From Clostridiaceae bacterium (GTDB lineage Bacteria; Bacillota; Clostridia; Saccharofermentanales; DTU023), in assembly GCA_012521015.1 (NCBI GenBank), contig JAAYNE010000036.1:4247-68246 (forward strand): a DNA stretch of 64,000 nucleotides, in the 5' to 3' direction. The translations under genes and the position numbers were made by a program. Under the pieces are notes generated by a model. The model saw nothing but the letters and a program-made list of their open reading frames with translations, was not told the origin of the DNA and searched no databases. Shown piece by piece: positions 1 to 64,000 of the stretch. How positions within the stretch are numbered: the stretch's first letter is position 1; the number at the start of each line of letters is the position of its first letter.

Positions 1-2482
1 GAAAGTGGCGACTGTATTTATTACTATTCCCATAACTGTGCTGTTCTTGGCATCGAAAAATCATGGGATATTTATGGAAAAGAAGAGGGAAGTGATAATA
101 TACAGGGAAGCGGAAGGATTGGCGGGCAGCAGCCGATTACGATTGTTTGAAACAGCAGGAGCCATATTTACAATTGGTGCCTTAGGAGCCTTTTTTACAG
201 GATATTTTATTGGGAAAGGGGATTTAGTAAAGGAGCTTTTGCTCGCTTTATTTGTGTTTTTTCTTGGTACGTTTTTAAGTTTTGTACCGCAAATAGTAAA
301 AAAGCATACTGTTCAGAATACCCTCTTCCTGATAATAGGTATAATTGGTATGACTGCTTTCATAATTGCAGGCATTGATACGGGGGCAGTAACAATATGG
401 GCAGTATATATAGTATTTCTTCTGTATACCGTTGTTCTGAATAGTAATATTCATGCGTTTATCTTTTTAATTGCAACCCTGATAACTCAAGTTGTTCTTG
501 GGATAATTCGCCCGAAGGTGTATGCCATTATCGATGATACTCAGTATCTGAAAAGAATTTTTCTTATTGTACTTTCCTATTATGCCGTGCGATATCTGAC
601 AGCCGAATATGCTTCAAAGATAAAGGGGTATCAAAAATTTTCAAGAGAACAGAGAGTGCTTGAAAATATTTCTTCCAGTTTTATTTCTATTAATAAAGAA
701 AACGCCAAAGAGAAAATCGATGGAATGTTGGAAATGTCGTCTGAAATACTTGGATTTAACTATGCATATTTAATCGAATTTGGCGAGGATTACGAAAATG
801 CAACAATTCTTAATACCTGTGTGAAAAATGTTGATAGTGGATTATTTCCCTTTCATCCTGGAATGCAAGTTAAGACTGCCTCTTTGCCCATGGCTCAACC
901 TCTGATTGATCAGGAGACACCTATCACGTGTGAAGAATTCAAAATAATTGCCACTGACGAAGCCGGAGAGCAAAGAAATTTTTTCCTGTCAAGAGGAATA
1001 AAATCTTTTTTCGCACTGCCGGTAATGCTTGATAAAAAAATAATAGGAATGCTGGTTACTGAACACCCTGACCAGTGTGATGTAAGTTTAAGAGAAAGCC
1101 GATTAAATTTTTTAAAAATCGTTGTAAATATGTTGGGAGACACAAGGAAAAAGACCTTGTACGAAGAAATGCTATATAATTTCGCATATTTTGATGAAGC
1201 TACGAAATTGGCGAACAGGAATATGCTGAAACAAAGGTTGGAGCAAATTATAGATGACAGAAAAGGGTCAGAGAAAATTGCCGTTTTAGGTATTGAGCTT
1301 GAGAACCTCAGGATGATTAAGGATACCTTCGGTCACAATATAGGTGAGCAGATCATGATAGAGTCGGCGAAAAATCTTGATAATTTGCTGGAGCAATGTT
1401 GTGATATCTCACGGACAAGTGAAGGAGAGTTTGTTATTGTTCTGCCTAAGGTAGAAAATACTAAGCAGATAGAGAATTGCGCAAAGAGATTACTTGATTC
1501 TTTTTCTAATCCTATATCAACCGAGACAGGAATAGAAGCATTATTTGTTGTTGTTCATATAGGTATATCCGTATATCCGGACGGTGGAAGAGATACGGAT
1601 ACTCTTTTGAAGAATGCGGATCTGGCATTATACGAAGCAAAAAATACTAATGAGAAGATTGTTTTCTACACAGAACGACTGGAAAGCCATATTGCGGAAA
1701 ACACTATGTTCACAAATCGGCTTTTTAAATCGTTGCAAAATGAAGAATTTTTTCTGGAGTTTCAGCCTCAGATAAGCTGTGACACGAGGCAAACAGTCGG
1801 GATAGAAGCTTTGCTCAGATGGAAGACTGACGGCAATAAAAGGGTATCACCGGACAGATTTATCCCCATACTTGAACAAACAGGATTGATTTACGATGTG
1901 GGGCTCTGGGTGTTGGAACAAGCACTTCAAGAGCATAAAAGGCTTATATCAAAGAGATTTCCACCTCTTCGCGTTTCTGTAAACTTATCGGTTGTACAAT
2001 TCCAAAAAGAATGTTTTATTCCCGATTTTACAAGAATCATAGAGGAAAGCGGAGTAGATCCGAAGTATATTGAGCTGGAGATTACGGAAAGTTTGTTCTC
2101 TAAAGACCCTGAGGATGTACTTAATAAAATATATAAATTAAAAAACTTAGGAGTTAATATTGTCATAGATGATTTCGGCAAAGGTTACTCATCATTAAAT
2201 CGATTGAAGTTGGTACCTTTTGACAGAATAAAAATAGATAAAGAGATTATAGATTATATCGATTTAGATAGAAAAACAGCTCCCATAACGGAAATTATTA
2301 TTCTACTAGGAAAAACTTTTAGAGCAGGTATTACAGCTGAAGGCGTGGAAACTAAAGGACAGGCGGATATTTTGAGAGACATACACTGCGATGAAATACA
2401 AGGATTTTATTATTCAAGGCCTCTGTCGCCACAAGCATTGGAAGAATTCCTTAAAAAGGAAATAATACAGGATCTTGGCTAA
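1..2482 (+). CDS. Membrane sensor c-di-GMP phosphodiesterase, degenerate GGDEF + intact EAL (5'-partial, continues upstream of window)
   Basis: The frame is open to the window edge (track ORF 5..2482). Residues ~25 onward align with residues ~237 onward of the downstream paralog, so about 210 N-terminal codons lie outside the window. The N-terminal part is hydrophobic and multi-TM. The GGDEF position reads SEGEF and GHxxGD reads GHNIGE. EAL signatures are present: GIEALLRW, ELEITES, DDFGKGYSSL, AEGVET, QGFYYSRP. Confidence 0.85.
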   Translation, partial: KVATVFITIPITVLFLASKNHGIFMEKKREVIIYREAEGLAGSSRLRLFETAGAIFTIGALGAFFTGYFIGKGDLVKELLLALFVFFLGTFLSFVPQIVKKHTVQNTLFLIIGIIGMTAFIIAGIDTGAVTIWAVYIVFLLYTVVLNSNIHAFIFLIATLITQVVLGIIRPKVYAIIDDTQYLKRIFLIVLSYYAVRYLTAEYASKIKGYQKFSREQRVLENISSSFISINKENAKEKIDGMLEMSSEILGFNYAYLIEFGEDYENATILNTCVKNVDSGLFPFHPGMQVKTASLPMAQPLIDQETPITCEEFKIIATDEAGEQRNFFLSRGIKSFFALPVMLDKKIIGMLVTEHPDQCDVSLRESRLNFLKIVVNMLGDTRKKTLYEEMLYNFAYFDEATKLANRNMLKQRLEQIIDDRKGSEKIAVLGIELENLRMIKDTFGHNIGEQIMIESAKNLDNLLEQCCDISRTSEGEFVIVLPKVENTKQIENCAKRLLDSFSNPISTETGIEALFVVVHIGISVYPDGGRDTDTLLKNADLALYEAKNTNEKIVFYTERLESHIAENTMFTNRLFKSLQNEEFFLEFQPQISCDTRQTVGIEALLRWKTDGNKRVSPDRFIPILEQTGLIYDVGLWVLEQALQEHKRLISKRFPPLRVSVNLSVVQFQKECFIPDFTRIIEESGVDPKYIELEITESLFSKDPEDVLNKIYKLKNLGVNIVIDDFGKGYSSLNRLKLVPFDRIKIDKEIIDYIDLDRKTAPITEIIILLGKTFRAGITAEGVETKGQADILRDIHCDEIQGFYYSRPLSPQALEEFLKKEIIQDLG

Positions 2483-2780
2483 TTGCTTTTTAAGATTGTT
2501 TCTGTACATATTATCAATAATTTTTGTATTAACTGCTCAGCCCTTAGCCACCCGGAACACATTGGTTGATACAAATTTCTTTATTTGATGACTGTTTTCT
2601 TTTCTTTTATTTTAGAAGTCTTTTTTATGATAGAATGAATAGAGTTTATCAAAAACGTAAGGAATTTTTTCGCTATTATACTTACCATCGCAAATATGAG
2701 AAAAAATACTTGAAAATTGGAAAAACAGAAATAATTTGCGATAGGCAGAGACGAAAGACTTTACCTAGGAGGTTAGGAAC

Positions 2781-5700
2781 GTGAAATACAGCCTCATCTT
2801 GTCAATATTATTTTATATTTGCGGTTGTTTTTATATGATTTTCGGAGCATATATAGTAGCTGCTAATGTAAAAAGTAATGTTAATAAGCTGTTTGTATTT
2901 ATGACAAGTACATTGGCAATTTGGTCATTTGCATTCTCCATTTCAACCTCGGCACCTACAGCGGAAGTAAGTGCATTTTGGGGATGTGTCTCCGTTTTCG
3001 GCTGGGGAGTTTTTTACAGTGTTATGTTGCGCTTTGTGCTGATTCTGACAAAAGCCAAGCGCCGATTAAACAAGTGGGTTAGACTCGCTGTAATCTATGT
3101 GCCCGCTCTTATAAATATCATCCTGTTTGCACCCTTCGGATTTCTTGGAACAAAACAATTCCGATTGGTGCAAAGTGACTTCGGCTGGGTAAACACACTT
3201 CCCATCAATATGGGGAATATTTGGTTTATCGTATACTACTCTGTTTTCACGATAGCAATTCTTACATTGATTATTCGCTGGTTAAAAAGAATTGAGCCTG
3301 ATGACCCTCTGAAGCGGCAGGCAAGATATTTCTTAATATCCTCAATGTTCCCCCTCTTCATGGGAGTGTCAACGGAGACAATACCTGACCTTCTCGGTAT
3401 AGCCTCTCTTCCCAAGTTGACCGTTATTTTTTTGATGGTTCCCGTGATATCACTGTTTTCATTATTGAAAAAAATCAATTTGCTCGTCGAAAAAAGCAGG
3501 GAGAAAACCGTGTTTCGGGAATCCGAAGAATTATTGGAAGAAGAGAGGATACGCTTGTTTCAAACGGTAACAGCTGTATTTACAATTGGTGCCGCAATAA
3601 CCTTTTTAGTTAGATATTTCGGTATAAATAAACCGTTAAAAGATGAACTTTTGCTTGCGGCCGTTTTATTATCAGCCGGAATACTCGTAAGGATTATACC
3701 GCATATTACGAAAAAGCATGCTATTCAGAATGGCTTGTTCCAAACAGTAAGTACGTTAAGCATTTTGTATTTTTTGATGGCAAACTCTGATACAGGAGCA
3801 TTAACGATATGGTCGATATATATATTGTTTCTCCTGTTCACCGTTGTCCTTGACAGTAAAATTCATGCTATTGTCTTTACTATATTGATGGTAGTAATTC
3901 AAATTGTTTTCTGGATAATCTATCCTAAAGTATCTGTCACCATCGACGGAAATGAATATCTATCAAGAGTTGCTATTATTATACTTTCTTACTTCGCCGT
4001 GCGATATCTTACCGCCGAATACGCTTCAAAGGTAAAGGCATACAAGAAGTTTGCAAGAGAGCAGGAAGTACTTGAACAAATTTCTACCAATTTCATCTCG
4101 ATTAATCGAGAAAATTCTAAAGAGAAAGCCGATGAAATGTTCAAGATGTCGGCCGAGGTACTTGGATTTGATAATGCATATTTAATCGGATTCAGCGATG
4201 ATTATAAAGAAGCCAACGTTTTCAGTACATATACGAAAGAATTTGGGGCTGATTCATTTCCTTATTATTCGGGAATGAAAGTTAAGATGGCCGATTTACC
4301 CGTGGCTGAAGTTCTGATTGCTCAGGGCACACCCTTAATATGTGAAGACATCAAAAACACTTTCCACGAAGGATGTGGCGAGGCAAGAAACTTCCTCATC
4401 TCAAGAGGGATAAACTCTTTTTATGCACTGCCTTTAACAATAGAAGAAGAACAGCCAATAGATGCAATGCTAGTCATTGAATACTATGACCGGGGTAAAG
4501 AAAGCCTTAGAGAAAGCCGATTATACTTTTTAAACATAATTGTAAACATGTTAAGAGATGCAAGGCAAAAGACCCTGTACGAAGAAATGTTATATCATTC
4601 CGCTTATTTTGATGAAAACACAAAATTGGCGAACAGGAATATGTTAATAAACAGACTTGAGCAAACCATACATGCCAGAAAAGAATCAGGGATAATAGCA
4701 GTTTTAAATATTGAACTTGAGAACTTGAGAATAATTAAAGACACCTTCGGTCATAGTATAGGGGAGCAGGTCATGGTAAAGTCGGCAACAATCCTTAAAA
4801 ACATGATGGAGGAAAGTTGTGATATAGCCAGGTCAGGTGAAGGAAAGTTTGTTATTGTTCTGCCTAATGAGGAAAATACAGAACAGATAGAGAAGTGTGC
4901 CGAGAGAATACTTGCTTCTTTTTCTGATCCCGTATCAACCGAGACAAAGATAGAAGCACTGTTTGTTGTTATCCGTATCGGCATATCCGTATATCCGGAT
5001 CATGGCAGAGATGCGGATACTCTCATAAAGAATGCAGATCTGGCAGGCTATCAAGCGAAAAATGCCAATAAGGAGATTGTTTTCTATACGGAACAACTGG
5101 AAGACCGTATTTCGGAAAACACCTTGTTCACGAATCGGCTTCTTAAATCGTTACAAAACGACGAATTTTTCCTGGAGTTTCAACCTCAAATTAGCTGTGT
5201 TACGGGTAAAACTGTCGGAATTGAAGCATTGCTAAGATGGACGATTGACAACAATGAAAGAGTAGGGCCGGATAGATTTATCCCAATACTTGAGCAAACG
5301 GGCTTGATATATGATGTTGGACTCTGGGTGCTGGAACAAGCACTGCAAGAGCATAATAGACTTATAGCACAAGGCTTTCCGCCTCTTCGCGTATCTGTAA
5401 ACTTATCGGTTGTACAATTTCAGGGAGAAAAATTTATACCCGATTTTGCAAGAATCATAGAAGAAAGCGGAGTAGATCCGAAGTATATTGAGCTGGAGAT
5501 AACGGAAAGCTTGTTCTCGAAAGATCCGGAAGATGCACTTGATAAAATATACAAATTGAAAGGGCTGGGAGTAAATATAGCCATAGATGATTTCGGCAAA
5601 GGATACTCATCATTAAGTCGCTTGAAAATGGTACCGTTTGACCGAATAAAAATAGATAAAGAGATAATAGATTATATAGATTTAGAAAAGAAACAAGCAC

Positions 5701-5882
5701 CAATAACTGAAATTATCATATTATTAGGCAGAACCTTCAAGGCAGGCATTACGGCTGAAGGTGTGGAAACAAAAGAACAGACGGATTTTCTGAAAAGTAT
5801 AAACTGCGACGAAATACAAGGCTACTATTTTTCAAGGCCCCTGTCGGCTGAGGCACTGGAAGCATTCCTTAAAAAAGAATGA
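2781..5882 (+). CDS. Membrane sensor c-di-GMP phosphodiesterase, polytopic N-terminal half + degenerate GGDEF + intact EAL
   Basis: 1033-aa ORF with a GTG start 7 nt after AGGAGG (2768-2773). The N-terminal half is long and hydrophobic. The GGDEF position reads GEGKF and GHSIGE replaces GHxxGD. EAL signatures are GIEALLRW, ELEITES, DDFGKGYSSL, AEGVET, QGYYFSRP. The C-terminal ~800 aa are clearly paralogous to the upstream gene. Confidence 0.9.
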   Translation: MKYSLILSILFYICGCFYMIFGAYIVAANVKSNVNKLFVFMTSTLAIWSFAFSISTSAPTAEVSAFWGCVSVFGWGVFYSVMLRFVLILTKAKRRLNKWVRLAVIYVPALINIILFAPFGFLGTKQFRLVQSDFGWVNTLPINMGNIWFIVYYSVFTIAILTLIIRWLKRIEPDDPLKRQARYFLISSMFPLFMGVSTETIPDLLGIASLPKLTVIFLMVPVISLFSLLKKINLLVEKSREKTVFRESEELLEEERIRLFQTVTAVFTIGAAITFLVRYFGINKPLKDELLLAAVLLSAGILVRIIPHITKKHAIQNGLFQTVSTLSILYFLMANSDTGALTIWSIYILFLLFTVVLDSKIHAIVFTILMVVIQIVFWIIYPKVSVTIDGNEYLSRVAIIILSYFAVRYLTAEYASKVKAYKKFAREQEVLEQISTNFISINRENSKEKADEMFKMSAEVLGFDNAYLIGFSDDYKEANVFSTYTKEFGADSFPYYSGMKVKMADLPVAEVLIAQGTPLICEDIKNTFHEGCGEARNFLISRGINSFYALPLTIEEEQPIDAMLVIEYYDRGKESLRESRLYFLNIIVNMLRDARQKTLYEEMLYHSAYFDENTKLANRNMLINRLEQTIHARKESGIIAVLNIELENLRIIKDTFGHSIGEQVMVKSATILKNMMEESCDIARSGEGKFVIVLPNEENTEQIEKCAERILASFSDPVSTETKIEALFVVIRIGISVYPDHGRDADTLIKNADLAGYQAKNANKEIVFYTEQLEDRISENTLFTNRLLKSLQNDEFFLEFQPQISCVTGKTVGIEALLRWTIDNNERVGPDRFIPILEQTGLIYDVGLWVLEQALQEHNRLIAQGFPPLRVSVNLSVVQFQGEKFIPDFARIIEESGVDPKYIELEITESLFSKDPEDALDKIYKLKGLGVNIAIDDFGKGYSSLSRLKMVPFDRIKIDKEIIDYIDLEKKQAPITEIIILLGRTFKAGITAEGVETKEQTDFLKSINCDEIQGYYFSRPLSAEALEAFLKKE

Positions 5883-5976
5883 TCCGGACACCTTTCGGCG
5901 ATTGAAATGTTTTTTTCAATTATATTAGAGTAAGTTAAATTATATTTATACTGCACTGCTAACTTAAGGAGATGAT

Positions 5977-6870
5977 TTGTTGCTTAGCGAATATTTATTT
6001 GAACATGCTGTAACAGCGAAACAGTTTTTTAATGTATTAAGAACACATGTAGTACGTTCCAGAACGGCAATTACAGCCGTTTTTCTGGGTCTTTACAATG
6101 TAAATGAATTTGATATAGATGAAATGCCGGAGACAGAGGAAAAAACAACGGATTTCTTGAAACATGAAATCAGAAAGTCTGATTGCGTTTTCAAATTTTA
6201 CCGCCAATTCAGATGGTTTATTATTTTGTCCCAAACCGGTGAAAGAGAGGCGGCTGCATTTCTTCGACGCTTGTATATATCAGTAAAAAATAAAGGCTTT
6301 CCAGGCTTGGAAGGACGTGAATTTTTATTTTCCGCCAGTGTGGCAGAAATAGGTAATGATGATGGCACTTTCGAAGAATTGATTGCAGAAGGCATGTCGA
6401 CTTTGGCAGAAAGTTTAAGTAAAGGGCCTGAGCAGATTGAATTCATTACTACCTTTAAAAAAAGACCCTTAGAAATGATTAGAGTTAGCATTTTGGAGGA
6501 AAATGCTATTTTCCGCAATGTACTTTATCGAACTTTAGAAAATTTAGATTTGGATCATTTTGAGATGGAAATAAAAACATTTCAAGATGGCTATGAATTC
6601 TTGGAGTCTGATTGGCACCTTTCCAGTCATACCCATCTCATAATCATGAATGATATACTCCCTCGTGAAAGTGGATTAGATGTATTACATAAAGTGCGCA
6701 TGTTGCCTAATAATAAAAAGTTTATTGTTTTTATGATGACCAAAGGCAGTTCGGAAGAAGACATGATTTACGTTTATGAAAGCGGTGCAGACAATTATTT
6801 TATTAAACCTTTTAATTTACGTCTACTAGAAGTGGAAATTAAAAGAACCTTTGAGAGGTTATGGTTATGA
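5977..6870 (+). CDS. Degenerate GGDEF-like domain (RxxD I-site retained) fused to a C-terminal receiver (REC) domain; candidate c-di-GMP receptor/regulator
   Basis: TTG start 5-8 nt after AAGGAG. The N-terminal ~165 aa follow GGDEF-domain topology, but the GGDEF position reads YRQFR. An RKSD motif (6172-6183) lies exactly 5 residues upstream of it, which is the I-site spacing. The C-terminal ~125 aa form a REC fold: SILEEN, IIMND, FMMT, FIKPF. Confidence 0.65.
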   Translation: MLLSEYLFEHAVTAKQFFNVLRTHVVRSRTAITAVFLGLYNVNEFDIDEMPETEEKTTDFLKHEIRKSDCVFKFYRQFRWFIILSQTGEREAAAFLRRLYISVKNKGFPGLEGREFLFSASVAEIGNDDGTFEELIAEGMSTLAESLSKGPEQIEFITTFKKRPLEMIRVSILEENAIFRNVLYRTLENLDLDHFEMEIKTFQDGYEFLESDWHLSSHTHLIIMNDILPRESGLDVLHKVRMLPNNKKFIVFMMTKGSSEEDMIYVYESGADNYFIKPFNLRLLEVEIKRTFERLWL

Positions 6871-7907
6871 TACAGGTATCCATTGATTTTTTAATAAAAG
6901 GGATTGGAGTTCTGTTTCTCATACTTACGCTTTTAAGCATTTATATGGTAGTGAATGGCGTTAAAGAAAACACCGCTTCTAGGAAAATAAAGCTATATAT
7001 ACAAAGTAAGCAAGATCTATGGTACCGATATTTCAAAAATGAAATTCCACTACCCTCGGAGCTTATACCCCATGACAATATTGAAATTCAAGCTGTAGAG
7101 GAAATTTTTCTTGCCTACGTACAAAATATATCTAATCCGATTGTTAAGGAAAAAATCCGGAAGTTTTCCAATCAATATTTAAGGCAGTATTATTTAAACC
7201 TTCTTTTGGGCAGGAGATGGAGTTTAAGAGTAAATGCTCTCTACAGGATTATTAGTTTTGGAATAGATTCCTTAGCCGATGAATGTAAGAAATTAGAAAA
7301 AAGACCCAAATTGTCCCCGGAGGAGCATTTTCAGTTGCTAATTATTCGTTCTATCTTCGATGAAGCAAATTTTTTAGAGGGATTTGCCAATTTGTCAATG
7401 AAACTCTCCGAATATGAATACAAAAAATTAATAATAGGTTTTAACTCGGAAATTCTTAAAAAACTGACTTCACAAGTGAGTGATTTTCCTTTAGAGTACC
7501 AATATTATTTTATTGATGTTTTAGGAATTAGCCGAAATTTTGACTTTTTGCCATTTTTGGAGAATAACCTTAGTCATGAAAACTCGGAAATTCGTATTCG
7601 CTCCTTAAAAGCCATTAATGAAATAGGCATCGTTGCTGACTTGGATAAGTATATGGTTTTCTTAAATTCCCCTATATGGGAAGAGCGTCTAATGTTGGCT
7701 AAGATTTTAGGAGCTTTTCCTTTAGAGCAGGTATTTTCGTATTTAGCACAATTGTTACAAGATGAAAATTGGTGGGTGCGTTTCCATGCCGCCCGAAGTA
7801 TTGGCAATAGTAAGTCTGGTAAGTCCTGGTTGGAGACATTCATTGCAACGGCTCAAGATCCGTATGCCATTGAGATGGCTCGCGAAGTATTGGGAAGAGA
7901 GTATTGA
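6861..7907 (+). CDS. Membrane-anchored HEAT-repeat protein
   Basis: Overlaps the preceding gene by 10 nt. It has one N-terminal hydrophobic helix (GIGVLFLILTLLSIYMVV). The C-terminal part has HEAT/PBS-lyase-type repeats (ENSEIRIRSLKAINEIG, DENWWVRFHAARSIGN). Confidence 0.75.
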   Translation: MVMIQVSIDFLIKGIGVLFLILTLLSIYMVVNGVKENTASRKIKLYIQSKQDLWYRYFKNEIPLPSELIPHDNIEIQAVEEIFLAYVQNISNPIVKEKIRKFSNQYLRQYYLNLLLGRRWSLRVNALYRIISFGIDSLADECKKLEKRPKLSPEEHFQLLIIRSIFDEANFLEGFANLSMKLSEYEYKKLIIGFNSEILKKLTSQVSDFPLEYQYYFIDVLGISRNFDFLPFLENNLSHENSEIRIRSLKAINEIGIVADLDKYMVFLNSPIWEERLMLAKILGAFPLEQVFSYLAQLLQDENWWVRFHAARSIGNSKSGKSWLETFIATAQDPYAIEMAREVLGREY

Positions 7908-7910
7908 TCA

Positions 7911-9356
7911 ATGAGTACGATAGCTGATATTTTGATGAAGTTCTTTGGTGGCTTTATTCTGCTATATATGGGTGCCATTATTTTGACCTATACCGGTATG
8001 TTAATATTTGCATTTATCGAATTGCGTAAGCAATATAAATTAGACAAGACTGTTTTAGATGAAGATTATATAGATAGTTTTTATTCCAAACCACTTTCGA
8101 TCATAATACCTGCATATAATGAAGAAGTTGGTGTTGTTGACAGCGTTCAATCTGTATTAAATTTAAAGTATCCTCAAACTGAGCTCATTATCGTCAATGA
8201 TGGTTCTACAGATAAGACTCAGCAAGTTGTAATAGAGCAATTTAAGATGAAAAAGATTCCTAAGGTAGTCAAAGAACAAATCAAATCTAAACCGATTATC
8301 CAAGTTTATCAATCGGAAATTCATCACAATTTATTTTTAATAGAAAAAGAGAATGGCGGGAAAGCCGATGCCTTAAATGCGGGCATTAACCTCGCCAAAT
8401 ATCCGTATTTTTGTTCTATTGACGGAGACTCTATATTAGACGAAAAATCCCTATTACGAGTCATGAAACCAATTGTTATGTCGAACGAAGAGGTCATTGC
8501 TGCCGGGGGCAATGTTCGTATTGCTAACGGTCTTGATGTCCACATGGGATCGGTTTATCCAAAAAGAAGCTTGCCGAATCGTCCTTTGGTTCTAATGCAA
8601 ATCATAGAATATACGAGAGCCTTCATGATGGGGAGAATCTCCTTATCTAAACATAATTTAATACTCATTATTTCAGGAGCCTTTAGTGTATTTGCTAAAA
8701 AGTGGGTTGTTAAAGTAGGAGGATATTCTGTCCAAACGATTGGTGAAGATATGGAACTGGTCGTTAAATTACATCGATATCTTTACGAAAATAAAATAAA
8801 GAAAAGAATTGAGTTTGTTCCTGATCCCGTATGTTGGACAGAAGCCCCGGAAAGCCTTGGTGTATTAAGAAAACAGCGCAGAAGGTGGCATCAAGGGTTA
8901 ATTGAAAGTCTGACAAAACATAAAAGAATGACTTTAAACCCAAGATACGGTAAAATCGGCATGATTTCTTTTCCTTATTTTTGGATGGTCGAATGTTTCG
9001 GACCACTTATTGAGCTGGGTGGTCATATATACATTATTATAGCTTTCTTTTTAGGCAAGGTTTATTTCGAATTTGCTATATTGCTAACTTTGTTATTAGT
9101 CTTGTATGGTTCTATTCTTTCTACTTTTTCTGTCTTAATGGAGACTTGGAGTATGAATGTTTATTCGGCAACAAAGAATTTTTTCAAATTAATTCTTATG
9201 TCTTTAACGGAAGCTTTCTGGTATAGACCTCTAACTTTGATTTGGAGATGTGAAGCGTTTATACAAGTTCTTTTAGGCCGGAAAAGTTGGGGTCACATGA
9301 AAAGGGTGGGGCTTTCAAAGAAAACTCGCCGTAAGAGGAGCAATTTTCCTAAATGA
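7911..9356 (+). CDS. Family-2 glycosyltransferase, processive membrane polysaccharide synthase (PgaC/IcaA/YdaM-like)
   Basis: Starts 3 nt after the previous stop. Motifs seen: IIPAYNEE, SIDGDS (DxD), GEDMEL and QRRRWHQG (QxxRW). TM helices flank the catalytic domain on both the N- and C-terminal sides. Confidence 0.9.
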   Translation: MSTIADILMKFFGGFILLYMGAIILTYTGMLIFAFIELRKQYKLDKTVLDEDYIDSFYSKPLSIIIPAYNEEVGVVDSVQSVLNLKYPQTELIIVNDGSTDKTQQVVIEQFKMKKIPKVVKEQIKSKPIIQVYQSEIHHNLFLIEKENGGKADALNAGINLAKYPYFCSIDGDSILDEKSLLRVMKPIVMSNEEVIAAGGNVRIANGLDVHMGSVYPKRSLPNRPLVLMQIIEYTRAFMMGRISLSKHNLILIISGAFSVFAKKWVVKVGGYSVQTIGEDMELVVKLHRYLYENKIKKRIEFVPDPVCWTEAPESLGVLRKQRRRWHQGLIESLTKHKRMTLNPRYGKIGMISFPYFWMVECFGPLIELGGHIYIIIAFFLGKVYFEFAILLTLLLVLYGSILSTFSVLMETWSMNVYSATKNFFKLILMSLTEAFWYRPLTLIWRCEAFIQVLLGRKSWGHMKRVGLSKKTRRKRSNFPK

Positions 9357-9433
9357 AACGTAATTTAATGGGCTTAAGCCTTTTAACATTTATAATTTTA
9401 CCTATTATCTGGCAATTATTGCCTGACAAGTAA
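9353..9433 (+). pseudogene. 26-codon ORF, translationally coupled to the GT2 gene; probable remnant of a deleted paralog of the downstream gene (or a micro-membrane protein)
   Basis: Its ATG overlaps the GT2 stop (ATGA at 9353-9356). It encodes MKRNLMGLSLLTFIILPIIWQLLPDK, then a stop. This resembles the signal anchor MKRFIFLIIIFVLIIVIPFILWQLEPDK encoded just upstream of the 9668 ORF. The two also share nucleotide strings (TGGCAATTA..GCCTGA). Confidence 0.35.
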
Positions 9434-9667
9434 TCTCATTGGTAATAATCGGCAAGCTTATTTATGAGGGCATTTGGAGTTTTATCAAATTCTTGCGAAG
9501 AAAAACGACTGGAGCCAATGGGAGAGAGTGTGTTATCTGAAGGAAAGACAACATGAAAAAGGTTTATATTCTTAATAATAATATTTGTACTAATAATAGT
9601 TATTCCCTTTATTCTTTGGCAATTAGAGCCTGATAAAGAGTGTCGTATAGCAATAATTGATAAAACT

Positions 9668-12600
9668 GTGCCTGATGAGACATATCGTGAACATAATGGT
9701 CTTATCTTTCTGTTAAATCACTTAAAGTATAAAAAACAATCAGGTGCCTCATTTGATCCAAGAGAAGATTATTTTGGCTTTTTTCCTAGTGAAAAAGATA
9801 AAAGTTATGAGTTAAAAGCACTGCCAACAGACTATAATGACTATGATGTTATTTATTTGGCGGATACCTATGGCGTTTATGAAAAGGATTTCCCATGGAT
9901 AGAAAAGGAAAGAGAAGGTTCTCGATCAGAAAAAATCTATGGCGGTTTAGAAGTAGAAGAGTGGCTCAATATTCATAATAGATTAGCAAAGAAAGATAAG
10001 AGCCTGTTCATCGCAGAATACAATAAATTTGCTTCTCCTACTAGAAAAGAAGTGAGGGAAAGTATAACCAATTATTTAGGTATCAATTGGTCAGGCTGGG
10101 TAGGGCGATATTTTGATGAATTAGATTTTAATAAAAATGAAGAGATTCCACAATGGATAGTAGATGGGTTTGGGGAATCATGGAATTATAAAGGACAAGG
10201 ATTTATTTTGGTAAATGACATAGATTTTCAAGTCATTGTTCTGGAAATGTCAAAACATGTTTTAGACAAAGGCATTAATATTTCCTTCACCCAAGAGGGT
10301 GAAGAATTCTTCGGACTTAAAAAAAGTCCTAATTACTCATATTGGTTTGACATTATAACTCCTAAACAAGACTCAACCGTGTTGGCTAACTATAATTTGA
10401 ATTTAACCCAAAGCGGGGAGGAACTTCTGGAAGAAAACGGGATTCCTGCCGAGTTCGCTGCGGTTGTAAAAAATGAACGAGGAGCTTGTACTTCCTATTA
10501 TTTTGCAGGTGATTACAATGATATAAGCCGACTACCAAGTATATATAAATTTAAAGGATTACAGAAACTATATAGTTTTTTGGAAAGGAATTCAGATCGT
10601 GCTTTTTATTGGTCAACATATTTTCCTATGATGGAGAAAATTCTGGAAAGTTTTAATAACAGCAGTTCTTTGGCAGAAAGCAAGGATCTGGGAGATGAGG
10701 AAACTATAATTCCGGAAGATAAAGAAAAAAATCTGTATAATGCCAGAGTAAAGGATGACAGTTTCCAAATCTTAAGAGATGGCAAGTGGGAGACAATTAT
10801 AATAAAAGGTGTAAATCTCGGTATGGGTAAACCCGGTGCCTTCCCGGGTGAAGCAGCAATAACTGAAGAAGAGTATTACCGTTGGTTTGAATATATTGGT
10901 GAAATGAATGCCAATGTTATCCGTGTATATACTTTGCATCCACCCGGTTTTTATAATGCTCTGCTTAGCTACAATGAAAATCATGATGAAAAATTATACG
11001 TAATTCACGGTGTTTGGATAAATGAAGAGGAGCTTGTAAATTCGCAAGATGCTTTTGAGGAAAATAACTTGGCTGAATTTCAGCAAGAGATGAAAATAAT
11101 CACAGATGTAATCCACGGAAATAAAATTATTGAAGCCAGACCGGGGCACGCATCAGGGATTTATGCGGCGGACATTTCCCGCTATGTCATAGCCTGGATT
11201 TTAGGTATCGAGTGGGATCCATATATGGTTGAAAACACAAATAAGCTTCACTCATCCATCGGGGATTACAATGGCAATTTTTTTGAGACGAAAGGTGCAA
11301 AACCCTTTGAATATTGGCTTGCGCAGCAGATGGATACTATCGCGCAATACGAGATGGAACAATATAACTATATAAGGCCCGTCAGTTTTACCAATTGGCC
11401 GACAACAGATATATTGGAACATCCTGCCAATTTTCAAGATAGTGAGGATTTGGTCGGTGTCAATCCTAATGTTATATACACTAAAGGAGAAATGGATGCG
11501 GTAGGACAGTTCGCTTCATATCATGTCTATCCGTATTATCCTGATTTCTTAAATGTTGAAGAACAATATCTAAACTATATTGATCACAGAGGGGAAAAGA
11601 ACAATTACGCCGGTTATTTAAATCATCTGAACAGTGTTCACAGACTTCCCATTTTGGTAGCTGAGTTTGGTATACCAGCTTCACGTGGTCTTGCTCACGA
11701 AAACCCCTTTGGTTGGAATCAGGGATTTACATCGGAAAAAGAACAAGGAGAGACTCTACGTCGCCTTTATGAGGACATCTTGGAAGAGAAAATGCTCGGT
11801 GGCCTGGTATTTGCCTGGCAGGATGAATGGTTTAAAAGAACTTGGAATACGGTCGATTATGACAATCCGGATAGAAGACCTTTTTGGTCCAATATTCAAA
11901 CAAACGAACAACGATTCGGACTCCTATGTTTCGATAGAAATAAAATAATGATTGATGGTGATACAGAAGAATGGGAAACGGAACCTTTGTATTGTAAAGA
12001 TCAGGGAGCAATGAGAGGTTTATATGTAGATTACGACGAAACTTATTTGTATATCAGATTGAATTATTCCGATATTGAAAAAGGCTATCCGCTTATTTTA
12101 CTTGATGTCTTGCCTGATCAGGGCAACTATTTTATGAAGGGAAATGACAGTATTGAATTTTCCAACGGAGTTGACTTCATCGTAACGCTAAATGATAAAG
12201 AACCCAGAATTATTATTGACCAGTACTATGACTTTTTCACCTATATGCAAGCTTACCATCTAGAATTAATAGAAAAACCTTCTCCAAATTTGTATAAGAA
12301 CAGCGGGGTTTTTTCAGAAATTCACTATGTGCTCAGCAGAGAATATACCTCTGAAGACGGTGAAATATTAATGCCGTTCACTACTTATGAAACAGGAATG
12401 CTAAGAGAGGGGAATGCCAATCCCGATTCGAAAGATTACGACTCTCTCGCCGATTTTTATATAAATGATGAAGAAATACTGGAATTAAGGATTCCCTGGT
12501 TATTAATCCAAGCAAGAGATCCAAGTCAGAAGGAGTTTATTGGAGATGTCTATAAGGATGGTCTTGAAGCAAGCAGATTTGTCGATGAAATCTATATAGG

Positions 12601-12784
12601 AGCTCTATACATCGATGATAAAGGTACTGTATTGGATTCATTTCCAAGTATAGAAAACAATGTTTTAAGCAGTTTGAGCGCATATTCTTGGGATAACTGG
12701 GAAAAACCTCAATATAAAGAGCGACTGAAAGAATCTTACTATATAATACGGGATTTATTTGATGACAATAGAAGAGACAAATGA
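9668..12784 (+). CDS. Large polysaccharide-processing protein with a glycoside-hydrolase-like TIM-barrel region; the true start is probably ATG 9553, displaced by a frameshift
   Basis: 1038-aa ORF from the first canonical start (GTG). The central region has (beta/alpha)8 hydrolase-like strings: NANVIRVYTLHPP, LVAEFGIPASRG, FAWQDEWFKRTWN. The frame is open back to 9557 and there encodes a TM anchor. I did not recognise a named family with confidence. Confidence 0.7.
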   Translation: MPDETYREHNGLIFLLNHLKYKKQSGASFDPREDYFGFFPSEKDKSYELKALPTDYNDYDVIYLADTYGVYEKDFPWIEKEREGSRSEKIYGGLEVEEWLNIHNRLAKKDKSLFIAEYNKFASPTRKEVRESITNYLGINWSGWVGRYFDELDFNKNEEIPQWIVDGFGESWNYKGQGFILVNDIDFQVIVLEMSKHVLDKGINISFTQEGEEFFGLKKSPNYSYWFDIITPKQDSTVLANYNLNLTQSGEELLEENGIPAEFAAVVKNERGACTSYYFAGDYNDISRLPSIYKFKGLQKLYSFLERNSDRAFYWSTYFPMMEKILESFNNSSSLAESKDLGDEETIIPEDKEKNLYNARVKDDSFQILRDGKWETIIIKGVNLGMGKPGAFPGEAAITEEEYYRWFEYIGEMNANVIRVYTLHPPGFYNALLSYNENHDEKLYVIHGVWINEEELVNSQDAFEENNLAEFQQEMKIITDVIHGNKIIEARPGHASGIYAADISRYVIAWILGIEWDPYMVENTNKLHSSIGDYNGNFFETKGAKPFEYWLAQQMDTIAQYEMEQYNYIRPVSFTNWPTTDILEHPANFQDSEDLVGVNPNVIYTKGEMDAVGQFASYHVYPYYPDFLNVEEQYLNYIDHRGEKNNYAGYLNHLNSVHRLPILVAEFGIPASRGLAHENPFGWNQGFTSEKEQGETLRRLYEDILEEKMLGGLVFAWQDEWFKRTWNTVDYDNPDRRPFWSNIQTNEQRFGLLCFDRNKIMIDGDTEEWETEPLYCKDQGAMRGLYVDYDETYLYIRLNYSDIEKGYPLILLDVLPDQGNYFMKGNDSIEFSNGVDFIVTLNDKEPRIIIDQYYDFFTYMQAYHLELIEKPSPNLYKNSGVFSEIHYVLSREYTSEDGEILMPFTTYETGMLREGNANPDSKDYDSLADFYINDEEILELRIPWLLIQARDPSQKEFIGDVYKDGLEASRFVDEIYIGALYIDDKGTVLDSFPSIENNVLSSLSAYSWDNWEKPQYKERLKESYYIIRDLFDDNRRDK

Positions 12785-13131
12785 GTTTTTCTAATACATC
12801 TTAATAATTTTTTTAATAGAGTGAAAATGAAATGTATTAATGTTGTAACTTCTGTTAAAAAGAGTGGCAAAAATTACTCTCTTACTGCCAATGCCACCAA
12901 TGGAATTTTTTAGATTATTTGCTAAACCTTCCAATAATTAATCTAATTAGTTTACTTTTATTTGATGTCATTTAGTTAAATTTAATTTATAATAAATTAG
13001 AATTTCTTGATCAAAGAATCATTTAGAAAACATTCAGCGGTACATATGTAAACTATGAAAAACAGCATAGCAATATGAAATAGTATATTACATAGGGTAC
13101 AGAGAACAGATTAGAAAAATAGGAGGCAATT

Positions 13132-13806
13132 ATGGAATATACGTTAAGACATGAGATACATGGAGGGAATTTGCCGGTAGCAATTTGCTATCCACAAGCG
13201 GGACAAACAATATATGCGGAGTCTGGAGCAATGGGTTGGATGTCACCTAATATGCAAATGGAAACTTCAGCTGGTGGTATAGGTAAAGCTTTTTCCAGAC
13301 TATTGACCAGTGAGAGTATGTTTTTGAATTATTATACTCCCCAAAATGGTCCGGGCTTATTAGCAATACCGACTAATTTTCCGGGTAGTATTATTTCAAT
13401 AGAAATGGATGGAACACGTGGCTTTATTCTGCAAAAATCCAGTTTTCTGGCGGCAACAATGGGCATAGAACATGAAATTTATTTTCAAAAAAAATTAGGA
13501 GCAGGTTTCTTCGGTGGTGAAGGGTTTATCTTGCAACGTTTTTCCGGTAGAGGAACTCTTTTAGTAGAAATAGATGGTTCTGCTTGGAGTCATTATCTGC
13601 AACCGGGTGAGGAAATGATCATTGATACAGGCTATATGGCAATGATGGATGATACCTGCAAAATGGATATAAGACAAGTGCCGGGCCTTAAAAACAAACT
13701 TTTAGGTGGTGAGGGGCTGTTTAATACAGTGATAACCGGACCGGGCAATGTTACAATTCAATCACATCCGCTTAGTAGAATAGCGGCAAGCTTAACATTC
13801 AAATAA
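13132..13806 (+). CDS. AIM24 / TIGR00266 (DUF124) family protein
   Basis: 224 aa, with AGGAGG 6 nt upstream. The sequence pattern is typical of the family (ESGAMGWMSPNMQMET..., GGEGFILQRFSGRGTLLVEIDGS). Confidence 0.8.
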   Translation: MEYTLRHEIHGGNLPVAICYPQAGQTIYAESGAMGWMSPNMQMETSAGGIGKAFSRLLTSESMFLNYYTPQNGPGLLAIPTNFPGSIISIEMDGTRGFILQKSSFLAATMGIEHEIYFQKKLGAGFFGGEGFILQRFSGRGTLLVEIDGSAWSHYLQPGEEMIIDTGYMAMMDDTCKMDIRQVPGLKNKLLGGEGLFNTVITGPGNVTIQSHPLSRIAASLTFK

Positions 13807-13889
13807 TTCAAATTATTTAGTTTGAATCATGAGCATTTAAGGATTCAATCATTCAGGTTAACAACCGATAATTAATATATCTTAGTAAG

Positions 13890-13948
13890 AAAGACAACGC
13901 AGTAACTTAGTTAGAAGACTCCCAAAAAAGTAGCGTTGTCTTTTTTGT
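13890..13948 (+). terminator. Possible intrinsic terminator after the AIM24-family gene
   Basis: The stem is AAAGACAACGC / GCGTTGTCTTT and is followed by a T-run. The loop is unusually long (about 32 nt). Confidence 0.45.
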
Positions 13949-13976
13949 CTGTAAATTTATCGTAGTTAAATACCTT

Positions 13977-14222
13977 GCACACTTTTTAAAGTCGTACCAA
14001 TAAAAACCCGGATAAGCTTAAAAAGTGTGCTCATCTAACCCAGAACTGATGGGTTTGGACGAAAATATACACACTTTTTAAAGTTGTACCAATAAAAACC
14101 CGAATAAGCTTAAAAAGTGTGCTCATCTAACCCAGAACTGATGGGTTTGGACGAAAATATACACACTTTTTAAAGTTGTACCAATAAAAACTCGGATAAG
14201 CTTAAAAAGTGTGCTCATCTAA
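13977..14222. repeat. Tandem 92-bp repeat array, about 2.7 copies (hairpin-repeat family, reverse orientation)
   Basis: Units start at 13977, 14069 and 14161. Each contains GCACACTTTTTAA..(about 26 nt)..TTAAAAAGTGTGC (13-nt perfect arms) plus a small hairpin AACCCA-N7-TGGGTT. The reverse complement matches the core of the arrays at 19383 and 58581. Confidence 0.9.
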
Positions 14223-14353
14223 AGAATTATTCCTGCTTACGAAAAATATCAGCTAATGCATATGTAATTTTGTTTTACTTTAGTTTAATAATATTTGGTT
14301 ATATTTTAATAAAATTAAAGTCAAATTTAATATAATTGAAATAAAAATGAATA

Positions 14354-14382
14354 TTGACTTTAATAAAATTAAACTATAGTAT
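14354..14382 (+). promoter_or_regulatory. Putative sigma-A-type promoter
   Basis: TTGACT (14354-14359), a 17-nt spacer, then TAGTAT (14377-14382). It lies 27 nt upstream of the ATG at 14409. Confidence 0.4.
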
Positions 14383-14408
14383 ATATATCAAGTCGAGTGG
14401 AGATTTTT

Positions 14409-14708
14409 ATGTATATCGACCAAATCCCGATCTGGCTGACTGAATTAAGTGAAGATGAATTAGAATTTATTAAATTATTCGTATTGGCTTCCGGTTCATT
14501 GAAAGAGTTAGCAAAACATTATGAGATTACCTATCCGACTATCAGACTCAAATTAGATCGGCTCATTCATAAAATTGAAATTTCTGACCAACATCAACCT
14601 AGCGGCATGATCGACTTGATCAAAGAGCTGACTTTGCAAAATAAATTAGATCTTGATACTGCGAAACAGTTAATTGAGATGTATGAAAAAGAGGAAAACA
14701 GCAAATGA
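14409..14708 (+). CDS. Small HTH protein, DUF2089-like
   Basis: I prefer the ATG at 14409 (GGAG lies 6-7 nt upstream) over the GTG at 14397. The string LSEDELEFIKLFVLASGSLKELAKHYEITYPTIRLKLDRLI resembles the DUF2089 HTH region. Confidence 0.55.
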   Translation: MYIDQIPIWLTELSEDELEFIKLFVLASGSLKELAKHYEITYPTIRLKLDRLIHKIEISDQHQPSGMIDLIKELTLQNKLDLDTAKQLIEMYEKEENSK

Positions 14709-14974
14709 TAACAATTTTATATCTGATCTTATTGGTTTCTTTTTTAGTTTTAGAAAAAATTGTTTCTGAGAAAGAACAATATCGAGGCATTTTGTTCGCA
14801 TTAGGAGTTGCGGTTTTAGGTATTCCATTCGGTACAAAATTTATTTGGTTAGCTTTTATTTTGATATGTGTCAATGTCGGAAGGTTTATTTATCAAGAGA
14901 TACAATTAATGAAGCTTACTTCATTAAAAGATCGCTTAGCGAATGTCTTGGAATTTCAAACCAGATTCCTATAA
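14705..14974 (+). CDS. Small hypothetical membrane protein
   Basis: ATGA overlap with the preceding gene. It has two to three hydrophobic segments and no recognisable family. Confidence 0.55.
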   Translation: MITILYLILLVSFLVLEKIVSEKEQYRGILFALGVAVLGIPFGTKFIWLAFILICVNVGRFIYQEIQLMKLTSLKDRLANVLEFQTRFL

Positions 14975-15103
14975 AACCCGGAATAATTGTTTGCTCGAGC
15001 TGAATTGTGGTAGAATATCAAAAAATATTTTGGTAAGTACTCTGCACGATTCTGTTAGCTAAAGATAAAAAATTCTTCAATAACTTAACAGAACGTTCTG
15101 TAC

Positions 15104-16699
15104 TTGGAGGAGGCTATTATTAAACCGGAATTACAAAATATTATCGCGATGTCCTTATATATGGCGATGGTCATCGGAATAGGTGTTTATTTCTTTAAGC
15201 GTTCTAATTCTTCATCAAAAGAATATTTTCTGGGAGGTCGTTCCATAGGACCTTACGTGACGGCAATGTCTGCTGAAGCCAGCGATATGTCAGGTTGGCT
15301 ATTGATGGGTTTACCCGGAGTAGCTTATTGGACGGGTCTTAGTTCTGCCTTTTGGACAGCATTCGGACTTGCTGTAGGAACTTATATCAATTGGAAAATA
15401 GTTGCCAAACCGCTTCGCGTTTATTCTCATGTAGCGAACGATTCAATTACTATACCGGATTTCTTTTCCAATCGATTCAAAGAAAAAGGCAAAAGAAAAC
15501 CAATTTTATTTTTTTCCGCTGTCTTTATTTTGGTGTTCTTTGTAGTATATGCTGCTTCTTGCTATGTGACTGTAGGGAAACTATTTTCCTCTTTGTTCGG
15601 AATGAGTTATATTTCAATGATGATTTTAGGAGCAATTTTCGTATTGGCTTACACCTTCATCGGAGGCTTTTTGGCTGAATCTGTTTCTGACTTTATGCAA
15701 GCTCTGGTAATGGTTTTTTCTTTAGTTGTGGTTCTAATAATCGGTATAAGTTATGCTGGCGGAATAAAAGAAATTATTAATAATCTAAAGCAATTTCCTG
15801 GTTTTCTGGAATTTTTTACATCTGCTAAGCCCAGTTTAAACGAAATGGGACAACAGATTCAAACGAGTGGTATTCCTCAGTTTGCTGAAGCAACTAAAGT
15901 AAGTTGGTTGGAAATTTCTACAAGTCTGGCTTGGGGATTGGGATATTTCGGAGTACCTCAAGTGTTAATTAAATTTATGGCAATAAGAGATGCAAAAGAA
16001 ATTAAAATTGCGAGAAGAGTTGCATCTATATGGGTTGTTATTTCATTAGCAGCTGCTGTATTCATAGGTTTAAACGGACGTGTTTTATTTCCCGCGGAAT
16101 TATTAACTCAGTCAGCTTCTGAAAAGATTTTTATTATCTCCGCCCAAAATATGATGCAGCCGTTTATCGCAGGAATTGTCATGGCTGGTATTTTAGCCGC
16201 AACAATTTCTTCTGCCGATTCCTATCTTTTAATCGGTGCATCTTCTGTAGCCAAAAATTTATACCAAGGCTTGTTTAAACAAGATGCTAAAGACAAAGAT
16301 GTGCTGAAAATAACGAGAATCACGTTGCTATTAATCACAACGATAGGTATATTGATCGCACTTGATGAAAATTCAGTTATATTCAAAATAGTTTCTTTTG
16401 CTTGGGCCGGCTTTGGAGCAACTTTTGGTCCATTAGTTCTTTTTTCTTTATTCTCGAGCAAAATTACGCAAAAGGGTGGTGTAGCAGGAATGATTGTTGG
16501 TGCTATGACAGTATTTGTTTGGGATCTCTTCTTGGTTAAATTTGGTGGCGTATTTGAGTTATTCTCATTGTTACCGGGTTTTCTGCTTTCCTCGATTGCG
16601 ATCTGGGTCGTTTCCTCAATCACATCTGTGGATAAAGAGATTAGTGAACAACATCAAGAGTATAAAAAGGAACTGGAGCAAATCACTCGAAAAGTATAG
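15104..16699 (+). CDS. putP: Sodium:proline symporter (SSF family)
   Basis: 531-aa polytopic protein with FLGGRSIGP near the N-terminus and overall PutP-like organisation. The start is uncertain: TTG at 15104 lies inside a GGAGGAGG string, and ATG at 15149 is an alternative. Confidence 0.85.
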   Translation: MEEAIIKPELQNIIAMSLYMAMVIGIGVYFFKRSNSSSKEYFLGGRSIGPYVTAMSAEASDMSGWLLMGLPGVAYWTGLSSAFWTAFGLAVGTYINWKIVAKPLRVYSHVANDSITIPDFFSNRFKEKGKRKPILFFSAVFILVFFVVYAASCYVTVGKLFSSLFGMSYISMMILGAIFVLAYTFIGGFLAESVSDFMQALVMVFSLVVVLIIGISYAGGIKEIINNLKQFPGFLEFFTSAKPSLNEMGQQIQTSGIPQFAEATKVSWLEISTSLAWGLGYFGVPQVLIKFMAIRDAKEIKIARRVASIWVVISLAAAVFIGLNGRVLFPAELLTQSASEKIFIISAQNMMQPFIAGIVMAGILAATISSADSYLLIGASSVAKNLYQGLFKQDAKDKDVLKITRITLLLITTIGILIALDENSVIFKIVSFAWAGFGATFGPLVLFSLFSSKITQKGGVAGMIVGAMTVFVWDLFLVKFGGVFELFSLLPGFLLSSIAIWVVSSITSVDKEISEQHQEYKKELEQITRKV

Positions 16700-16824
16700 A
16701 AATGGAGCTGCAAAAACCATTTAAAATCAATATTAATATGTTTGTCTTTATATCTTGTTGAATGTTAAAGATACCACGTAAAGAAATATTTCAAGTTAAG
16801 CCATAAAATTTAATTCATAATAAT

Positions 16825-16871
16825 AATAGCTGTCGGAAAACTTTATATTTAGACCGACAGCTATTGTTTTT
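16825..16871 (+). terminator. Intrinsic terminator after putP
   Basis: The stem is AATAGCTGTCGG / CCGACAGCTATT with a 17-nt loop, followed by GTTTTT. Confidence 0.7.
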
Positions 16872-16995
16872 GCTTGAAAGCAATCTTATTTATTAAATTA
16901 ATAAAACCAGATAATTGCCAAATTTATTTAAATTGTAAATTTTTGCAAGGAATTACCACATGAAATTATTTATGCAGAAAGACCAATAATGAACA

Positions 16996-18945
16996 TCAAT
17001 CTTTAGCAAAAGTGTCTACTTCATGTTGCAGCCGTTCGATTAACTCTGATTCACTCATTATGCCGAGGTCACCGGCTTTACGTTGGCGCACAGAATAGTT
17101 TTGATTTTCGATTTCCTGATCCCCCATGACTAACATATAGGGAATTTTTTCCAGTTGAGCATCACGGATTTTACGTCCGACTTTTTCATTTCTGCTATCG
17201 ACTTTTACACGGAAACCTGCAGCAGTTAAACGACTTGCAGCATCTTTAGCACCTTGGAAGTGTTTTTCAGCAATCGGCAAGATGACTATTTGTTCCGGTG
17301 CAACCCATAAGGGGAGAGCACCGGCATATTTTTCGATTAGTAAAGCAAGTGTTCTTTCATAACAACCGATTGAAGTTCTGTGAATGATGTGCGGGTGTTT
17401 TTTCTCACCGTTACTATCGATATAAACCATATCAAAACGTTCTGCCAGCTGAAAATCGATTTGGATTGTAATCAGTGTATCTTCTTTACCGAAGACATTT
17501 CTGATTTGAATATCTAATTTCGGACCATAAAAAGCGGCTTCACCGATGCCGGTTTCATACTCAATTCCGGTGGAATCCAGGATGGCTTGCATTGAGTCTT
17601 GAGCATTTTGCCATTCTTGCGGATCACCGATATATTTGTCTTTATTGTCCGGATCCCAGATTGAAAAACGATAGCTGACATCTTGATCTAAACCCAATGC
17701 TTTGAGCATGAAATTAGCTAAATCGAATGCCCCGAGGAACTCTTCTTTTAATTGCTCCGGAGTCACCATCAGATGTGCTTCGGAAATTGTGAATTGTCTC
17801 AGGCGGATTAAACCGTGCATTTCACCGGAGGATTCATTGCGGAAAAGCGTTGAAGTTTCATTCAAACGGATAGGCAAATCACGATAACTTCTGGTTTCAG
17901 CCTTATAAATCTGATATTGGAAAGGACAGGTCATCGGGCGCAAAGCATATGCTGTTTCGCCGTCTTTTTCTTCCGGATCCCCCATGATAAACATACCGTC
18001 ACGGTAATGATCCCAATGACCGGAAATCTTGAACAAATCGGATTTGGCAATCAGCGGTGTTTTGGTAATCTGATAACCGCGTTTTTGCTCTTCATCTTCA
18101 ACAAAACGTTCTAAAATTTGCAGAGTTTTTGCACCTTTGGGCATAAATAGGGGCAAGCCCTGACCGATAAAATCAATGGTTGTAAAGTAGCCAAGTTCAC
18201 GGCCTAATTTATTATGGTCACGTTTTCTGGCCTCTTCCATTTGAACCAAATATTCTTTTAATTGTTTTTTATCCGGAAAACTGATTCCGTAAATACGTTG
18301 CAGCATTTTGTTCTTTTCATCGCCCCGCCAATATGCACCTGAAACTTGCAGCAACTTGAAAGCTTTAACCATACCGGTATTCATTAAGTGCGGACCGGCA
18401 CATAAATCAACAAAATCGCCCTGCTTATAAAATGAAATTGTTTCATCAGGCGGCAAATCTTCAATTAATTCGACTTTATAGTCTTCATTAATATCTTTTG
18501 CCCATTGCAAAGCATCGTCACGCGACAGAGTATAGAATTCAAGCGGCAGATTTTCCTTTACGATATTCTGCATTTCTTTTTCGATTTTTTCTAAATCGTC
18601 ATTCGTGAAATTTTGTTCCAGATCAATATCATAATAAAAACCGTTATCAATTGCCGGACCGATTGCCAACATCGCATCAGGATATAAACGCTTGATCGCT
18701 TGCGCCATGATATGTGAAGTTGTATGCCAAAAAGCCTTTTTCCCTGCTTTTTGCTCAAATTTCAATAATTCCAATGTGTCACCGTCATTGAGTTTGGTTC
18801 TGAGATCAACATCAACTCCATTCACTTTTGCCAGACAGACATTTCTTGCAAGATTTTCACTGATAGCCGTCGCCGCATCGAATGCAGAAGAATTCTTTTC
18901 CAATTGTAACGGCGAACCGTCTTTTAATTTAATTTCTATACTCAT
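16996..18945 (-). CDS. thrS: Threonine--tRNA ligase
   Basis: 649 aa with an N-terminal TGS-like domain and the editing motif HTTSHIMAQA. Class II core strings are present (FRNESSGEMHGLIRLRQFTISEAH). A Thr T-box leader lies upstream. Confidence 0.97.
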   Translation of the reverse strand: MSIEIKLKDGSPLQLEKNSSAFDAATAISENLARNVCLAKVNGVDVDLRTKLNDGDTLELLKFEQKAGKKAFWHTTSHIMAQAIKRLYPDAMLAIGPAIDNGFYYDIDLEQNFTNDDLEKIEKEMQNIVKENLPLEFYTLSRDDALQWAKDINEDYKVELIEDLPPDETISFYKQGDFVDLCAGPHLMNTGMVKAFKLLQVSGAYWRGDEKNKMLQRIYGISFPDKKQLKEYLVQMEEARKRDHNKLGRELGYFTTIDFIGQGLPLFMPKGAKTLQILERFVEDEEQKRGYQITKTPLIAKSDLFKISGHWDHYRDGMFIMGDPEEKDGETAYALRPMTCPFQYQIYKAETRSYRDLPIRLNETSTLFRNESSGEMHGLIRLRQFTISEAHLMVTPEQLKEEFLGAFDLANFMLKALGLDQDVSYRFSIWDPDNKDKYIGDPQEWQNAQDSMQAILDSTGIEYETGIGEAAFYGPKLDIQIRNVFGKEDTLITIQIDFQLAERFDMVYIDSNGEKKHPHIIHRTSIGCYERTLALLIEKYAGALPLWVAPEQIVILPIAEKHFQGAKDAASRLTAAGFRVKVDSRNEKVGRKIRDAQLEKIPYMLVMGDQEIENQNYSVRQRKAGDLGIMSESELIERLQHEVDTFAKD

Positions 18946-19057
18946 TTCTTTCTCCTATTACCTAACATTTATTATATAAAAAGTTTATCCTAAAAATTTT
19001 TATCTTATAATTTTGTCCTAAACGAATTATTCTCAAATTACTCCAAAAATATATTGC

Positions 19058-19290
19058 CTTAAAACAAAAAACACCATTGAGCCTTGCCCAAGGGTGCATA
19101 ACACGTTTCCACCTTGTATTTAACTTAATTCTATCCTTGACGCAGATTCACGGTACTACTTAGTCTTAGTAAAAAGAGTTCGTAGACGGCTCCGGAGTGG
19201 TTTTCATTGAGTATCAGATAAAAAGATTTGCAACCACGATCTTTTCTCTCTTAAACTGAAATTCTCAACTACTCGTTCCTTCAATGCCTT
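19058..19290 (-). promoter_or_regulatory. T-box leader (Thr specifier ACC) controlling thrS
   Basis: Read on the minus strand. The stem I base is TTGAAGGAACGAGTA, followed by an AGAGAG element. The specifier loop is GAAAACCAC, with ACC at 19199-19201. The T-box sequence is AAGGTGGAAACGTG. The terminator hairpin CACCCTTG-N9-CAATGGTG is followed by TTTTTTGTTTT. Confidence 0.75.
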
Positions 19291-19318
19291 TATGTAATTG
19301 ATTTTCTGATTAAATTAT

Positions 19319-19347
19319 ATCTTACAACTGCATAAAATTATCGTCAA
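19319..19347 (-). promoter_or_regulatory. Putative thrS promoter
   Basis: On the minus strand: TTGACG (19342-19347), a 17-nt spacer, then TAAGAT (19319-19324). It lies just upstream of the T-box leader. Confidence 0.55.
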
Positions 19348-19382
19348 GTAAAAACATGTTGCAATTGCTGAATTCTGAAAAA

Positions 19383-19636
19383 TGCTTGCACACATTTTAA
19401 GTTTATTCAGCAATCCGTCGGTACAACCTTAAATAATGTACAGATTCTTCAATAAAGCTTCGTTTTTGTGCAGTGCTTGCACACTTTTTAAGCTTATCCA
19501 GCAATCCGTCGGTACAACCTTAAATAATGTACAGATTCTTCAATAAAGCTTCGTTTTTGTGCAGTGCTTGCACACATTTTAAGTTTATTCAGTAATCCGT
19601 CGGTACAACCTTAAATAATGTGCAGATTCTTCAATT
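19383..19636. repeat. Tandem 91-bp repeat array, about 2.8 copies (hairpin-repeat family)
   Basis: Units start at 19383, 19474 and 19565. The core is TTGCACAC(A/T)TTTTAAG(T/C)TTAT-N13-GGTACAACCTTAAATAATGT(A/G)C. Confidence 0.9.
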
Positions 19637-20111
19637 AATTTGTATAACCTAAAATCATAAATAACGATCAACTTTAACTTGTTGGAATAATATAAAAAAA
19701 GAGTAAACGGGTTTATCTAAAAAATTCGTATCGTGTTTTGTTAATAAGAACAAGGCAAGGAATGGTTATTTTATTCCGAAAGGAAACGATTCTGATAAAA
19801 CTTGTTTAACAACGTATTAAGATGGTGTTTATCACTATTTGAAATCAATTCGTATAATCGAAATATAGATTATGATGAGTGTTTAATTAAAGGAAAATGG
19901 ATATAAATCAAAGTGAGTTTAAGCTTGTTTATTCTAAATCATTAAATCTGTTCACTTTTTTGATTTAACGATCTGAATCCATCTGGTACGTAATTTTTGA
20001 TACCTCAGACATGATTGTCTTACGATTCTGTGTCAAAAAAGCCACTTCTGCGGATTTGACCCGGTAATGCACCCACAGGCACGTAATTTTTGGCACATCT
20101 GTTCTTCTATC

Positions 20112-20771
20112 TTACGATTTTGGAGGTTTGATTTTGAATTTCGGTAAGCTCAATTTGAACTTTGCAGAAATAAACCTGATCAGAACAATTGCTGCTGCCG
20201 AAATCATCATGGCAACATTGCCGGCAAGATATTGGCGTAATACGAAATAAATTAAGGCACCGATGATTGAGGCTAATCCATAGACATGTTTTGTAAAAAT
20301 GTAAGGTTTTTTTGTGGTAAAGATATCGCGCAGAACACCGCCGCCGCATCCGGTTAAAAAACCGACAAATACAATTAAGAGTAGATTATCACTATGTCCT
20401 GAGTTAATTGCCACATTAGCACCTGTCATAGTAAAAGCACCTAAGCCGATTGCATCGGAGATGTTGATCAGAGTTTTTAAATGTGAAGTAATCACTTCCG
20501 GAATAAGCCTGAAATGATTCCAAATCTTGATTCCGATTAGAAAAACAATAATTGTAATAAATGCTACTGTAACATAAATTGGTTGACGAAATGCATTTGG
20601 CGGAACGACACCTAATGTGACATCGCGCATAATTCCTCCGCCGACAGCTGTAGTGATGCCTAGCGTAGTGATACCTAAAAGATCCATGTTGTTATCAATT
20701 GCCGCCACAGCACCGGAAATTGAAAAGGCGATTGTGCCAAGCATCTCCAATATGAAAAAAGTTAGCTCCAT
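20112..20771 (-). CDS. UPF0126 / TRIC-type membrane protein (YadS/YicG-like)
   Basis: 219 aa with about 7 TM segments. The duplicated glycine-rich motif of UPF0126 is present (GGGIMRDV and GGGVLRDI). Confidence 0.8.
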   Translation of the reverse strand: MELTFFILEMLGTIAFSISGAVAAIDNNMDLLGITTLGITTAVGGGIMRDVTLGVVPPNAFRQPIYVTVAFITIIVFLIGIKIWNHFRLIPEVITSHLKTLINISDAIGLGAFTMTGANVAINSGHSDNLLLIVFVGFLTGCGGGVLRDIFTTKKPYIFTKHVYGLASIIGALIYFVLRQYLAGNVAMMISAAAIVLIRFISAKFKLSLPKFKIKPPKS

Positions 20772-20937
20772 GAAACCTCCAATTCGTGAAAAATGACATA
20801 ATCATTGATAATTTGACTATATTTTCATTGCCCAAAGGATAGCCCTTTTAACTATAACTGTAAAGATTCATTTATTTCACGATTTTATATTACAATAATC
20901 TAAGATAATGATAATATGTTCGCCAAGGAGGTGCATT

Positions 20938-22137
20938 ATGTTAAAGAATAAATTATTTGAAATGTTGGATTTAAAAAAAGCAGATATGCTGAGAGATCGT
21001 CGTTGGTTACACCGACATCCCGAACTATCTTATGAGGAAGAAAAAACAAGTAATTACATTCTGCAACATTATGCCGGAAAAGATGTCAAGGTTGAGTCTA
21101 ATATTGGAGGCTACGGTATTAAAGTAACGATAGATTCGGGGAAACCGGGTAAGACGCTTGCTTTGCGGGCAGACTTTGATGCATTGCCGTTAGAAGAACA
21201 AACCGGACTTCCTTTCGCTTCCGAAAATCCCGGTGTAATGCATGCCTGCGGACACGATGCACATACTGCCTATATGATGGCACTGACAGATTGTCTGATT
21301 GAGTTAAAAGACGAATTGGTCGGAAAGATTGTTATAATTCACCAACCGGCAGAGGAAATGCCTCCCGGCGGAGCATTGATGATGATCAGGGACGGAGTCC
21401 TCGATGGTGTGGATAATGTTGTCGGTTGTCATGTTATGAGTCAGATGGATTGCGGAAATGTTTATTACCATGTCGGACCAACCCAGCAGTCGAGAGCAAA
21501 ATTTACGATCAGAGTTCAAGGCAAAGGCGGGCACGGTTCTTCGCCGCATGAAGCCAACGATTCAATTGTCATAGCAAGTCAATTGGTTGTCAATCTTCAG
21601 ACGATTATCAGTCGTCGTCTTAATCCTTTTGAACCAGGTGTGATCACGATCGGTTCCTTTGATGGAAAAGGTCAGTTTAATATTATCAAAGATTCGGTTG
21701 AACTGATTGGTGATGTGCGTTGCATGTCGGATCAGACAAAGCAATTGTTTGAATCGGAAATCAGAAACATCTGTCGCGGATTCGAAATTGCTTATTCATG
21801 TAAAATTGATCTTGACTACAAAAATGATTATCCTGTACTGGTCAATGATGAAAAAATGACAATGTTTGTTGTAGATGCGATAGAATCTGCAAACATTGAA
21901 GGTATGAATGATGTGCTGGATTGTGGCCCTTTACCGTCGTCGGAAGATTTTGCATATTATACGGAAATAGTGCCAAGCTGTTTCTTTTTTATCGGAGCAA
22001 AACCGCAAGGAGAAAGCTACCCTCATCATCATCCGAAATTCGATATTGATGAAAAATCAATGTTGTATGCTGCAAAAGCGATGGCGGCAGTAGTAGATAA
22101 ATATATGGAAGAACAAAAACAAATAATCACGAATTAA
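20938..22137 (+). CDS. M20-family amidohydrolase (N-acyl-amino-acid amidohydrolase type)
   Basis: I prefer the ATG at 20938, which has AAGGAGG 7 nt upstream. Motifs seen: HACGHDAH and GKGGHGSSPH. It is a paralog of the gene at 55404-56669. Confidence 0.88.
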   Translation: MLKNKLFEMLDLKKADMLRDRRWLHRHPELSYEEEKTSNYILQHYAGKDVKVESNIGGYGIKVTIDSGKPGKTLALRADFDALPLEEQTGLPFASENPGVMHACGHDAHTAYMMALTDCLIELKDELVGKIVIIHQPAEEMPPGGALMMIRDGVLDGVDNVVGCHVMSQMDCGNVYYHVGPTQQSRAKFTIRVQGKGGHGSSPHEANDSIVIASQLVVNLQTIISRRLNPFEPGVITIGSFDGKGQFNIIKDSVELIGDVRCMSDQTKQLFESEIRNICRGFEIAYSCKIDLDYKNDYPVLVNDEKMTMFVVDAIESANIEGMNDVLDCGPLPSSEDFAYYTEIVPSCFFFIGAKPQGESYPHHHPKFDIDEKSMLYAAKAMAAVVDKYMEEQKQIITN

Positions 22138-22193
22138 GAGAAATATCGTGTTCAACAAATAATAATGATTAGAAATTAGAGTTAAGGAAAAAA

Positions 22194-23105
22194 ATGGAAA
22201 CAAATAACGCTCAACAAATGAATGTCAATGGTAAAATAAAACATCCGCTTGCTGATTGGTTTATTCGATTATTTAAAGGATTCATGATCGGTTTCGGCGG
22301 AATTGTGCCCGGTCTATCCGGCGGTGTACTTTCGGTCATACTAGGTGTATACGATCGCATGATGAGTTTTTTAGGTAATATTCGTAAAGATTTTTTGAAA
22401 AATGTCAAATACTTCTTTCCAATTGGTATTGGTGGAGTTCTCGGAATTGTATTTTTTGCCGGAATAATTGAAGCTGCTTTCGGTACTTATGCAGCGTTAT
22501 TTACTGCATTGTTCATCGGCTTTGTTGCCGGAACGTTCCCTTCAGTTTATCGTACGGCCGGCAAACATGGTAGAGTAAGGTCTGATTGGGCAACATTGTT
22601 GATTGCTGCTGCTTTTGTCTTTGTTTTGATGTTACTTGGTGAACAAAACTTTACACAAGTTGAACCGAATATCATTGTTTGGCTCTTATCCGGTGCAATT
22701 GTCGCTTTAGGGTTTATTGTTCCGGGACTTAGTCCGTCGAATTTTTTAATTTATTTCGGCTTATATGACAAAATGGCATCTGGCATCAAAAATTTTGATT
22801 TTATGATGTTGATTCCATTTGTGATCGGAGCTGTAATCAGCATAATGTTATTTGCAAAATTTGTTAATTTCCTTTTCACAAAATACTATAGCAAGATGTA
22901 TCATATTATTCTTGGTTTGATTATAGGTTCGTCATTAGGAATTTTCCCGACAGTTATTTTCCCTGCCTTCAATACAGAAAATTTAGCTGCTATGCAAATG
23001 TCATTTGTTGTTGCCATAACAGTTAGTATTTTGATGTTTATTATCGGGATTGTTATATCTTATTTTTTCGGCAAACTGGAAGAAAAATACAGCCCGGAAG
23101 AGTAA
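22194..23105 (+). CDS. DUF368 family membrane protein (polyprenyl-phosphate transporter family)
   Basis: Polytopic protein of 303 aa. It carries the signature GGIVPGLSGGVLSVILGVY, typical of DUF368. Confidence 0.8.
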   Translation: METNNAQQMNVNGKIKHPLADWFIRLFKGFMIGFGGIVPGLSGGVLSVILGVYDRMMSFLGNIRKDFLKNVKYFFPIGIGGVLGIVFFAGIIEAAFGTYAALFTALFIGFVAGTFPSVYRTAGKHGRVRSDWATLLIAAAFVFVLMLLGEQNFTQVEPNIIVWLLSGAIVALGFIVPGLSPSNFLIYFGLYDKMASGIKNFDFMMLIPFVIGAVISIMLFAKFVNFLFTKYYSKMYHIILGLIIGSSLGIFPTVIFPAFNTENLAAMQMSFVVAITVSILMFIIGIVISYFFGKLEEKYSPEE

Positions 23106-23177
23106 ATGGTTCTTCTATCAGCTTTACATTAACAATTCTAATTTATATTTCAAATTTATAAGTTTTAGAAGGTCGGC

Positions 23178-24611
23178 TTATTCTTTCGGTACAAAAGTTC
23201 CGGGCGGATAGGTCGGATTTACATTCCAGAGAATCCATTCGTCAAATCCGGAGTCATAGACTGCTTCGATTTGCTTGTGAATTTCCGGGGCATTATATTC
23301 CATCCAATATCCGGACGGTAGATAACTGGCGGTAAAAGCTTGCAAATAAGGTCTGACATGAGCATAACCTTCCTGGTCAATCGCTTCCCGACCATCGATA
23401 ATTGCATCAGTCACAACACCGTATGGTTCTAAATCGGGTGCCGTATAGCGATTATTGCCTAAATCGGTGCCGACTCCGTTTGCCATGCTATAACCCACCG
23501 GTGCGCCATTAGCATAATGTGAAGGATAGATCATCGGACAAATATTATTGATTCCGGTCAAGCCGATGCTTCTCCAATCCTGACCTATTGCATGACCGTC
23601 TAAATCACTGGTCATAACAATAGAGAAAAGGTCAGCACCAAGCGGGATATTGTCTTTGTCTTGAATTTGGATTGCAGCAGTTTGTAAAAAACGATTGATT
23701 GCACTGTATTTTTTAGGTACCGTATCGGGTTCACCGTAATAAGCAGCCGAACCGTCTAAAGAACCGCCTGCCGGAAATCTGATATAGTCAAATTGGATTT
23801 CGTCTACACCTAAATCAATGACTTCTTCCGCAATATCGATTAAATATTGCCAGACTTCCTGATTGTAGGGATTGGCCCATGTTGCATTACCCTCGTGGGG
23901 AAACTGAATCGGTGTTCCGTCTTCATTTTGAATACATAAATCCGGTCGGACCGTTGCAAAAGTTTCATCCTTAAAACTAACGATTCGGGCTATTACTCTG
24001 ATTCCGTTAGCATGACATTTTTCGGTTATTCCCTTAATATCCCGATGTGTAATAGTGCAATTTAATTCTTTGACTAAAGGGATTTTACTATCGTAAAGAA
24101 CACCGTAGCTTTCTTTGACATCGACTACTATTGCATTAACTTCAGTTCCTTTAACTTCTTCCAGAAGTGAATCCAAATTATCTGTATCGTAAATGTAAAC
24201 ACCGCGAATTTTTTGATGTTCAAAGTTTGCTTCATGCTCGGACTCGGGTAGAGGACCGAAGTAATCCTCAACTTTTTCGTTTTCTTCCGGATCAAAATCT
24301 TCAGTTACTACATGGACAACACCTTTTTTATCAATATAAGTAGGTAGAGTTGTTTCATAAATGAAAGCATAAGGATCAGTCATCTCTGTCGTTGTTTCAT
24401 CGGCAACTTGAGTGTTGGTTGTAGTCTTGTCATTGTTAGCGGCTTTTTCCAATTCTGCTTTTTGCTGCCTATAATAGAAAAACACAAAGCCAACTGCTAA
24501 GAGAACAATAATTATGCCTAGAATAATGATTATTTTCTTTTGTTTGTCTTTTTTACTGCGTTCCAATTTAATTAGAATCGGTTGCGGCTTTCTGTTCTGC
24601 TCGTTTTCCAT
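23178..24611 (-). CDS. Membrane-anchored putative glycoside hydrolase (DUF4015-type TIM barrel)
   Basis: It has an N-terminal TM anchor (IIIILGIIIVLLAVGFVFFYY). Family-like strings are NAIVVDVKESYG, DEIQFDYIRFP and ICPMIYPSHY. Confidence 0.7.
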   Translation of the reverse strand: MENEQNRKPQPILIKLERSKKDKQKKIIIILGIIIVLLAVGFVFFYYRQQKAELEKAANNDKTTTNTQVADETTTEMTDPYAFIYETTLPTYIDKKGVVHVVTEDFDPEENEKVEDYFGPLPESEHEANFEHQKIRGVYIYDTDNLDSLLEEVKGTEVNAIVVDVKESYGVLYDSKIPLVKELNCTITHRDIKGITEKCHANGIRVIARIVSFKDETFATVRPDLCIQNEDGTPIQFPHEGNATWANPYNQEVWQYLIDIAEEVIDLGVDEIQFDYIRFPAGGSLDGSAAYYGEPDTVPKKYSAINRFLQTAAIQIQDKDNIPLGADLFSIVMTSDLDGHAIGQDWRSIGLTGINNICPMIYPSHYANGAPVGYSMANGVGTDLGNNRYTAPDLEPYGVVTDAIIDGREAIDQEGYAHVRPYLQAFTASYLPSGYWMEYNAPEIHKQIEAVYDSGFDEWILWNVNPTYPPGTFVPKE

Positions 24612-24639
24612 AAAAACAATTGATCCTTACTGTTGCGAA

Positions 24640-26148
24640 TTAATCTTTAATCTTTTGATTATAATCCGAAACCAGCTTTGATGCTACATCAACGTCGGAA
24701 TTGATTTGTACAGGAGTATTACCGATCATCTGATAATGCTCGGAACCTTTGCCGGCAATGAACAGTAAAGATTTTTTAGTTGACTTTACAGCCTGCTCAA
24801 AAGCTTCTTTGATGCCGGCTTCTCTTTCTTCGACAATTTTATAAGGACAATCAGCTTCAATTAAGTATTTAGCCATTGCGGCAGCAATTTCCGAATGTTC
24901 TCGAAAACCTGGATCGTCCGGAATTAAATAAACAAAATCGGCATGCTTGGCGGCAGATTCGGGCAAGTCTTCAATTCGATTAAGTCCTTTACTACCGCTT
25001 GCTCCGAATAAAGTGATTAATTGATAATCAGGAAAATGTTGCTTTATCATTTCGAAACTTTTATCAAAGCTTAGACTGGTATGAGCATAACTGACATGAC
25101 AGATAATTTTATTATCATGTGTAATATAAAGGTTGTCACGTCCCAGAGTTTCGATATTTTTTAATGCCGCAGCAGATTCTGATTTGGGAATTCCGAAAAA
25201 TTCTGTTAGTGCGATTGCACAGAGTGCATTTTCAATATTGTATGATCCGATTCCCGGTAAAGAAAATTGAGTAGTGTTAACTGTGAAATGATTGCTATTA
25301 GAATAAAAATCGATATTATCGGCAAAATAATCACAATTTTCCGATTGAGTTGAACAAGAAATACTTTGGATCCCTAATTTATCAATTTCCTGTTCAACTA
25401 AGTGAATATTTTCCATATCTTTGAAAATAACGGCAGTGTCGGACATTTGTAAGATTCGCAATTTAGATTCAAGATAATCTTGATAACTGGGATGTTCTAA
25501 AGGACTAATATGGTCACGCCCCAAATTGAGCAGACTCACAATATCAAATTCTATTCCGGTAACGCGATTATATTTCAAAGCTTGGGAAGACACTTCAAGA
25601 ACCATATATTCAAGACCGGATTCGACAGCATTTGCTAAGTGACTGAACAGATCTAAAGCTTCCGGTGTAGTGATGGTTGATTCTTCATTAATTTTTCCGT
25701 CAAAGGTTTCAATCGTAGAAATAATTCCGCAGGGTTGTTTGTTTTGCTTTGTCAACCAATGATCAATAATAGCTTTTACATAAGAAACCGTAGTAGATTT
25801 TCCTTTTGATCCGGTGACGCCGATTAATTTCAATTTGCGATCGGGTTGATTGTAGAATTCTTTACCGAGATAGGACATTGCCAACCGGATATCTTGAACA
25901 ATTATCCGCGGCAAATCAATTTTATAATCAACTTCAGAAATATAAGCTATAGCGCCTTTGACCTGTGCATCAAGCAAATATTGTTGTTTGAAATTAGCAC
26001 CTTTACAGAAAAACAGAGTGCCGGGTTCAACCTGACGTGAATCAAAAGTGATTTTCTTGATAGGAGTATCTACAACATTTGAATCAATCAATAATTGTTT
26101 TGCTGTTAAAACATTTAAAAAGTCATTTGTATTTTTTGTATTTTGCAT
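24640..26148 (-). CDS. murE: Mur ligase, MurE-type (UDP-MurNAc-L-Ala-D-Glu:diamino acid ligase)
   Basis: P-loop GVTGSKGKSTT and a three-domain Mur ligase layout. The position of the meso-DAP-specific DNPR motif reads DDPG (24907-24918). Confidence 0.8.
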   Translation of the reverse strand: MQNTKNTNDFLNVLTAKQLLIDSNVVDTPIKKITFDSRQVEPGTLFFCKGANFKQQYLLDAQVKGAIAYISEVDYKIDLPRIIVQDIRLAMSYLGKEFYNQPDRKLKLIGVTGSKGKSTTVSYVKAIIDHWLTKQNKQPCGIISTIETFDGKINEESTITTPEALDLFSHLANAVESGLEYMVLEVSSQALKYNRVTGIEFDIVSLLNLGRDHISPLEHPSYQDYLESKLRILQMSDTAVIFKDMENIHLVEQEIDKLGIQSISCSTQSENCDYFADNIDFYSNSNHFTVNTTQFSLPGIGSYNIENALCAIALTEFFGIPKSESAAALKNIETLGRDNLYITHDNKIICHVSYAHTSLSFDKSFEMIKQHFPDYQLITLFGASGSKGLNRIEDLPESAAKHADFVYLIPDDPGFREHSEIAAAMAKYLIEADCPYKIVEEREAGIKEAFEQAVKSTKKSLLFIAGKGSEHYQMIGNTPVQINSDVDVASKLVSDYNQKIKD

Positions 26149-26315
26149 TCGATTTCCTTTGCCTAAAATATTAATCCGTAGATTCTTAAGATTTTAAAAT
26201 TCTTAATGTTTTTAAAATCGGAGAAATCTTGATATATTAAAAATCTGTAAATTCTTAATACTTTAATGTTTCGTATTTTGATATTTCAGTGTATTCTGAT
26301 TGAATGATAACTAAA

Positions 26316-26353
26316 ATAAAGCTTGAAAAGCAAATATAAAGCTTGAAAAGCAA
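26316..26353. repeat. Two direct copies of an 18-mer (period 20 bp) immediately upstream of the arginase start
   Basis: ATAAAGCTTGAAAAGCAA occurs at 26316-26333 and again at 26336-26353, with a 2-nt spacer. The repeat ends 12 nt before the ATG at 26366. Confidence 0.85.
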
Positions 26354-26365
26354 TAGAGAGCGAAT

Positions 26366-27232
26366 ATGAAAACAATTTATTTTGTGAATAATTATTCCGG
26401 CGTACATGTTCCGGGATTGAAAGATAGTGTATATGCATTACGTGAAAAACTGAATTCAAACGGTATAGTCTTGGAAGAAAAAGATTTTGCAACAGATAGT
26501 TTAGCGACAGAGAATTTTGCGGCAGATAAATTTAAAACAATGAAAAATTATGCTGCTATTTTTGATATCTGTGCTCGTTGTAAAACATATGCTTGTGAAA
26601 TTTTCGCACAAGGGAATACGCCGGTAATGATTGCCGGCGATCACAGCATAGGCATGGCCAGTGTAGCTGCTACAGCAGCCAAATTTAATAATTTGGGTTT
26701 GGTCTGGGTTGATGCCCATTCCGATATTAATACTGACACAACCAGTACTACGGGGAATATTCATGGAATGCCGATTGCGTCATTGCTCGGTCTGGGCTCA
26801 CAAGAATTAACAAAGCTTTCAGGAAATGGACCTTGTCTTAAACCGGAGAATATTCTATATCTCGGTTTGCGAGATTTAGATCCGGCCGAAACGGAATTTT
26901 TAAATAATTTACCGACCAAAGCATATTACTATGATGAAATTGCGGTACGAGGTTTGAGTAATGTGCTGACGGAAATCAAAACAACTTGGAAAATAGAAAA
27001 CATTCATCTCAGTTTTGATTTTGATTCGATGAATCCTCAATTTATGCCCGGAGTTTCAGTTCCGGCTCCCGGCGGTTTTACCGAAGATGATGCATTGACA
27101 ATACTTGATTTCTTCAAAAATCACTTCAAGTGTCGTTCTTTTGATTTTGTTGAATATAATAGGACAAACGATATTGCTGATCAATCATTACATACTTGTC
27201 TTAAACTTATAAAATCTATCTTAGATAACTAA
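26366..27232 (+). CDS. Arginase/agmatinase-family ureohydrolase (arginase-like)
   Basis: Mn-binding signatures are GDHSIG, VDAHSDINT, LRDLDPAE and SFDFDS. Confidence 0.85.
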   Translation: MKTIYFVNNYSGVHVPGLKDSVYALREKLNSNGIVLEEKDFATDSLATENFAADKFKTMKNYAAIFDICARCKTYACEIFAQGNTPVMIAGDHSIGMASVAATAAKFNNLGLVWVDAHSDINTDTTSTTGNIHGMPIASLLGLGSQELTKLSGNGPCLKPENILYLGLRDLDPAETEFLNNLPTKAYYYDEIAVRGLSNVLTEIKTTWKIENIHLSFDFDSMNPQFMPGVSVPAPGGFTEDDALTILDFFKNHFKCRSFDFVEYNRTNDIADQSLHTCLKLIKSILDN

Positions 27233-27311
27233 TATCTGTTAAAATAATGTAAATAATATAATAGAGATGTAATATTTGCTAATTTTATTAGCACTGAATG
27301 GAAGGATTTAT

Positions 27312-27743
27312 ATGTTAATTCGAGACTGTTCAGGCGGTATAGTATTTTATAAAGATCAAGTTCTATTGATTCAAAATGAAAAAGGAGAATGGAGCTTTCC
27401 TAAAGGTATTATTCGTGGTGATAATGAAGCGGATGATATTGCAATTTGGCGTGTCAAAGACGAAAGTGATGTTGATGCGCGGATTATTGGCTTAGCAGGG
27501 AAAACCAGTTATGAATTCTATTCCATAACCAGAAAAAAACCGGTTGCCAATCGTATTAAATGGTACATCATGGTTTGTGATGATTTGAAGGCTTCGCCAA
27601 ATAGGGAACAAGGATTCATGGCTGCTAAATTTTTACCGATTGATGAAGCACTCAAAACGATAACTTATAGTCAAGATCGATCTTTGTTAATTTTAGCCAA
27701 TCAAAAATACAAAGAATTAAATGAGGGTTTTGATGAGTTCTGA
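27312..27743 (+). CDS. NUDIX-domain protein (divergent Nudix box)
   Basis: I prefer the ATG at 27312 (GGAAGGA upstream). The string WSFPKGIIRGDNEADDIAIWRVKDESDV resembles the GX5EX7REUXEEXGU box but diverges from it. Confidence 0.6.
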   Translation: MLIRDCSGGIVFYKDQVLLIQNEKGEWSFPKGIIRGDNEADDIAIWRVKDESDVDARIIGLAGKTSYEFYSITRKKPVANRIKWYIMVCDDLKASPNREQGFMAAKFLPIDEALKTITYSQDRSLLILANQKYKELNEGFDEF

Positions 27744-28368
27744 TTATCAATCAATTAAGCAATATGCAGAGATAGAATTTGAAGAAAAGAAATCCCGTTT
27801 TATCGGAATTGCCAAACCGCTGGAGAATCCTGTACAAGCAGAGGAGTTTATTGCAGAACAAAGATCCCGATTTCCAGACGCTACGCACCATGTCTATGCT
27901 TGGGTTCTCAATAAGCCTCAACATTTGCAACGTTATTCTGATGACGGTGAACCTCAGGGGACAGCCGGTTTGCCGGTATTGGATGTTTTACAAAAACAAA
28001 ATTTAGTTCAGGCAGGTATAGTTGTGATTCGCTATTATGGTGGTGTGAAACTTGGTACAGGAGGATTGGTCAGAGCATATAGTAAAGCAGCATCTTTGGC
28101 AGTAGAAATGGCAGAGCCGATAATCTGGCTGACCCATCGTATATATAATTTAAGATGTGATTACTCAAATGCAGAAAGAGTACGTTTTCAATTAAACCAA
28201 TTAAAATATAATCAAACCGAACCGGAATATACAGTGGATGTAAATTGGAAAGTTGCAGTCAGGCCGGAAAATGAAGAAAAGTTTATTACAATTTTGAAAG
28301 ACTTAACCAGTGATAATATCGATTATAAGAGGGGAGAACTTCAATTATTTCCCTCATCGATTAAATAA
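27733..28368 (+). CDS. YigZ / IMPACT (UPF0029) family protein
   Basis: Family-typical strings are EEKKSRFIGIA, ATHHVYAW and DDGEPQGTAGLPVL. It overlaps the end of the NUDIX gene. The ATG at 27733 has GAGGG 5 nt upstream; ATG at 27721 is an alternative. Confidence 0.82.
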   Translation: MSSDYQSIKQYAEIEFEEKKSRFIGIAKPLENPVQAEEFIAEQRSRFPDATHHVYAWVLNKPQHLQRYSDDGEPQGTAGLPVLDVLQKQNLVQAGIVVIRYYGGVKLGTGGLVRAYSKAASLAVEMAEPIIWLTHRIYNLRCDYSNAERVRFQLNQLKYNQTEPEYTVDVNWKVAVRPENEEKFITILKDLTSDNIDYKRGELQLFPSSIK

Positions 28369-28409
28369 CATCAAAGCGAAATACATAAGGATTCATATAT
28401 GGAGGGTAT

Positions 28410-29141
28410 ATGGCAGGTCATTCTAAATGGAATAACATTAAACGCAGAAAAGAAGCAGTAGATGCGAAAAGAGGAAAAATTTTCACAAAAATCGGACGTG
28501 AAATTTCCGTGGCGGTTAAAGAAGGTGGTCCTGATCCGGAAATGAACTTTGCTTTACAGTCTGCGATTGAGCGGGCTCGAGCCTATAATATGCCGAATGA
28601 TAACATTAAACGTTCGATCGATAATGCGTTGGGTGTCGGCGGAAGTTCGGATTTTACTGAAATTACTTATGAAGGATACGGAGCAGGCGGAGTTGCTGTT
28701 ATGGTCAGAGCTTTAACCGACAATCGCAATCGTACAGCCGGTGAAGTACGGCATCTCTTTGAAAAATTTGGCGGCAATCTGGGCAAGGACGGCAGTGTTG
28801 CCTTTCAATTTGAAACAAAAGGCAGTTTGATTTTAGCTAAAGAGAAATATTCCGATGAAGATCAAGTTATGATGGATGCTTTAGATGCAGGTTGTGAGGA
28901 CATAGAGATTTCGGATGATTTTTATGAGGTGATAACTGCACCTAACAACTATCATCAGGTTATGCAGGCTCTATCTAAAGCCGGTTATCAGTTCGAAGAT
29001 GTTTCTCTAGGTCCTGAACCGATTACTTTTGTCAGATTGACAGATTCCGAACAAATTGAAAAAATCGAGAAATTGCTTGAAAACCTAGAAGACATTGATG
29101 ATGTCCAAGATGTCTATCATAATTTGGAAGAATCAGAATAG
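28410..29141 (+). CDS. yebC: YebC/PmpR family DNA-binding regulator
   Basis: The N-terminus MAGHSKWNNIKRRK and the 243-aa length are typical of the family. Confidence 0.95.
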   Translation: MAGHSKWNNIKRRKEAVDAKRGKIFTKIGREISVAVKEGGPDPEMNFALQSAIERARAYNMPNDNIKRSIDNALGVGGSSDFTEITYEGYGAGGVAVMVRALTDNRNRTAGEVRHLFEKFGGNLGKDGSVAFQFETKGSLILAKEKYSDEDQVMMDALDAGCEDIEISDDFYEVITAPNNYHQVMQALSKAGYQFEDVSLGPEPITFVRLTDSEQIEKIEKLLENLEDIDDVQDVYHNLEESE

Positions 29142-29146
29142 ATTGC

Positions 29147-30220
29147 ATGTTTGATTTTTTATTTGGAAAACGTAGAAAAAAACGGGAAGAAAGAAAAGCG
29201 AAACGTGAAGCTAAGCGACGACGTATTGCCGATATTCCGAAACCTGACGGTGATGTGCCGCTCCAACCAGGCAAGCTGATTTTTAATCCTTTTGGACGTT
29301 TTGCAGATGCTGTAAAAACAACGGCACAGGAAGCAAATTTAAGAGATAAAATCGAAACTGAACAGGATGAGCGGAAATTTTTATCACAAATTGCGATTGT
29401 TGCATTTATCGGAACATCAGGTACGGGCAAGAGTACCAGAGCTTTATCAATAGCAGCTGAACACAAGATTCAATATATCATTGATGATGGATTATTGATT
29501 CACGGAAGTAATATTGTTGCCGGGACTTCTGCTAAAACTGCGGATACACAATTGGAATCGGTACGGCAGGCATTGTTCATGGATCCGACCAGAGCTGCCA
29601 ATATGCGACGTGCATTGTTAGATGAGAATCCGCCAATACTGATGATTCTCGGTACATCGGATAGAATGTTGAAAAAAATATGTACCAATCTGTGGTTAAA
29701 TCAACCCTCAATGCTAATTAGGATTGAAGATGTCACAACTGAAGAAGAAAGACAGGTTGCCAGAACTACCAGGATGTCTGCTGGAACCCATACCATTCCT
29801 GTGCCGAGTATGGAAATTAAACATGAGTTTTCCGGTTATTTTTTACAACCTTGGCAGAAATTAAAAAGACGTTGGGACCGTTCTACAGGTCGTATCGATT
29901 ATTCAGCCGGTGGGGAAAAAACAGTTGTCAGACCGACCTTTTCTACGATAGGGAATTATTCAATTTCGGATGAAGCACTGGCGATGTTAGTAGAAGAAAT
30001 CTTGATTCGTTTAACGGGAATTTCAGATCTAACTGAATTTATGGTATATAAAGAAGCTTACGGGGCAATTTTCAATTTGGGGGTTTCATTGTATTATGGA
30101 TATAATGCTCAAGAAATATTAAGCAAAGCACAGAACAGTTTGAATAAAGATGTGGAACACTACACGGCAATAAATGTCTTGTCAATCAATATTCGTGCTA
30201 CACGCTTGGTACACAAATAG
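29147..30220 (+). CDS. Fusion protein: basic N-terminus + P-loop domain (HPr-kinase-like signature) + C-terminal Asp23/Gls24-like domain
   Basis: GTSGTGKSTRALSIAAEH..YIIDDGLLI resembles the GxSGxGKS..AL....DD pattern of the HprK family. The C-terminal ~110 aa (NYSISDEALAMLVEEI...YGYNAQEILSKAQNSLNKDVEHYTAINVLSINI) follow the Asp23 pattern. Confidence 0.55.
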   Translation: MFDFLFGKRRKKREERKAKREAKRRRIADIPKPDGDVPLQPGKLIFNPFGRFADAVKTTAQEANLRDKIETEQDERKFLSQIAIVAFIGTSGTGKSTRALSIAAEHKIQYIIDDGLLIHGSNIVAGTSAKTADTQLESVRQALFMDPTRAANMRRALLDENPPILMILGTSDRMLKKICTNLWLNQPSMLIRIEDVTTEEERQVARTTRMSAGTHTIPVPSMEIKHEFSGYFLQPWQKLKRRWDRSTGRIDYSAGGEKTVVRPTFSTIGNYSISDEALAMLVEEILIRLTGISDLTEFMVYKEAYGAIFNLGVSLYYGYNAQEILSKAQNSLNKDVEHYTAINVLSINIRATRLVHK

Positions 30221-30311
30221 ACGATGTAAAGTAAAGATGAAAAAATAAATTTTAAATCTCTTTTTAATTTTTAAGTTAACAGAACATACAAATAAGAGGG
30301 GAGTTCAAGAA

Positions 30312-31334
30312 ATGACGAATTACACTTTTGATCGAAACTCAAATAATTATTCTGATGAGTATCAATCAGACAAAAAAGCATCTGATCAGTATGCAGAGGC
30401 TGCCAAACAAGCAAATTTGCAGAATCCAATCAACTTTGATTCTAATTATCGTAAAGTTGAATTTGAACATGCCGGATATAATGAACAAAACAAAGAAATT
30501 TTAGAGCGTGAAGAGGCTTTCCGTGCAAGTCTTGTCGGAGCCGGTTATCGTAGTCAAAGATCTGCTCAGAATGAAGATTCTTTAGATTTAGATGACTTAG
30601 ATGAGATGGAGCAAACAGGTCCTTATAGTGCTGGAGAAACTATTGAGCATTCAGATACAACTAAACGATTACAACCTAAGCGAACATCAGGTCCTGTGTC
30701 TGCTCGGAATCGCAGACCTCAACGTAAAAGTCCAAGCCCGGCTAGTGATATTTTCAGTGGTTTATTACAGGCTCTGTTTTTATCTTTTTCCAAGAGACCG
30801 ATGCAAGCTTTCCATTTGAATTTACATTGGGGCAGTTTAGGAGTTTTGGCTTCGTTGAATGTATTATTAGTAGCCGGATTGAATACGGTGGTGCTCAATA
30901 AATTTTTGAAAGCAGCTTTGGAAGGTGTTAGTTCACTTGTTTCTGGAACTGTTGGCTTCAAGGCCGGAAAAGTCTTTTTTATGTCATTGGTAAGTCAACT
31001 AGCTACACTAATCGCAGTTGTGCTAATGGTGCTTTTCCTGACTTTAATTTTAGGCAGTGAGAAAAAGCCATTAAAGCAATATGTTCAGACAGCGACTCTT
31101 TCAACTCTACCGTACACTTTTGTTCTGTTCATTGCTTTGATTATTTCTTTATTCCTGCCTAAAATAGGAATCATTCTGGCATTTGCAGGAAAAATTCATG
31201 TTTTTATCTACTTATATGCCGGATTCCAAAAAGGTCATCCGACCAAGAGAAATAGTCCGTTCTGGTTTTTCATTCTATTGATAGCTGCTGTGTTGGTTAT
31301 CCAATATTTATTTTTCGGGTGGACTATAACCTGA
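30312..31334 (+). CDS. Hypothetical membrane protein (polar, likely disordered N-terminal half; polytopic C-terminal half)
   Basis: GAGGGGAG lies upstream of the start. The N-terminal ~150 aa are low in hydrophobic residues. They are followed by about 5 hydrophobic segments. Confidence 0.55.
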   Translation: MTNYTFDRNSNNYSDEYQSDKKASDQYAEAAKQANLQNPINFDSNYRKVEFEHAGYNEQNKEILEREEAFRASLVGAGYRSQRSAQNEDSLDLDDLDEMEQTGPYSAGETIEHSDTTKRLQPKRTSGPVSARNRRPQRKSPSPASDIFSGLLQALFLSFSKRPMQAFHLNLHWGSLGVLASLNVLLVAGLNTVVLNKFLKAALEGVSSLVSGTVGFKAGKVFFMSLVSQLATLIAVVLMVLFLTLILGSEKKPLKQYVQTATLSTLPYTFVLFIALIISLFLPKIGIILAFAGKIHVFIYLYAGFQKGHPTKRNSPFWFFILLIAAVLVIQYLFFGWTIT

Positions 31335-31346
31335 TTAAAATAACTT

Positions 31347-32474
31347 ATGAAGTTTTTTCATTTAGCAGATTTACATTTAGGAATAACCTTACATAAATAT
31401 TCTTTGATTGAAGATCAAAAATACATTCTGGATTTCGTGATAAAACAAACGGATCAACATAATCCCGATGCTATTGTGATTGCCGGCGATATTTATGATC
31501 GGGCGATTCCCTCTGCGGAAGCGACGCAATTATTTGATTATTTTTTAACAGAATTAGGTAAGCGCAATTGTTTAACACTGATTATCCCGGGGAATCATGA
31601 TTCGGCAACCAGACTGAGTTATGCCGGGAATTTCTTTCAGGAATTTCACATCCACATTGCAACTGAACCGAAGAAACAGGTGGAAACAATAGTTTTGACT
31701 TTAGATCAAGCATATTATTTCTATCTGATTCCTTTTTTTAAACCGGTAAATATTAGAAATATGTACCCGGAGGCTGTAATAGACACTTATCAACAAGCTC
31801 TGGAGCAATTAATAAGTGGAATTGATTTATCTGTGTCCGGTAAACATATTTTAATAGCACATCAATTCTTTATTAATCAATCCGGTGAAGCTATAGTATC
31901 AGATTCGGAACAGTTGTTTGTCGGCGGTTTAGATCAGATTCAAGCTGAATTGGTCAAAGATTTTGATTATGTGGCTTTAGGACATCTCCATCAACCTCAT
32001 TACGTACAATATGAAAATATAAGATATAGCGGGTCCCCTCTGGTTTATTCAGCATCTGAATTAGCTCGCCCCAAATTTTTGAGTATGATTGAAATGGATA
32101 GTGAACCGGGATTCAAATTACATAAAATTCCTTTTGAGCCGTTATATCCTGTACACTTAATTGAAGGAAAGTTTGCCGATTTAATTAATCAAGCCAGAGA
32201 AAATCCGAGTGAAGATTATTTTTATATTAATCTATTGGATGATGAACCGATTCCGGATTTAGCAATTCGTTTCAAGAGATTCTATCCTCGGCTTTTAGAA
32301 GTCAGAACACCACATTTTAATTATTCAGTAGATAGTTTTAATGCTTTGAGTGCTGCTCCGAATGAATTAAGCATCGGTCAACTCTTTGCCTTATTTCATG
32401 AAGAAGAAACCGGCAGAGTCATTTCTGATTCTGATCGGAAAATCATTCAAGAGCTTGAAGAAAAGATGAATTAG
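31347..32474 (+). CDS. sbcD: Exonuclease SbcD (Mre11-family nuclease)
   Basis: Phosphoesterase motifs seen: DLHLG, GDIYD, GNHD, GHLH. Confidence 0.9.
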   Translation: MKFFHLADLHLGITLHKYSLIEDQKYILDFVIKQTDQHNPDAIVIAGDIYDRAIPSAEATQLFDYFLTELGKRNCLTLIIPGNHDSATRLSYAGNFFQEFHIHIATEPKKQVETIVLTLDQAYYFYLIPFFKPVNIRNMYPEAVIDTYQQALEQLISGIDLSVSGKHILIAHQFFINQSGEAIVSDSEQLFVGGLDQIQAELVKDFDYVALGHLHQPHYVQYENIRYSGSPLVYSASELARPKFLSMIEMDSEPGFKLHKIPFEPLYPVHLIEGKFADLINQARENPSEDYFYINLLDDEPIPDLAIRFKRFYPRLLEVRTPHFNYSVDSFNALSAAPNELSIGQLFALFHEEETGRVISDSDRKIIQELEEKMN

Positions 32475-32475
32475 C

Positions 32476-35400
32476 ATGAAACCGATTAGACTCTGCTTAG
32501 CAGCATTTGGACCTTTTGCAGAAGAAATTGAAATTGATTTTCAACCGTATCAAAATGGTTTGTTTTTAATTTCCGGTGATACGGGTTCCGGCAAAACGAC
32601 AATTTTTGATGCTTTTATGTTTGCTCTCTACGGGGACACGACCCAGACTGAACGTGATGCAGGGCAAATGCGCAGTGATTTTGCTTCTCCTGCTACAAAG
32701 ACTTTTGTTGAATTAGAATTTCAGGTTAAAGATAAAATTTATAAAATAAGACGTGAACCTTCTTACTTACGTCCGAAAATGCGTGGTGAAGGCATAGCAA
32801 CTAATCCGAGCCGGGTAGAAATGACTTTACCGAATGGAAAGGTTTTAACTTTACAAAAGGAAGTCAAGGATAAAGTAGAATTACTTCTAGGATTAGATGC
32901 GGATCAATTCAAACAAACCGGGCTTTTACCGCAAGGTGATTTTAAACAACTATTATCTTCAGATCAACCACAACGGGAACAAATTTTTCGTAAAATTTTC
33001 AATACGAAGAAAATTATCGAATTTCAAGATTTGCTAAAACAAGAAACAAAAGATATAGCTCAAGCCAGAGATTATAAACAAAGAGACTTGGAACAAGCGA
33101 TTCATCATATTGAATGGTTTGCTGATATGGAAAACTCGGAATCCCCGGAGCTGATGGAAAAATCGATATTAATTGAGAATTCGGGTTTAATAGATAATTT
33201 GGGATTAATGAAAAATCAGAGACTGGAATTAAATGAGTTAAAAAAATTAGCAGAGTATATAAACCATGGTGAGATGAGCTTTTTAAGCCAGTTCTATCAA
33301 CAATTCCAAAGCTACATTGTAGATTTACGAACTTATCAAAATCAACTTGATTTAAAGAATCAAGGGCTTAGTACAACCAGAAATAAAAAACAGGAAGCAT
33401 ATCAAAAAGCACTTGAATTAAGCCGGATTTTTAGTGAATTGGCTCTGAAACAACAAGAATTGACTTCTTTGGAAGCGGCACTGACTGAAATGCAAGCCAG
33501 AAAAAAATCCTTTGAAATTTTTAAGTTTGTGGCATTAAATATCTCCGGACTTTACAGTCAATGGAAAAACAATCAGCAATCTTTGGCGGGCAAAGAGAGT
33601 TTACTTGAAAAAAATTTGCATGAATTGAACCAAGTTACCAACGATTTAACAGAGGCTGAACAGCAATATCTGGATTGGCAAAGCAAGGCGGCAGAAATAG
33701 AAGCTGCAACAATTTCTCTCAACAAATTAAAAGAAGAATTGTCGGTTTATGAGGAATATGAAAAAATCAAGCTTGATTTGAAATGTTTTGATAATGAGCA
33801 AGCGGAACTGATTAAACAAAAAGGGGAATTGGAACAAACAAAACTGAGTTTAGTTAAACAAAAACAAAAGTTGGAGCAACAAATTACGAATTTGAAGCAG
33901 GTTGAAATACAACATAACAAATTACTAATTGAACAGAATAACTTGACCGCTGCTTATGATAAGAGCGCAAGCAATTTGGCAAGTTGGCGATTTCTACGTA
34001 ATCAAGCAGCAGAAATAAAAAGTTTAACGATTCAATATGAAGATGTTGCTGAAAAGTTTAAGCAAGCAGAACTGGATCTTACTTCATATCGTGCATTGGA
34101 AAAACAACAAGCAGCTGCTTTTCTGGCAAAAGATTTAACACAAGGAACTCCCTGTCCGGTTTGCGGACAAACCCATCATCTAAAATTAGCTGAATTTGAT
34201 CAAAATTTTTCTGAAGAAATTCTTGAGGCGAAAGAGCAATGTTTTAATCAACTGCAAAATCAAACTACGGAACTGAAAATTGAACTCGGCGGTCTCAAAA
34301 CCGGTCACGCTCAACTTTTGACAGCATTAGAAAAAAGTTTTGTTAATATGAATCAAAGACCAAATCAAAACACAAATCAAGAATCAAACTTTGATTTGGC
34401 ATCTGATGTTAAATTTGCAGAATTTCAATCGGCAACAGATGAGTTATTCAATTATATTTCGGAAATCTCGCAAACAATTACGACACAAACAGAACAACTA
34501 AAAGCAATTCCTCAATTGCAGGAAACTCTTTTGAAAAATGAAGTTCAAACATCAAAAAACTTGACGGATTTACAAGAAATTGAGGATAGATTAAAAACCA
34601 ATTTATTAGACCGGACCAAGTTTAGTGCAAAATTGGAGAACTTGCAACAAAACTTACAATATGAAAACCTGCATCAGGCGGAGCAAGCTTTTGACAGGTT
34701 GAATTCCGAATATAATGTGAAAATCAAAGCACGCCAAGATGTCATGGACCATTATAATCAACTCTTACGTAAACAGAGCAGCTTTGATTCAGCAATCGAA
34801 CAGATCAAAAGCGATATTGATGTTTTGAAGATACGACAAACTGAATTGATAGCAGAAATTACGGAAAAATCTACTCAAGTCGGGATAAAGTTTTCGGATA
34901 TCAGTCAATATGTTTGGTTACCTGATCAGCTAAATCAAGAAGAAACCGCAATCAATACATATTTCACAGAATTACATAATTTGCGTCAAATTGTAAATGA
35001 TTTAACCGGGAAAATCCAAGATCAAGCTAAACCTGATTTAGAACAAATCGGTGCTGAATTACAACAAGTTGAACAGATTTTGCAAGAGTTAAGGACAAAA
35101 ATGACATCGATTGGTCTTGTCATTGAAAAAAACGTTTCCTTAGTTGAGCAATTCGCTGTAGATATGCAAGAATATCAAGAGCTTGCTAAAAAAGCTGCTG
35201 AGATTTCATACTTATCCGGACTGGCTAACGGTTTAACAGGTGCAGGTAGAAGAACATTTGAGGCATTTGTTCAGTCATATTATTTCCAGAGAATGCTTGA
35301 AGCGAGTAACATGCGTTTGGCGACGATGAGTCACGGAAGATACTATTTGGATCGTAAAGAAGAAGTATCTGACAGACGTAAAAGAAGCGGTCTTGAATTT

Positions 35401-35736
35401 GAAATTTTTGATACTTATACAGGCAAAGCCAGACCGGCAACAACCCTTTCCGGTGGAGAAAGTTTTATAACGGCTTTAGCATTGGCTTTAGGATTATCCG
35501 ATACAGTTCAACAAATGCAAGGTGGTGTAGAAATCGAAACTTTATTCATCGATGAAGGCTTTGGCTCTTTAGACAATGATGCACTTGAACAAGCAATACG
35601 TGCTTTAGAAAAATTGAGTGAGGGCGATCGAATGATCGGGATTATTTCTCATGTACCGGATTTACAAGAAAGAATAGATCGGCAGATTCAAGTCAAAAGT
35701 AGCAATCAAGGCAGTATGATTATTTGTATCAAATAA
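32476..35736 (+). CDS. sbcC: Exonuclease SbcC (Rad50-family ATPase)
   Basis: Walker A is GDTGSGKTT. A long coiled-coil carries the CPVCGQ zinc hook. The signature is LSGGESF and Walker B is LFIDEGFGSLD. The start is 1 nt after the sbcD stop. Confidence 0.92.
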   Translation: MKPIRLCLAAFGPFAEEIEIDFQPYQNGLFLISGDTGSGKTTIFDAFMFALYGDTTQTERDAGQMRSDFASPATKTFVELEFQVKDKIYKIRREPSYLRPKMRGEGIATNPSRVEMTLPNGKVLTLQKEVKDKVELLLGLDADQFKQTGLLPQGDFKQLLSSDQPQREQIFRKIFNTKKIIEFQDLLKQETKDIAQARDYKQRDLEQAIHHIEWFADMENSESPELMEKSILIENSGLIDNLGLMKNQRLELNELKKLAEYINHGEMSFLSQFYQQFQSYIVDLRTYQNQLDLKNQGLSTTRNKKQEAYQKALELSRIFSELALKQQELTSLEAALTEMQARKKSFEIFKFVALNISGLYSQWKNNQQSLAGKESLLEKNLHELNQVTNDLTEAEQQYLDWQSKAAEIEAATISLNKLKEELSVYEEYEKIKLDLKCFDNEQAELIKQKGELEQTKLSLVKQKQKLEQQITNLKQVEIQHNKLLIEQNNLTAAYDKSASNLASWRFLRNQAAEIKSLTIQYEDVAEKFKQAELDLTSYRALEKQQAAAFLAKDLTQGTPCPVCGQTHHLKLAEFDQNFSEEILEAKEQCFNQLQNQTTELKIELGGLKTGHAQLLTALEKSFVNMNQRPNQNTNQESNFDLASDVKFAEFQSATDELFNYISEISQTITTQTEQLKAIPQLQETLLKNEVQTSKNLTDLQEIEDRLKTNLLDRTKFSAKLENLQQNLQYENLHQAEQAFDRLNSEYNVKIKARQDVMDHYNQLLRKQSSFDSAIEQIKSDIDVLKIRQTELIAEITEKSTQVGIKFSDISQYVWLPDQLNQEETAINTYFTELHNLRQIVNDLTGKIQDQAKPDLEQIGAELQQVEQILQELRTKMTSIGLVIEKNVSLVEQFAVDMQEYQELAKKAAEISYLSGLANGLTGAGRRTFEAFVQSYYFQRMLEASNMRLATMSHGRYYLDRKEEVSDRRKRSGLEFEIFDTYTGKARPATTLSGGESFITALALALGLSDTVQQMQGGVEIETLFIDEGFGSLDNDALEQAIRALEKLSEGDRMIGIISHVPDLQERIDRQIQVKSSNQGSMIICIK

Positions 35737-35742
35737 CGATCT

Positions 35743-36411
35743 TTAATTTTCTACGTCGTGCATGCTTTCTTTTAGTTTTGTAATTTCTTGTAATATACTC
35801 TCAATACTCTCTTGGTCTTCCGCCAATTTAAAATTCTCATAGCTTTTATGAAAATACTCAAGTGCTTCTTTGTGACAATTGACAGTTATGCTTAAACGCC
35901 CTAGGGCTTTGGCGGCCAAGCCGACACCGTGATAATTAGTTTCTGTTTCGGCGAATACCAATGCATGGTTAAAATACATTTTGGCATCAACAAAATCACC
36001 GGCAAGCATTTTTACATCACCTTGTTCATAGAAATTGTAAGAAAGATCGGAATAATATGAGGGCATTAAAGAACTGCATTTTCTTAGCTCTTCTCGAAAT
36101 AGTTCCGTGGCATTATCATAATCTCCTCTTAGCTTCGCAAGAATTCCCAATTGATGTAAAGCACGTGCTTGTTTGTATAGATTTTCAGTTTTCTTCCCGA
36201 TCAACAAGGCACTCTCCATATCATGTTGTGCCTCATCATAATTATTCAAATTCATTTTAATGATACCCTTGTTTAATGCAATTTGAAATTTATGTCTATT
36301 GCTCAACTTCTTCTCTTCGTCAAGTGCATTGAATTCTGCAAGAGCTTCTTCGAAATTCTTATCCACATATAATTGATGGGCAGCTTCAATTCTATCCTGA
36401 ATTTTTTTCAT
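35743..36411 (-). CDS. TPR-repeat protein
   Basis: 222 aa with repeated 34-residue TPR-like units (A/Y/F-rich helices). Confidence 0.75.
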   Translation of the reverse strand: MKKIQDRIEAAHQLYVDKNFEEALAEFNALDEEKKLSNRHKFQIALNKGIIKMNLNNYDEAQHDMESALLIGKKTENLYKQARALHQLGILAKLRGDYDNATELFREELRKCSSLMPSYYSDLSYNFYEQGDVKMLAGDFVDAKMYFNHALVFAETETNYHGVGLAAKALGRLSITVNCHKEALEYFHKSYENFKLAEDQESIESILQEITKLKESMHDVEN

Positions 36412-36785
36412 ATAAATCTTCCTTGGATTTTATCTTGTTTATTTTGCTTTACCCCTTTTTCTCAATATTGTATTGAATATTGATATCAAATCATCAAATG
36501 ATCTAAAATCCCGATCTCAAACTTTATACTTCTGAAAACACTCTTCTAAGTAACACTATAAGTTTACAAAATCCTTCACGTACAAGCAAATATTATTCTA
36601 AATGAGATTTTAAATAATAACGAGATTTTAAATAATAAAGTTAAAAGATTTTTAGAGGAATTGGTTAACTTAAGTTGTGGAGACAAGTTGGAAAAAGATT
36701 AATAGTTATAAGCTATAATAAAAATCAAATAGGTTTAGAAATACGTATAAATAGATAGAATGTATAGAAATGAGAGGAAGTTTAT

Positions 36786-37673
36786 ATGAAAATTGGATTT
36801 ATAGGTTTAGGAATTATGGGCAAGCCTATGGCAAAAAACCTGTTAAAGGCCGGTCATGAATTAATAGTTTATGATTCACATACCAATAATGTGAATGAAA
36901 TTGTTGCTGCGGGTGCAACAGCTGGTGCAAACAGTAAAGATGTTGCTTCAAAATCAGAAGTTGTCATAACTATGGTTCAGAATTCACCCAAAGTCAAAAA
37001 AGCGGTTTTAGATGAAAACGGTGTTTTAGAAGGTGCCAGAGAAGGATTAATATTTGTTGATATGTCATCGATAGCACCATTAGCTTCTCAAGAAATTGCA
37101 AAAGCATGCGAAGAGAAAGGAGTAAAAATGCTTGATGCGCCTGTTTCCGGCGGTGAATCCGGTGCCATTAAAGGTACGTTATCTATTATGGTAGGTGGTG
37201 ATAAGGAAGTTTTCGACGTAGTGAGAGATGACATTTTATTAAAAATGGGCAGATCTGCTGTTCATTGTGGCGATATTGGTGCCGGAAATACAACAAAACT
37301 TGCAAACCAGATTATTGTTGCAATAAATATTGCGGCTGTTGCAGAAGCATTAACACTGGCTAAAAAAGCAGGTGTAGATCCTGAATCTGTCTTTGCAGCA
37401 ATTCGTGGCGGATTAGCGGGTAGTAAAGTTATGGAAGACAAAGCCCCTATGATGTTAAAAGGTGATTTTAAATCCGGATTTAGAATTGATTTACATATCA
37501 AAGATTTAGGGAATGCACTTAATACAGGTCATGAAGTAGGTTCTGCTTTACCTTTAACTGCTCAATTAATGGAAATGATGCAAACACTACGTGCAGACGG
37601 TTTTGAAAAAGAAGATCACAGCTCTTTGGTAAGAATTTATGAAAAATTAACCAATACGAAGATATCTGAATAG
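36786..37673 (+). CDS. NAD(P)-dependent 3-hydroxyacid dehydrogenase (2-hydroxy-3-oxopropionate reductase / HIBADH family)
   Basis: N-terminal Rossmann motif GFIGLGIMGKPMAKNL. The length and the C-terminal all-helical domain are typical of the family. Confidence 0.85.
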   Translation: MKIGFIGLGIMGKPMAKNLLKAGHELIVYDSHTNNVNEIVAAGATAGANSKDVASKSEVVITMVQNSPKVKKAVLDENGVLEGAREGLIFVDMSSIAPLASQEIAKACEEKGVKMLDAPVSGGESGAIKGTLSIMVGGDKEVFDVVRDDILLKMGRSAVHCGDIGAGNTTKLANQIIVAINIAAVAEALTLAKKAGVDPESVFAAIRGGLAGSKVMEDKAPMMLKGDFKSGFRIDLHIKDLGNALNTGHEVGSALPLTAQLMEMMQTLRADGFEKEDHSSLVRIYEKLTNTKISE

Positions 37674-37817
37674 TCAAGAAAGTATAAAAAATTTGAATTG
37701 AATTTTAGCACTGTACTTTTGCCGAAAATCAACACACAAATGAGTAGCAATGTTATATACTTGTTTTAGACACAGATATAGAAAATATTTCTTTGATCAA
37801 TTAGAGGGAAAATATAA

Positions 37818-38378
37818 ATGCAAGAAATTGTAATCAAAAAGATAAAACTTAAATGGGTTGATGTTTTGACAGAGTTCTTTGAGCGGACAAACTTAAGAAA
37901 AAACTCTTTGGTGGTTGTCGGCTGTTCAACCAGTGAAGTTAGCGGCTCAAAAATTGGCTCCAACTCCAATCAGGAAATAGGTAATCTGCTATTCTCAGTA
38001 TTAGCTGAAGCTGCACAAACAAACAAAGTAAATCTAGCAATACAGTGCTGTGAACATTTGAATCGTGCTTTGGTTATTGAACGCAATATCGCGAGAAAGT
38101 TGATGTACCCGGAAGTCAATGCAAAACCTACACTACATGCCGGTGGTGCTTTTGCTGTTGCAGCTTTTCAGAATATGACGGATCCAATTTTGGTTGAGAA
38201 TATCCAAGCCGATGCCGGAATTGATATTGGTGATACATTTATCGGAATGCATCTTAAACCGGTTGTGGTACCTTTAAGGTTAAAAGTTAAACAAATCGGA
38301 GGAGCCCATTTAACATCTGCCGGAACCAGATCGAAGCTGATTGGCGGTGCAAGAGCGGAATACCGTACAGATATATAA
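37818..38378 (+). CDS. TIGR01440 / UPF0340 family protein
   Basis: Family-like strings are VVVGCSTSEV and LAIQCCEHLNRALVIER. Confidence 0.75.
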   Translation: MQEIVIKKIKLKWVDVLTEFFERTNLRKNSLVVVGCSTSEVSGSKIGSNSNQEIGNLLFSVLAEAAQTNKVNLAIQCCEHLNRALVIERNIARKLMYPEVNAKPTLHAGGAFAVAAFQNMTDPILVENIQADAGIDIGDTFIGMHLKPVVVPLRLKVKQIGGAHLTSAGTRSKLIGGARAEYRTDI

Positions 38379-38384
38379 CGATTA

Positions 38385-38430
38385 AATAAAAAAAGAACCT
38401 GTTTCTTAAATTCCACAGGTTCTTTTTATT
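38385..38430. terminator. Bidirectional intrinsic terminator between convergent genes
   Basis: The stem is AGAACCTG (38394-38401) / CAGGTTCT (38416-38423). An A-run flanks it on the left and a T-run on the right. Confidence 0.75.
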
Positions 38431-38460
38431 TAAATTTCTGATTGCTGTTAATAATTCAAA

Positions 38461-40266
38461 TTAAGCATTGTCCAGACGTTCGATTAAAGCATCGAGTTGG
38501 TCATAGAGTTCTTGTGGCATTTTTCCACCACGAGCATCATAATCTTCATAGTGAGCACGGATTGATTCAGTTTCAGCTTTCCAACCATCTACATCGACGC
38601 TTAAGATTTCTTCCATATCTTCATGCGTAACATCAAGACCTTCTAAATATAAATCTTCTTCGAAGGGCATATAACCGATTGCCGTTTCTTGAGCATCTAC
38701 TTTGCCGGCACAACGTTCAACAATCCATTTCAGAACGCGACTATTGTCGCCGAAACCGGGCCAGAGCCATCTTCCGTCATCAGACTTACGGAACCAGTTA
38801 ACGTAGAAGAGTTTCGGTAATTTGTCAGCTTCACCTGCCTGACCAATTTCGTACCAATGCTTCAAATAGTCGCCGACATTGTAACCGATGAATGGCAACA
38901 TTGCGAACGGGTCACGACGAACTTGACCGATTTTGTCGGAAATAACAGCTGCTGTAATCTCTGAACCCATGATTGAACCTAAGAATATACCGTGATCCCA
39001 ATCAAAGCTTTGATGAACTAAAGGAATTACAGAAGCACGACGACCTCCGATTAATATTGCGTCAATTGGTACGCCTGCCGGATCTTCCCAATTAGCTGCA
39101 ATGCTTGGGCATTGGCCTGCCGGTGTTGTGAAACGTGAATTCGGATGAGCTGCAGGCTTGTCTGAATCGGGTGTCCAGTCATTACCGAGCCAGTCAATTA
39201 GGTGATCAGGTGCTTCACTGCCGATACCTTCCCACCAAACATCGCCATCATCAGTCAATGCAACATTTGTGAAAATTGTATTTGATTTAATTGTATCCAT
39301 GGCATTCGGATTTGAAGAATAAGATGTGCCGGGAGCAACACCGAAGAAGCCGGATTCAGGATTAATTGCGTAGAGACGACCGTCTTCACCGAATTTTAAC
39401 CAAGCAATATCGTCTCCGATTGTTTCAACTTTCCAACCGGGAATTGTCGGAACCAACATAGCAAGATTTGTTTTACCACATGCTGAGGGGAATGCACCGG
39501 TAACATATCTGACATCGCCTTCTGGACTTGTCAATTTCAAAATCAACATATGTTCTGCCATCCAACCTTCATCTTTCGCTTGAGCTGATGCAATACGCAA
39601 AGCAAAACATTTTTTACCCAAGAGAGCATTTCCACCGTAACCTGATCCATAAGACCAAATTAATCTCTCTTCGGGGAAATGGCTGATATATTTTTCTTCC
39701 ATCGGGGCACATGGCCACATGACGTCTTCTTCACCTTCCTCTAAAGGTGCGCCGACTGAGTGCAAGCACTTAACATATTCACCATCTGTGCCTAAAAAAT
39801 CCAATACTTCATTTCCAACACGAGTCATAATTCTCATGTTGACAACAACGTAAGGACTGTCTGTAATCTCAACACCGATTTTTGCAATAGGAGAACCGAT
39901 AGGACCCATTGAGAAAGGAATAACATACAATGTACGACCTCTCATACAACCGGTATAAAGATCGGTCATCGTAGCCTTCAACTCTACGGGATCTATCCAG
40001 TTGTTGGTTGGACCGGCATCTTCTTTTTTAACCGATGAAATGTACGTACGTTCTTCAACACGTGCAACATCGGAAGGATCACTACGGAATAAATAACACC
40101 CGGGACGTTTTTCCTGATTTAATTTTATTGCCGCTCCGTTTTCAACCATCTCATCTAAGAGCTGTTGATTTTGTTCTTCACTACCATCAATCCAGACGAT
40201 ATTATCGGGTTGACACATGGCTGCTACTTCGTCTATCCATGATTGTAATTCTTTATGTTTTGTCAT
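38461..40266 (-). CDS. pckG: Phosphoenolpyruvate carboxykinase (GTP)
   Basis: 601 aa with GTP-PEPCK strings: [21 protein letters not shown], the kinase-1a loop FPSACGKTN, and FYVNWFRK. Confidence 0.95.
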
Positions 40267-40719
40267 AATGTTTCCTTTCTCTAATTAAGCCTAAAATATT
40301 TTAATAATATAACAAAATGATATATCTAAAATTCGATTAGAAATATCGAAAATCACCTTAGCCTAATTTACCAAAAAAAAGTTATGAATACAAACATACA
40401 GGGTAATTATTGCGAAATCATTGATTAGAACTATTATAAAACATTAAACGTTTATAGGAATTATTGTTATTATGCTAAAAATCGTACCTGTACTTGTTAA
40501 GAAAATTACAATAGATTAGAATAATACCAGTATAAAAGTGCTGAATGTGCAAATGGCTTTATTTGTTTATCTTATGATACAAAAATTATTTTAAATATAC
40601 ACTAAAAACAGAATATGAACCATTATAAGAGCATAAAGTAAAAAGAACAACATTAACTAATAAGAAGGATTAAATGGAAACAAAATAACTAAATACAAAT
40701 GTCAACGGAGGTATATGAA

Positions 40720-41910
40720 ATGGAAACAAAAAATATGAAAAGAATAGCGATTGAAAAACATCTCGAATGGGGCGGCAAAATTGAAGTTATAGGCAAAGCG
40801 CCGGTTGGAACAAGCGAGGAGTTATCGATTGCTTATACACCGGGTGTTGCAGAACCTTGTTTAGAGATTGCTGCAGATGTAAATAAATCATATATTTATA
40901 CAAGACGCCACAATCTTTGCCTTGTTGTAACAGACGGTTCGGCTGTTTTAGGTTTAGGCGATATTGGACCTGAAGCCGGAATGCCGGTTATGGAAGGCAA
41001 ATGTGCTTTATTCAAAGCTTTTGGCGATGTTGATGCATTTCCGCTCTGCATAAAATCGCAAGATGTTGATGTGATTGTTGATACAATCTATAATATTTCC
41101 GGCAGTTTCGGTGGAGTTAATTTGGAAGATATTGCAGCGCCTCGTTGTTTTGAAATTGAAGCAAAACTCAAAGAAAAATGCGATATTCCAATCTTCCATG
41201 ATGACCAACACGGTACAGCGGTTGTAACATTAGCCGGTTTGTTCAATGCTTTAGAAGTCGTTAAAAAAGATATTTCTGATGTGAAAATAGTTATGAATGG
41301 AGCAGGCGCTGCTTCCATAGCAATTACCAAACTTCTGATTTCTGCGGGAGCCAAAGGAGAAAATGTTTTAATGTGCGACAGCCGCGGCATTATTTATGCC
41401 GGACGCCCTGAAGGAATGAATAAATATAAAGATGAATTAAGTGAAATCATCAATTTAGAACATAAATCAGGTACATTAGCAGATGCTTTGATCGGTGCGG
41501 ATGTTTTTGTCGGAGTTTCAGCCCCTGGAACGGTAACTACTGAAATGGTAGCAACTATGGCTGATGATGCAATCGTATTTGCATGTGCCAATCCGACACC
41601 TGAAATTTTCCCGGATGAAGCAAAAGCGGGTGGTGCCAGAGTTGTAGCAACCGGTCGTTCCGACTTCCCGAATCAAATTAATAACGTGTTGGCTTTTCCG
41701 GGTATTTTCCGTGGAGCTTTCGATGTTCGTGCTTCGGACATTAATCAAGAGATGAACGTTGCGGCAGCACACGCAATTGCCGATCTTGTTTCTGCTGCGG
41801 ACTTAAGTGAAGAAAATATCATGCCGCATGCGTTTGATGAAAGAGTTGCACCTGCAGTTTCGAAAGCTGTTGCGGAAGCAGCACGTAAAACCGGTGTAGC
41901 TAGAATTTGA
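40720..41910 (+). CDS. NAD(P)-dependent malic enzyme (short bacterial form)
   Basis: I prefer the ATG at 40720, which has GGAGG 8 nt upstream. Motifs seen: AYTPGVAEPC, VVTDGSAVLGLGDIGP, FHDDQHGTA, NGAGAAS. Confidence 0.9.
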   Translation: METKNMKRIAIEKHLEWGGKIEVIGKAPVGTSEELSIAYTPGVAEPCLEIAADVNKSYIYTRRHNLCLVVTDGSAVLGLGDIGPEAGMPVMEGKCALFKAFGDVDAFPLCIKSQDVDVIVDTIYNISGSFGGVNLEDIAAPRCFEIEAKLKEKCDIPIFHDDQHGTAVVTLAGLFNALEVVKKDISDVKIVMNGAGAASIAITKLLISAGAKGENVLMCDSRGIIYAGRPEGMNKYKDELSEIINLEHKSGTLADALIGADVFVGVSAPGTVTTEMVATMADDAIVFACANPTPEIFPDEAKAGGARVVATGRSDFPNQINNVLAFPGIFRGAFDVRASDINQEMNVAAAHAIADLVSAADLSEENIMPHAFDERVAPAVSKAVAEAARKTGVARI

Positions 41911-42072
41911 TTCAAATGTTGCTATAATCGAATTAAGTGTTATCGGAATCTGATTTAGGAAAAATCAATCAACAAGGGAGTGTTTTGGATAAAATACTCC
42001 TTTTTTATACTAAATCTTTAAACTTAACTATACTTTTTTAAATATTCCCCATGATTTAGGTGGGATATTTAA

Positions 42073-43476
42073 TTAATTTTTCAAATCGGCGACTTCGCCG
42101 AGATCAGGCAACCAAATATTGGAGGCATCAATGAAGACATCGGGGTTTTCCTCGCGAGCAGTAATTTGACCGGCAATGGTGGCGGGGATAGTACCGTCAA
42201 GTTGACCGCGGATGCTTTCAGCTCGTAAAAGACAAAAGTCGGTAAATGTTTGAACACCGATTTTAAAATCTTCAAAAGAACAAAAAGCAGTCGGATCCTT
42301 TTTGACATAAGGTGCGATCATGGCAATTGTTTCAGTAACTTTCAGTGAGAAATAGCCTGATTCAAAATATTCGCGGATCAGATAGTCGAAGTTTTCTTTA
42401 TATTGGGCAAAATATTCCGGATTTTTCATCATGTTATGATACAGAGGACGCTTGAACATTATTTCACCGGCAGCCGGCGTAACAATCGGATGATTAATGT
42501 AGAGTTCGGCATCGTTGATCGGTTCCGGCATACCGAGCGAATAAGTTCCGAAAGCCAAATTGTAATCCCACGGTAGCATGCTGATAATTCCGTCTTCTTC
42601 GTAGAGAAAATAGTTGTGTCCGTTTTTACCTAAATAACCGTCTAAATTTACGACAAAAACCTGTACCGGAAAGAATTTTAAGACAGAATCAATATTGACC
42701 GCATCAGACAAATTTTCTCCGATGGATAAAATCTGCAGGGCCCGAATTAAATTCTTTTTGTCCTGTTCGGTCGGATCAAATTTTGCCTTGCGAAAAATAT
42801 TGTCATAACTTGCCGGATTATCGTCAATATATCTTAAAGCCACATCGGCATTTTCGGCATTAATATTTTTATAGTCCGGCTTATAGAGTTGACCATGATT
42901 GACACCGAAATTTCTTCGGGCAAAAGCTTGTTCCGGCTCTTCAATTGCTAAATAAAGTCCCCAATCCTGATCGTTAATGGTCAACCAAACATAGCTGGTC
43001 AGGGGGGAAGGGACACCCATAAACGCCATCATATCGTAGGTTATGAAAGATTTTAAGTAACTGTTATCCTGAAAAGAAGAATCTAAAGAAAATTTATCCA
43101 ATCCGTAATAACTGTTGGCTGTATAATGGTCAAATTCAATTTTGAAACTATAACGTTCGGATCCGTATTTATGGGTTAAGCGCAATGAATTGTTGCCTTT
43201 TGCCCTGAATCCGACATTATCAAAACGCTCACCGTCAATTTCAATATCCGCATGTTTATAGAGCTCTGCTCGAGGGTCTGCGAGGATTTCATCCCATTGT
43301 TCAGAATAAATTTTTATTTCATGAACACGGCTATCATCAAATAAGCGATTTTCATACCCGGGGTTTTGTCCGGCAGGCAGAATATCCAGATTTCCATTCA
43401 TGAATAGAATTGTAAATAGGAAAGCAAGAATCATAATAACAATGATTATTTTGTCGATGTGTTTGTGTTTTAACAT
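42073..43476 (-). CDS. CotH-family kinase-like protein with N-terminal membrane anchor
   Basis: TM anchor IIIVIMILAFLFTILF. The CotH-like body includes YSFKIEFDHY, LDKFSLDSSFQDNSYLK and LYKPDY. Confidence 0.8.
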   Translation of the reverse strand: MLKHKHIDKIIIVIMILAFLFTILFMNGNLDILPAGQNPGYENRLFDDSRVHEIKIYSEQWDEILADPRAELYKHADIEIDGERFDNVGFRAKGNNSLRLTHKYGSERYSFKIEFDHYTANSYYGLDKFSLDSSFQDNSYLKSFITYDMMAFMGVPSPLTSYVWLTINDQDWGLYLAIEEPEQAFARRNFGVNHGQLYKPDYKNINAENADVALRYIDDNPASYDNIFRKAKFDPTEQDKKNLIRALQILSIGENLSDAVNIDSVLKFFPVQVFVVNLDGYLGKNGHNYFLYEEDGIISMLPWDYNLAFGTYSLGMPEPINDAELYINHPIVTPAAGEIMFKRPLYHNMMKNPEYFAQYKENFDYLIREYFESGYFSLKVTETIAMIAPYVKKDPTAFCSFEDFKIGVQTFTDFCLLRAESIRGQLDGTIPATIAGQITAREENPDVFIDASNIWLPDLGEVADLKN

Positions 43477-43552
43477 TTTTACCAGGCAGTTGCTTTATTT
43501 TAATTTTTACAAATTTTGTTGTACTAACGCAGTAATATTTGTTTCAACCTGA

Positions 43553-44236
43553 TTAATTCATATAATCGCCGTTGTAAGAAACCATCACTGTATGATTGAC
43601 ACCTTTAATCGCAGCTAATTCATTAATAAATGAGCTGTCGGCAGATTTTAACCTAACCTCGTAATTCAGCTCGATCTGTTCGGGCATGATAGTTTTACTC
43701 TTTAAAGAAAATCGTTTGACTGAACTGTTGATATGGCTGAGAATTTCTTTTTCGACATCTTCATCAATGCAGTGTACAACCAGTATATATGGTTGTTCGT
43801 GAGTTTTTGTGTTGGCAAAAATCAGCATAATTATTCCAATGAAAAAACTGCCGAATAATGCAAGAGGAATTAAGCCAGCAGCAAGTACAATACCGACAGC
43901 AATACTCCAAAACAAAAAAGCGATGTCGGAAGGTTCTTTAATTGCTGTACGGAAACGCACGATTGAAAGTGCGCCGACCATACCAAGTGATAGAACGATA
44001 TTGCTGGTTACTGCCAAAATCAAGAGTGCGGTAATCATGCTGAGAGCGATCAAGGTAATTCCGAAACTGGCAGAGTACATTACACCGGAATATGTTTTTT
44101 TATAAATAAAAAAGATGAATATACCAAGCACGAATGAGAGTAACAATGTAATCAGCATATCAATGAGCGGAACTGCATTAATATTTTCTAAAAAACTAGA
44201 TTTAAAAATGTCCTGAAAAGTAATTGTCATATACAT
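43553..44236 (-). CDS. DUF4956 family membrane protein
   Basis: The N-terminal part is polytopic, with LSIVRFRTAIKEPSDIAFLFWSIAVG. A soluble C-terminal domain follows. Confidence 0.75.
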   Translation of the reverse strand: MYMTITFQDIFKSSFLENINAVPLIDMLITLLLSFVLGIFIFFIYKKTYSGVMYSASFGITLIALSMITALLILAVTSNIVLSLGMVGALSIVRFRTAIKEPSDIAFLFWSIAVGIVLAAGLIPLALFGSFFIGIIMLIFANTKTHEQPYILVVHCIDEDVEKEILSHINSSVKRFSLKSKTIMPEQIELNYEVRLKSADSSFINELAAIKGVNHTVMVSYNGDYMN

Positions 44237-44327
44237 GAAACTATCTCCTATTTATTAATTTATTTATTTGTTAGATTTTATCCTGCAATGTAAAATTATA
44301 TAATACTGTTTCCTGTTTATTTAATTA

Positions 44328-45020
44328 TTAATCGTATTTTCTACTCACAATATACTTGGAGTAAGCTGTGAGCGGGCGATTATCCAAGCAGACTGCCATC
44401 TTTACGAGATCAGGTAGAAATTCATCATATTTTATTTCCAAAACCGCAAGTCCATCTGAAACATTGATATGTTTATTTATTTGCATAAAAACATCGATTT
44501 TGGTTGTTGTTCTTAAGTTTCGATCTATTGTAATTCTGACATTTCCGGGGTGATAAATAAACGCCTCTCGGTCATAAGTCACGATAGTTTTCGGTTTTAA
44601 TAATTGTCCTCTTAACTTGGAATAAAATTCAATTGCCAAGGCATCATCTTTTTGTAAAAGAAAATTAATTTCTCCGTCGAGAATTTTTTGAACGTCGGTT
44701 TTAGACAAAAGTGCAGTTTGTTTTGCACATCTGCCGTTGATTTTTATTTTGCGTTCTAAACGGATAAAAGACAAATCATTGTTGTAATAGCGGATACGAA
44801 ATTTTTCTCGTTGATTTATCCCGGACATATTTTGCATTAAAGCTTTATCAGAAGGGGTGTCAAAATATAAACTACTCACACGGTAATTACCGTGTGAGTC
44901 AGAATTTTTGTCGTACCGGAAAAACTTTTTCAGTTTTTGGCTTAGGATGAAACCATCTACATAATTGATATTATATTTTTTTTCATTACGTAGTTTTAGA
45001 ATTTCTTTTTTCTTAATCAT
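44328..45020 (-). CDS. VTC-domain (polyphosphate-polymerase-like tunnel domain) protein
   Basis: Motifs seen: YRVSSLYFDT, REKFRIRYY, LERKIK, VLEIKYDEFLP. This is the typical spacing of basic residues on a tunnel fold. Confidence 0.75.
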   Translation of the reverse strand: MIKKKEILKLRNEKKYNINYVDGFILSQKLKKFFRYDKNSDSHGNYRVSSLYFDTPSDKALMQNMSGINQREKFRIRYYNNDLSFIRLERKIKINGRCAKQTALLSKTDVQKILDGEINFLLQKDDALAIEFYSKLRGQLLKPKTIVTYDREAFIYHPGNVRITIDRNLRTTTKIDVFMQINKHINVSDGLAVLEIKYDEFLPDLVKMAVCLDNRPLTAYSKYIVSRKYD

Positions 45021-45113
45021 ATAAACAAAATTTCCGGAGTATTTAAAATAGTTCTTGTTTGTTTTTGTTCTGTGATCGATTTTTTATTCGGATAGTGATT
45101 ATTAATTATAATT

Positions 45114-46064
45114 CTAGTCATCATATTCTGAGTCATTATACTCTGAGTCGTCATAGTTTGAGTCATCATAGTCAGTATCATCTGCTGTCGGTGCAGCTGT
45201 TGGGGCTGCAGTCGGAGCATAATCGGTTTCATCATAGTCAGTGTCATCTACTGTTGGAGCAGCAGTTGGAGCAGCTGTTGGGGCTGCAGTCGGAGCATAA
45301 TCGGTTTCATCATAATCAGTGTCATCTACTGTTGGAGCAGTAGTCGGAGCAGCTGTTGGGGCTGCAGTCGGGGCTGCTGTCGGATCTGCTGTTGTTACGT
45401 TATCGGTGTCACCATGGTCCGTCTTATCTTTAGTAGTTGGTACGGTAATGTCTATAGAGTTACTGTCTTCTTTATTTTCTTTATTTTCTATACTATTATT
45501 ATTGTCTTTACTTTTGTCTTTTTCGTTATTATTGTCTTTACTCTTGTCTTTTTCGTTATTATTGTCGTTATTATTGTCTTTATTATTGTCTTTACTATCA
45601 GTACCGAGTTCTACATCAACATTTAATTTGTCAACTTTTTCTTCAACTGCTTTTCCAATATTAGCAATAAAATCTTCGCTTGGTAAGAAAGAACCCTCTT
45701 TTAATTCTAAAGTTATGGTTTTTCCTGTGCCTTTAGCATCTTCTATAAAATATCCGGCATTATTGATTTTATCAACTAATTCTTGAAGAACGACCGTTGA
45801 ATCTTTGCCAATATAGTTATCATAATCTTTTACAATTTTTGTACCATCTTGGTTTGAACCACGTACATCGGTTACCTTACCGTCTTTATCGTATTCGATT
45901 TCGATTTGCGGATTTACAGAAAGTACGATAACACCTCTTTCAGCATCCATTTTTTCCATTTTGGTATCTGATTGAGGATTTGATTTTGCTTTACCTGCAC
46001 AACTTGTGAGGAAAAGTGCCAATACCAGTGAAAATATTGCTAACAAGCTTAATTTTTTGTTCAT
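45114..46064 (-). CDS. Lipoprotein with a highly acidic, repeat-rich C-terminal tail
   Basis: Signal peptide plus lipobox (LFLTSC). The folded N-terminal domain is followed by DNNNEKDKSK repeats. APTAAPTAAPT..DDTDYDETDY repeats come next. Confidence 0.8.
   Translation of the reverse strand: MNKKLSLLAIFSLVLALFLTSCAGKAKSNPQSDTKMEKMDAERGVIVLSVNPQIEIEYDKDGKVTDVRGSNQDGTKIVKDYDNYIGKDSTVVLQELVDKINNAGYFIEDAKGTGKTITLELKEGSFLPSEDFIANIGKAVEEKVDKLNVDVELGTDSKDNNKDNNNDNNNEKDKSKDNNNEKDKSKDNNNSIENKENKEDSNSIDITVPTTKDKTDHGDTDNVTTADPTAAPTAAPTAAPTTAPTVDDTDYDETDYAPTAAPTAAPTAAPTVDDTDYDETDYAPTAAPTAAPTADDTDYDDSNYDDSEYNDSEYDD
45168..45386. repeat. In-frame 78-bp tandem repeats (about 2.8 copies) inside the lipoprotein gene
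   Basis: The string GCAGCTGTTGGGGCTGCAGTCGGAGCATAATCGGTTTCATCAT recurs at 45193 and 45271; at 45349 only its first ~20 nt recur before divergence. A separate 30-bp repeat (2 copies) lies at 45501-45560. Confidence 0.85.
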
Positions 46065-46182
46065 TTTTTATTCTCCTTATATTTTGAATTAATTTTTTAG
46101 ACCATTGTTTTTGGTCTATAGTGATAGATTGCGCAAGTAATTAATTAAAATCGGGGTCGTATTAAAAATATTTTGAGTTTTT

Positions 46183-46230
46183 AGAAAAAAAAAGGACTAT
46201 TTCAAAATTTTACTCCTTTTGAAACAGTCC
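46183..46230 (-). terminator. Intrinsic terminator downstream of tRNA-Arg
   Basis: On the minus strand: GGACTGTTTCAAAA-loop-TTTTGAAATAGTCC, followed by a T-run (T9). Confidence 0.7.
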
Positions 46231-46240
46231 ATCCGTAATA

Positions 46241-46317
<77 letters not shown>

Positions 46318-46335
46318 TCTTTTAATTGCTTTGCA

Positions 46336-46364
46336 ATTGTAGGCAATTACAATAAATCTGTCAA
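46336..46364 (-). promoter_or_regulatory. Promoter of tRNA-Arg
   Basis: On the minus strand: TTGACA (46359-46364), a 17-nt spacer, then TACAAT (46336-46341). It lies about 19 nt upstream of the tRNA 5' end. Confidence 0.7.
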
Positions 46365-46572
46365 GCAATTTATTTGAATTAAAATCTTGTAGTAAATCCA
46401 GCTTAAACTGAAATTCAAATTTGTGATAAGTTTACTCTCTTACCGAACTGATATTGCACATTTTTTATACTTATTCATGAATCTATTAATATGAGTTTTC
46501 TATCATTGATAAATTTTTTATCACAAAGATCATTATATTTTTTGTATAATAAATTCATTAAGGAGGAATCCA

Positions 46573-46947
46573 ATGACTAACAAATTACCGCACGATCACG
46601 GAAAACATACAGAAAAGATTTTGGCTCTGATGCCGTCTGAAGAGAAATTTATTGAAGCTGCCGATTTATTTAAACAACTTAATGACAGTACTCGTTTAAG
46701 AATTTTGTGGATTCTTTGTCATACGGAAGAATGTGGTATTAATATTGCATCTGCTGTTGATATGAGTCCCGCTGCTGTAGCACATCATTTAAGAAGTCTG
46801 AAACTTTACGGTTTAATTACCAGTCGTCGTGATGGTAAAGAGGTTTATTATAAATTGGCAGAAACCGATTTGGCGAATTTAATGCATCAAATGATTGACA
46901 GTTATTTCAATATGGTTTGTCCTGGTAAACACCATTATCATGAGTAA
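46573..46947 (+). CDS. ArsR/SmtB-family metal-responsive repressor
   Basis: Winged-HTH strings are RLRILWILCHTEECGINIASAV and VAHHLRSLKLYGLI. The C-terminus is Cys/His-rich (CPGKHHYHE). AAGGAGG lies upstream. Confidence 0.85.
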   Translation: MTNKLPHDHGKHTEKILALMPSEEKFIEAADLFKQLNDSTRLRILWILCHTEECGINIASAVDMSPAAVAHHLRSLKLYGLITSRRDGKEVYYKLAETDLANLMHQMIDSYFNMVCPGKHHYHE

Positions 46948-46973
46948 CTGTTTTGGTTTTTCCCAGATAACAT

Positions 46974-47031
46974 AAAGCCTCCGGAGTCCTGCATGTGCAA
47001 AAGTGAAGGGTAAGAACTCCGGAGGTTTTTG
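46974..47031. terminator. Bidirectional intrinsic terminator between the arsR-family gene and the ATPase gene
   Basis: The stem is AAGCCTCCGGAGT / ACTCCGGAGG, followed by TTTTT. Confidence 0.75.
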
Positions 47032-47064
47032 AATTAAGAAGAGATGATATTTCTTAATAAAATT

Positions 47065-49008
47065 CTAAGTATGTTTTAGTGGAAGCCCGGGATTCAGAGC
47101 ACGCATTGCATTAAATACTGCAATAATCGTGACCCCCACGTCGCCAAAAACGGCCAGCCACATGTTGGCAATTCCCAATACTGCTAAAATCAGAATTGCG
47201 AATTTGACCCCTAAGGCAAAAATGATGTTTTGTTTGACAATGCGGAATGTTTTGCGACCGATTAGAATTGCTTCAGCTATTTTAGAAGGCTGATCATTCA
47301 TAATTACCACATCGGCAGCTTCAATTGCCGCATCTGAACCCATACCTCCCATAGCGATACCGATATCTGCTCTTGCTAAAACAGGTGCATCATTAATTCC
47401 GTCTCCGACATAAGCGACTAATTCATTGGTGTTATTTTTTTCAGTTAAAGCTTTTTCTAAATGTTCAACTTTATCTGCCGGCAAAAGTTCAGCCTGATAA
47501 TTATCGAGTCCCAATTGCCCGGATATTTTATTCGCTGTTACATCTTGATCTCCGGTAAACATTGAAATTTCCGAAATGCCGATTTGGTGCAAATCTTTGA
47601 TTGCTCGTCTGGTATCCGTTTTCAATTGGTCTTCAATTACAATATATCCGATGTATTTATTATTCAGAGCCACATGGATGATCGTTCCGGATTCATTGTT
47701 ACTTGGAAATTTGATTTTAAATTTTTGCATTAATTTGGTGTTGCCGGATAATACGGTGCTTCCGTCAACTTTGGCAAGAATACCGTGCCCACTGATTTCT
47801 TCTACATTTTCAATTAAATCGGAATCAATCTGTTTGCCATATGCTGCAATAATACCTGATGCAATCGGGTGATTTGAATAATATTCGCTATAAGCAGCAA
47901 TTTCCAATAAAACTTCTTCGGACACTTCACTTGAACTGCATGGACAAATTTGACTGACTGCAAAATTACCTTTGGTCAGAGTTCCGGTTTTGTCAAAAAT
48001 GATTTTTTTAGTTTTTGCTAAATATTCAAGATAGTTGCTGCCTTTGACTAAAATTCCGGCTTTCGAAGCACCGCCGATTCCGCCGAAAAAAGTCAGCGGA
48101 ATCGATACGACTAATGCGCAAGGACAGGAAACAACCAGAAAAATCAAAGATTGTTTCAACCAACTACTGAATGCTTGGTTAAATAAAAAAGGCGGAAAGA
48201 TAGCGATAACCAGAGCAGCCAATACAACAATCGGTGTATAATAGCGGGCAAAAGTTGTGGCAAAAACTTCCGATTCAGCTTTTTGATCGGAAGCATTTTC
48301 AACCAATTCTAAGATTTTGGCAACTGTAGAATCATCATATTCCTTCTCAACTTTGAGCGTAAGTTTTCCCGATAGATTGATACAACCGCTGATTACCTGA
48401 TCACCGGGTAATATATCCCGGGGCAAAGATTCACCGGTTAAAGCAGAGGTGTCAATTGCAGAGCTTCCGGTGAGAACCGTTCCGTCCAGAGGTACACGTT
48501 CCCCCGGCAAGACGATGATTTCATCACCTACACTTACTTCGTAAGGATCAGCTTGAGTTAATTCACCATCAAGCATGATATTTGCATATTCCGGTGTAAT
48601 ATCCATTAAGTCAGCAATCGATTTTCTTGATTTATTGACAGCTTGTCTTTGAAAAAATTCACCGACTTGATAAAACAGCATTACGGCTATTCCTTCCGGA
48701 TATTCACCGATTAGAAATGCACCGATTGTTGCAATGGTCATGAGAAAATTTTCATCGAGTATAGTACCGCCGAAAATATTGCGAATTGCAGTTCGTAGGA
48801 TGTCATAGCCAATAATAAAATAAATGATCAGATAAATTATCAAGAAAAGATAATTTTTTCCATCAAGATTAAAAATAGTCCAGTTATTGCTCCGATCAAC
48901 TGATTTACCATAGTATAAAGGTAAAAGTACAACAAACACAAAAGCCGAGACGAAAATTCGGGTTAATAATATTTTTTCACTTTTGTTTAGATTTTTTATT
49001 ATATTCAT
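47065..49008 (-). CDS. Heavy-metal translocating P1B-type ATPase (Cd/Zn/Co type), lacking a fused N-terminal metal-binding domain
   Basis: Motifs seen: TGES, SCPC (CPC), DKTGTLT, GDGINDAP. There is no Shine-Dalgarno-like sequence before the ATG. Confidence 0.92.
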   Translation of the reverse strand: MNIIKNLNKSEKILLTRIFVSAFVFVVLLPLYYGKSVDRSNNWTIFNLDGKNYLFLIIYLIIYFIIGYDILRTAIRNIFGGTILDENFLMTIATIGAFLIGEYPEGIAVMLFYQVGEFFQRQAVNKSRKSIADLMDITPEYANIMLDGELTQADPYEVSVGDEIIVLPGERVPLDGTVLTGSSAIDTSALTGESLPRDILPGDQVISGCINLSGKLTLKVEKEYDDSTVAKILELVENASDQKAESEVFATTFARYYTPIVVLAALVIAIFPPFLFNQAFSSWLKQSLIFLVVSCPCALVVSIPLTFFGGIGGASKAGILVKGSNYLEYLAKTKKIIFDKTGTLTKGNFAVSQICPCSSSEVSEEVLLEIAAYSEYYSNHPIASGIIAAYGKQIDSDLIENVEEISGHGILAKVDGSTVLSGNTKLMQKFKIKFPSNNESGTIIHVALNNKYIGYIVIEDQLKTDTRRAIKDLHQIGISEISMFTGDQDVTANKISGQLGLDNYQAELLPADKVEHLEKALTEKNNTNELVAYVGDGINDAPVLARADIGIAMGGMGSDAAIEAADVVIMNDQPSKIAEAILIGRKTFRIVKQNIIFALGVKFAILILAVLGIANMWLAVFGDVGVTIIAVFNAMRALNPGLPLKHT

Positions 49009-49139
49009 AACGTTAAATGTTATATAAAACTAAAGCATAATTGCTCTGATAATCAGATAATCTTTTTTACCAAGTTTTAAAATATGTAGTGATTTTCTGC
49101 TTCAACACTGATACTAAAATTTTGCCCACTTTGCAATCC

Positions 49140-49358
49140 TTATTTGATAATTAAAAGATCAGGTTCGTATTTGTTCGCAATGGTTTGAGCTTGATCCAGG
49201 ATTGATACGAATTCTTCTTGATCAGCATCCAGAATCAATTTTTCTGTCATAAAATTCACTCTGACAGAATTGACACCGGCTAACTGTGCAATATCATTTT
49301 CAATTTTAGCTGCGCAATTTGCACAGCCCAGATTTTGTAATTTATATGCTCTTTTCAT
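49140..49358 (-). CDS. Stand-alone heavy-metal-associated (HMA) domain protein
   Basis: I prefer the ATG at 49358 (GGAGG upstream), giving 72 aa. The metal-binding motif GCANCAAKIE is of the type normally found at the N-terminus of Cd/Zn ATPases. Confidence 0.82.
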   Translation of the reverse strand: MKRAYKLQNLGCANCAAKIENDIAQLAGVNSVRVNFMTEKLILDADQEEFVSILDQAQTIANKYEPDLLIIK

Positions 49359-49414
49359 ATGCTCTATACCTCCATACCTGTTTTCGGAAAACCAGAAAGC
49401 AATTTTTAGAAAAC

Positions 49415-49478
49415 AATACAATCAAACAATTAAACAATTGTTTGATTGTATTATAAGCATAAATGCAGATGTTTGCAA
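49415..49478 (-). promoter_or_regulatory. Promoter plus 17-4-17 perfect palindromic operator upstream of the HMA/ATPase genes
   Basis: On the minus strand: TTGCAA (49473-49478), a 17-nt spacer, then TATAAT (49450-49455). The palindrome AATACAATCAAACAATT-AAAC-AATTGTTTGATTGTATT (49415-49452) overlaps the -10 element and the presumed transcription start. Confidence 0.6.
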
Positions 49479-49725
49479 CTTAAAATCTGGATTCTATAAG
49501 CAAGAATAACTCTTGCCTAAAATCTATCAACTGCTATACTTGCTAGTGTTAAACCTATTTTAGAATGAATTAGGACAAATGATTCCGATATAAATTGTAT
49601 TTAGCAAGATAGAATTAAGCTAGTGCGAAAATTAAGAATTCAGCCAGCGCAGCAAAAAAAATTAACCTTATCAGCATAATCGATTGAAAGAAAACGTGGG
49701 AAAATAAGGAGAGAAACAGAAGAAT

Positions 49726-51483
49726 ATGTTGCTTAAATATGCAAGAAAATATTTAAAATTGATTATCGGACAATTATTTTTTGCAACTGTTTGGGTAGCT
49801 TCACAGTTGGCGATACCACGTCTGATGGTAGATATTATCGACTATGGAATCTTACTTAAAGATTTGAATCAAATAATGAACCGCGGCTTGTTGATGTTGT
49901 TGGCAACCGGCGTGAACATTGCTTCTTTGTTAATCTCTTTATTTTTTTTAACAAAAATAACAGCCGGTATCTCAAAAGACTTAAGGGGAGATTTGTTTGA
50001 GAGAGTCATCGATTGGTCCAAGGAAACCAGAGGAAGTTTTTCCAACTCTACTTTAATTACCCGAACAGTGAATGATGTTAAACAAGTTTCAATTCTGATT
50101 GATATGTCTTTGCGTAAAATTTTTACTTTAACGATTACGGTGATCGGTGCGGTTATTATTTCGTTTTCGATAGATATTAAAATGGCCGTGATAATCTTGG
50201 TCATTATTCCGGTTATTTTCATTCTCGCTCTTAAGTTAACAACAAAAGCTCTACCCAAGTATAGTCGCATTCGTAAGGCGATTGACCAAATGAATCAACG
50301 TTTCAGAGAAAATGTAACGGGTATTCGCGTGGTCAAGGCTTTTAACAAATCTGATTATGAAAGAAATATGTTCCAAAAGGCAACAAAAGAGGCATGTGAG
50401 ACAAATGTTGAAGCAGAATCGACGATGATGTTATTAAGTCCTCTGATCTTACTTTTTACCAATATTCTGATTTTAATCATGTTGTATATCGGAGGCGTGA
50501 GAGCGGAACTGGGGACCGTTACAGTCGGTGCTTTAGTCGGTCTGATTGAATACGCCATCATGGCTCTCAATAATATTCAACAATTTGCTTCTATAATCAC
50601 AATTTTTCCACGCTCAAAAGTGTCAATCGATAGAATTCAAGAAGTTTTAGTAAAAGAAGAGGTATTGCTAATAAAAGAAACGAATTCTGATTTGATAGAA
50701 AAATCAACAGAAGACACCATCCGATTTGAAAATGTGGATTTCTGTTATCCGCCTTCGTGTATGGACCTATTAAAAAATATTACTTTTGAATTAAATAAGG
50801 GTGAAACCAAAGCGATGATCGGTTCAACCGGTAGTGGTAAATCAACGATTGTTCGTTTGATGATGCGAGATTATGATGTTCGTCATGGCGAAATTACTTG
50901 TAACGGTCACAATATAGAAAGTTTATCGAATGAAGAAATCAATCAAATCGTAACACATATTCCTCAAACAACTTTTTTATTTTCAGGTACTATTCGCGAG
51001 AATATTCAAACCGGTAAAAAAGATGCGACGGATGATGAAATTTGGGAAGTTTTAGACGTAGTACAAATGGGCGATTTCTTTCGTCAGGCTGAGCAAGGTT
51101 TGGATTTTCATATTGCTCAAAATGCGGTCAATCTTTCAGGCGGTCAAAAGCAAAGGATTTCGATTGCCCGTGGCTTGATCAGAGAATCGGATTTTTATAT
51201 TTTTGATGATTGTTTTTCCGCCTTAGATTATTCGACCGAGAAAAAAGTTCGGCAAGCAATTCGGCAAAAATTATCAGGCAAAGGTATTTTGGTGATAGCT
51301 CAACGTGTAGCAACCGTAAAAGAAGCGGATGAAATTCTGGTTCTCGATAATGGAAATATTGTAGGTAAGGGAAATCATCAAGAACTCGAAAATACCTGTA
51401 TTGTTTATCAGGAAATAATTACTTCACAAAAAAGTCTAAATGAAGAAAATAATAAAACTGATAAACTACTTAAATCTGTTTAA
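49726..51483 (+). CDS. ABC exporter half-transporter (TMD-NBD), degenerate-site partner
   Basis: Walker A is GSTGSGKST and the signature is LSGGQKQR. Walker B is FYIFDDCFSALD, with Asp where the catalytic Glu is expected. Confidence 0.88.
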   Translation: MLLKYARKYLKLIIGQLFFATVWVASQLAIPRLMVDIIDYGILLKDLNQIMNRGLLMLLATGVNIASLLISLFFLTKITAGISKDLRGDLFERVIDWSKETRGSFSNSTLITRTVNDVKQVSILIDMSLRKIFTLTITVIGAVIISFSIDIKMAVIILVIIPVIFILALKLTTKALPKYSRIRKAIDQMNQRFRENVTGIRVVKAFNKSDYERNMFQKATKEACETNVEAESTMMLLSPLILLFTNILILIMLYIGGVRAELGTVTVGALVGLIEYAIMALNNIQQFASIITIFPRSKVSIDRIQEVLVKEEVLLIKETNSDLIEKSTEDTIRFENVDFCYPPSCMDLLKNITFELNKGETKAMIGSTGSGKSTIVRLMMRDYDVRHGEITCNGHNIESLSNEEINQIVTHIPQTTFLFSGTIRENIQTGKKDATDDEIWEVLDVVQMGDFFRQAEQGLDFHIAQNAVNLSGGQKQRISIARGLIRESDFYIFDDCFSALDYSTEKKVRQAIRQKLSGKGILVIAQRVATVKEADEILVLDNGNIVGKGNHQELENTCIVYQEIITSQKSLNEENNKTDKLLKSV

Positions 51484-51517
51484 TTTTTATAGAGAATTCT
51501 TAGGAGAAAGTAAAATA

Positions 51518-53395
51518 ATGCAAGAAGCGAACCGGATAAAAGAAAAAAGAGATGATGGTTTACCCGGCATTTCAAAAGGGTCTGGCGGTGCGGGTCGTGT
51601 TGCCGGATTGTTGGTATCAGGCAGTGCAAAAGATAGTAGGGGAACTCTCTCAAGATTGCTCAATAATATCAGTCCTTTTAAATGGTTTTTTATTACTGCG
51701 ATCATTTTGACTTTAATGGCTTCAGGTGCACAAATTTTTATTCCCCGGATGATTGGCAACATTATCAATATAATTACTTCTACTTTGCAGCAAGAGATTA
51801 CACTTGATTGGTCTGATTTCCGAAATTTCGCGATAATTCTGATTCTCTTATTTATTATTCAGTTTTTAGCAAACTATTTTTCCAATGTTTTATTGGTAAA
51901 AATGACACAAAAGTTGATTCGCTCTCTTCGCAATCAAATGCAAGAAAAATTAAATCGTCTGACCTTGAGATATTTTGATCGCTCCTCAACAGGTGATATG
52001 GTATCGCTGTTAACCAATGATTTGGATAATGTTGCAAATACCCTGCAAACCGGCTTGACCAGTTCATTAACCGCAATTGTCGTTTTGATCGGTGTTGTCA
52101 TTATGATGTTTAACATCCATGCTATCATGGCCCTACTTGCGATGGTCGTAATTCCGATTTCCTATCTGCTGGTCAAATTTTTAGTCAAAAAAGCAAAACC
52201 GACATTTCAAAGAAATGCAAAATTCACCGGTCAGTTTAGCGGACAAGTCGAAGAAATTTATAATGGTGAAGATATTGTTAAGCATTATAATATGGGCGAT
52301 GAATTAAAAGCGGAAATGTCTGATTTAAATGAAAGATTATATGAAAGTGAATGGAAATCGTCCTTGGTTTCTTTTCTCACCAGACCTGCAGGTGATTTAA
52401 TTTTAAATGCTAATTATGTATTGGTTGCAATTTTAGGTGGATACTATGTAATCAACGGTGCTTTATCTTTGGGTGCATTCCAGGCTTTTATTCAATATAC
52501 GCAAATGTTGCGTAATCCTTTCAATCAAGTTTTGGGAATCCTCAATACAATCATGTCTGCTTTGGCTTCGGCAGAACGCATTTATTCATTCTTGGATGCG
52601 GAAGAAACGATTCAAGCCGGTACAGAAGAAATCGATATAAGTAAAACGATTGGCAAGATTGAATTTAATCAAGTTGACTTCGGTTATACAGATGAATTGT
52701 TATTTAAAAATGTCAATTTAAAAGTCAATCCGGGTGAACAATTAGCTATTGTCGGAACAACCGGTGCAGGTAAAACAACACTCGTTAACCTATTGATGCG
52801 TTTTTATGAAATTAATGACGGGCAAATCATTTTGGATGACCATGATACAAAACAATATCATACGGATGAATCGAGAAAAGCATATGCCATGGTTTTACAG
52901 GATACTTGGCTTTTTTCCGGAACAATTCGTGACAATATCGCTTACGGTGCAAATATTTCAAACGGAGAGAACTTATCTGATGTACCTTTAGAAGATGTTG
53001 AAGTAGCAGCCAAATTAGCACGTGCCGATTCTTTTATCGAACGACTACCGGAAGGATATGACACGCTGTTAAGAGAGGGAGCCTCCAATATCAGTCATGG
53101 CGAACGTCAATTATTGACAATTGCTCGTGCGATGATTAAGAAAGCTCCGATAATTATTTTAGATGAAGCAACATCTTCCGTTGACACACGGACAGAACTG
53201 TTTATTCAACAAGCCATGCAAGAATTAACTTCAAATACCACCAGTTTTGTCATAGCTCATAGACTTTCTACAATTCATGATGCAGATCGCATCATAGTCA
53301 TGGATCAGGGTGCAATTGTTGAAATAGGAACGCATGCTGAATTAATTAAAAAAGGCGGCCGCTATGCCGAAATGTACGCTGCCGGCCAGTTATAA
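51518..53395 (+). CDS. ABC exporter half-transporter (TMD-NBD), consensus-site partner
   Basis: I prefer the ATG at 51518 (AGGAGAAAG upstream). Walker A is GTTGAGKTT and Walker B is IIILDEATSSVD. The signature is divergent (ISHGERQ). Confidence 0.88.
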   Translation: MQEANRIKEKRDDGLPGISKGSGGAGRVAGLLVSGSAKDSRGTLSRLLNNISPFKWFFITAIILTLMASGAQIFIPRMIGNIINIITSTLQQEITLDWSDFRNFAIILILLFIIQFLANYFSNVLLVKMTQKLIRSLRNQMQEKLNRLTLRYFDRSSTGDMVSLLTNDLDNVANTLQTGLTSSLTAIVVLIGVVIMMFNIHAIMALLAMVVIPISYLLVKFLVKKAKPTFQRNAKFTGQFSGQVEEIYNGEDIVKHYNMGDELKAEMSDLNERLYESEWKSSLVSFLTRPAGDLILNANYVLVAILGGYYVINGALSLGAFQAFIQYTQMLRNPFNQVLGILNTIMSALASAERIYSFLDAEETIQAGTEEIDISKTIGKIEFNQVDFGYTDELLFKNVNLKVNPGEQLAIVGTTGAGKTTLVNLLMRFYEINDGQIILDDHDTKQYHTDESRKAYAMVLQDTWLFSGTIRDNIAYGANISNGENLSDVPLEDVEVAAKLARADSFIERLPEGYDTLLREGASNISHGERQLLTIARAMIKKAPIIILDEATSSVDTRTELFIQQAMQELTSNTTSFVIAHRLSTIHDADRIIVMDQGAIVEIGTHAELIKKGGRYAEMYAAGQL

Positions 53396-53675
53396 AATGA
53401 CATGTATTTCGTATTCTAAATTTGTGGTGTCTGTCAACCTTTTTAATGGGCATTACTTATGTGATGATTGCTATTTGTTTCGCGAGCAAAAGATTTGATG
53501 TACGTTGTTGTATTGTGTTTGTACAACAAATCTATTATGATAAAATTTATAAAACAGACAGAAAATATGATGTTTATTAATTTCTAAATGATTCTGTGAT
53601 AAAACTCAAAAACTATTAGAGTAACTTTAATGCTTAAGCATTGTAGAACATTTTCTGATGAGAGGAGAAATAGTA

Positions 53676-54182
53676 ATGTTTGGGAAAATGAAAAAAATGT
53701 TCAGTAAATCTGGTAATAATGAAGAGTTAATTGCGCCCATAGTTGGCAAACTTGTCAAAATGCAAGAAGTTCCCGATCCGACATTTGCTGAAGAAATGTT
53801 AGGACCCGGCTTTGCGATTGTTCCGGCTGAAGGCAAATTGTATGCTCCAGTTGAAGGAGAAGTTACACTTGTATTCGATACATTGCATGCTGTCGCGATT
53901 ACGACTGCCGCTGGTGCTGAGTTTATTTTCCATATTGGCTTGGATACTGTAAAAGAAGAAGGCGCCGGATTTGAAGCTCATGTTGCAGTAGGAGATAAAG
54001 TAAAGGCCGGTGATCTGATGGTTTCATTCGATTTAGCAGCTTTGACTGAAAAAGGCTACAATATGATTACTCCAATTATTTTAACTAATAAACATGCATT
54101 CTCCGCTGTAGCCATAAACGAAGATAAATTAAATCAAAACGTTGGACTTGACGATGTAGTTTATACCTTGACTAAAGCTTAA
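53676..54182 (+). CDS. PTS glucose-family EIIA component
   Basis: I prefer the ATG at 53676 (GAGGAG upstream). Two conserved His contexts are present (DTLHAV and IFHIGLDTV). Confidence 0.88.
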   Translation: MFGKMKKMFSKSGNNEELIAPIVGKLVKMQEVPDPTFAEEMLGPGFAIVPAEGKLYAPVEGEVTLVFDTLHAVAITTAAGAEFIFHIGLDTVKEEGAGFEAHVAVGDKVKAGDLMVSFDLAALTEKGYNMITPIILTNKHAFSAVAINEDKLNQNVGLDDVVYTLTKA

Positions 54183-54286
54183 AGTAGTTGAGAAAAATCA
54201 TTAAATATTATAGACGATCTAGTAATACTCTTGACCAAAGCTTGAAGGCTTTGGTCAAATTTTTTATAAAAAGTTAAAGGTTCTGT

Positions 54287-55222
54287 ATGCAAAACGATTC
54301 ACCTTCTTACCGTATCCTTGCAAAATATTACGATGAATTTCAAAGCGATTCTGATATAAAAATCATTCAAGATGAAATATTGAGTAATATAGCTCAATAT
54401 CAGATTCTTAAGAAAAAGAATCTACAATTTAAAAATAGTCAACAACCCAAAAATAACCAACAGTGTCAAAACAATAAGCAGCTCAAGATTGCAGACTTGG
54501 GATGTGGCACAGGGATTTTTGCTTTGTCATTGGCACAACAAGGTCATATAGTTACAGCAATTGATTTGTCAGCGCCAATGTTAAAAGTTCTCAAAACAAA
54601 AAAAGCTCAATTATCTTTCCCGTTTCAGAATAATCTCCGAATACTTCAAGCCGATATAAGTGAATATATATTTTCTGATAAACAAGATATTTTACTTGCA
54701 ATGACAGATACCTTAAATCATCTAGATGCACAACAATTTGTCAGTTTTTTCTCTTTAGCGGATCAAAATTTAAAAACCAACGGTATATTGATTTTCGATT
54801 TGTTAAAACTTGAATATTTGCTCGAAGAGCGAGGCAATAGAACTTATTTTGTAGAATTTGATTTGGCCCAAAAAGGTTCTAGAAATCCTGAAAATGCTTT
54901 TAATGTTATCGATACCGAGGAGCTTACTAATTTTAATGATTCTATCGATTCAAATGAGTTTTTCAGCAAACTAAGTCCGGCGGTTTCGATGGTTTGGGAA
55001 AATGAATGGTTAGAAGATGAGCAGATTGCCATCTCAAATCTTACTTTTTTTGAGAGAATTGTAAACAGTGATCGATATTTGCGTTTTACAGATCAAGTCA
55101 TTGAGTATTATCATGACCTTAAAAATATTGAACAAATTTTTTGTGATGATTTTTCTTGTGTAAAAACTCTGGATTTTCCTGAAAGAAAGCTCTTTATATT
55201 ACAAAAAATCTCAGATATCTAG
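54287..55222 (+). CDS. Class I SAM-dependent methyltransferase
   Basis: Motif I is IADLGCGTGIFAL, followed by an acidic residue after beta-2 (AIDLS). Confidence 0.78.
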   Translation: MQNDSPSYRILAKYYDEFQSDSDIKIIQDEILSNIAQYQILKKKNLQFKNSQQPKNNQQCQNNKQLKIADLGCGTGIFALSLAQQGHIVTAIDLSAPMLKVLKTKKAQLSFPFQNNLRILQADISEYIFSDKQDILLAMTDTLNHLDAQQFVSFFSLADQNLKTNGILIFDLLKLEYLLEERGNRTYFVEFDLAQKGSRNPENAFNVIDTEELTNFNDSIDSNEFFSKLSPAVSMVWENEWLEDEQIAISNLTFFERIVNSDRYLRFTDQVIEYYHDLKNIEQIFCDDFSCVKTLDFPERKLFILQKISDI

Positions 55223-55403
55223 TTGCAAAAATTTATAACAACACTCCATAATTACTATCTATTGACAACTGTAGAAAATGCTTCTAATGAATTACTCTTA
55301 AATGGATTATTTCAATAAATTCTTTTTTAATGTTTTTAACAATTATTTAGTTTTTAATGATTTTAATAAATTCTTTTAATAAACGATTTTTACATGAAAA
55401 AGC

Positions 55404-56669
55404 TTACCCGCAATATTCGCATACGATAGCTGCCATAGATTTTGCTGAAATAATCATACTACGCTCATCGATTTGAAATCTTGGGCTGTGATGAGGATGC
55501 CAAATACCATCTTCCGGCATTGCTCCTACATAGAAATAGCAACCAGGTCTTTTTTGTAAATAAAGAGCAAAATCTTCTGAAGCAGACCAAGGGTTACCGG
55601 TTTCGACTTTTGTAATTTCGGGGATTAGAATTTCATCTTGATTTATTTGGTTGGAATTTAAGCCGGAAGTCCTTTCGCATATTTCCTTTACCTGACGAGT
55701 ACTCTCGGGATCGTTCTTGAGAACCGGATAATTATTTGAATAATCGAGTTGTATTTTAACATTGAATGTTACTTCCAAACCGGCTACTAATTGGCGAAAT
55801 TCCTTTTCTATCAAACGTTGAGTTTCTTCATTCATTGTTCGCACATCACCTTCCAAAATAACAGAATCTTTAATTATATTAAATTGACCGGCACCGTCAA
55901 ACGAACCAACGGTAATTACTGTCATTTCAAAAGGGTTAACTCTACGACTGACAATTGTTTGCAAGTTTGTTACAAAACTGGAACCGGCAACGATAGGATC
56001 ATTTGAAAGATGGGGTGATGCTGCATGGCCGCCTTTACCTTGAATAATAAGTTTGAATATTGATTGACCGGCTTGTGTATTGCCCGGATGGCATATAATA
56101 TGTCCGGTTTCAATATCGGCTCGCAAATGAATTCCAAAAACAAGATCAACACCTTCTAAACAACCTGCATTGATCATGGCAAGTGCACCGCCCGGTGGAG
56201 TTTCTTCAGCCGGTTGATGCAGAATACGAATTTCACCGCTTAATAAATCTTTAATTTCTGCTAGCGATTCTGCGAGGATCAACATATATGCAGTATGAGC
56301 ATCGTGGCCACAAGCATGCATGATACCGGGGTTTTGGGATGAATATGCCAAACCGGTTTTCTCTGTTACCGGCAATGCATCAAAATCCGCCCGCAAAAGA
56401 ATCGTTTTGCCTTTATTGCGATTATTGTGGCTTGAATGTTGCTGTCCGGAAGCTTTAATCCCTTTAATCGTAGCAATAATTCCACGCTGTCCACCAAAAT
56501 TTGTTTCAAGTTTATCTACCGGAACATCTTTGTAAAAATCCTCAATGAATTTTGCTGTATTTTCTTCTTCAAAAGAGAGTTCAGGATGCTGATGTAAATG
56601 ACGTCTAATTTGTACCATGCGTTCTTTTTTCTGATCAATTTTTTCAAGCAAAAGTTTTAATACATTCAT
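55404..56669 (-). CDS. M20-family amidohydrolase (paralog of 20938-22137)
   Basis: Motifs seen: HACGHDAH and GKGGHAASPH. It has the same domain order as the paralog. Confidence 0.88.
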   Translation of the reverse strand: MNVLKLLLEKIDQKKERMVQIRRHLHQHPELSFEEENTAKFIEDFYKDVPVDKLETNFGGQRGIIATIKGIKASGQQHSSHNNRNKGKTILLRADFDALPVTEKTGLAYSSQNPGIMHACGHDAHTAYMLILAESLAEIKDLLSGEIRILHQPAEETPPGGALAMINAGCLEGVDLVFGIHLRADIETGHIICHPGNTQAGQSIFKLIIQGKGGHAASPHLSNDPIVAGSSFVTNLQTIVSRRVNPFEMTVITVGSFDGAGQFNIIKDSVILEGDVRTMNEETQRLIEKEFRQLVAGLEVTFNVKIQLDYSNNYPVLKNDPESTRQVKEICERTSGLNSNQINQDEILIPEITKVETGNPWSASEDFALYLQKRPGCYFYVGAMPEDGIWHPHHSPRFQIDERSMIISAKSMAAIVCEYCG

Positions 56670-57201
56670 GACTATTATTCTCCATATATTGATTTATGCA
56701 CGAAATTGAGACATTTATACTATAATCATAATACCAAAACAAAACAAACAGAGGTAAGAGATGTAAATCAAGATATGTGTTGATTAGATGCTTAAACCGA
56801 ATTTTAATTTCAATTTAACCGGAAATTGAGCTGATAAAGAAATTATGAATATAGATATTTTAGTAAAATTGAACTTCGGACTAAAAGATTATTGCTTCGT
56901 GTTCGGCGTGAATCGGATTATGTGTTACAAGTGTCAGAAATTCCTTTAGCTACAATCTTTTGATGATTTTTTGTATGCGTTGTCGAAGTGTAACAAATCA
57001 TACACCATCAACAATTTGCCAAATGCTAAACTAAATCAAAAGTGAGTTGTTAAACAAATAAAAATTCAATTTGGGTTTTTAATTAATGTTTGTAATTCAA
57101 AGTAAGAAAAAATCTTTGGTTTAAACATTAAATAATTTGAATAATTCCGGAATATCAATAATTTTAGAATTTTTATCGTAAGTAAAGTGATGGAGGATAT
57201 C

Positions 57202-58548
57202 ATGGCGAAAAAAGTTGTTCTTGTGGGTGCTAATCATGCCGGTACAGCGGCGGCAAAACAAATCTTAGGTGCAAAGAAAGATATCGAATTGACAATATTT
57301 GACAGTAATTCAAATATTAGTTTTCTCGGTTGCGGTATGGCAATTTGGATAGGCGGACAAATCAGTACCGGCGACGGTCTTTTCTATTCCAATAAGGAGG
57401 AACTGGAATCATTAGGTGCAATAGTAAATATGGAAACCGAAGTGACACAGATTGATTATGACACTAAAATTGTTCATTATCGCGATGTTTCAGGCAAAAC
57501 AGGTGAAGTTCCATATGATGACTTGATTCTGGCTACCGGCTCTTCTCCGATCAAACCGAATATTCCCGGAATTGATCTCAAGTATATTCAAAAAGCCAAG
57601 CTTTATCAGGATGCAGCATTAGCCGTTGAGCAAATTAAAAATGATCCGAGTATTAAAAAAGTAGGAGTTGTCGGTGCAGGCTATATCGGTGCCGAACTTG
57701 CTGAAGCATATCGTCGTGTAGGCAAAGAAGTTGTTTTAATTGATGTTGTGGATCGTATCTTGAGTACCCATTTTGATCGAGAATTTACCGATGTAATGGA
57801 AGAACGCCTTAAAGAAAACGGTATTAAGTTGGCTTTAGGTGAAAAAGTCACTGCTTTTGAGGGTTCAGAGCGTGTCGAGAGGATTGTCACTGATAAAAAT
57901 AGTTATGATGTTGATTTGGTAATGCTTTGTATCGGTTTTCGTCCTAATAGTCAGCTTGGCGGTGACAGACTTAAGTTATTCAAAAATGGAGCTTTTTTAG
58001 TAAATAAAAAACAAGAAACATCAGAAAAAGGAGTTTATGCTATCGGTGACTGTGCTACCGTCTATGACAATTCAATTCAAGATACGAATTATATTGCTCT
58101 GGCAACCAATGCTGTACGCTCAGGAATTGTTGCCGGCTTCAATGTAGCAGGTGTCGATATTGAATCGATCGGTGTACAAGGCTCTTCGGCTCTGAGTCTT
58201 TACGGATTGAAAATGATTTCGACTGGTTTAACTCTTGAGAGAGCAGAATCAAACGGTATCAAAGCCAAAACAACAAATTATGAAGATTGGCAGAAACCTG
58301 AATTTATGAATGAAGCAGGTCCGAATAACAAAGTCAAAATCAGAATAATTTATCGTGAAGACAATCATGAAATAATCGGAGCCCAGCTGATTTCTGATTA
58401 TGACATGTCCGGTATTATCAATATGTTCTCTTTAGCGATCCAAGAACGTGTTACAATCGAACGCGTCGGATTGTTAGATATATTTTTTATGCCGCATTTC
58501 AACAAACCATATAATTATATTACTATGGCAGCTCTTTCAGCAGAATAG
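57202..58548 (+). CDS. nox: FAD-dependent NADH oxidase / CoA-disulfide-reductase-family oxidoreductase
   Basis: I prefer the ATG at 57202 (GGAGG upstream). Motifs seen: VLVGANHAGTAAA, the redox Cys context SFLGCGMA, and a second Rossmann motif VVGAGYIGAE. Confidence 0.85.
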   Translation: MAKKVVLVGANHAGTAAAKQILGAKKDIELTIFDSNSNISFLGCGMAIWIGGQISTGDGLFYSNKEELESLGAIVNMETEVTQIDYDTKIVHYRDVSGKTGEVPYDDLILATGSSPIKPNIPGIDLKYIQKAKLYQDAALAVEQIKNDPSIKKVGVVGAGYIGAELAEAYRRVGKEVVLIDVVDRILSTHFDREFTDVMEERLKENGIKLALGEKVTAFEGSERVERIVTDKNSYDVDLVMLCIGFRPNSQLGGDRLKLFKNGAFLVNKKQETSEKGVYAIGDCATVYDNSIQDTNYIALATNAVRSGIVAGFNVAGVDIESIGVQGSSALSLYGLKMISTGLTLERAESNGIKAKTTNYEDWQKPEFMNEAGPNNKVKIRIIYREDNHEIIGAQLISDYDMSGIINMFSLAIQERVTIERVGLLDIFFMPHFNKPYNYITMAALSAE

Positions 58549-58580
58549 GAAATGTCCGGCTATCCAATAAATCCAATAAA

Positions 58581-59129
58581 AACCGGCTTTCCCGGGTTGG
58601 ACTTGCACACTTTTTAAACTTATGCAGGCATTTAGCGGTACAAGCTTAAATAGTGTGCAAGTTCTTTAAGAAAACCGGCTTTCCCGGGTTGAACTTGCAC
58701 ACTTTTCAAGCTTATGCAGGCATTTAGTGGTACAAACTTAAATAGTGTGCAAGTTCTTTAAGAAAACCGGCTTTCCCGAGTTGGACTTGCACACTTTTCG
58801 AGCTTATGCAGGCATTTAGCGGTACAAGCTTAAATAGTGTGCAAGTTCTTTAAGAAAACCGACTTTCCCGGGTTGGACTTGCACACTTTTTAAACTTATG
58901 CAGGTATTTAGCGGTACAAGCTTAAATAGTGTGCAAGTTCTTTAAGAAAACCGGCTTTCCCGGGTTGGACTTGCACACTTTTCAAGCTTATGCAGGCATT
59001 TAGCGGTACAAACTTAAATAGTGTGCAAGTTCTTTAAGAAAACCGGCTTTCCTGCGTTGAATTTGCACACTTTTCAAGCTTATGCAGGCATTTAGTGGTA
59101 CAAGCTTAAATAGTGTGCAAGTTCTTTAG
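58581..59129. repeat. Tandem 92-bp repeat array, 6 copies (hairpin-repeat family)
   Basis: Units start at 58581, 58673, 58765, 58857, 58949 and 59041. Each unit is AACCGGCTTTCCCGGGTT + GGACTTGCACACTTTT(T/C)(A/G)A(A/G)CTTATGCAGG(C/T)ATTTAG(C/T)GGTACAA(G/A)CTTAAATAGTGTGCAAGTTCTTTAAGAA. Confidence 0.95.
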
Positions 59130-59243
59130 CAAAATGGGTTTTCTGTTTTGAAATTTACTGGGCACGAAATTTTGAGACAAATTATAATTCCGATTGAAAA
59201 TTCTAACTAATTATTTTAATAATTTGCGATGAAAATCAAAGAA

Positions 59244-60731
59244 TCAGATTTGAATGATAAAATCTGCTAAAGAATTGATCAAATCTTGGCGATGAGTGGC
59301 AAGTAGAATTGTTCTGTTGCCTTTTTCTTTGTCAAGCAGCTTTAAACATAGTTTTTCTGATTCATAATCCATTTCACGAAATACTTCATCAAGAATTATG
59401 ATGTTGGAGTTTACAGCTAAAGCACGAATTAGAGAGGATTTTTGTTTCATGCCTCCGGAAAAAGTATGAATTTTTTTGGAGAGGGGTAAATCTAACTCCA
59501 TTATAATTGGTTCCCAATAGTTGAGTAACATTTTGGCTTCAGAACTGTTTTTAGTATAACCGGATGCTAACAAAAGGTTTTCTGAGAGAGTTAAATTTTC
59601 TAATAATCTTATATCTTGGAAAGCATAAGAAAAAACTGGGTTTAAACTAAAATCAATTGTACCGGAATCTTGTTGTTCAAGACCGGTTAAAATCCGGAAA
59701 AATGTTGTTTTACCTTGTCCGGATGGTCCGATGATTGCTGTAGATAAACCTTTTGGGATTTCACAATTTAAATTGTTTAATACTAATTGTTGTTTATAAG
59801 ATTTGTTAAGATTTTTAATTGATACGGTATTGGGGATGTTCTTTTGTTGTTCATCTTTAACTTTGGGGAAATGACGACTTTGCGATTGTTGTTGCTCATT
59901 TTCAATTTTTGAAAAACAATTGTCCTGTAAATGTTGTTTTGCATCTTCAACTAACGGTAATAGATTTTTATTATTAAAAAAGCGAATTATTGTTTTGACT
60001 AGATAATTCATTAACAGTGAAAGAATGAGAATAACGGTTAAGTGTGCCAGAACTTGTGAACTTTCAAGTCGAATTTTTGCATTATATAAGTTAGTGCCGA
60101 TTCGCGAAAATGGTTGTGCCATAATTTCACCCGTGATCCCTGCTTTCCAGGCTAACCCTGAAGTATAATCAAGTGAAGGTAAAGTTTCTTTGATAAGTGC
60201 CGGTAAGTAAATTGTGCGATAAGTATGGCGTTTTTTAAAACGGAAAACAAAAGCCATTTCTAAGAGGTTTGTTGCGGCTCCGCTCAGACCGGATTTTGTT
60301 GAATAGTAAATTGGTGGAATTATTGCTATTAAGATTAGGGCAAAGGGCAAAACAGAGGTTTTTATCCAAATCATCAAAATGATTGTTATAGCTGCCAAAG
60401 GCGAACTTTTCAATATATAAATAACCGGGTTGATGAATGTCTCAGACCAATTCATGAAAAACGCCAAATGTCCCAGCAAGATACCAAGGATCAAACCAAT
60501 GAAAAAACCGCCGACAATCGAGATTAAAGAGCTGATAATGCCTAACCGAAAAGATTTTTCAAAGATCAATTTACCGAGGGCTTGCAGCACTGTCAGCGGA
60601 TGGGGCAAGAGAATTTGATTATTTACCACTAAAGATAAAAATTGCCATAAGAACAAGAAAAAAATAACCCCGATCAAGATCGAAAATTTTCCGGTTTGCT
60701 TTACTACAGGTTTGTATTGAGGTTGTTTCAT
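59244..60731 (-). CDS. Fused ABC importer permease + ATPase (NitT/TauT-type)
   Basis: The N-terminal ~270 aa are a polytopic permease. The C-terminal NBD has Walker A GPSGQGKTT, signature FSGGMKQK and Walker B IIILDE. Confidence 0.82.
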   Translation of the reverse strand: MKQPQYKPVVKQTGKFSILIGVIFFLFLWQFLSLVVNNQILLPHPLTVLQALGKLIFEKSFRLGIISSLISIVGGFFIGLILGILLGHLAFFMNWSETFINPVIYILKSSPLAAITIILMIWIKTSVLPFALILIAIIPPIYYSTKSGLSGAATNLLEMAFVFRFKKRHTYRTIYLPALIKETLPSLDYTSGLAWKAGITGEIMAQPFSRIGTNLYNAKIRLESSQVLAHLTVILILSLLMNYLVKTIIRFFNNKNLLPLVEDAKQHLQDNCFSKIENEQQQSQSRHFPKVKDEQQKNIPNTVSIKNLNKSYKQQLVLNNLNCEIPKGLSTAIIGPSGQGKTTFFRILTGLEQQDSGTIDFSLNPVFSYAFQDIRLLENLTLSENLLLASGYTKNSSEAKMLLNYWEPIIMELDLPLSKKIHTFSGGMKQKSSLIRALAVNSNIIILDEVFREMDYESEKLCLKLLDKEKGNRTILLATHRQDLINSLADFIIQI

Positions 60732-60917
60732 AGTGTTAATTTCTCATATAAATATATCTAAACTAAATATCGTATCGCTTCGATATTAGTTTAAATAGTG
60801 CTGATATTTTTGTTGCTTATTTGCATTATTTGAATTATCAATATACACCTTAATTAAGGGTGCATAATCTAAATGAAATGCCGCTAATCCGATGACAATG
60901 TATCATCAAATTACATC

Positions 60918-62006
60918 TTAATTATTCTTATAATAAAAGTCATCTGCCGGCAATTTCTCACCGATTAATTCAGGATTATTAGTTGCCAGAATTTCTAAAT
61001 ATGGTGCTAAGGTATCCTGTAATTCTTGATCTGTAATTAGCGAAATTCCGATATTAGAGATGGCTTTTTCAGCAATTGCTGCACCGATAATTCCTTGTTC
61101 TTCAATAATTTTGGCAGCTTCAGTCGGATTCTGATTTACCCATTCAGCAGATGATTTATAATCTTCTAAGAACTTATCAAACCAGAGGGAGTTTTGTTCA
61201 ACGAATTCTTTGCGGATAACTAAAACGCCGGTTACTATTTTTGAGTTTTCACCGAAATATTCTTGCCAAAGTTGTTCGAGATCAAGTTGAGTTTTGATTT
61301 GTGAGTTTTTCATTGTTACCGAACTGAGAAAAGGTTCTTGCAATAAAGCTATAGCACCTTCTTCTGCTTGTAGTTTAGCGGCTACTTCAGTTGCTTCCGG
61401 CAAGTAGTTAATTGTTATGTTTGTACCAATATTCAGACCGGCTTTTGCCAGAAGATTATTCAAAATAACTTCCGGTGTAGAACCTTTACCGGTTGCATAA
61501 ACGGATTTACCCTCAAGATCATTAAGGGAATTGAGTTCAACATTATTTGTTGCAAAATGTAAAACGTTCAGCACATTAATTGCGGCAACCTGAATTTTTC
61601 CTTCACTTTTGTTATAAACTGTTGCGGCAAGGTTTGCCGGTATGCAAGCAAGATCAATTTCACCTTTGATTAATCCGGTGGCAACTTGATCCGGCATTGT
61701 CAAAATTTCATAGCTGAGATTTTGATTAATACTTTCTGTTATCTTTTCAGACGTGTATTGAGCAAGTCCTATTGCTGTGGGACCCTTCATCGCAACCAAA
61801 GTAGCTGATTCAGCAAGAGCAGGAACTTCAGTATCTTTTTTAACAGATTTGCTTGAATCGGTAGTTTCTTTTAGTTCCACAGATTCATTTGATCTGGTAG
61901 AATCTTTTAGTTCACTTGATTCAGCCGATTGATTTGCAGTTCGGCAAGCTACAAGATTGATAGTAAGAAAGGTTGTAAGAATGATTATTATAATTTTATA
62001 TTTCAT
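60918..62006 (-). CDS. ABC transporter substrate-binding lipoprotein (NMT1/THI5-like, NitT/TauT family)
   Basis: I prefer the ATG at 62006 (GAGG 5 nt upstream). Lipobox is NLVAC. The periplasmic-binding-protein-like body lies adjacent to the permease/ATPase gene. Confidence 0.75.
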   Translation of the reverse strand: MKYKIIIIILTTFLTINLVACRTANQSAESSELKDSTRSNESVELKETTDSSKSVKKDTEVPALAESATLVAMKGPTAIGLAQYTSEKITESINQNLSYEILTMPDQVATGLIKGEIDLACIPANLAATVYNKSEGKIQVAAINVLNVLHFATNNVELNSLNDLEGKSVYATGKGSTPEVILNNLLAKAGLNIGTNITINYLPEATEVAAKLQAEEGAIALLQEPFLSSVTMKNSQIKTQLDLEQLWQEYFGENSKIVTGVLVIRKEFVEQNSLWFDKFLEDYKSSAEWVNQNPTEAAKIIEEQGIIGAAIAEKAISNIGISLITDQELQDTLAPYLEILATNNPELIGEKLPADDFYYKNN

Positions 62007-62248
62007 AATGACCTCACGATTCACGCATCTGAAATTAGCTTCAGATAGGTTGAGAACAAGTGTATTTTTATTATAATACTATTTGCTGAATGAGAGAGTG
62101 ATCTGAATCACGTTTAACAATATTATTTCGAATTCATGGAGTCGATAACGATTATCGCAACAAATTTCCGTTTTGTTAATTATCGATTAAACTCCTAACA
62201 ATCGTTTAAACATTTTGTTTATAGAAATTAGAAAATAATAAAAACAAA

Positions 62249-63151
62249 TTAATCTTTGTAGTTCTTTGGTAAATAAACTTCAATATGCTGTTTTAATATT
62301 TCGACCTTGACAGGCAGAATCGGACCTTTTTCACCATCCAAGTCGACGCAAGTTTCTTGTTGATCAAGTGAAGTTATTGAAATATTGGAAGCTATAAAAT
62401 GCTCAACTTTTTCACTTTCTTCTATTTTGCCGGACAGAGCACTGGAGAAAGTTACGAGTCGGGTTGTGAAACGACGATCTTTCAGAATGAATACATTTGC
62501 TTTGCCATTAGATAGACTTTGGTTTTTTTTAGTAAAAACTAAATTTCCCAGCTTGTTTGTAATACTTATCACAAGATGATCAACTTTTCCTCGATAACTA
62601 CCACTATCAGTTTGAATGTCTAGTTCATATTCTTCACTGGAGGCTAGATTCTCCATTGAATTTTTTAAATATGCCAACAAACCAAACCATTTTTTCTCTT
62701 TACTGGTTACTTCATGCATAGCATCGGGAACTGGGCCGATACTGGCAAATAGATTAAATGCTCTGTCATTACAAATGCCGATATCAATTAGTTTTGTCCT
62801 ATTAAACTCAAAAGACTTAATTGCCCTTGACCTGATTCTGGGAATCCTAAGAACTTTAGCCAGAAGATTACCTGTCCCACTTGGAATAATCGTAACTTTC
62901 GGACGATAGAGTTGTTCTGAAATCCCGTGAAAAATTTCATTAATGGTACCATCTCCGCCAACAGAACAAATAGCTTCATATTTTTCTTGAGCTGCTTGTT
63001 TGGCAAAAAGCTCTGCATCACCTGATTTTTCAGTGACTTTAACATTTACAGCCGTAAAATATTTTTCTAAGTGGCTAACTAATTGATTTTTAATCATATT
63101 GGCACTTTCATTTCCTGCTTTAGGATTAATGATGACCATTATATTTTTCAT
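62249..63151 (-). CDS. Diacylglycerol/lipid kinase family protein (YegS/DagK-like)
   Basis: Motifs seen: VIINPKAGN, GGDGTINE, IIPSGTGN. Confidence 0.85.
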   Translation of the reverse strand: MKNIMVIINPKAGNESANMIKNQLVSHLEKYFTAVNVKVTEKSGDAELFAKQAAQEKYEAICSVGGDGTINEIFHGISEQLYRPKVTIIPSGTGNLLAKVLRIPRIRSRAIKSFEFNRTKLIDIGICNDRAFNLFASIGPVPDAMHEVTSKEKKWFGLLAYLKNSMENLASSEEYELDIQTDSGSYRGKVDHLVISITNKLGNLVFTKKNQSLSNGKANVFILKDRRFTTRLVTFSSALSGKIEESEKVEHFIASNISITSLDQQETCVDLDGEKGPILPVKVEILKQHIEVYLPKNYKD

Positions 63152-63464
63152 TTCTAACCTTCTTTATAATAAACTCTCGTTCTGTTAAGTTAGAAAATAA
63201 AAAGAGATCTGAAAAAGCCTCTTTTTTCATCTATACTTAGTGGTATCTCAAATTATACCATGCTGATGTATGGTTTGTATTTAGCTCAAAAAGCTTCTCT
63301 ATTATTTCTGCTTTCCAATAATATATTGCAGAATCGTAGAAGCTTCTTATTTTATTTTATATTACAATTTGCCTCTTGGAAAGATGCCAAACATGTTCGA
63401 TATATAGTAAAATCAGAATGCAGAAAAAAAGATAAGAGCATTTTAGGAAACTAAGGGGAAGGAC

Positions 63465-63557
63465 CTGAAGAAAGCGTTAAATATAATATTAGTTTTGACC
63501 ATGCTTGTACTGATGTTTTCTTTAAGCTCTTGTTCATCCAAAAAAAGATTTAGATGA
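63465..63557 (+). pseudogene. Possible lipoprotein gene remnant (signal peptide + lipobox, then in-frame stop)
   Basis: AAGGGGAAGGA is followed by CTG AAG AAA..., encoding LKKALNIILVLTMLVLMFSLSSCSSKKRFR, then TGA (63555-63557). The same frame stays open for about 45 more codons to 63699. No canonical start codon is present. Confidence 0.25.
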
Positions 63558-63869
63558 ACTTTAGTTCAAAAATCTGATACCGATCAAGATCTAGACGGCA
63601 CCGGAATTTCTCAAGATGGAAAATCTTTAATAAGAAAGACAGCAGAGTCAAGCAGAATCGTCAATGAAACTGGATCCGTAAGTTTAAGGTAGTAATAGAT
63701 ATTGTTAATGTCAGGACAAATTTGTTATTATGTATAAGGTTTTTAGAAAAATTATATCTAAAAAAATTTAAGAACAAAATAGATGGTGTTCTAAATAAAT
63801 CATTTATTTTTAAATGCAATTTTGAAATGAATAATTTATCTAGGGCATCTAAAAATCTCGGAGGTTAAA

Positions 63870-64000
63870 ATGGGAAGATTAGATGGAAAAGTTGCAATCG
63901 TCACAGGCTCGACTTCAGGTATGGGCAGAGATACAGCATATGTTTTTGCTGAAGAGGGTGCAAAAGTTGTAGTAGTCGGCAGACGTGAAAATCGAGCCAA
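63870..64000 (+). CDS. Short-chain dehydrogenase/reductase (3'-partial, runs off window)
   Basis: GGAGG lies upstream. The N-terminus [19 protein letters not shown] carries the TGxxxGxG cofactor motif. Confidence 0.85.

Follow-up and report, generated by a model that had tools for sequence, protein, structure and literature searches.

Among the closest described systems are the ydaJKLMN operon of Bacillus subtilis and the pssA-E operon of Listeria. YdaN is 703 aa long, and in Listeria the gene for the hydrolase, a GH8 enzyme, lies elsewhere in the genome. We know of no HEAT protein in either operon. BcsE, from enterobacterial cellulose secretion, is an I-site receptor in which a degenerate receiver is followed by a degenerate GGDEF domain, and it binds c-di-GMP via RxxD. 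It has an extra N-terminal ATPase-like domain, its partners are BcsQ, BcsR and BcsF, and the Gram-negative Bcs synthase has its own PilZ domain. PelD likewise keeps the I-site and has lost the catalytic motif. Its partner PelE, a possible scaffold, is a TPR-like helical-repeat membrane protein. c-di-GMP activates PgaCD directly. The ydaJKLMN and pssA-E operons follow a common logic of an I-site receptor with a degenerate GGDEF domain, a GT2 synthase and a large extracytoplasmic partner right after the GT2 (PMC5422440, PMC4125290). The RxxD I-site of YdaK lies five residues before the lost motif and is needed for activity (PMC5422440). PssE is a c-di-GMP I-site receptor with a degenerate GGDEF domain that is essential for EPS synthesis, PssC is a GT2 about 30% identical to IcaA, and a hydrolase is linked to the pssA-E / PssZ system (PMC4125290).

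The window is a stretch of 64,000 nucleotides from a Clostridiaceae bacterium (GCA_012521015.1). A preliminary description of it proposed four ORFs with the logic of c-di-GMP-linked, synthase-dependent EPS production. ORF calling gives the same four ORFs on one strand (Table 1, genes 1 to 4), and their order is conserved across dozens of species, so they are not chance features. Their products support the proposed logic: a candidate I-site protein with a degenerate GGDEF domain, a HEAT protein, a GT2 of processive type and a large glycoside hydrolase-like protein. We argue that the region is probably one copy of a widely conserved, uncharacterised operon for synthase-dependent extracellular polysaccharide production, apparently switched by c-di-GMP. 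It is a variant of the known systems of this kind, and it is partly damaged in this genome. Translational coupling throughout had also been proposed, and this is only partly right. Genes 1 and 2 do overlap by 10 nt, which becomes a 4-nt ATGA overlap if gene 2 starts at its second ATG, and genes 2 and 3 are separated by a 3-nt gap. The 1038-aa protein is not what overlaps gene 3 by ATGA: the ATG there (9353) opens an ORF of 26 codons. A promoter-like site precedes gene 1, but such sites are no more frequent in the region than in shuffled sequence.

Table 1. Features of the operon and its upstream neighbours (window positions)
Feature	Position	Strand	Basis and remarks
Upstream neighbour, GAF-GGDEF-EAL protein	5..2482	+	Pfam, motif check; cut by window edge
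Upstream neighbour, 7TM-GGDEF-EAL protein, 1033 aa	2781..5882	+	Pfam HisKA_7TM, GGDEF, EAL; motifs
Promoter-like site TTGAAA-18-TAGAGT	5902..5931	+	In 94-nt gap before gene 1; weak evidence
Gene 1, soluble protein with degenerate GGDEF and REC domains, 297 aa; candidate I-site c-di-GMP receptor	5977..6870	+	Pfam, hhalign, alignments, TM prediction
Gene 1 RxxD I-site, R66-K-S-D69	6172..6183	+	Five residues before former GGDEF hairpin
Gene 1 site of lost GG(D/E)EF motif, now YRQFRW	6199..6216	+	hhalign alignment; orthologue alignment
Gene 1 receiver N225-D226	6649..6654	+	Alignment to CheY and Spo0F; conservation
Gene 2, single-pass membrane HEAT-repeat protein, 348 aa (346 aa from ATG 6867)	6861..7907	+	Pfam, PDB sequence matches, TM prediction
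Gene 3, membrane GT2 synthase, 481 aa	7911..9356	+	Pfam, NCBIfam, motifs, TM prediction
26-codon putative remnant ORF, MKRNLMGLSLLTFIILPIIWQLLPDK	9353..9433	+	Sequence comparison; ATG overlaps gene 3 stop (ATGA), ends TAA
200-nt segment absent from relatives	9353..9552	+	Locus comparison
Second gene 4 start, ATG with AAGGA 8 nt upstream	9553..9633	+	Reads MKKVYIL, then out of frame to TGA
Membrane anchor and linker codons, KRFIFLIIIFVLIIVIPFILWQLEPDKECRIAIIDKT	9557..9667	+	Frame of long ORF; no start codon precedes
Gene 4 body, 1038-aa ORF	9668..12784	+	ORF call, AlphaFold, Foldseek, conservation

The gene set is a widespread Bacillales/Clostridia operon and not a rarity of this genome. A gene-neighbourhood comparison, which the preliminary description had called for, covered 84 fetched loci (80 species loci and four near-clonal contigs). 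Of these, 58 have the order GGDEF-REC, HEAT, GT2, large protein. Relatives of the large protein occur in at least 598 GTDB species and fall into 2569 clusters at 50% identity. The set had not been recognised as a characterised system, and a literature search found no paper describing this four-gene operon. A core cassette of HEAT, GT2 and a short form of gene 4 is also found without any GGDEF gene. The conserved core is the HEAT, GT2 and GH-A proteins, and the GGDEF-REC gene is missing in some loci. Gene 4 homologues are found as orphans too, with no GT2 nearby, and so they need not act with this synthase.

Gene 2 is a membrane HEAT-repeat protein, as first described. It has HEAT_2 repeats (Pfam, 9.5e-13), its PDB sequence matches are alphaRep HEAT proteins, and one transmembrane helix is predicted at the N-terminus (residues 10-28). 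The HEAT domain is predicted to be cytoplasmic by the positive-inside rule. Gene 3 has the motifs DGS (97), DGD (171-173), GED (278-280) and QRRRW (322-326), and transmembrane helices are predicted on both flanks of the catalytic domain. Judged by its sequence it is a membrane-embedded GT2 with all the signatures of a processive synthase. Its best NCBIfam match is TIGR03937 PgaC_IcaA, which agrees with the PgaC/IcaA-like GT2 with DxD and QRRRW that had been reported. One can imagine a PNAG (poly-beta-1,6-GlcNAc) operon of the PgaC/IcaA type here, as automated annotation would have it. JGI labels close homologues 'biofilm PGA synthesis N-glycosyltransferase PgaC', and gene 3 shares its D, DxD, GED and QxxRW motifs and its membrane topology with the PgaCD/IcaAD synthases. 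However, the match scores 140.7 bits against a curated equivalog cut-off of 422.3, which is one third of what is required. The protein also matches CelA and NodC in NCBIfam, and Chitin_synth_2 and Glyco_trans_2_3 in Pfam. PilZ and deacetylase domains are absent from all four proteins (Pfam, NCBIfam), and neither a PgaD/IcaD-like partner nor a CE4 deacetylase was found at the locus (ORF list and Pfam), just as had been reported. The accessory HEAT and clan GH-A proteins are unlike PgaB/IcaB. We consider a PNAG system quite improbable. Since the GT2 also matches the Chitin_synth_2, CelA and NodC models, its sugar and linkage cannot be read from sequence.

The glycoside hydrolase-like TIM barrel proposed for gene 4 is borne out by its predicted structure. 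The AlphaFold model (mean pLDDT 84) has an alpha/beta domain (residues ~1-330), a clan GH-A (beta/alpha)8 barrel (~385-760) and a C-terminal beta-rich domain (~780-1020). The best Foldseek matches are to the clan GH-A families GH157, GH2, GH17, GH5 and GH72 (best E 2e-11; identity 8-14%). As in these enzymes, glutamates follow strands 4 and 7, and Arg, His/Tyr and Trp are at their usual positions. The candidate acid/base is E453 (nt 11024-11026) and the candidate nucleophile is E666 (nt 11663-11665). Both are invariant in 62 sequences, as are R419, H447, Y621 and W717, and H619 is kept in 61 of the 62. Unlike the clan GH-A glycosidases and transglycosylases, gene 4 fits no Pfam glycoside hydrolase model. 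Indeed no Pfam model (searched to E 10, BcsB included) or NCBIfam model matched it. Its barrel is also flanked by two further domains outside known families and by a membrane anchor. The normal form of gene 4 is predicted to be this N-terminal anchor followed by a large domain set that includes the barrel.

The 5' end of gene 4 in this genome is altered by a partial duplication and a one-base frameshift, and the frameshift cuts the ORF off from its anchor. The long ORF starts at a GTG (9668) that is 311 nt after gene 3. No Shine-Dalgarno-like sequence precedes this GTG, and no transmembrane or signal segment is predicted in the 1038-aa product. The 26-codon ORF at the end of gene 3 looks like a remnant of the gene 4 N-terminus, as it resembles the membrane anchor of gene 4 homologues. 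The 200-nt segment begins at the same ATG. Over its first ~97 nt it duplicates the gene 4 5' end in diverged form, and the rest has no other match among the sequences fetched. The second start, ATG 9553, is off the frame of the long ORF by one base, so the anchor codons are left without a start codon. A one-base insertion somewhere in 9556-9575 causes this separation. The sequence of this start region is identical in four close relatives (L001-L004). The frameshift is common to five assemblies, so it is not a one-off assembly error. It must be noted that these assemblies are nearly identical over the locus, with a total of two single-base differences, and are not independent lineages. Elsewhere the gene 3/4 junction is a true 4-nt ATGA overlap in 33 of the 42 assessable species loci. 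In this genome translational coupling between genes 3 and 4 is absent, and there is probably little or no anchored protein.

It could be argued from this that the whole system is broken here: gene 4 would be a recent pseudogene, there would be no mature polymer-processing machinery, and the operon would be heading for loss. The ATG that is one base off, the remnant sitting at the conserved ATGA start, and a GTG with neither a ribosome-binding site nor a membrane or signal segment behind it all fit this scenario. The 5' rearrangement also extends to the close relatives L085 and L086, which have a short gene 4 without the N-terminal domain. However, the body of gene 4 has no signs of decay. Its frame is open for 1038 codons in a genome of 35% GC, all family-invariant residues are retained, and it evolves no faster than its intact sisters (distance to outgroups 0.386, versus 0.393-0.416 for seven of them). 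There is no damage to genes 1-3. Some product could arise by re-initiation or by a +1 slip on the A-run (ATG AAA AAG G), and the short form in L085 and L086 shows that gene 4 tolerates changes to its N-terminal part. A broken system is a serious possibility, but we lean somewhat against it.

Gene 1 starts at a TTG with AAGGAG 5 nt upstream. The degenerate GGDEF and receiver domains ascribed to it are both found. The receiver is matched by Pfam (1.8e-10), and hhalign places the N-terminal domain among GGDEF homologues (probability 99.6%, E 7e-25 against the GGDEF profile). Pfam GGDEF matches 16 of the 79 members of this family. No GG[DE]EF motif is left in gene 1, and its RxxD aligns with that of the GGDEF template. 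Across 79 homologues the invariant residues of this domain are R27, R66, D69 and R98, and no others. The protein had been put forward as a soluble receptor candidate that carries a receiver. It is soluble and the receiver is present, but it is not a normal one. Asn225 aligns with the phospho-accepting Asp of CheY (D57) and Spo0F (D54). With Asn at the phospho-acceptor position, the receiver is itself degenerate and is no normal two-component input. Among 55 operon-linked copies of gene 1, 21 have GG[DE]EF (all with the phospho-Asp) and 34 are degenerate, 24 of the 55 being degenerate with Asn. Where the large protein is at least 50% identical to that of the window, all 25 copies are degenerate yet keep RxxD and R98. 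Distant orthologous operons hold an intact GGEEF cyclase with a normal receiver, so in the window's clade a dedicated local cyclase has most likely become a receptor. Motif conservation makes c-di-GMP binding by gene 1 appear a candidate property.

One can imagine instead that gene 1 is a signal-independent adaptor or regulator that acts via its degenerate receiver, and that the conserved Arg and Asp make protein contacts. The RxxD is missing in 11 of the 55 operon-linked orthologues, some cassettes have no GGDEF gene at all, and the receiver has its own invariant residues (S171, G205, H220, D226, G233, N245, G270, D272 and P278). We argue that this is unlikely. The catalytic motif drifts freely in the degenerate clade while RxxD and R98 stay in 25/25, and the RxxD is exactly five residues before the former hairpin. 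The proven I-site receptor YdaK has a like pattern (PMC5422440), and c-di-GMP turnover genes adjoin the operon. In operons with an active cyclase as gene 1, c-di-GMP may be sensed by another component, and for this reason the GT2 or the HEAT protein could also be the receptor here.

The turnover genes are the two upstream neighbours. The GAF-GGDEF-EAL protein is 1037 aa at full length in the relative L001. It has no GG[DE]EF motif and its EAL motifs (EALLR, DDFGKG, EGVE) are intact, so it is likely a c-di-GMP phosphodiesterase. The 7TM protein has a degenerate GGDEF motif and intact EAL motifs, and is likely a phosphodiesterase for the same reason. Among the fetched loci, GGDEF-EAL genes adjoin the operon only in the window's close relatives (L001-L006, L085, L087), where they are upstream, but downstream in L006. 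In the mechanism we propose, the c-di-GMP level would be set by other enzymes, including these two. c-di-GMP would bind gene 1 at its I-site, and the loaded protein would dock on the GT2 and on the HEAT scaffold in the cytoplasm, turning polymerisation on. We infer this interaction from co-occurrence alone. The GT2 would polymerise a sugar chain and export it by way of its own channel in the membrane. Outside the membrane, its predicted place, the anchored GH-A protein would trim, release or transglycosylate the chain.

Like ydaJKLMN, this is a Gram-positive synthase-dependent EPS operon with a degenerate GGDEF protein, an RxxD five residues before the lost motif, and a large partner after a PgaC/BcsA-like membrane GT2. 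Like the Listeria monocytogenes pssA-E / PssZ system, it has an I-site protein (a candidate receptor here), a GT2 and a linked hydrolase. Given this common logic, the operon could be a divergent orthologue of either one, with gene 1 as YdaK/PssE, gene 3 as YdaM/PssC and gene 4 as YdaN/PssD. The short gene 4 forms, at about 700 aa, are also near YdaN in length. We find this very doubtful. The GH8 gene of ydaJKLMN (YdaJ) is missing here, and the HEAT membrane protein that precedes the GT2 is, to our knowledge, in neither known operon. YdaK has four transmembrane helices and no receiver, whereas gene 1 is soluble and fused to a degenerate receiver. The Listeria system has no receiver domain either. 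PssD is a described BcsB orthologue (PMC4125290), whereas gene 4 is a predicted clan GH-A barrel with no BcsB match (Pfam, E up to 10). A search with the operon GT2 of Lysinibacillus has no B. subtilis-group protein among the 120 matches listed, down to 61% identity, yet a Lysinibacillus YdaM homologue is reported at 73.8% identity (PMC13274460, Table 1). On these matches the YdaM homologue must be a different gene, so both systems coexist in the genus and this operon is not ydaJKLMN. The GT2 here is then not the YdaM orthologue, which upholds the earlier view that the parts differ from those of ydaJKLMN.

The Pel systems, including a Gram-positive Pel cluster (PMC7112168), are similar in that a degenerate GGDEF I-site receptor, PelD, gates a polysaccharide machine. 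PelD, however, sits in the membrane and has a GAF domain, PelF is a soluble GT4 rather than a membrane GT2, and the hydrolase PelA is GH166/CE4. The domain order of BcsE is the reverse of gene 1, where the degenerate GGDEF domain comes before the receiver. In its parts BcsE is much like gene 1: a soluble regulator of a GT2 synthase that joins a phosphorylation-incompetent receiver to a catalytically dead GGDEF domain with RxxD.

The locus holds a real, conserved and uncharacterised operon of the c-di-GMP-linked, synthase-dependent exopolysaccharide (EPS) type. The preliminary description proposed such an operon from the sequence alone, and its four open reading frames lie on one strand as it said. 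Its 10-nt overlap between genes 1 and 2 is also there (4 nt, ATGA, should translation begin at the second ATG, 6867), as is its 3-nt gap between genes 2 and 3. The third junction agrees with it only in part. An ATGA overlap was claimed between genes 3 and 4, and an ATG at 9353 does overlap the gene 3 stop, but it opens only 26 codons and not the 1038-aa frame. That frame starts at GTG 9668, 311 nt past gene 3, and there is no ribosome-binding sequence upstream of this GTG. Promoter-like and terminator counts in the region are no higher than in shuffled sequence, and the scan found no terminator 3' of gene 4. An Rfam scan of the window found no c-di-GMP riboswitch. Its sole match across the 64 kb is one tRNA (46244-46317, minus strand), and the threonyl-tRNA synthetase gene (16996-18945, minus strand) has no T-box match at gathering score. 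An AIM24-family protein (13132-13806) begins 347 nt downstream of gene 4, and beyond it, at 14397-14974, come a DUF2089 protein and a small ORF. Other species do not keep these genes beside the operon, which places them outside it.

Coordinates of the operon genes in the window, and of gene 1 in loci where its cyclase motif is intact
Feature	Position	Strand	Product
Gene 1, degenerate GGDEF and receiver	5977-6870	+	297 aa
Gene 2, HEAT-repeat protein	6861-7907	+	348 aa
Gene 3, GT2	7911-9356	+	481 aa
Gene 4, long ORF	9668-12784	+	1038 aa
Gene 1 with intact GGEEF and Asp receiver, in fetched loci L060, L062-L064, L066-L069, L071, L074-L078, L080 and L083	~6400-7450; ~3100-4030 in L069; up to 840 in L066		

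When each GTDB species was represented by one genome, a scan gave relatives of gene 4 in at least 598 species. Of 84 loci, 58 carry gene 1, the HEAT protein, the GT2 and gene 4 together; 80 of the 84 are species loci taken from the scan, and the other four are metagenome contigs that are nearly clonal (L001-L004). The taxa with the full set are mostly Bacillales, with Tissierella-like and other Clostridia MAGs besides. The core of the system is the HEAT protein, the GT2 and gene 4. Two loci contain a three-gene cassette, short gene 4 then HEAT then GT2, and lack a GGDEF-REC gene in the vicinity (L090, 8001-12643; L091, 8001-12711). They suggest a conserved core to which the c-di-GMP module is an addition. 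GGDEF-EAL genes adjoin the operon only in close relatives of the window. The two GGDEF-EAL proteins upstream in the window (5-2482 and 2781-5882) have no GG[DE]EF and their EAL catalytic motifs are intact, so they look like phosphodiesterases, as had been supposed. They are paralogous, about 62-65% identical. In L001 and L004 a third upstream gene, beyond the window edge, encodes a 363-aa GGDEF protein.

It must be noted that the arrangement varies. In seven loci (L034, L035, L039, L041, L042, L044 and L061), from Planococcus, Jeotgalibacillus, Pontibacillus and Rossellomorea, the HEAT and GT2 genes are on the opposite strand and converge on gene 4, so the three genes are neighbours and not one transcript. 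Orphan homologues of gene 4, with intact anchors and neither a GT2 nor a HEAT gene within 10 kb, are present in L017, L038, L070 and L088. The orphan in L070 (Geobacillus) has a 742-aa membrane protein and a small GT2 downstream. The one in L088 is a short form beside a JetA-JetB-JetC-like (Wadjet-type) set (25-5240) that is probably unrelated.

Gene 1 is where the case for c-di-GMP control begins. Pfam finds only the receiver in it (residues 171-286), and the N-terminal 165 residues are a GGDEF homologue. An HMM of this N-terminal domain found nothing significant among the window's own GGDEF proteins. The gene 1 profile matched only receivers among PDB sequences, and a Foldseek search with the whole model was dominated by receivers, with a lone GGDEF-EAL entry at rank 32. 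Profile-profile comparison settled the identity: against a profile built from 56 GGDEF domains in the fetched loci, hhalign gave a probability of 99.6% (E 7e-25). In scans of single sequences, Pfam GGDEF matches 16 of the 79 family members. The AlphaFold model (mean pLDDT 88.6) has the alternating helices and strands of a GGDEF-like fold. No transmembrane segment was found.

The position of the former GG(D/E)EF reads YRQFRW, so the catalytic motif is lost. Five residues before it is RKSD (R66 and D69), which aligns to the RxxD of the template. Only R27, R66, D69 and R98 are invariant in this domain across the 79 homologues. A lost catalytic motif with RxxD and a further Arg retained is the residue pattern of an I-site c-di-GMP receptor, and we consider gene 1 a candidate for one. 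The same RxxD is needed for EPS production in YdaK (PMC5422440). The receiver, too, is degenerate. Its phospho-acceptor slot, aligned with D57 of CheY and D54 of Spo0F, is Asn225, and this Asn is conserved in at least 90% of the 79 homologues. The acidic pair after strand 1 is Glu174-Glu175, and Thr255 and Lys277 are retained. With no Asp at the phospho-acceptor position, the domain is not expected to be phosphorylatable.

Two states emerge when the 55 operon-linked copies of gene 1 are compared. In 21 of them, for example those of Priestia, Anoxybacillus, Metabacillus, Mesobacillus and Neobacillus, the GG[DE]EF is intact (RYGGEEF or nearly so) and the receiver is canonical (a DDD pocket and ILDG.MP.MDG). 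The motif is degenerate and the phospho-site is Asn in 24, including the window, its MAG relatives, Siminovitchia, Lysinibacillus and Sporosarcina-like taxa. Another 8 have a degenerate motif and keep the Asp. At all 25 loci with a gene 4 that shares 50% identity or more with the window's copy, gene 1 is degenerate, and the same 25 all retain RxxD and R98. We argue the simplest reading of these sequences is that a phosphorylation-controlled cyclase dedicated to the operon lost both catalysis and phospho-control in one clade, and that the c-di-GMP site alone was kept. In the copies with an intact GGEEF the GGDEF domain precedes the receiver, which is the reverse of the order in PleD/WspR-type cyclases.

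Gene 3 has the catalytic motifs of a processive membrane GT2: DGS at 97, DGD at 171-173, GED at 278-280 and QRRRW at 322-326. It also has the flanking transmembrane helices, since a simple hydropathy scan gives hydrophobic segments at 7-25, 363-381 and 388-406 and more toward the C-terminus. Pfam matches are Glyco_tranf_2_3, Glyco_trans_2_3 and Chitin_synth_2, and residues 255-335 match BcsA in the PDB. The top NCBIfam match is PgaC_IcaA (TIGR03937) at 140.7 bits, far below its curated cut-off of 422.3, so gene 3 does not score as a PgaC/IcaA equivalog. NodC and CelA both match more weakly, CelA (TIGR03030) at 41 bits against a cut-off of 699. Because the motifs are present but the PgaC_IcaA, CelA and NodC scores are low, gene 3 is best read as a processive-type synthase that is the equivalog of no named synthase. 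The identity of the polymer cannot be read from its sequence. Gene 2 has a single N-terminal transmembrane helix (residues 10-28) followed by repeats that match HEAT_2 (9.5e-13) and resemble the PBS-type repeats of alphaRep proteins. The charge distribution around the helix suggests that these repeats are cytoplasmic.

Gene 4 has no match in Pfam or NCBIfam and no sequence match in the PDB. Its three domains scanned singly against Pfam at E up to 10 gave no match either. The preliminary description saw a glycoside-hydrolase-like TIM barrel in this protein, and here structure bears it out. In the AlphaFold model (mean pLDDT 84) an alpha/beta domain at the N-terminus is followed by a (beta/alpha)8 barrel and then by a beta-rich C-terminal domain. 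Its best Foldseek matches belong to clan GH-A: GH157 (E 2e-11), GH2, GH17, GH5 and GH72, the last being the transglycosylases Gel4 and Gas2. In the model E453 follows strand 4 (444-450) and E666 ends strand 7 (662-667), where the candidate acid/base and nucleophile Glu of clan GH-A would be. R419, H447, E453, Y621, E666 and W717 are invariant in 62 sequences, and H619 is present in 61. The barrel assignment is supported because the usual clan GH-A positions are conserved in this set. This unassigned family is large, with 2569 clusters at E up to 1e-3 and 1077 at 1e-30 among 1.84 billion representatives. Many representatives are about 700 aa, so a short form is common.

Homologues of gene 4 are typically about 1060 aa and start with MKRxYI..LP.I.W.LEP.K..AIIDKTVP.ETYREH, that is, a basic N-terminus and a transmembrane helix before the body. 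In relatives this MKR start overlaps the GT2 stop, by 4 nt (ATGA) in 33 and by 1 nt in 3 of the 42 species loci where the junction could be assessed. The window has 200 additional nt at 9353-9552. The first ~97 nt of this insert are a diverged copy of the gene 4 5' end (local alignment score 46 vs 25 +/- 4 for shuffles). The remainder has no match elsewhere in the window or in the other fetched loci that would mark it as a repeat or mobile-element fragment. The 26-codon ORF from ATG 9353 reads MKRNLMGLSLLTFIILPIIWQLLPDK and stops at TAA 9431-9433. It encodes one hydrophobic helix, keeps the conserved ATGA-coupled position behind the GT2 (9353-9433), and could still yield a very small membrane peptide, which might conceivably replace the lost anchor contact with the GT2. 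Another start codon, ATG 9553, has AAGGA 8 nt upstream. Translation from it gives MKKVYIL and then continues out of frame as far as a TGA. The long ORF's own frame, shifted by one base, encodes the anchor and linker (KRFIFLIIIFVLIIVIPFILWQLEPDKECRIAIIDKT), with no start codon before them. A one-base insertion between 9556 and 9575 explains this frame split. The 1038-aa product as called contains no hydrophobic segment. With the start of gene 4 damaged, this automated gene call should not be taken at face value.

One can imagine that the frameshift is an assembly error. We reject this, as four other metagenome assemblies have exactly the same 461-nt junction. Their contigs are nearly clonal with the window over the locus, with a total of two single-base differences, and therefore carry no population or dN/dS information. 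Another scenario is that the gene is decaying, and the body of gene 4 gives it no support. All of the family-invariant residues are kept, and the mean distance of the body to 22 outgroup sequences is 0.386, vs 0.393-0.416 for seven intact sisters. Since the body shows no decay, the lesion is either recent or bypassed, for instance by a +1 slip on ATG AAA AAG G. The GH-A step is probably impaired in this genome. The nearest relatives have a remodelled gene 4 too. L085 and L086 come from MAGs with a GT2 that falls in one cluster with the window's at 90% identity or higher, and both have a 711-aa in-frame short gene 4 (8001-10136 in each). In these the N-terminal alpha/beta domain is absent and the anchor is fused straight to the GH-A barrel.

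Our observations are of domain identities, conserved motifs, conserved gene order and the gene 4 lesion, and the mechanism we propose is as follows. c-di-GMP would bind R66, D69 and R98 of gene 1. The loaded protein would then act on the GT2, with the cytoplasmic HEAT scaffold as the probable go-between. A chain would be polymerised and exported by the GT2, and the anchored GH-A protein would trim, release or graft that chain outside the cell. We give an even chance to the joint proposal that the HEAT protein, GT2 and anchored GH-A protein are a separate, widespread and unstudied class of EPS machinery in Firmicutes, and that the operon's GGEEF-receiver cyclase became a dead receptor in one large clade. 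If true, this would be a natural enzyme-to-sensor switch inside one conserved operon, and the gene 1 family would be a testable case of a local cyclase becoming a receptor. To our knowledge c-di-GMP-controlled polysaccharide systems are few in Gram-positives, the known ones being Pel, ydaJKLMN, pssA-E and gts. The operon would add one in hundreds of Bacillales species, with hosts that include Lysinibacillus, Sporosarcina, Priestia, Anoxybacillus and Paenibacillus. It would place a membrane HEAT-repeat protein in polysaccharide synthesis, and we know of no description of such a protein as the partner of a bacterial synthase. The large, predicted extracellular protein is a member of a family with more than 2500 sequence clusters, for which there is neither a Pfam or NCBIfam model nor an assigned function. 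Study of the operon could bring to light a biofilm polymer and a glycoside hydrolase family that are both new.

We found no description of this gene set in the literature, and the named systems differ from it in their parts. A Bcs cellulose synthase would have PilZ on the synthase and a BcsB partner, and an operon of the ydaJKLMN/pssA-E type would have homologues of YdaL/PssB and of the BcsB-like YdaN/PssD, as well as a GH8 hydrolase. Pfam gives no PilZ domain in the locus and no BcsB or GH8 signal. A Pga/Ica system would have the small membrane protein PgaD/IcaD and a CE4 deacetylase, PgaB/IcaB. The sole small membrane ORF here is the 26-codon remnant of gene 4, and no ORF of the locus has a deacetylase domain in Pfam or NCBIfam. 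Membership in ydaJKLMN is not supported either, though it is an indirect comparison of GT2 sequences alone that sets the operon apart. Lysinibacillus is reported to have a YdaM homologue that is 73.8% identical (PMC13274460). No B. subtilis-group protein is among the best 120 matches to the Lysinibacillus operon GT2, down to 61% identity. The contrast between these two results implies that this operon and ydaJKLMN are separate systems that coexist in Lysinibacillus. What the operon would share with ydaJKLMN, pssA-E, Pel and the BcsE branch of cellulose control is its logic, the control of polysaccharide machinery by a GGDEF domain that is catalytically dead and has an I-site.

Follow-up and report, generated by a model that had tools for sequence, protein, structure and literature searches.

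What is a palindromic unit, repeated six times head to tail just downstream of nox, doing between two convergent genes of a Clostridiaceae bacterium, and how did units of the same kind come to lie elsewhere on the contig? We have addressed these questions in the window that contains the locus (the whole 64,000-nucleotide stretch of DNA that was analysed) and in related loci, from which 59 units (52 distinct sequences) were gathered together. A previous sequence-only reading of the locus had offered four explanations: a MIRU-like VNTR family, tandem terminator or insulator modules, an array of structured small RNAs, and a set of binding sites for a palindrome-recognising protein. The evidence that bears on each of them is given below, together with the account that we favour.

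Results

Three arrays of one repeat family

The array downstream of nox, here called array 3 (58577..59129, plus strand), is composed of six head-to-tail 92-bp units, each made of a linker and a 58-bp palindromic core. Tandem Repeats Finder (TRF) placed it at 58579-59128, with a period of 92, 6.0 copies, 94% matches and no indels, and nhmmer located the cores at 58602-58659, 58694-58751, 58786-58843, 58878-58935, 58970-59027 and 59062-59119, the linkers being assigned from linker matches. The other two arrays are shorter. Array 1 (13976..14216, minus strand) has three 92-bp units, with cores at 13976-14032, 14068-14124 and 14160-14216 (nhmmer), and was detected by TRF at 13978-14222 (period 92, 2.7 copies, 97% matches); array 2 (19385..19625, plus strand) has three 91-bp units, with cores at 19385-19442, 19476-19533 and 19567-19625 (nhmmer), and was detected by TRF at 19383-19635 (period 91, 2.8 copies, 95% matches). 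The 64-kb window contains 12 repeat units, and the core pattern, with up to three mismatches allowed, was matched 22 times in it, against a mean of 0.21 in shuffled sequences, none of 100 shuffles reaching 22. The first description of the locus, as six tandem 92-bp units lying some 30 nt past the nox stop codon between convergent genes, is borne out by TRF and the ORF calls, and its assignment of three loci to one family by the TRF arrays and the nhmmer core matches.

Two degraded sequences may also belong here. A degenerate partial seventh unit, with linker-like GTTCTTTAGCAAAATGGGTTTTCTGTTTTGAAATT and then a decayed left arm, can be read from the sequence after array 3 (approximately 59130..59180, plus strand), this remnant having no nhmmer match, and a possible decayed left half-unit, TTGCACATTTTTTATACTTATTC, adjoins tRNA-Arg at 46455..46486 (plus strand; pattern match with 2 mismatches), where the nhmmer score was not significant (8.0 bits, E = 0.39). 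No ORF of at least 40 aa overlaps array 3.

The arrays are genuine and not assembly artefacts, since they recur unchanged in independent assemblies and since orthologous arrays of three units are present in a related MAG that has a 1-Mb contig. One independent ENA assembly spans array 3 and matches it base for base (L018). Arrays 1 and 2 are likewise reproduced exactly in several independent ENA assemblies; identical copies of array 1 were found in L013 and L039-L041, and of array 2 in L044. Many short-read contigs end inside arrays.

Anatomy of the unit

The core is an ungapped 58-bp imperfect palindrome, GCACACTTTTTAAGnTTAT-N13-GGTACAAnCTTAAATAGTGTGC, present in all of the approximately 50 copies; in full it reads (T)TGCACACTTTTTAAGnTTAT, 13 nt, GGTACAAnCTTAAATAGTGTGCA(A), with position i pairing with position 59-i. 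The linker is T/A-rich and about 34 bp long (consensus GTTCTTnnAnAAAACCGGCTTTTCnnGGnTGnnC), and it is best conserved in the T-run that follows the long hairpin and in the A-run that precedes the small one. Loop length is the same throughout the approximately 50 copies and linkers differ in length by no more than 1 nt, even though loop and linker sequences are only about 50% identical. The period is 91-92 bp in nearly all arrays, in agreement with the conserved unit length noted from the window. The linkers had also been described as locus-specific and yet homogeneous within each array, and this is confirmed: identity is 94-97% within arrays, while linker identity between arrays is 0.51.

The array 3 unit is predicted to form the long hairpin on both strands (fold z -5.5 and -6.7). 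The array 2 units, with DNA fold z of only -1.1 and -1.45, fold poorly because their outer right arm has decayed, ATGTAC standing in place of GTGTGC. On the sense strand the long hairpin is followed by UUCUUU, and on the antisense strand the small hairpin is followed by UUUUCUU. The short GC hairpin that had been assigned to every unit is clear in array 3 and in some subfamilies, but it is not a family-wide feature, being weak or absent in many others; when we checked it for covariation, its register differed among subfamilies and most linkers folded no better than shuffles. By-eye matches in the unit to integron attC sites, the CS-6 motif of single-strand origins, Rex, CodY and IHF sites and sigma-70 promoters were discarded, as they were confined to one array or too weak.

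Conservation of the palindrome

The palindrome is conserved as a primary sequence and not as an RNA fold, because its arms are 83-91% identical between arrays against about 50% for loop and linker, its stem shows no covariation and three of its mismatches are fixed. The left and right arms had a mean between-array identity of 0.91 and 0.83, and the loop and the linker one of 0.50 and 0.51. Covariation was analysed in an ungapped alignment of 39 distinct units over a 24-pair stem, with 500 column shuffles, and none was found, the observed score being reached by 500 of the 500 shuffles. Pairing cells amounted to 76.8%, versus 79.1% in the column shuffles, and two-sided pair changes numbered 7, versus 19.6; thus, stem variation breaks pairs rather than compensating, and the formal test gives the same answer as the earlier inspection by eye, which had seen no compensatory pattern. 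The mismatches, fixed or almost so, lie at positions 10/49 (T.T in 39 of 50 copies), 20/39 (A.C in 33 of 50) and 17/42 (unpaired in 40 of 50, with many base combinations). Array 2 retains the motifs though it barely folds.

One strand does fold better than the other. The strand complementary to TTAT..GGTACAA was favoured in 33 units versus 18 (Wilcoxon p = 2e-4), and on the TTAT..GGTACAA strand A.C exceeds G.U by 86 to 35, a bias largely due to the one fixed A.C at 20/39. The AAACTT/AAGCTT swaps of array 3 all turn a Watson-Crick pair into A.C on the plus strand, equivalent to G.U on the minus strand, and represent only three or four events.

A subfamily with an inverted tip (L005 and L016/L012) is informative in this respect. 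Its central 28 nt, comprising the tip and the inner stem, are the reverse complement of the canonical sequence (0.68-0.82 identity to the canonical consensus in reverse complement, 0.32-0.39 forward), while its linkers keep the canonical orientation; it is still amplified and occupies two loci. Its existence argues against the tip acting as a strand-specific RNA. The earlier remark was that the conserved stem would fit a protein-binding DNA site at least as well as an RNA structure; the absence of covariation, the conservation of the arms and the inversion of the tip fit such a site better.

Genomic context and possible termination

Every copy is intergenic, and the neighbours are unrelated housekeeping genes: thrS, tyrS, infC, ftsH, fur, nox, DUF2089, AIM24, ABC and FtsX permeases, amylase, LytR and others. 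We found no shared functional theme among the genes that flank arrays. An all-against-all comparison of 200-nt array flanks found similarity only among orthologous or paralogous loci, with no shared flanking module. Independent sites that could be classified (n = 11) lie between co-directional genes in 7 cases and between convergent genes in 4, and in none between divergent genes. With array orientation set by the asymmetric linker, sense orientation (the strand with the long hairpin followed by UUCUUU) holds for six of the seven arrays beginning at most 60 nt from a stop codon, and antisense arrays sit further from the gene; these counts of position and orientation are small and only suggestive.

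Within the window the three arrays have different surroundings. Array 3 lies downstream of nox (57202..58548, plus strand), of the H2O-forming NADH oxidase family (Pfam Pyr_redox_2 and Pyr_redox_dim on an identical product), and faces a convergent ABC permease-ATPase fusion gene (59244..60731, minus strand; Pfam BPD_transp_1 and ABC_tran). No separate terminator was found between the nox stop codon and the array (fold of 58549-58680), nor a stable hairpin in the 3' flank of the ABC gene up to the array (59130-59243, minus strand, z = +1.16), and the only strong hairpin of this intergenic region is array 3 itself. Arrays 1 and 2 are antisense to their neighbouring genes. Array 1 is placed after the canonical intrinsic terminator of an AIM24-family gene (13886..13947, plus strand; a 15-bp stem then UUUUUUG, -19 kcal/mol, z -3.5), and array 2 is directly upstream of the putative thrS promoter (promoter-like sites at 19364-19319, minus strand, from a promoter scan), thrS having a T-box leader at 19087..19293 on the minus strand (Rfam RF00230, 78.1 bits, E = 6.6e-17, below the gathering score of 93). 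A consensus terminator scan of arrays 1 and 3 returned 0 sites, and the U-tract after the long hairpin is modest.

A secondary role as bidirectional terminator or 3' hairpin is likely, because of the position of the arrays, their orientation and the terminator that an array-less orthologous locus has instead (see below). The tandem terminator or insulator reading gains circumstantial support, from position and orientation.

Growth, loss and interruption of arrays

The arrays grow by duplicating multi-unit blocks. Array 3 is a 276-bp three-unit block duplicated once (units 1-3 and 4-6): its self-shift identity is 95.7% at 276 bp, 93.7% at 92 bp and 93.2% at 184 bp, and 2 differences separate unit 1 from unit 4, and again unit 2 from unit 5. 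The L017 array has an ABAB pattern, and terminal units are the most diverged. Orthologous versions of array 1 are 97% homogeneous within each genome, while the region is only about 77% identical between genomes (thrS, 92.6%), which points to concerted evolution or turnover. No copy-number variation was seen among independent assemblies, which are 0-1 SNPs apart and probably represent one strain.

Arrays are also gained, lost and interrupted by IS elements, and are dispensable. In a relative with a 93% identical nox protein array 3 is missing: nox is followed by a 94-bp spacer with a canonical bidirectional terminator and then by a diacylglycerol-kinase-like gene, the two ABC genes being absent as well. 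Array 3 is absent too from a relative with an 85% identical nox protein. Alignment of an array-less nox locus (L022) to the window showed divergence right after the stop codon, with no visible duplication. The region of an apparent solo copy in L002 was not homologous to the window when the two were aligned, and this copy in fact belongs to an array that an IS3 element has divided. Since neither a target-site duplication nor a clean empty-site pair was found, mobility is inferred from distribution only.

The related MAG JBMNJV01 carries a second, paralogous copy of array 1 with the DUF2089 gene; one of the linkers in this copy is interrupted by an IS3-family element. The other insertion, of an IS110-family element, divides a unit in L007 between ACAACCT and CTTAAATAG, with CT on both sides. 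These two unrelated insertions are the only IS elements at arrays in the fetched loci. We rejected the idea that this IS110 family generally targets the repeat, and the single insertion in a unit is only an anecdote, because the nearest multi-copy relative of the element (57% identity) is found in another organism, where it uses a different target; apart from a T/A-rich heptamer, the L007 element has no guide-like match of at least 7 nt to the repeat in its non-coding region. Neither a Y1 transposase nor any other candidate recognition protein was found in the window or beside the arrays in the other fetched loci.

Distribution of the family

We searched for the strict core pattern in one genome per species for 185,579 species and found 9 stretches, all from anaerobic-digester (biogas-reactor) MAGs. 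The hosts were a Saccharofermentanales bacterium (JBMNJV01), two 'Clostridiaceae' MAGs and one contig binned as Bacteroidales, which is actually contiguous with a Clostridiaceae contig. The organism of the window and JBMNJV01 are related (thrS DNA 92.6% identical), and JBMNJV01 is syntenic with positions 13-23 kb, both arrays there being kept with three units each; the strict pattern was matched at 4 places on two of its contigs (1.02 and 0.44 Mb). The copy number per genome, a few arrays, looks low. In the related MAG (L009), the orthologue of array 2 is 88% identical, and array 1 has an orthologue of three units. The genomes with the repeat carry many other intergenic tandem repeats.

A relaxed pattern retrieved 8 contigs from JGI metagenomes; of these, one matches array 1 exactly and another (L010, a Bacteroidetes-like contig) is a chance match, which we excluded from the family. 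The relaxed pattern had 0 matches in viral contigs, and nothing similar to the repeat was present in phage and plasmid records. At gathering score, Rfam found only tRNA in the window; in E-value mode, array 3 gave nothing but far-sub-threshold miRNA-hairpin noise, array 1 no match and the array 2 region a sole match to the separate T-box leader, so that the absence of a described RNA family is upheld in both modes. Taken together, these results define a lineage-restricted, non-coding and non-autonomous intergenic repeat family, dispersed to about a dozen unrelated sites in a few related genomes and undescribed within the databases and literature searched.

Discussion

A proposed account: an amplified palindrome at gene ends

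The account that we consider best, and in which we would place about even confidence, is that of a repeat resembling BIME-2 and BOX elements: amplified at the DNA level, built on a palindrome that a protein recognises, and serving as a terminator or 3' hairpin at gene ends. Unequal recombination, slippage or template switching at the palindrome would account for the expansion and homogenisation of the arrays. The conserved arms would be recognised by a protein that acts in trans and through which the element spreads, by analogy with REPs and their Y1 transposase, which needs a mismatch. Copies would then persist mainly at the 3' ends of genes, as transcription terminators or as hairpins that protect the 3' end; the long hairpin with UUCUUU in sense, and the small hairpin with UUUUCUU in antisense, would either of them terminate or protect.

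One feature is not explained by a purely selfish or neutral element, namely the lack of indels in loop and linker across approximately 50 copies at 50% divergence. No current explanation predicts this fixed length, which keeps alive the reading of the unit as a protein-binding site of fixed geometry. A stronger version of that reading is that the arrays are recognition platforms for a palindrome-specific protein, either a clostridial counterpart of the REP-RAYT pair or a chromosome-structuring factor. Such a binding geometry would explain both the zero indels in loop and linker and the three fixed stem mismatches, and we regard it as a tentative proposal, rather doubtful at present.

Four other explanations have to be set against the account of an amplified, protein-recognised palindrome. 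That the arrays are host-selected, bidirectional terminator or insulator modules, whose amplification only tunes efficiency and which do not spread selfishly, would agree with their placement directly after stop codons or between convergent genes, with the mostly sense orientation of the near-stop arrays, with the fact that the linker is best conserved at its T-run and A-run, which adjoin the long and the small hairpin respectively, and with the nox locus, where array 3 is the sole hairpin before the ABC gene and its place is taken, in the array-less orthologue, by a canonical bidirectional terminator. However, terminators need no conserved sequence, mismatches or loop length, and yet the arms are 83-91% identical across loci; in addition, array 1 is antisense and follows a good canonical terminator, the array 2 units barely fold, the consensus scan was negative, and homologous units at unrelated loci need some means of spreading. 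We consider this explanation unlikely. No more should be expected of the proposal that the units are duplex-DNA sites for a palindrome-recognising host protein with a structuring, partition-like or regulatory function on the chromosome, the 92-bp spacing reflecting binding geometry. Here the arms conserved without covariation, the tolerated inversion of the tip (as expected of a site read in duplex form) and the absence of indels in the 13-nt loop, with linker length held to within 1 nt in approximately 50 copies at about 50% divergence, all argue in favour, and tandem palindrome arrays are known as centromere sites, such as sopC of F with its 12 units of 43 bp. Against it stand the gain and loss of arrays between close relatives, their interruption by IS elements and their location at unrelated loci, as well as the lack of a candidate protein gene consistently adjoining them and the 20-bp arm at 37 and 55 bp spacing, which matches no known site architecture.

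It is quite improbable that the family is a neutral VNTR without activity, its arm conservation deriving from recent descent and arm-to-arm gene conversion. The satellite-like growth in higher-order blocks with diverged terminal units, the abundance of other intergenic tandem repeats in these genomes and the dispensability of the arrays are what such a VNTR would show, but recency cannot explain arms at 83-91% identity next to loops and linkers at about 50% in the same units across genomes, arm-to-arm conversion would erase the three fixed mismatches, and copy number is constant among independent assemblies, which are probably nearly clonal. That the family is an array of structured small RNAs, or a precursor processed into 92-nt RNA modules, one per unit, seems to us very unlikely, and this is the one among the explanations first offered that the analysis disfavours. 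The strong hairpin of array 3 (z -5.5 and -6.7) and the strand that folds better (33 versus 18 units, p = 2e-4, with 86 A.C versus 35 G.U on the other) could be taken for it. Nevertheless, covariation is wholly absent, the strand bias comes mostly from one fixed position, the tip inversion of one subfamily would turn the RNA sequence into its complement, orientation relative to neighbouring genes is mixed, the array 2 units do not fold, and neither a conserved promoter nor an Rfam match was found.

Significance

REP- and BIME-like elements are well studied in Proteobacteria and poorly known in Clostridia, and this family would extend them to an uncultured lineage of biogas reactors, from which it is set apart by its long palindrome of fixed length, its head-to-tail arrays, a subfamily with an inverted tip and an apparently low copy number. 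In practical terms, the arrays break short-read assemblies and cause mis-binning, could act as strain markers, and may supply natural bidirectional terminators for use in low-GC anaerobes. Should there be a dedicated protein that binds or mobilises the repeat, the family would offer a small and tractable system in which to study the spread and domestication of repeats, and if the palindrome-specific protein reading is true, it would be a new host-repeat system and go beyond another selfish repeat.

Comparison with known systems

The repeat was compared with several known systems. The arrays are not CRISPRs, since the whole 92-bp unit repeats, linkers are alike within an array and there are no unique spacers; this exclusion, and the lack of an ORF and of a transposase in the window, had been proposed from the letters and stands after the TRF, ORF and window searches. 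Integron attC sites were rejected because the palindrome ends in CTTGCACAC/GTGTGCAAG and GTTRRRY occurs only in the linker of one subfamily, without a matching R'' box (RYYYAAC), and repeats of the ToxI type, from type III toxin-antitoxin systems, because the flanking genes include no toxN-like endoribonuclease. As for MITEs, the arms can be read as terminal inverted repeats, no duplication is recognisable, and the two comparisons of filled and empty sites were uninformative.

Intrinsic bidirectional terminators share with the repeat a hairpin and a U-rich run in both directions and a location after stop codons or between convergent genes; in contrast to them, the repeat has a very long mismatched stem, a 13-nt loop, a conserved primary sequence and tandem units, and it failed the consensus scan. 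Mycobacterial MIRUs contain short ORFs coupled to neighbouring genes, and their copy number varies among strains. Like such VNTRs, the family has intergenic tandem units of 40-100 bp at several loci; unlike MIRUs, its unit lengths (92 and 91) are not multiples of 3 and array 3 has no ORF of at least 40 aa. What stands of the MIRU-like VNTR suggestion is therefore generic local amplification, and the specific likeness falls with the missing ORF and the length of 92.

BOX elements of pneumococci, boxA-(boxB)n-boxC, are intergenic hairpin elements of a Firmicute, in which a module is tandemly repeated a variable number of times and which have no transposase of their own; they are non-coding and are thought to affect neighbouring transcripts. 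The repeat is like them in being intergenic, hairpin-forming and non-coding, with a tandem internal module and no transposase of its own, but the flank comparison revealed no terminal modules matching boxA or boxC, its module is 92 bp instead of 45 bp, and the sequences are not similar.

REPs, which the earlier reading had not considered, offer the fullest parallel. The repeat appears not to be a REP proper, on account of its 58-nt palindrome, the lack of GTAG, its head-to-tail units and its apparently low copy number. REPs are defined by a GTAG tetranucleotide 5' of the hairpin foot (PMC3333891), whereas the foot here is (C)TTGCACAC...GTGTGCAA(G), with no adjoining GTAG or CTAC in any unit; the palindrome is 58 nt long, versus 20-40 nt in REPs; every array is head to tail by linker orientation, while BIMEs alternate REP and iREP, and the one inversion observed affects just the tip, in a single subfamily; copy number looks to be a few arrays per genome, where REPs reach hundreds of copies (more than about 100 per genome); a RAYT gene was found neither in the window nor in the fetched loci; and the host is a low-GC Clostridia lineage, not E. 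coli or another of the Proteobacteria. The match with BIME-2 clusters is close. In BIME-2 clusters the copies are in tandem, with linkers that differ by locus and are well conserved within one locus (PMC3333891), and the repeat likewise forms tandem clusters of extragenic imperfect palindromes with a period of roughly 100 bp, whose linkers vary by locus (0.51 identity) and whose copies are alike within it (94-97%). The REP-associated Y1 transposase TnpA_REP needs a mismatch in the stem, which in REPs is part of the recognised structure (PMC3333891), and REPs are known targets of IS110-family elements (PMC1525189, PMC11208160, PMC11187229); here too we find a fixed stem mismatch, copies at the 3' ends of genes and an insertion of the IS110 family (compare PMC3333891, PMC1525189, PMC11208160). 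By this comparison, the closest known counterpart of the family is the REP cluster of the BIME-2 type, followed by the BOX elements.

Rearrangements and assembly breaks at the palindromic arrays

Array 3, the tandem array of palindromic units 3' of nox (58577-59129, + strand), is at the border of an indel, since the array and both ABC-transporter genes beyond it are missing in L022, a relative with a 93%-identical nox protein in which a diacylglycerol-kinase-like gene directly follows nox (window 58549-62248 compared with L022:4348-4441). In the window, the ABC permease-ATPase gene (59244-60731) lies between the array and the substrate-binding protein gene (60918-62024). Four contigs assembled from different samples encode a nox protein of 85% identity, and all stop exactly 389 nt past nox, within a tandem repeat of another kind (~81 bp, AGCAAAAATGCAAGAGATCCAAAATCYTGTTTGGAAAACTT; L024:4600-4736 and the ends of L025-L027); this repeat is another assembly breaker in this group. 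The palindromic units have also had this effect: L006 (Clostridiaceae, AS23ysBPME_19) and L008 (binned as Bacteroidales, AS23ysBPME_368) have identical units where one contig ends and the other begins, and these belong to one array, which broke the assembly. L008 has probably been assigned to the wrong bin.

One gene in the interval from array 1 to array 2, that of a sodium:solute symporter (15104-16699), is lacking where the related biogas-reactor MAG is syntenic with the window (window 14967-16998 compared with L009:1937-2111). Upstream of thrS is a T-box leader (19087-19293, - strand; 78.1 bits, E = 6.6e-17), which the default scan did not report because its score falls under the Rfam gathering score of 93. 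Flanked by tRNA-Arg and an ArsR-family gene, a left-arm-like fragment (TTGCACATTTTTTATACTTATTC) at 46455-46486 may represent a decayed unit, though its match is statistically non-significant (E = 0.39).

Other tandem repeats

These genomes seem to have a general tendency to tandem duplication. Overlapping repeats with periods of 12, 15, 24, 30 and 78 occupy window positions 45116-45581, within the repetitive, low-complexity coding region of a lipoprotein-like ORF (45114-46064, - strand). Many further short tandem repeats (15-28 bp), for the most part intergenic, are found both in the window (14308-14354, 18961-19031, 26182-26526, 33168-33209, 36604-36638 and 55324-55376) and in other loci (L001:3662-3760, L005 ~2950-3030, L016 ~1850-1900 and L007:7120-7230), where several of them adjoin palindromic arrays.

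Insertion sequences within the arrays

The related MAG, JBMNJV01, carries a paralogous copy of array 1 at L002 (JBMNJV010000001.1), and array 1 together with the DUF2089 gene is therefore a segmental duplication within the same genome. Inside a linker of this copy lies an IS3-family element (L002:2978-4313) with HTH_Tnp_1 in orfA and HTH_21 plus rve in orfB. An IS110-family element of ~1.6 kb (L007:5319-6917, JBMNJV010000006.1) interrupts the third unit of a palindromic array, within the right arm. It matches the Pfam families DEDD_Tnp_IS110 and Transposase_20, has subterminal repeats (GTGACCCC...GGGGTCAC) and contains a 350-bp non-coding stretch 3' of its gene; the junction reads ACAACCT / IS / CTTAAATAG, with CT flanking the element on either side. 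By analogy, this insertion into a unit recalls REP sequences as targets of IS110-family elements.
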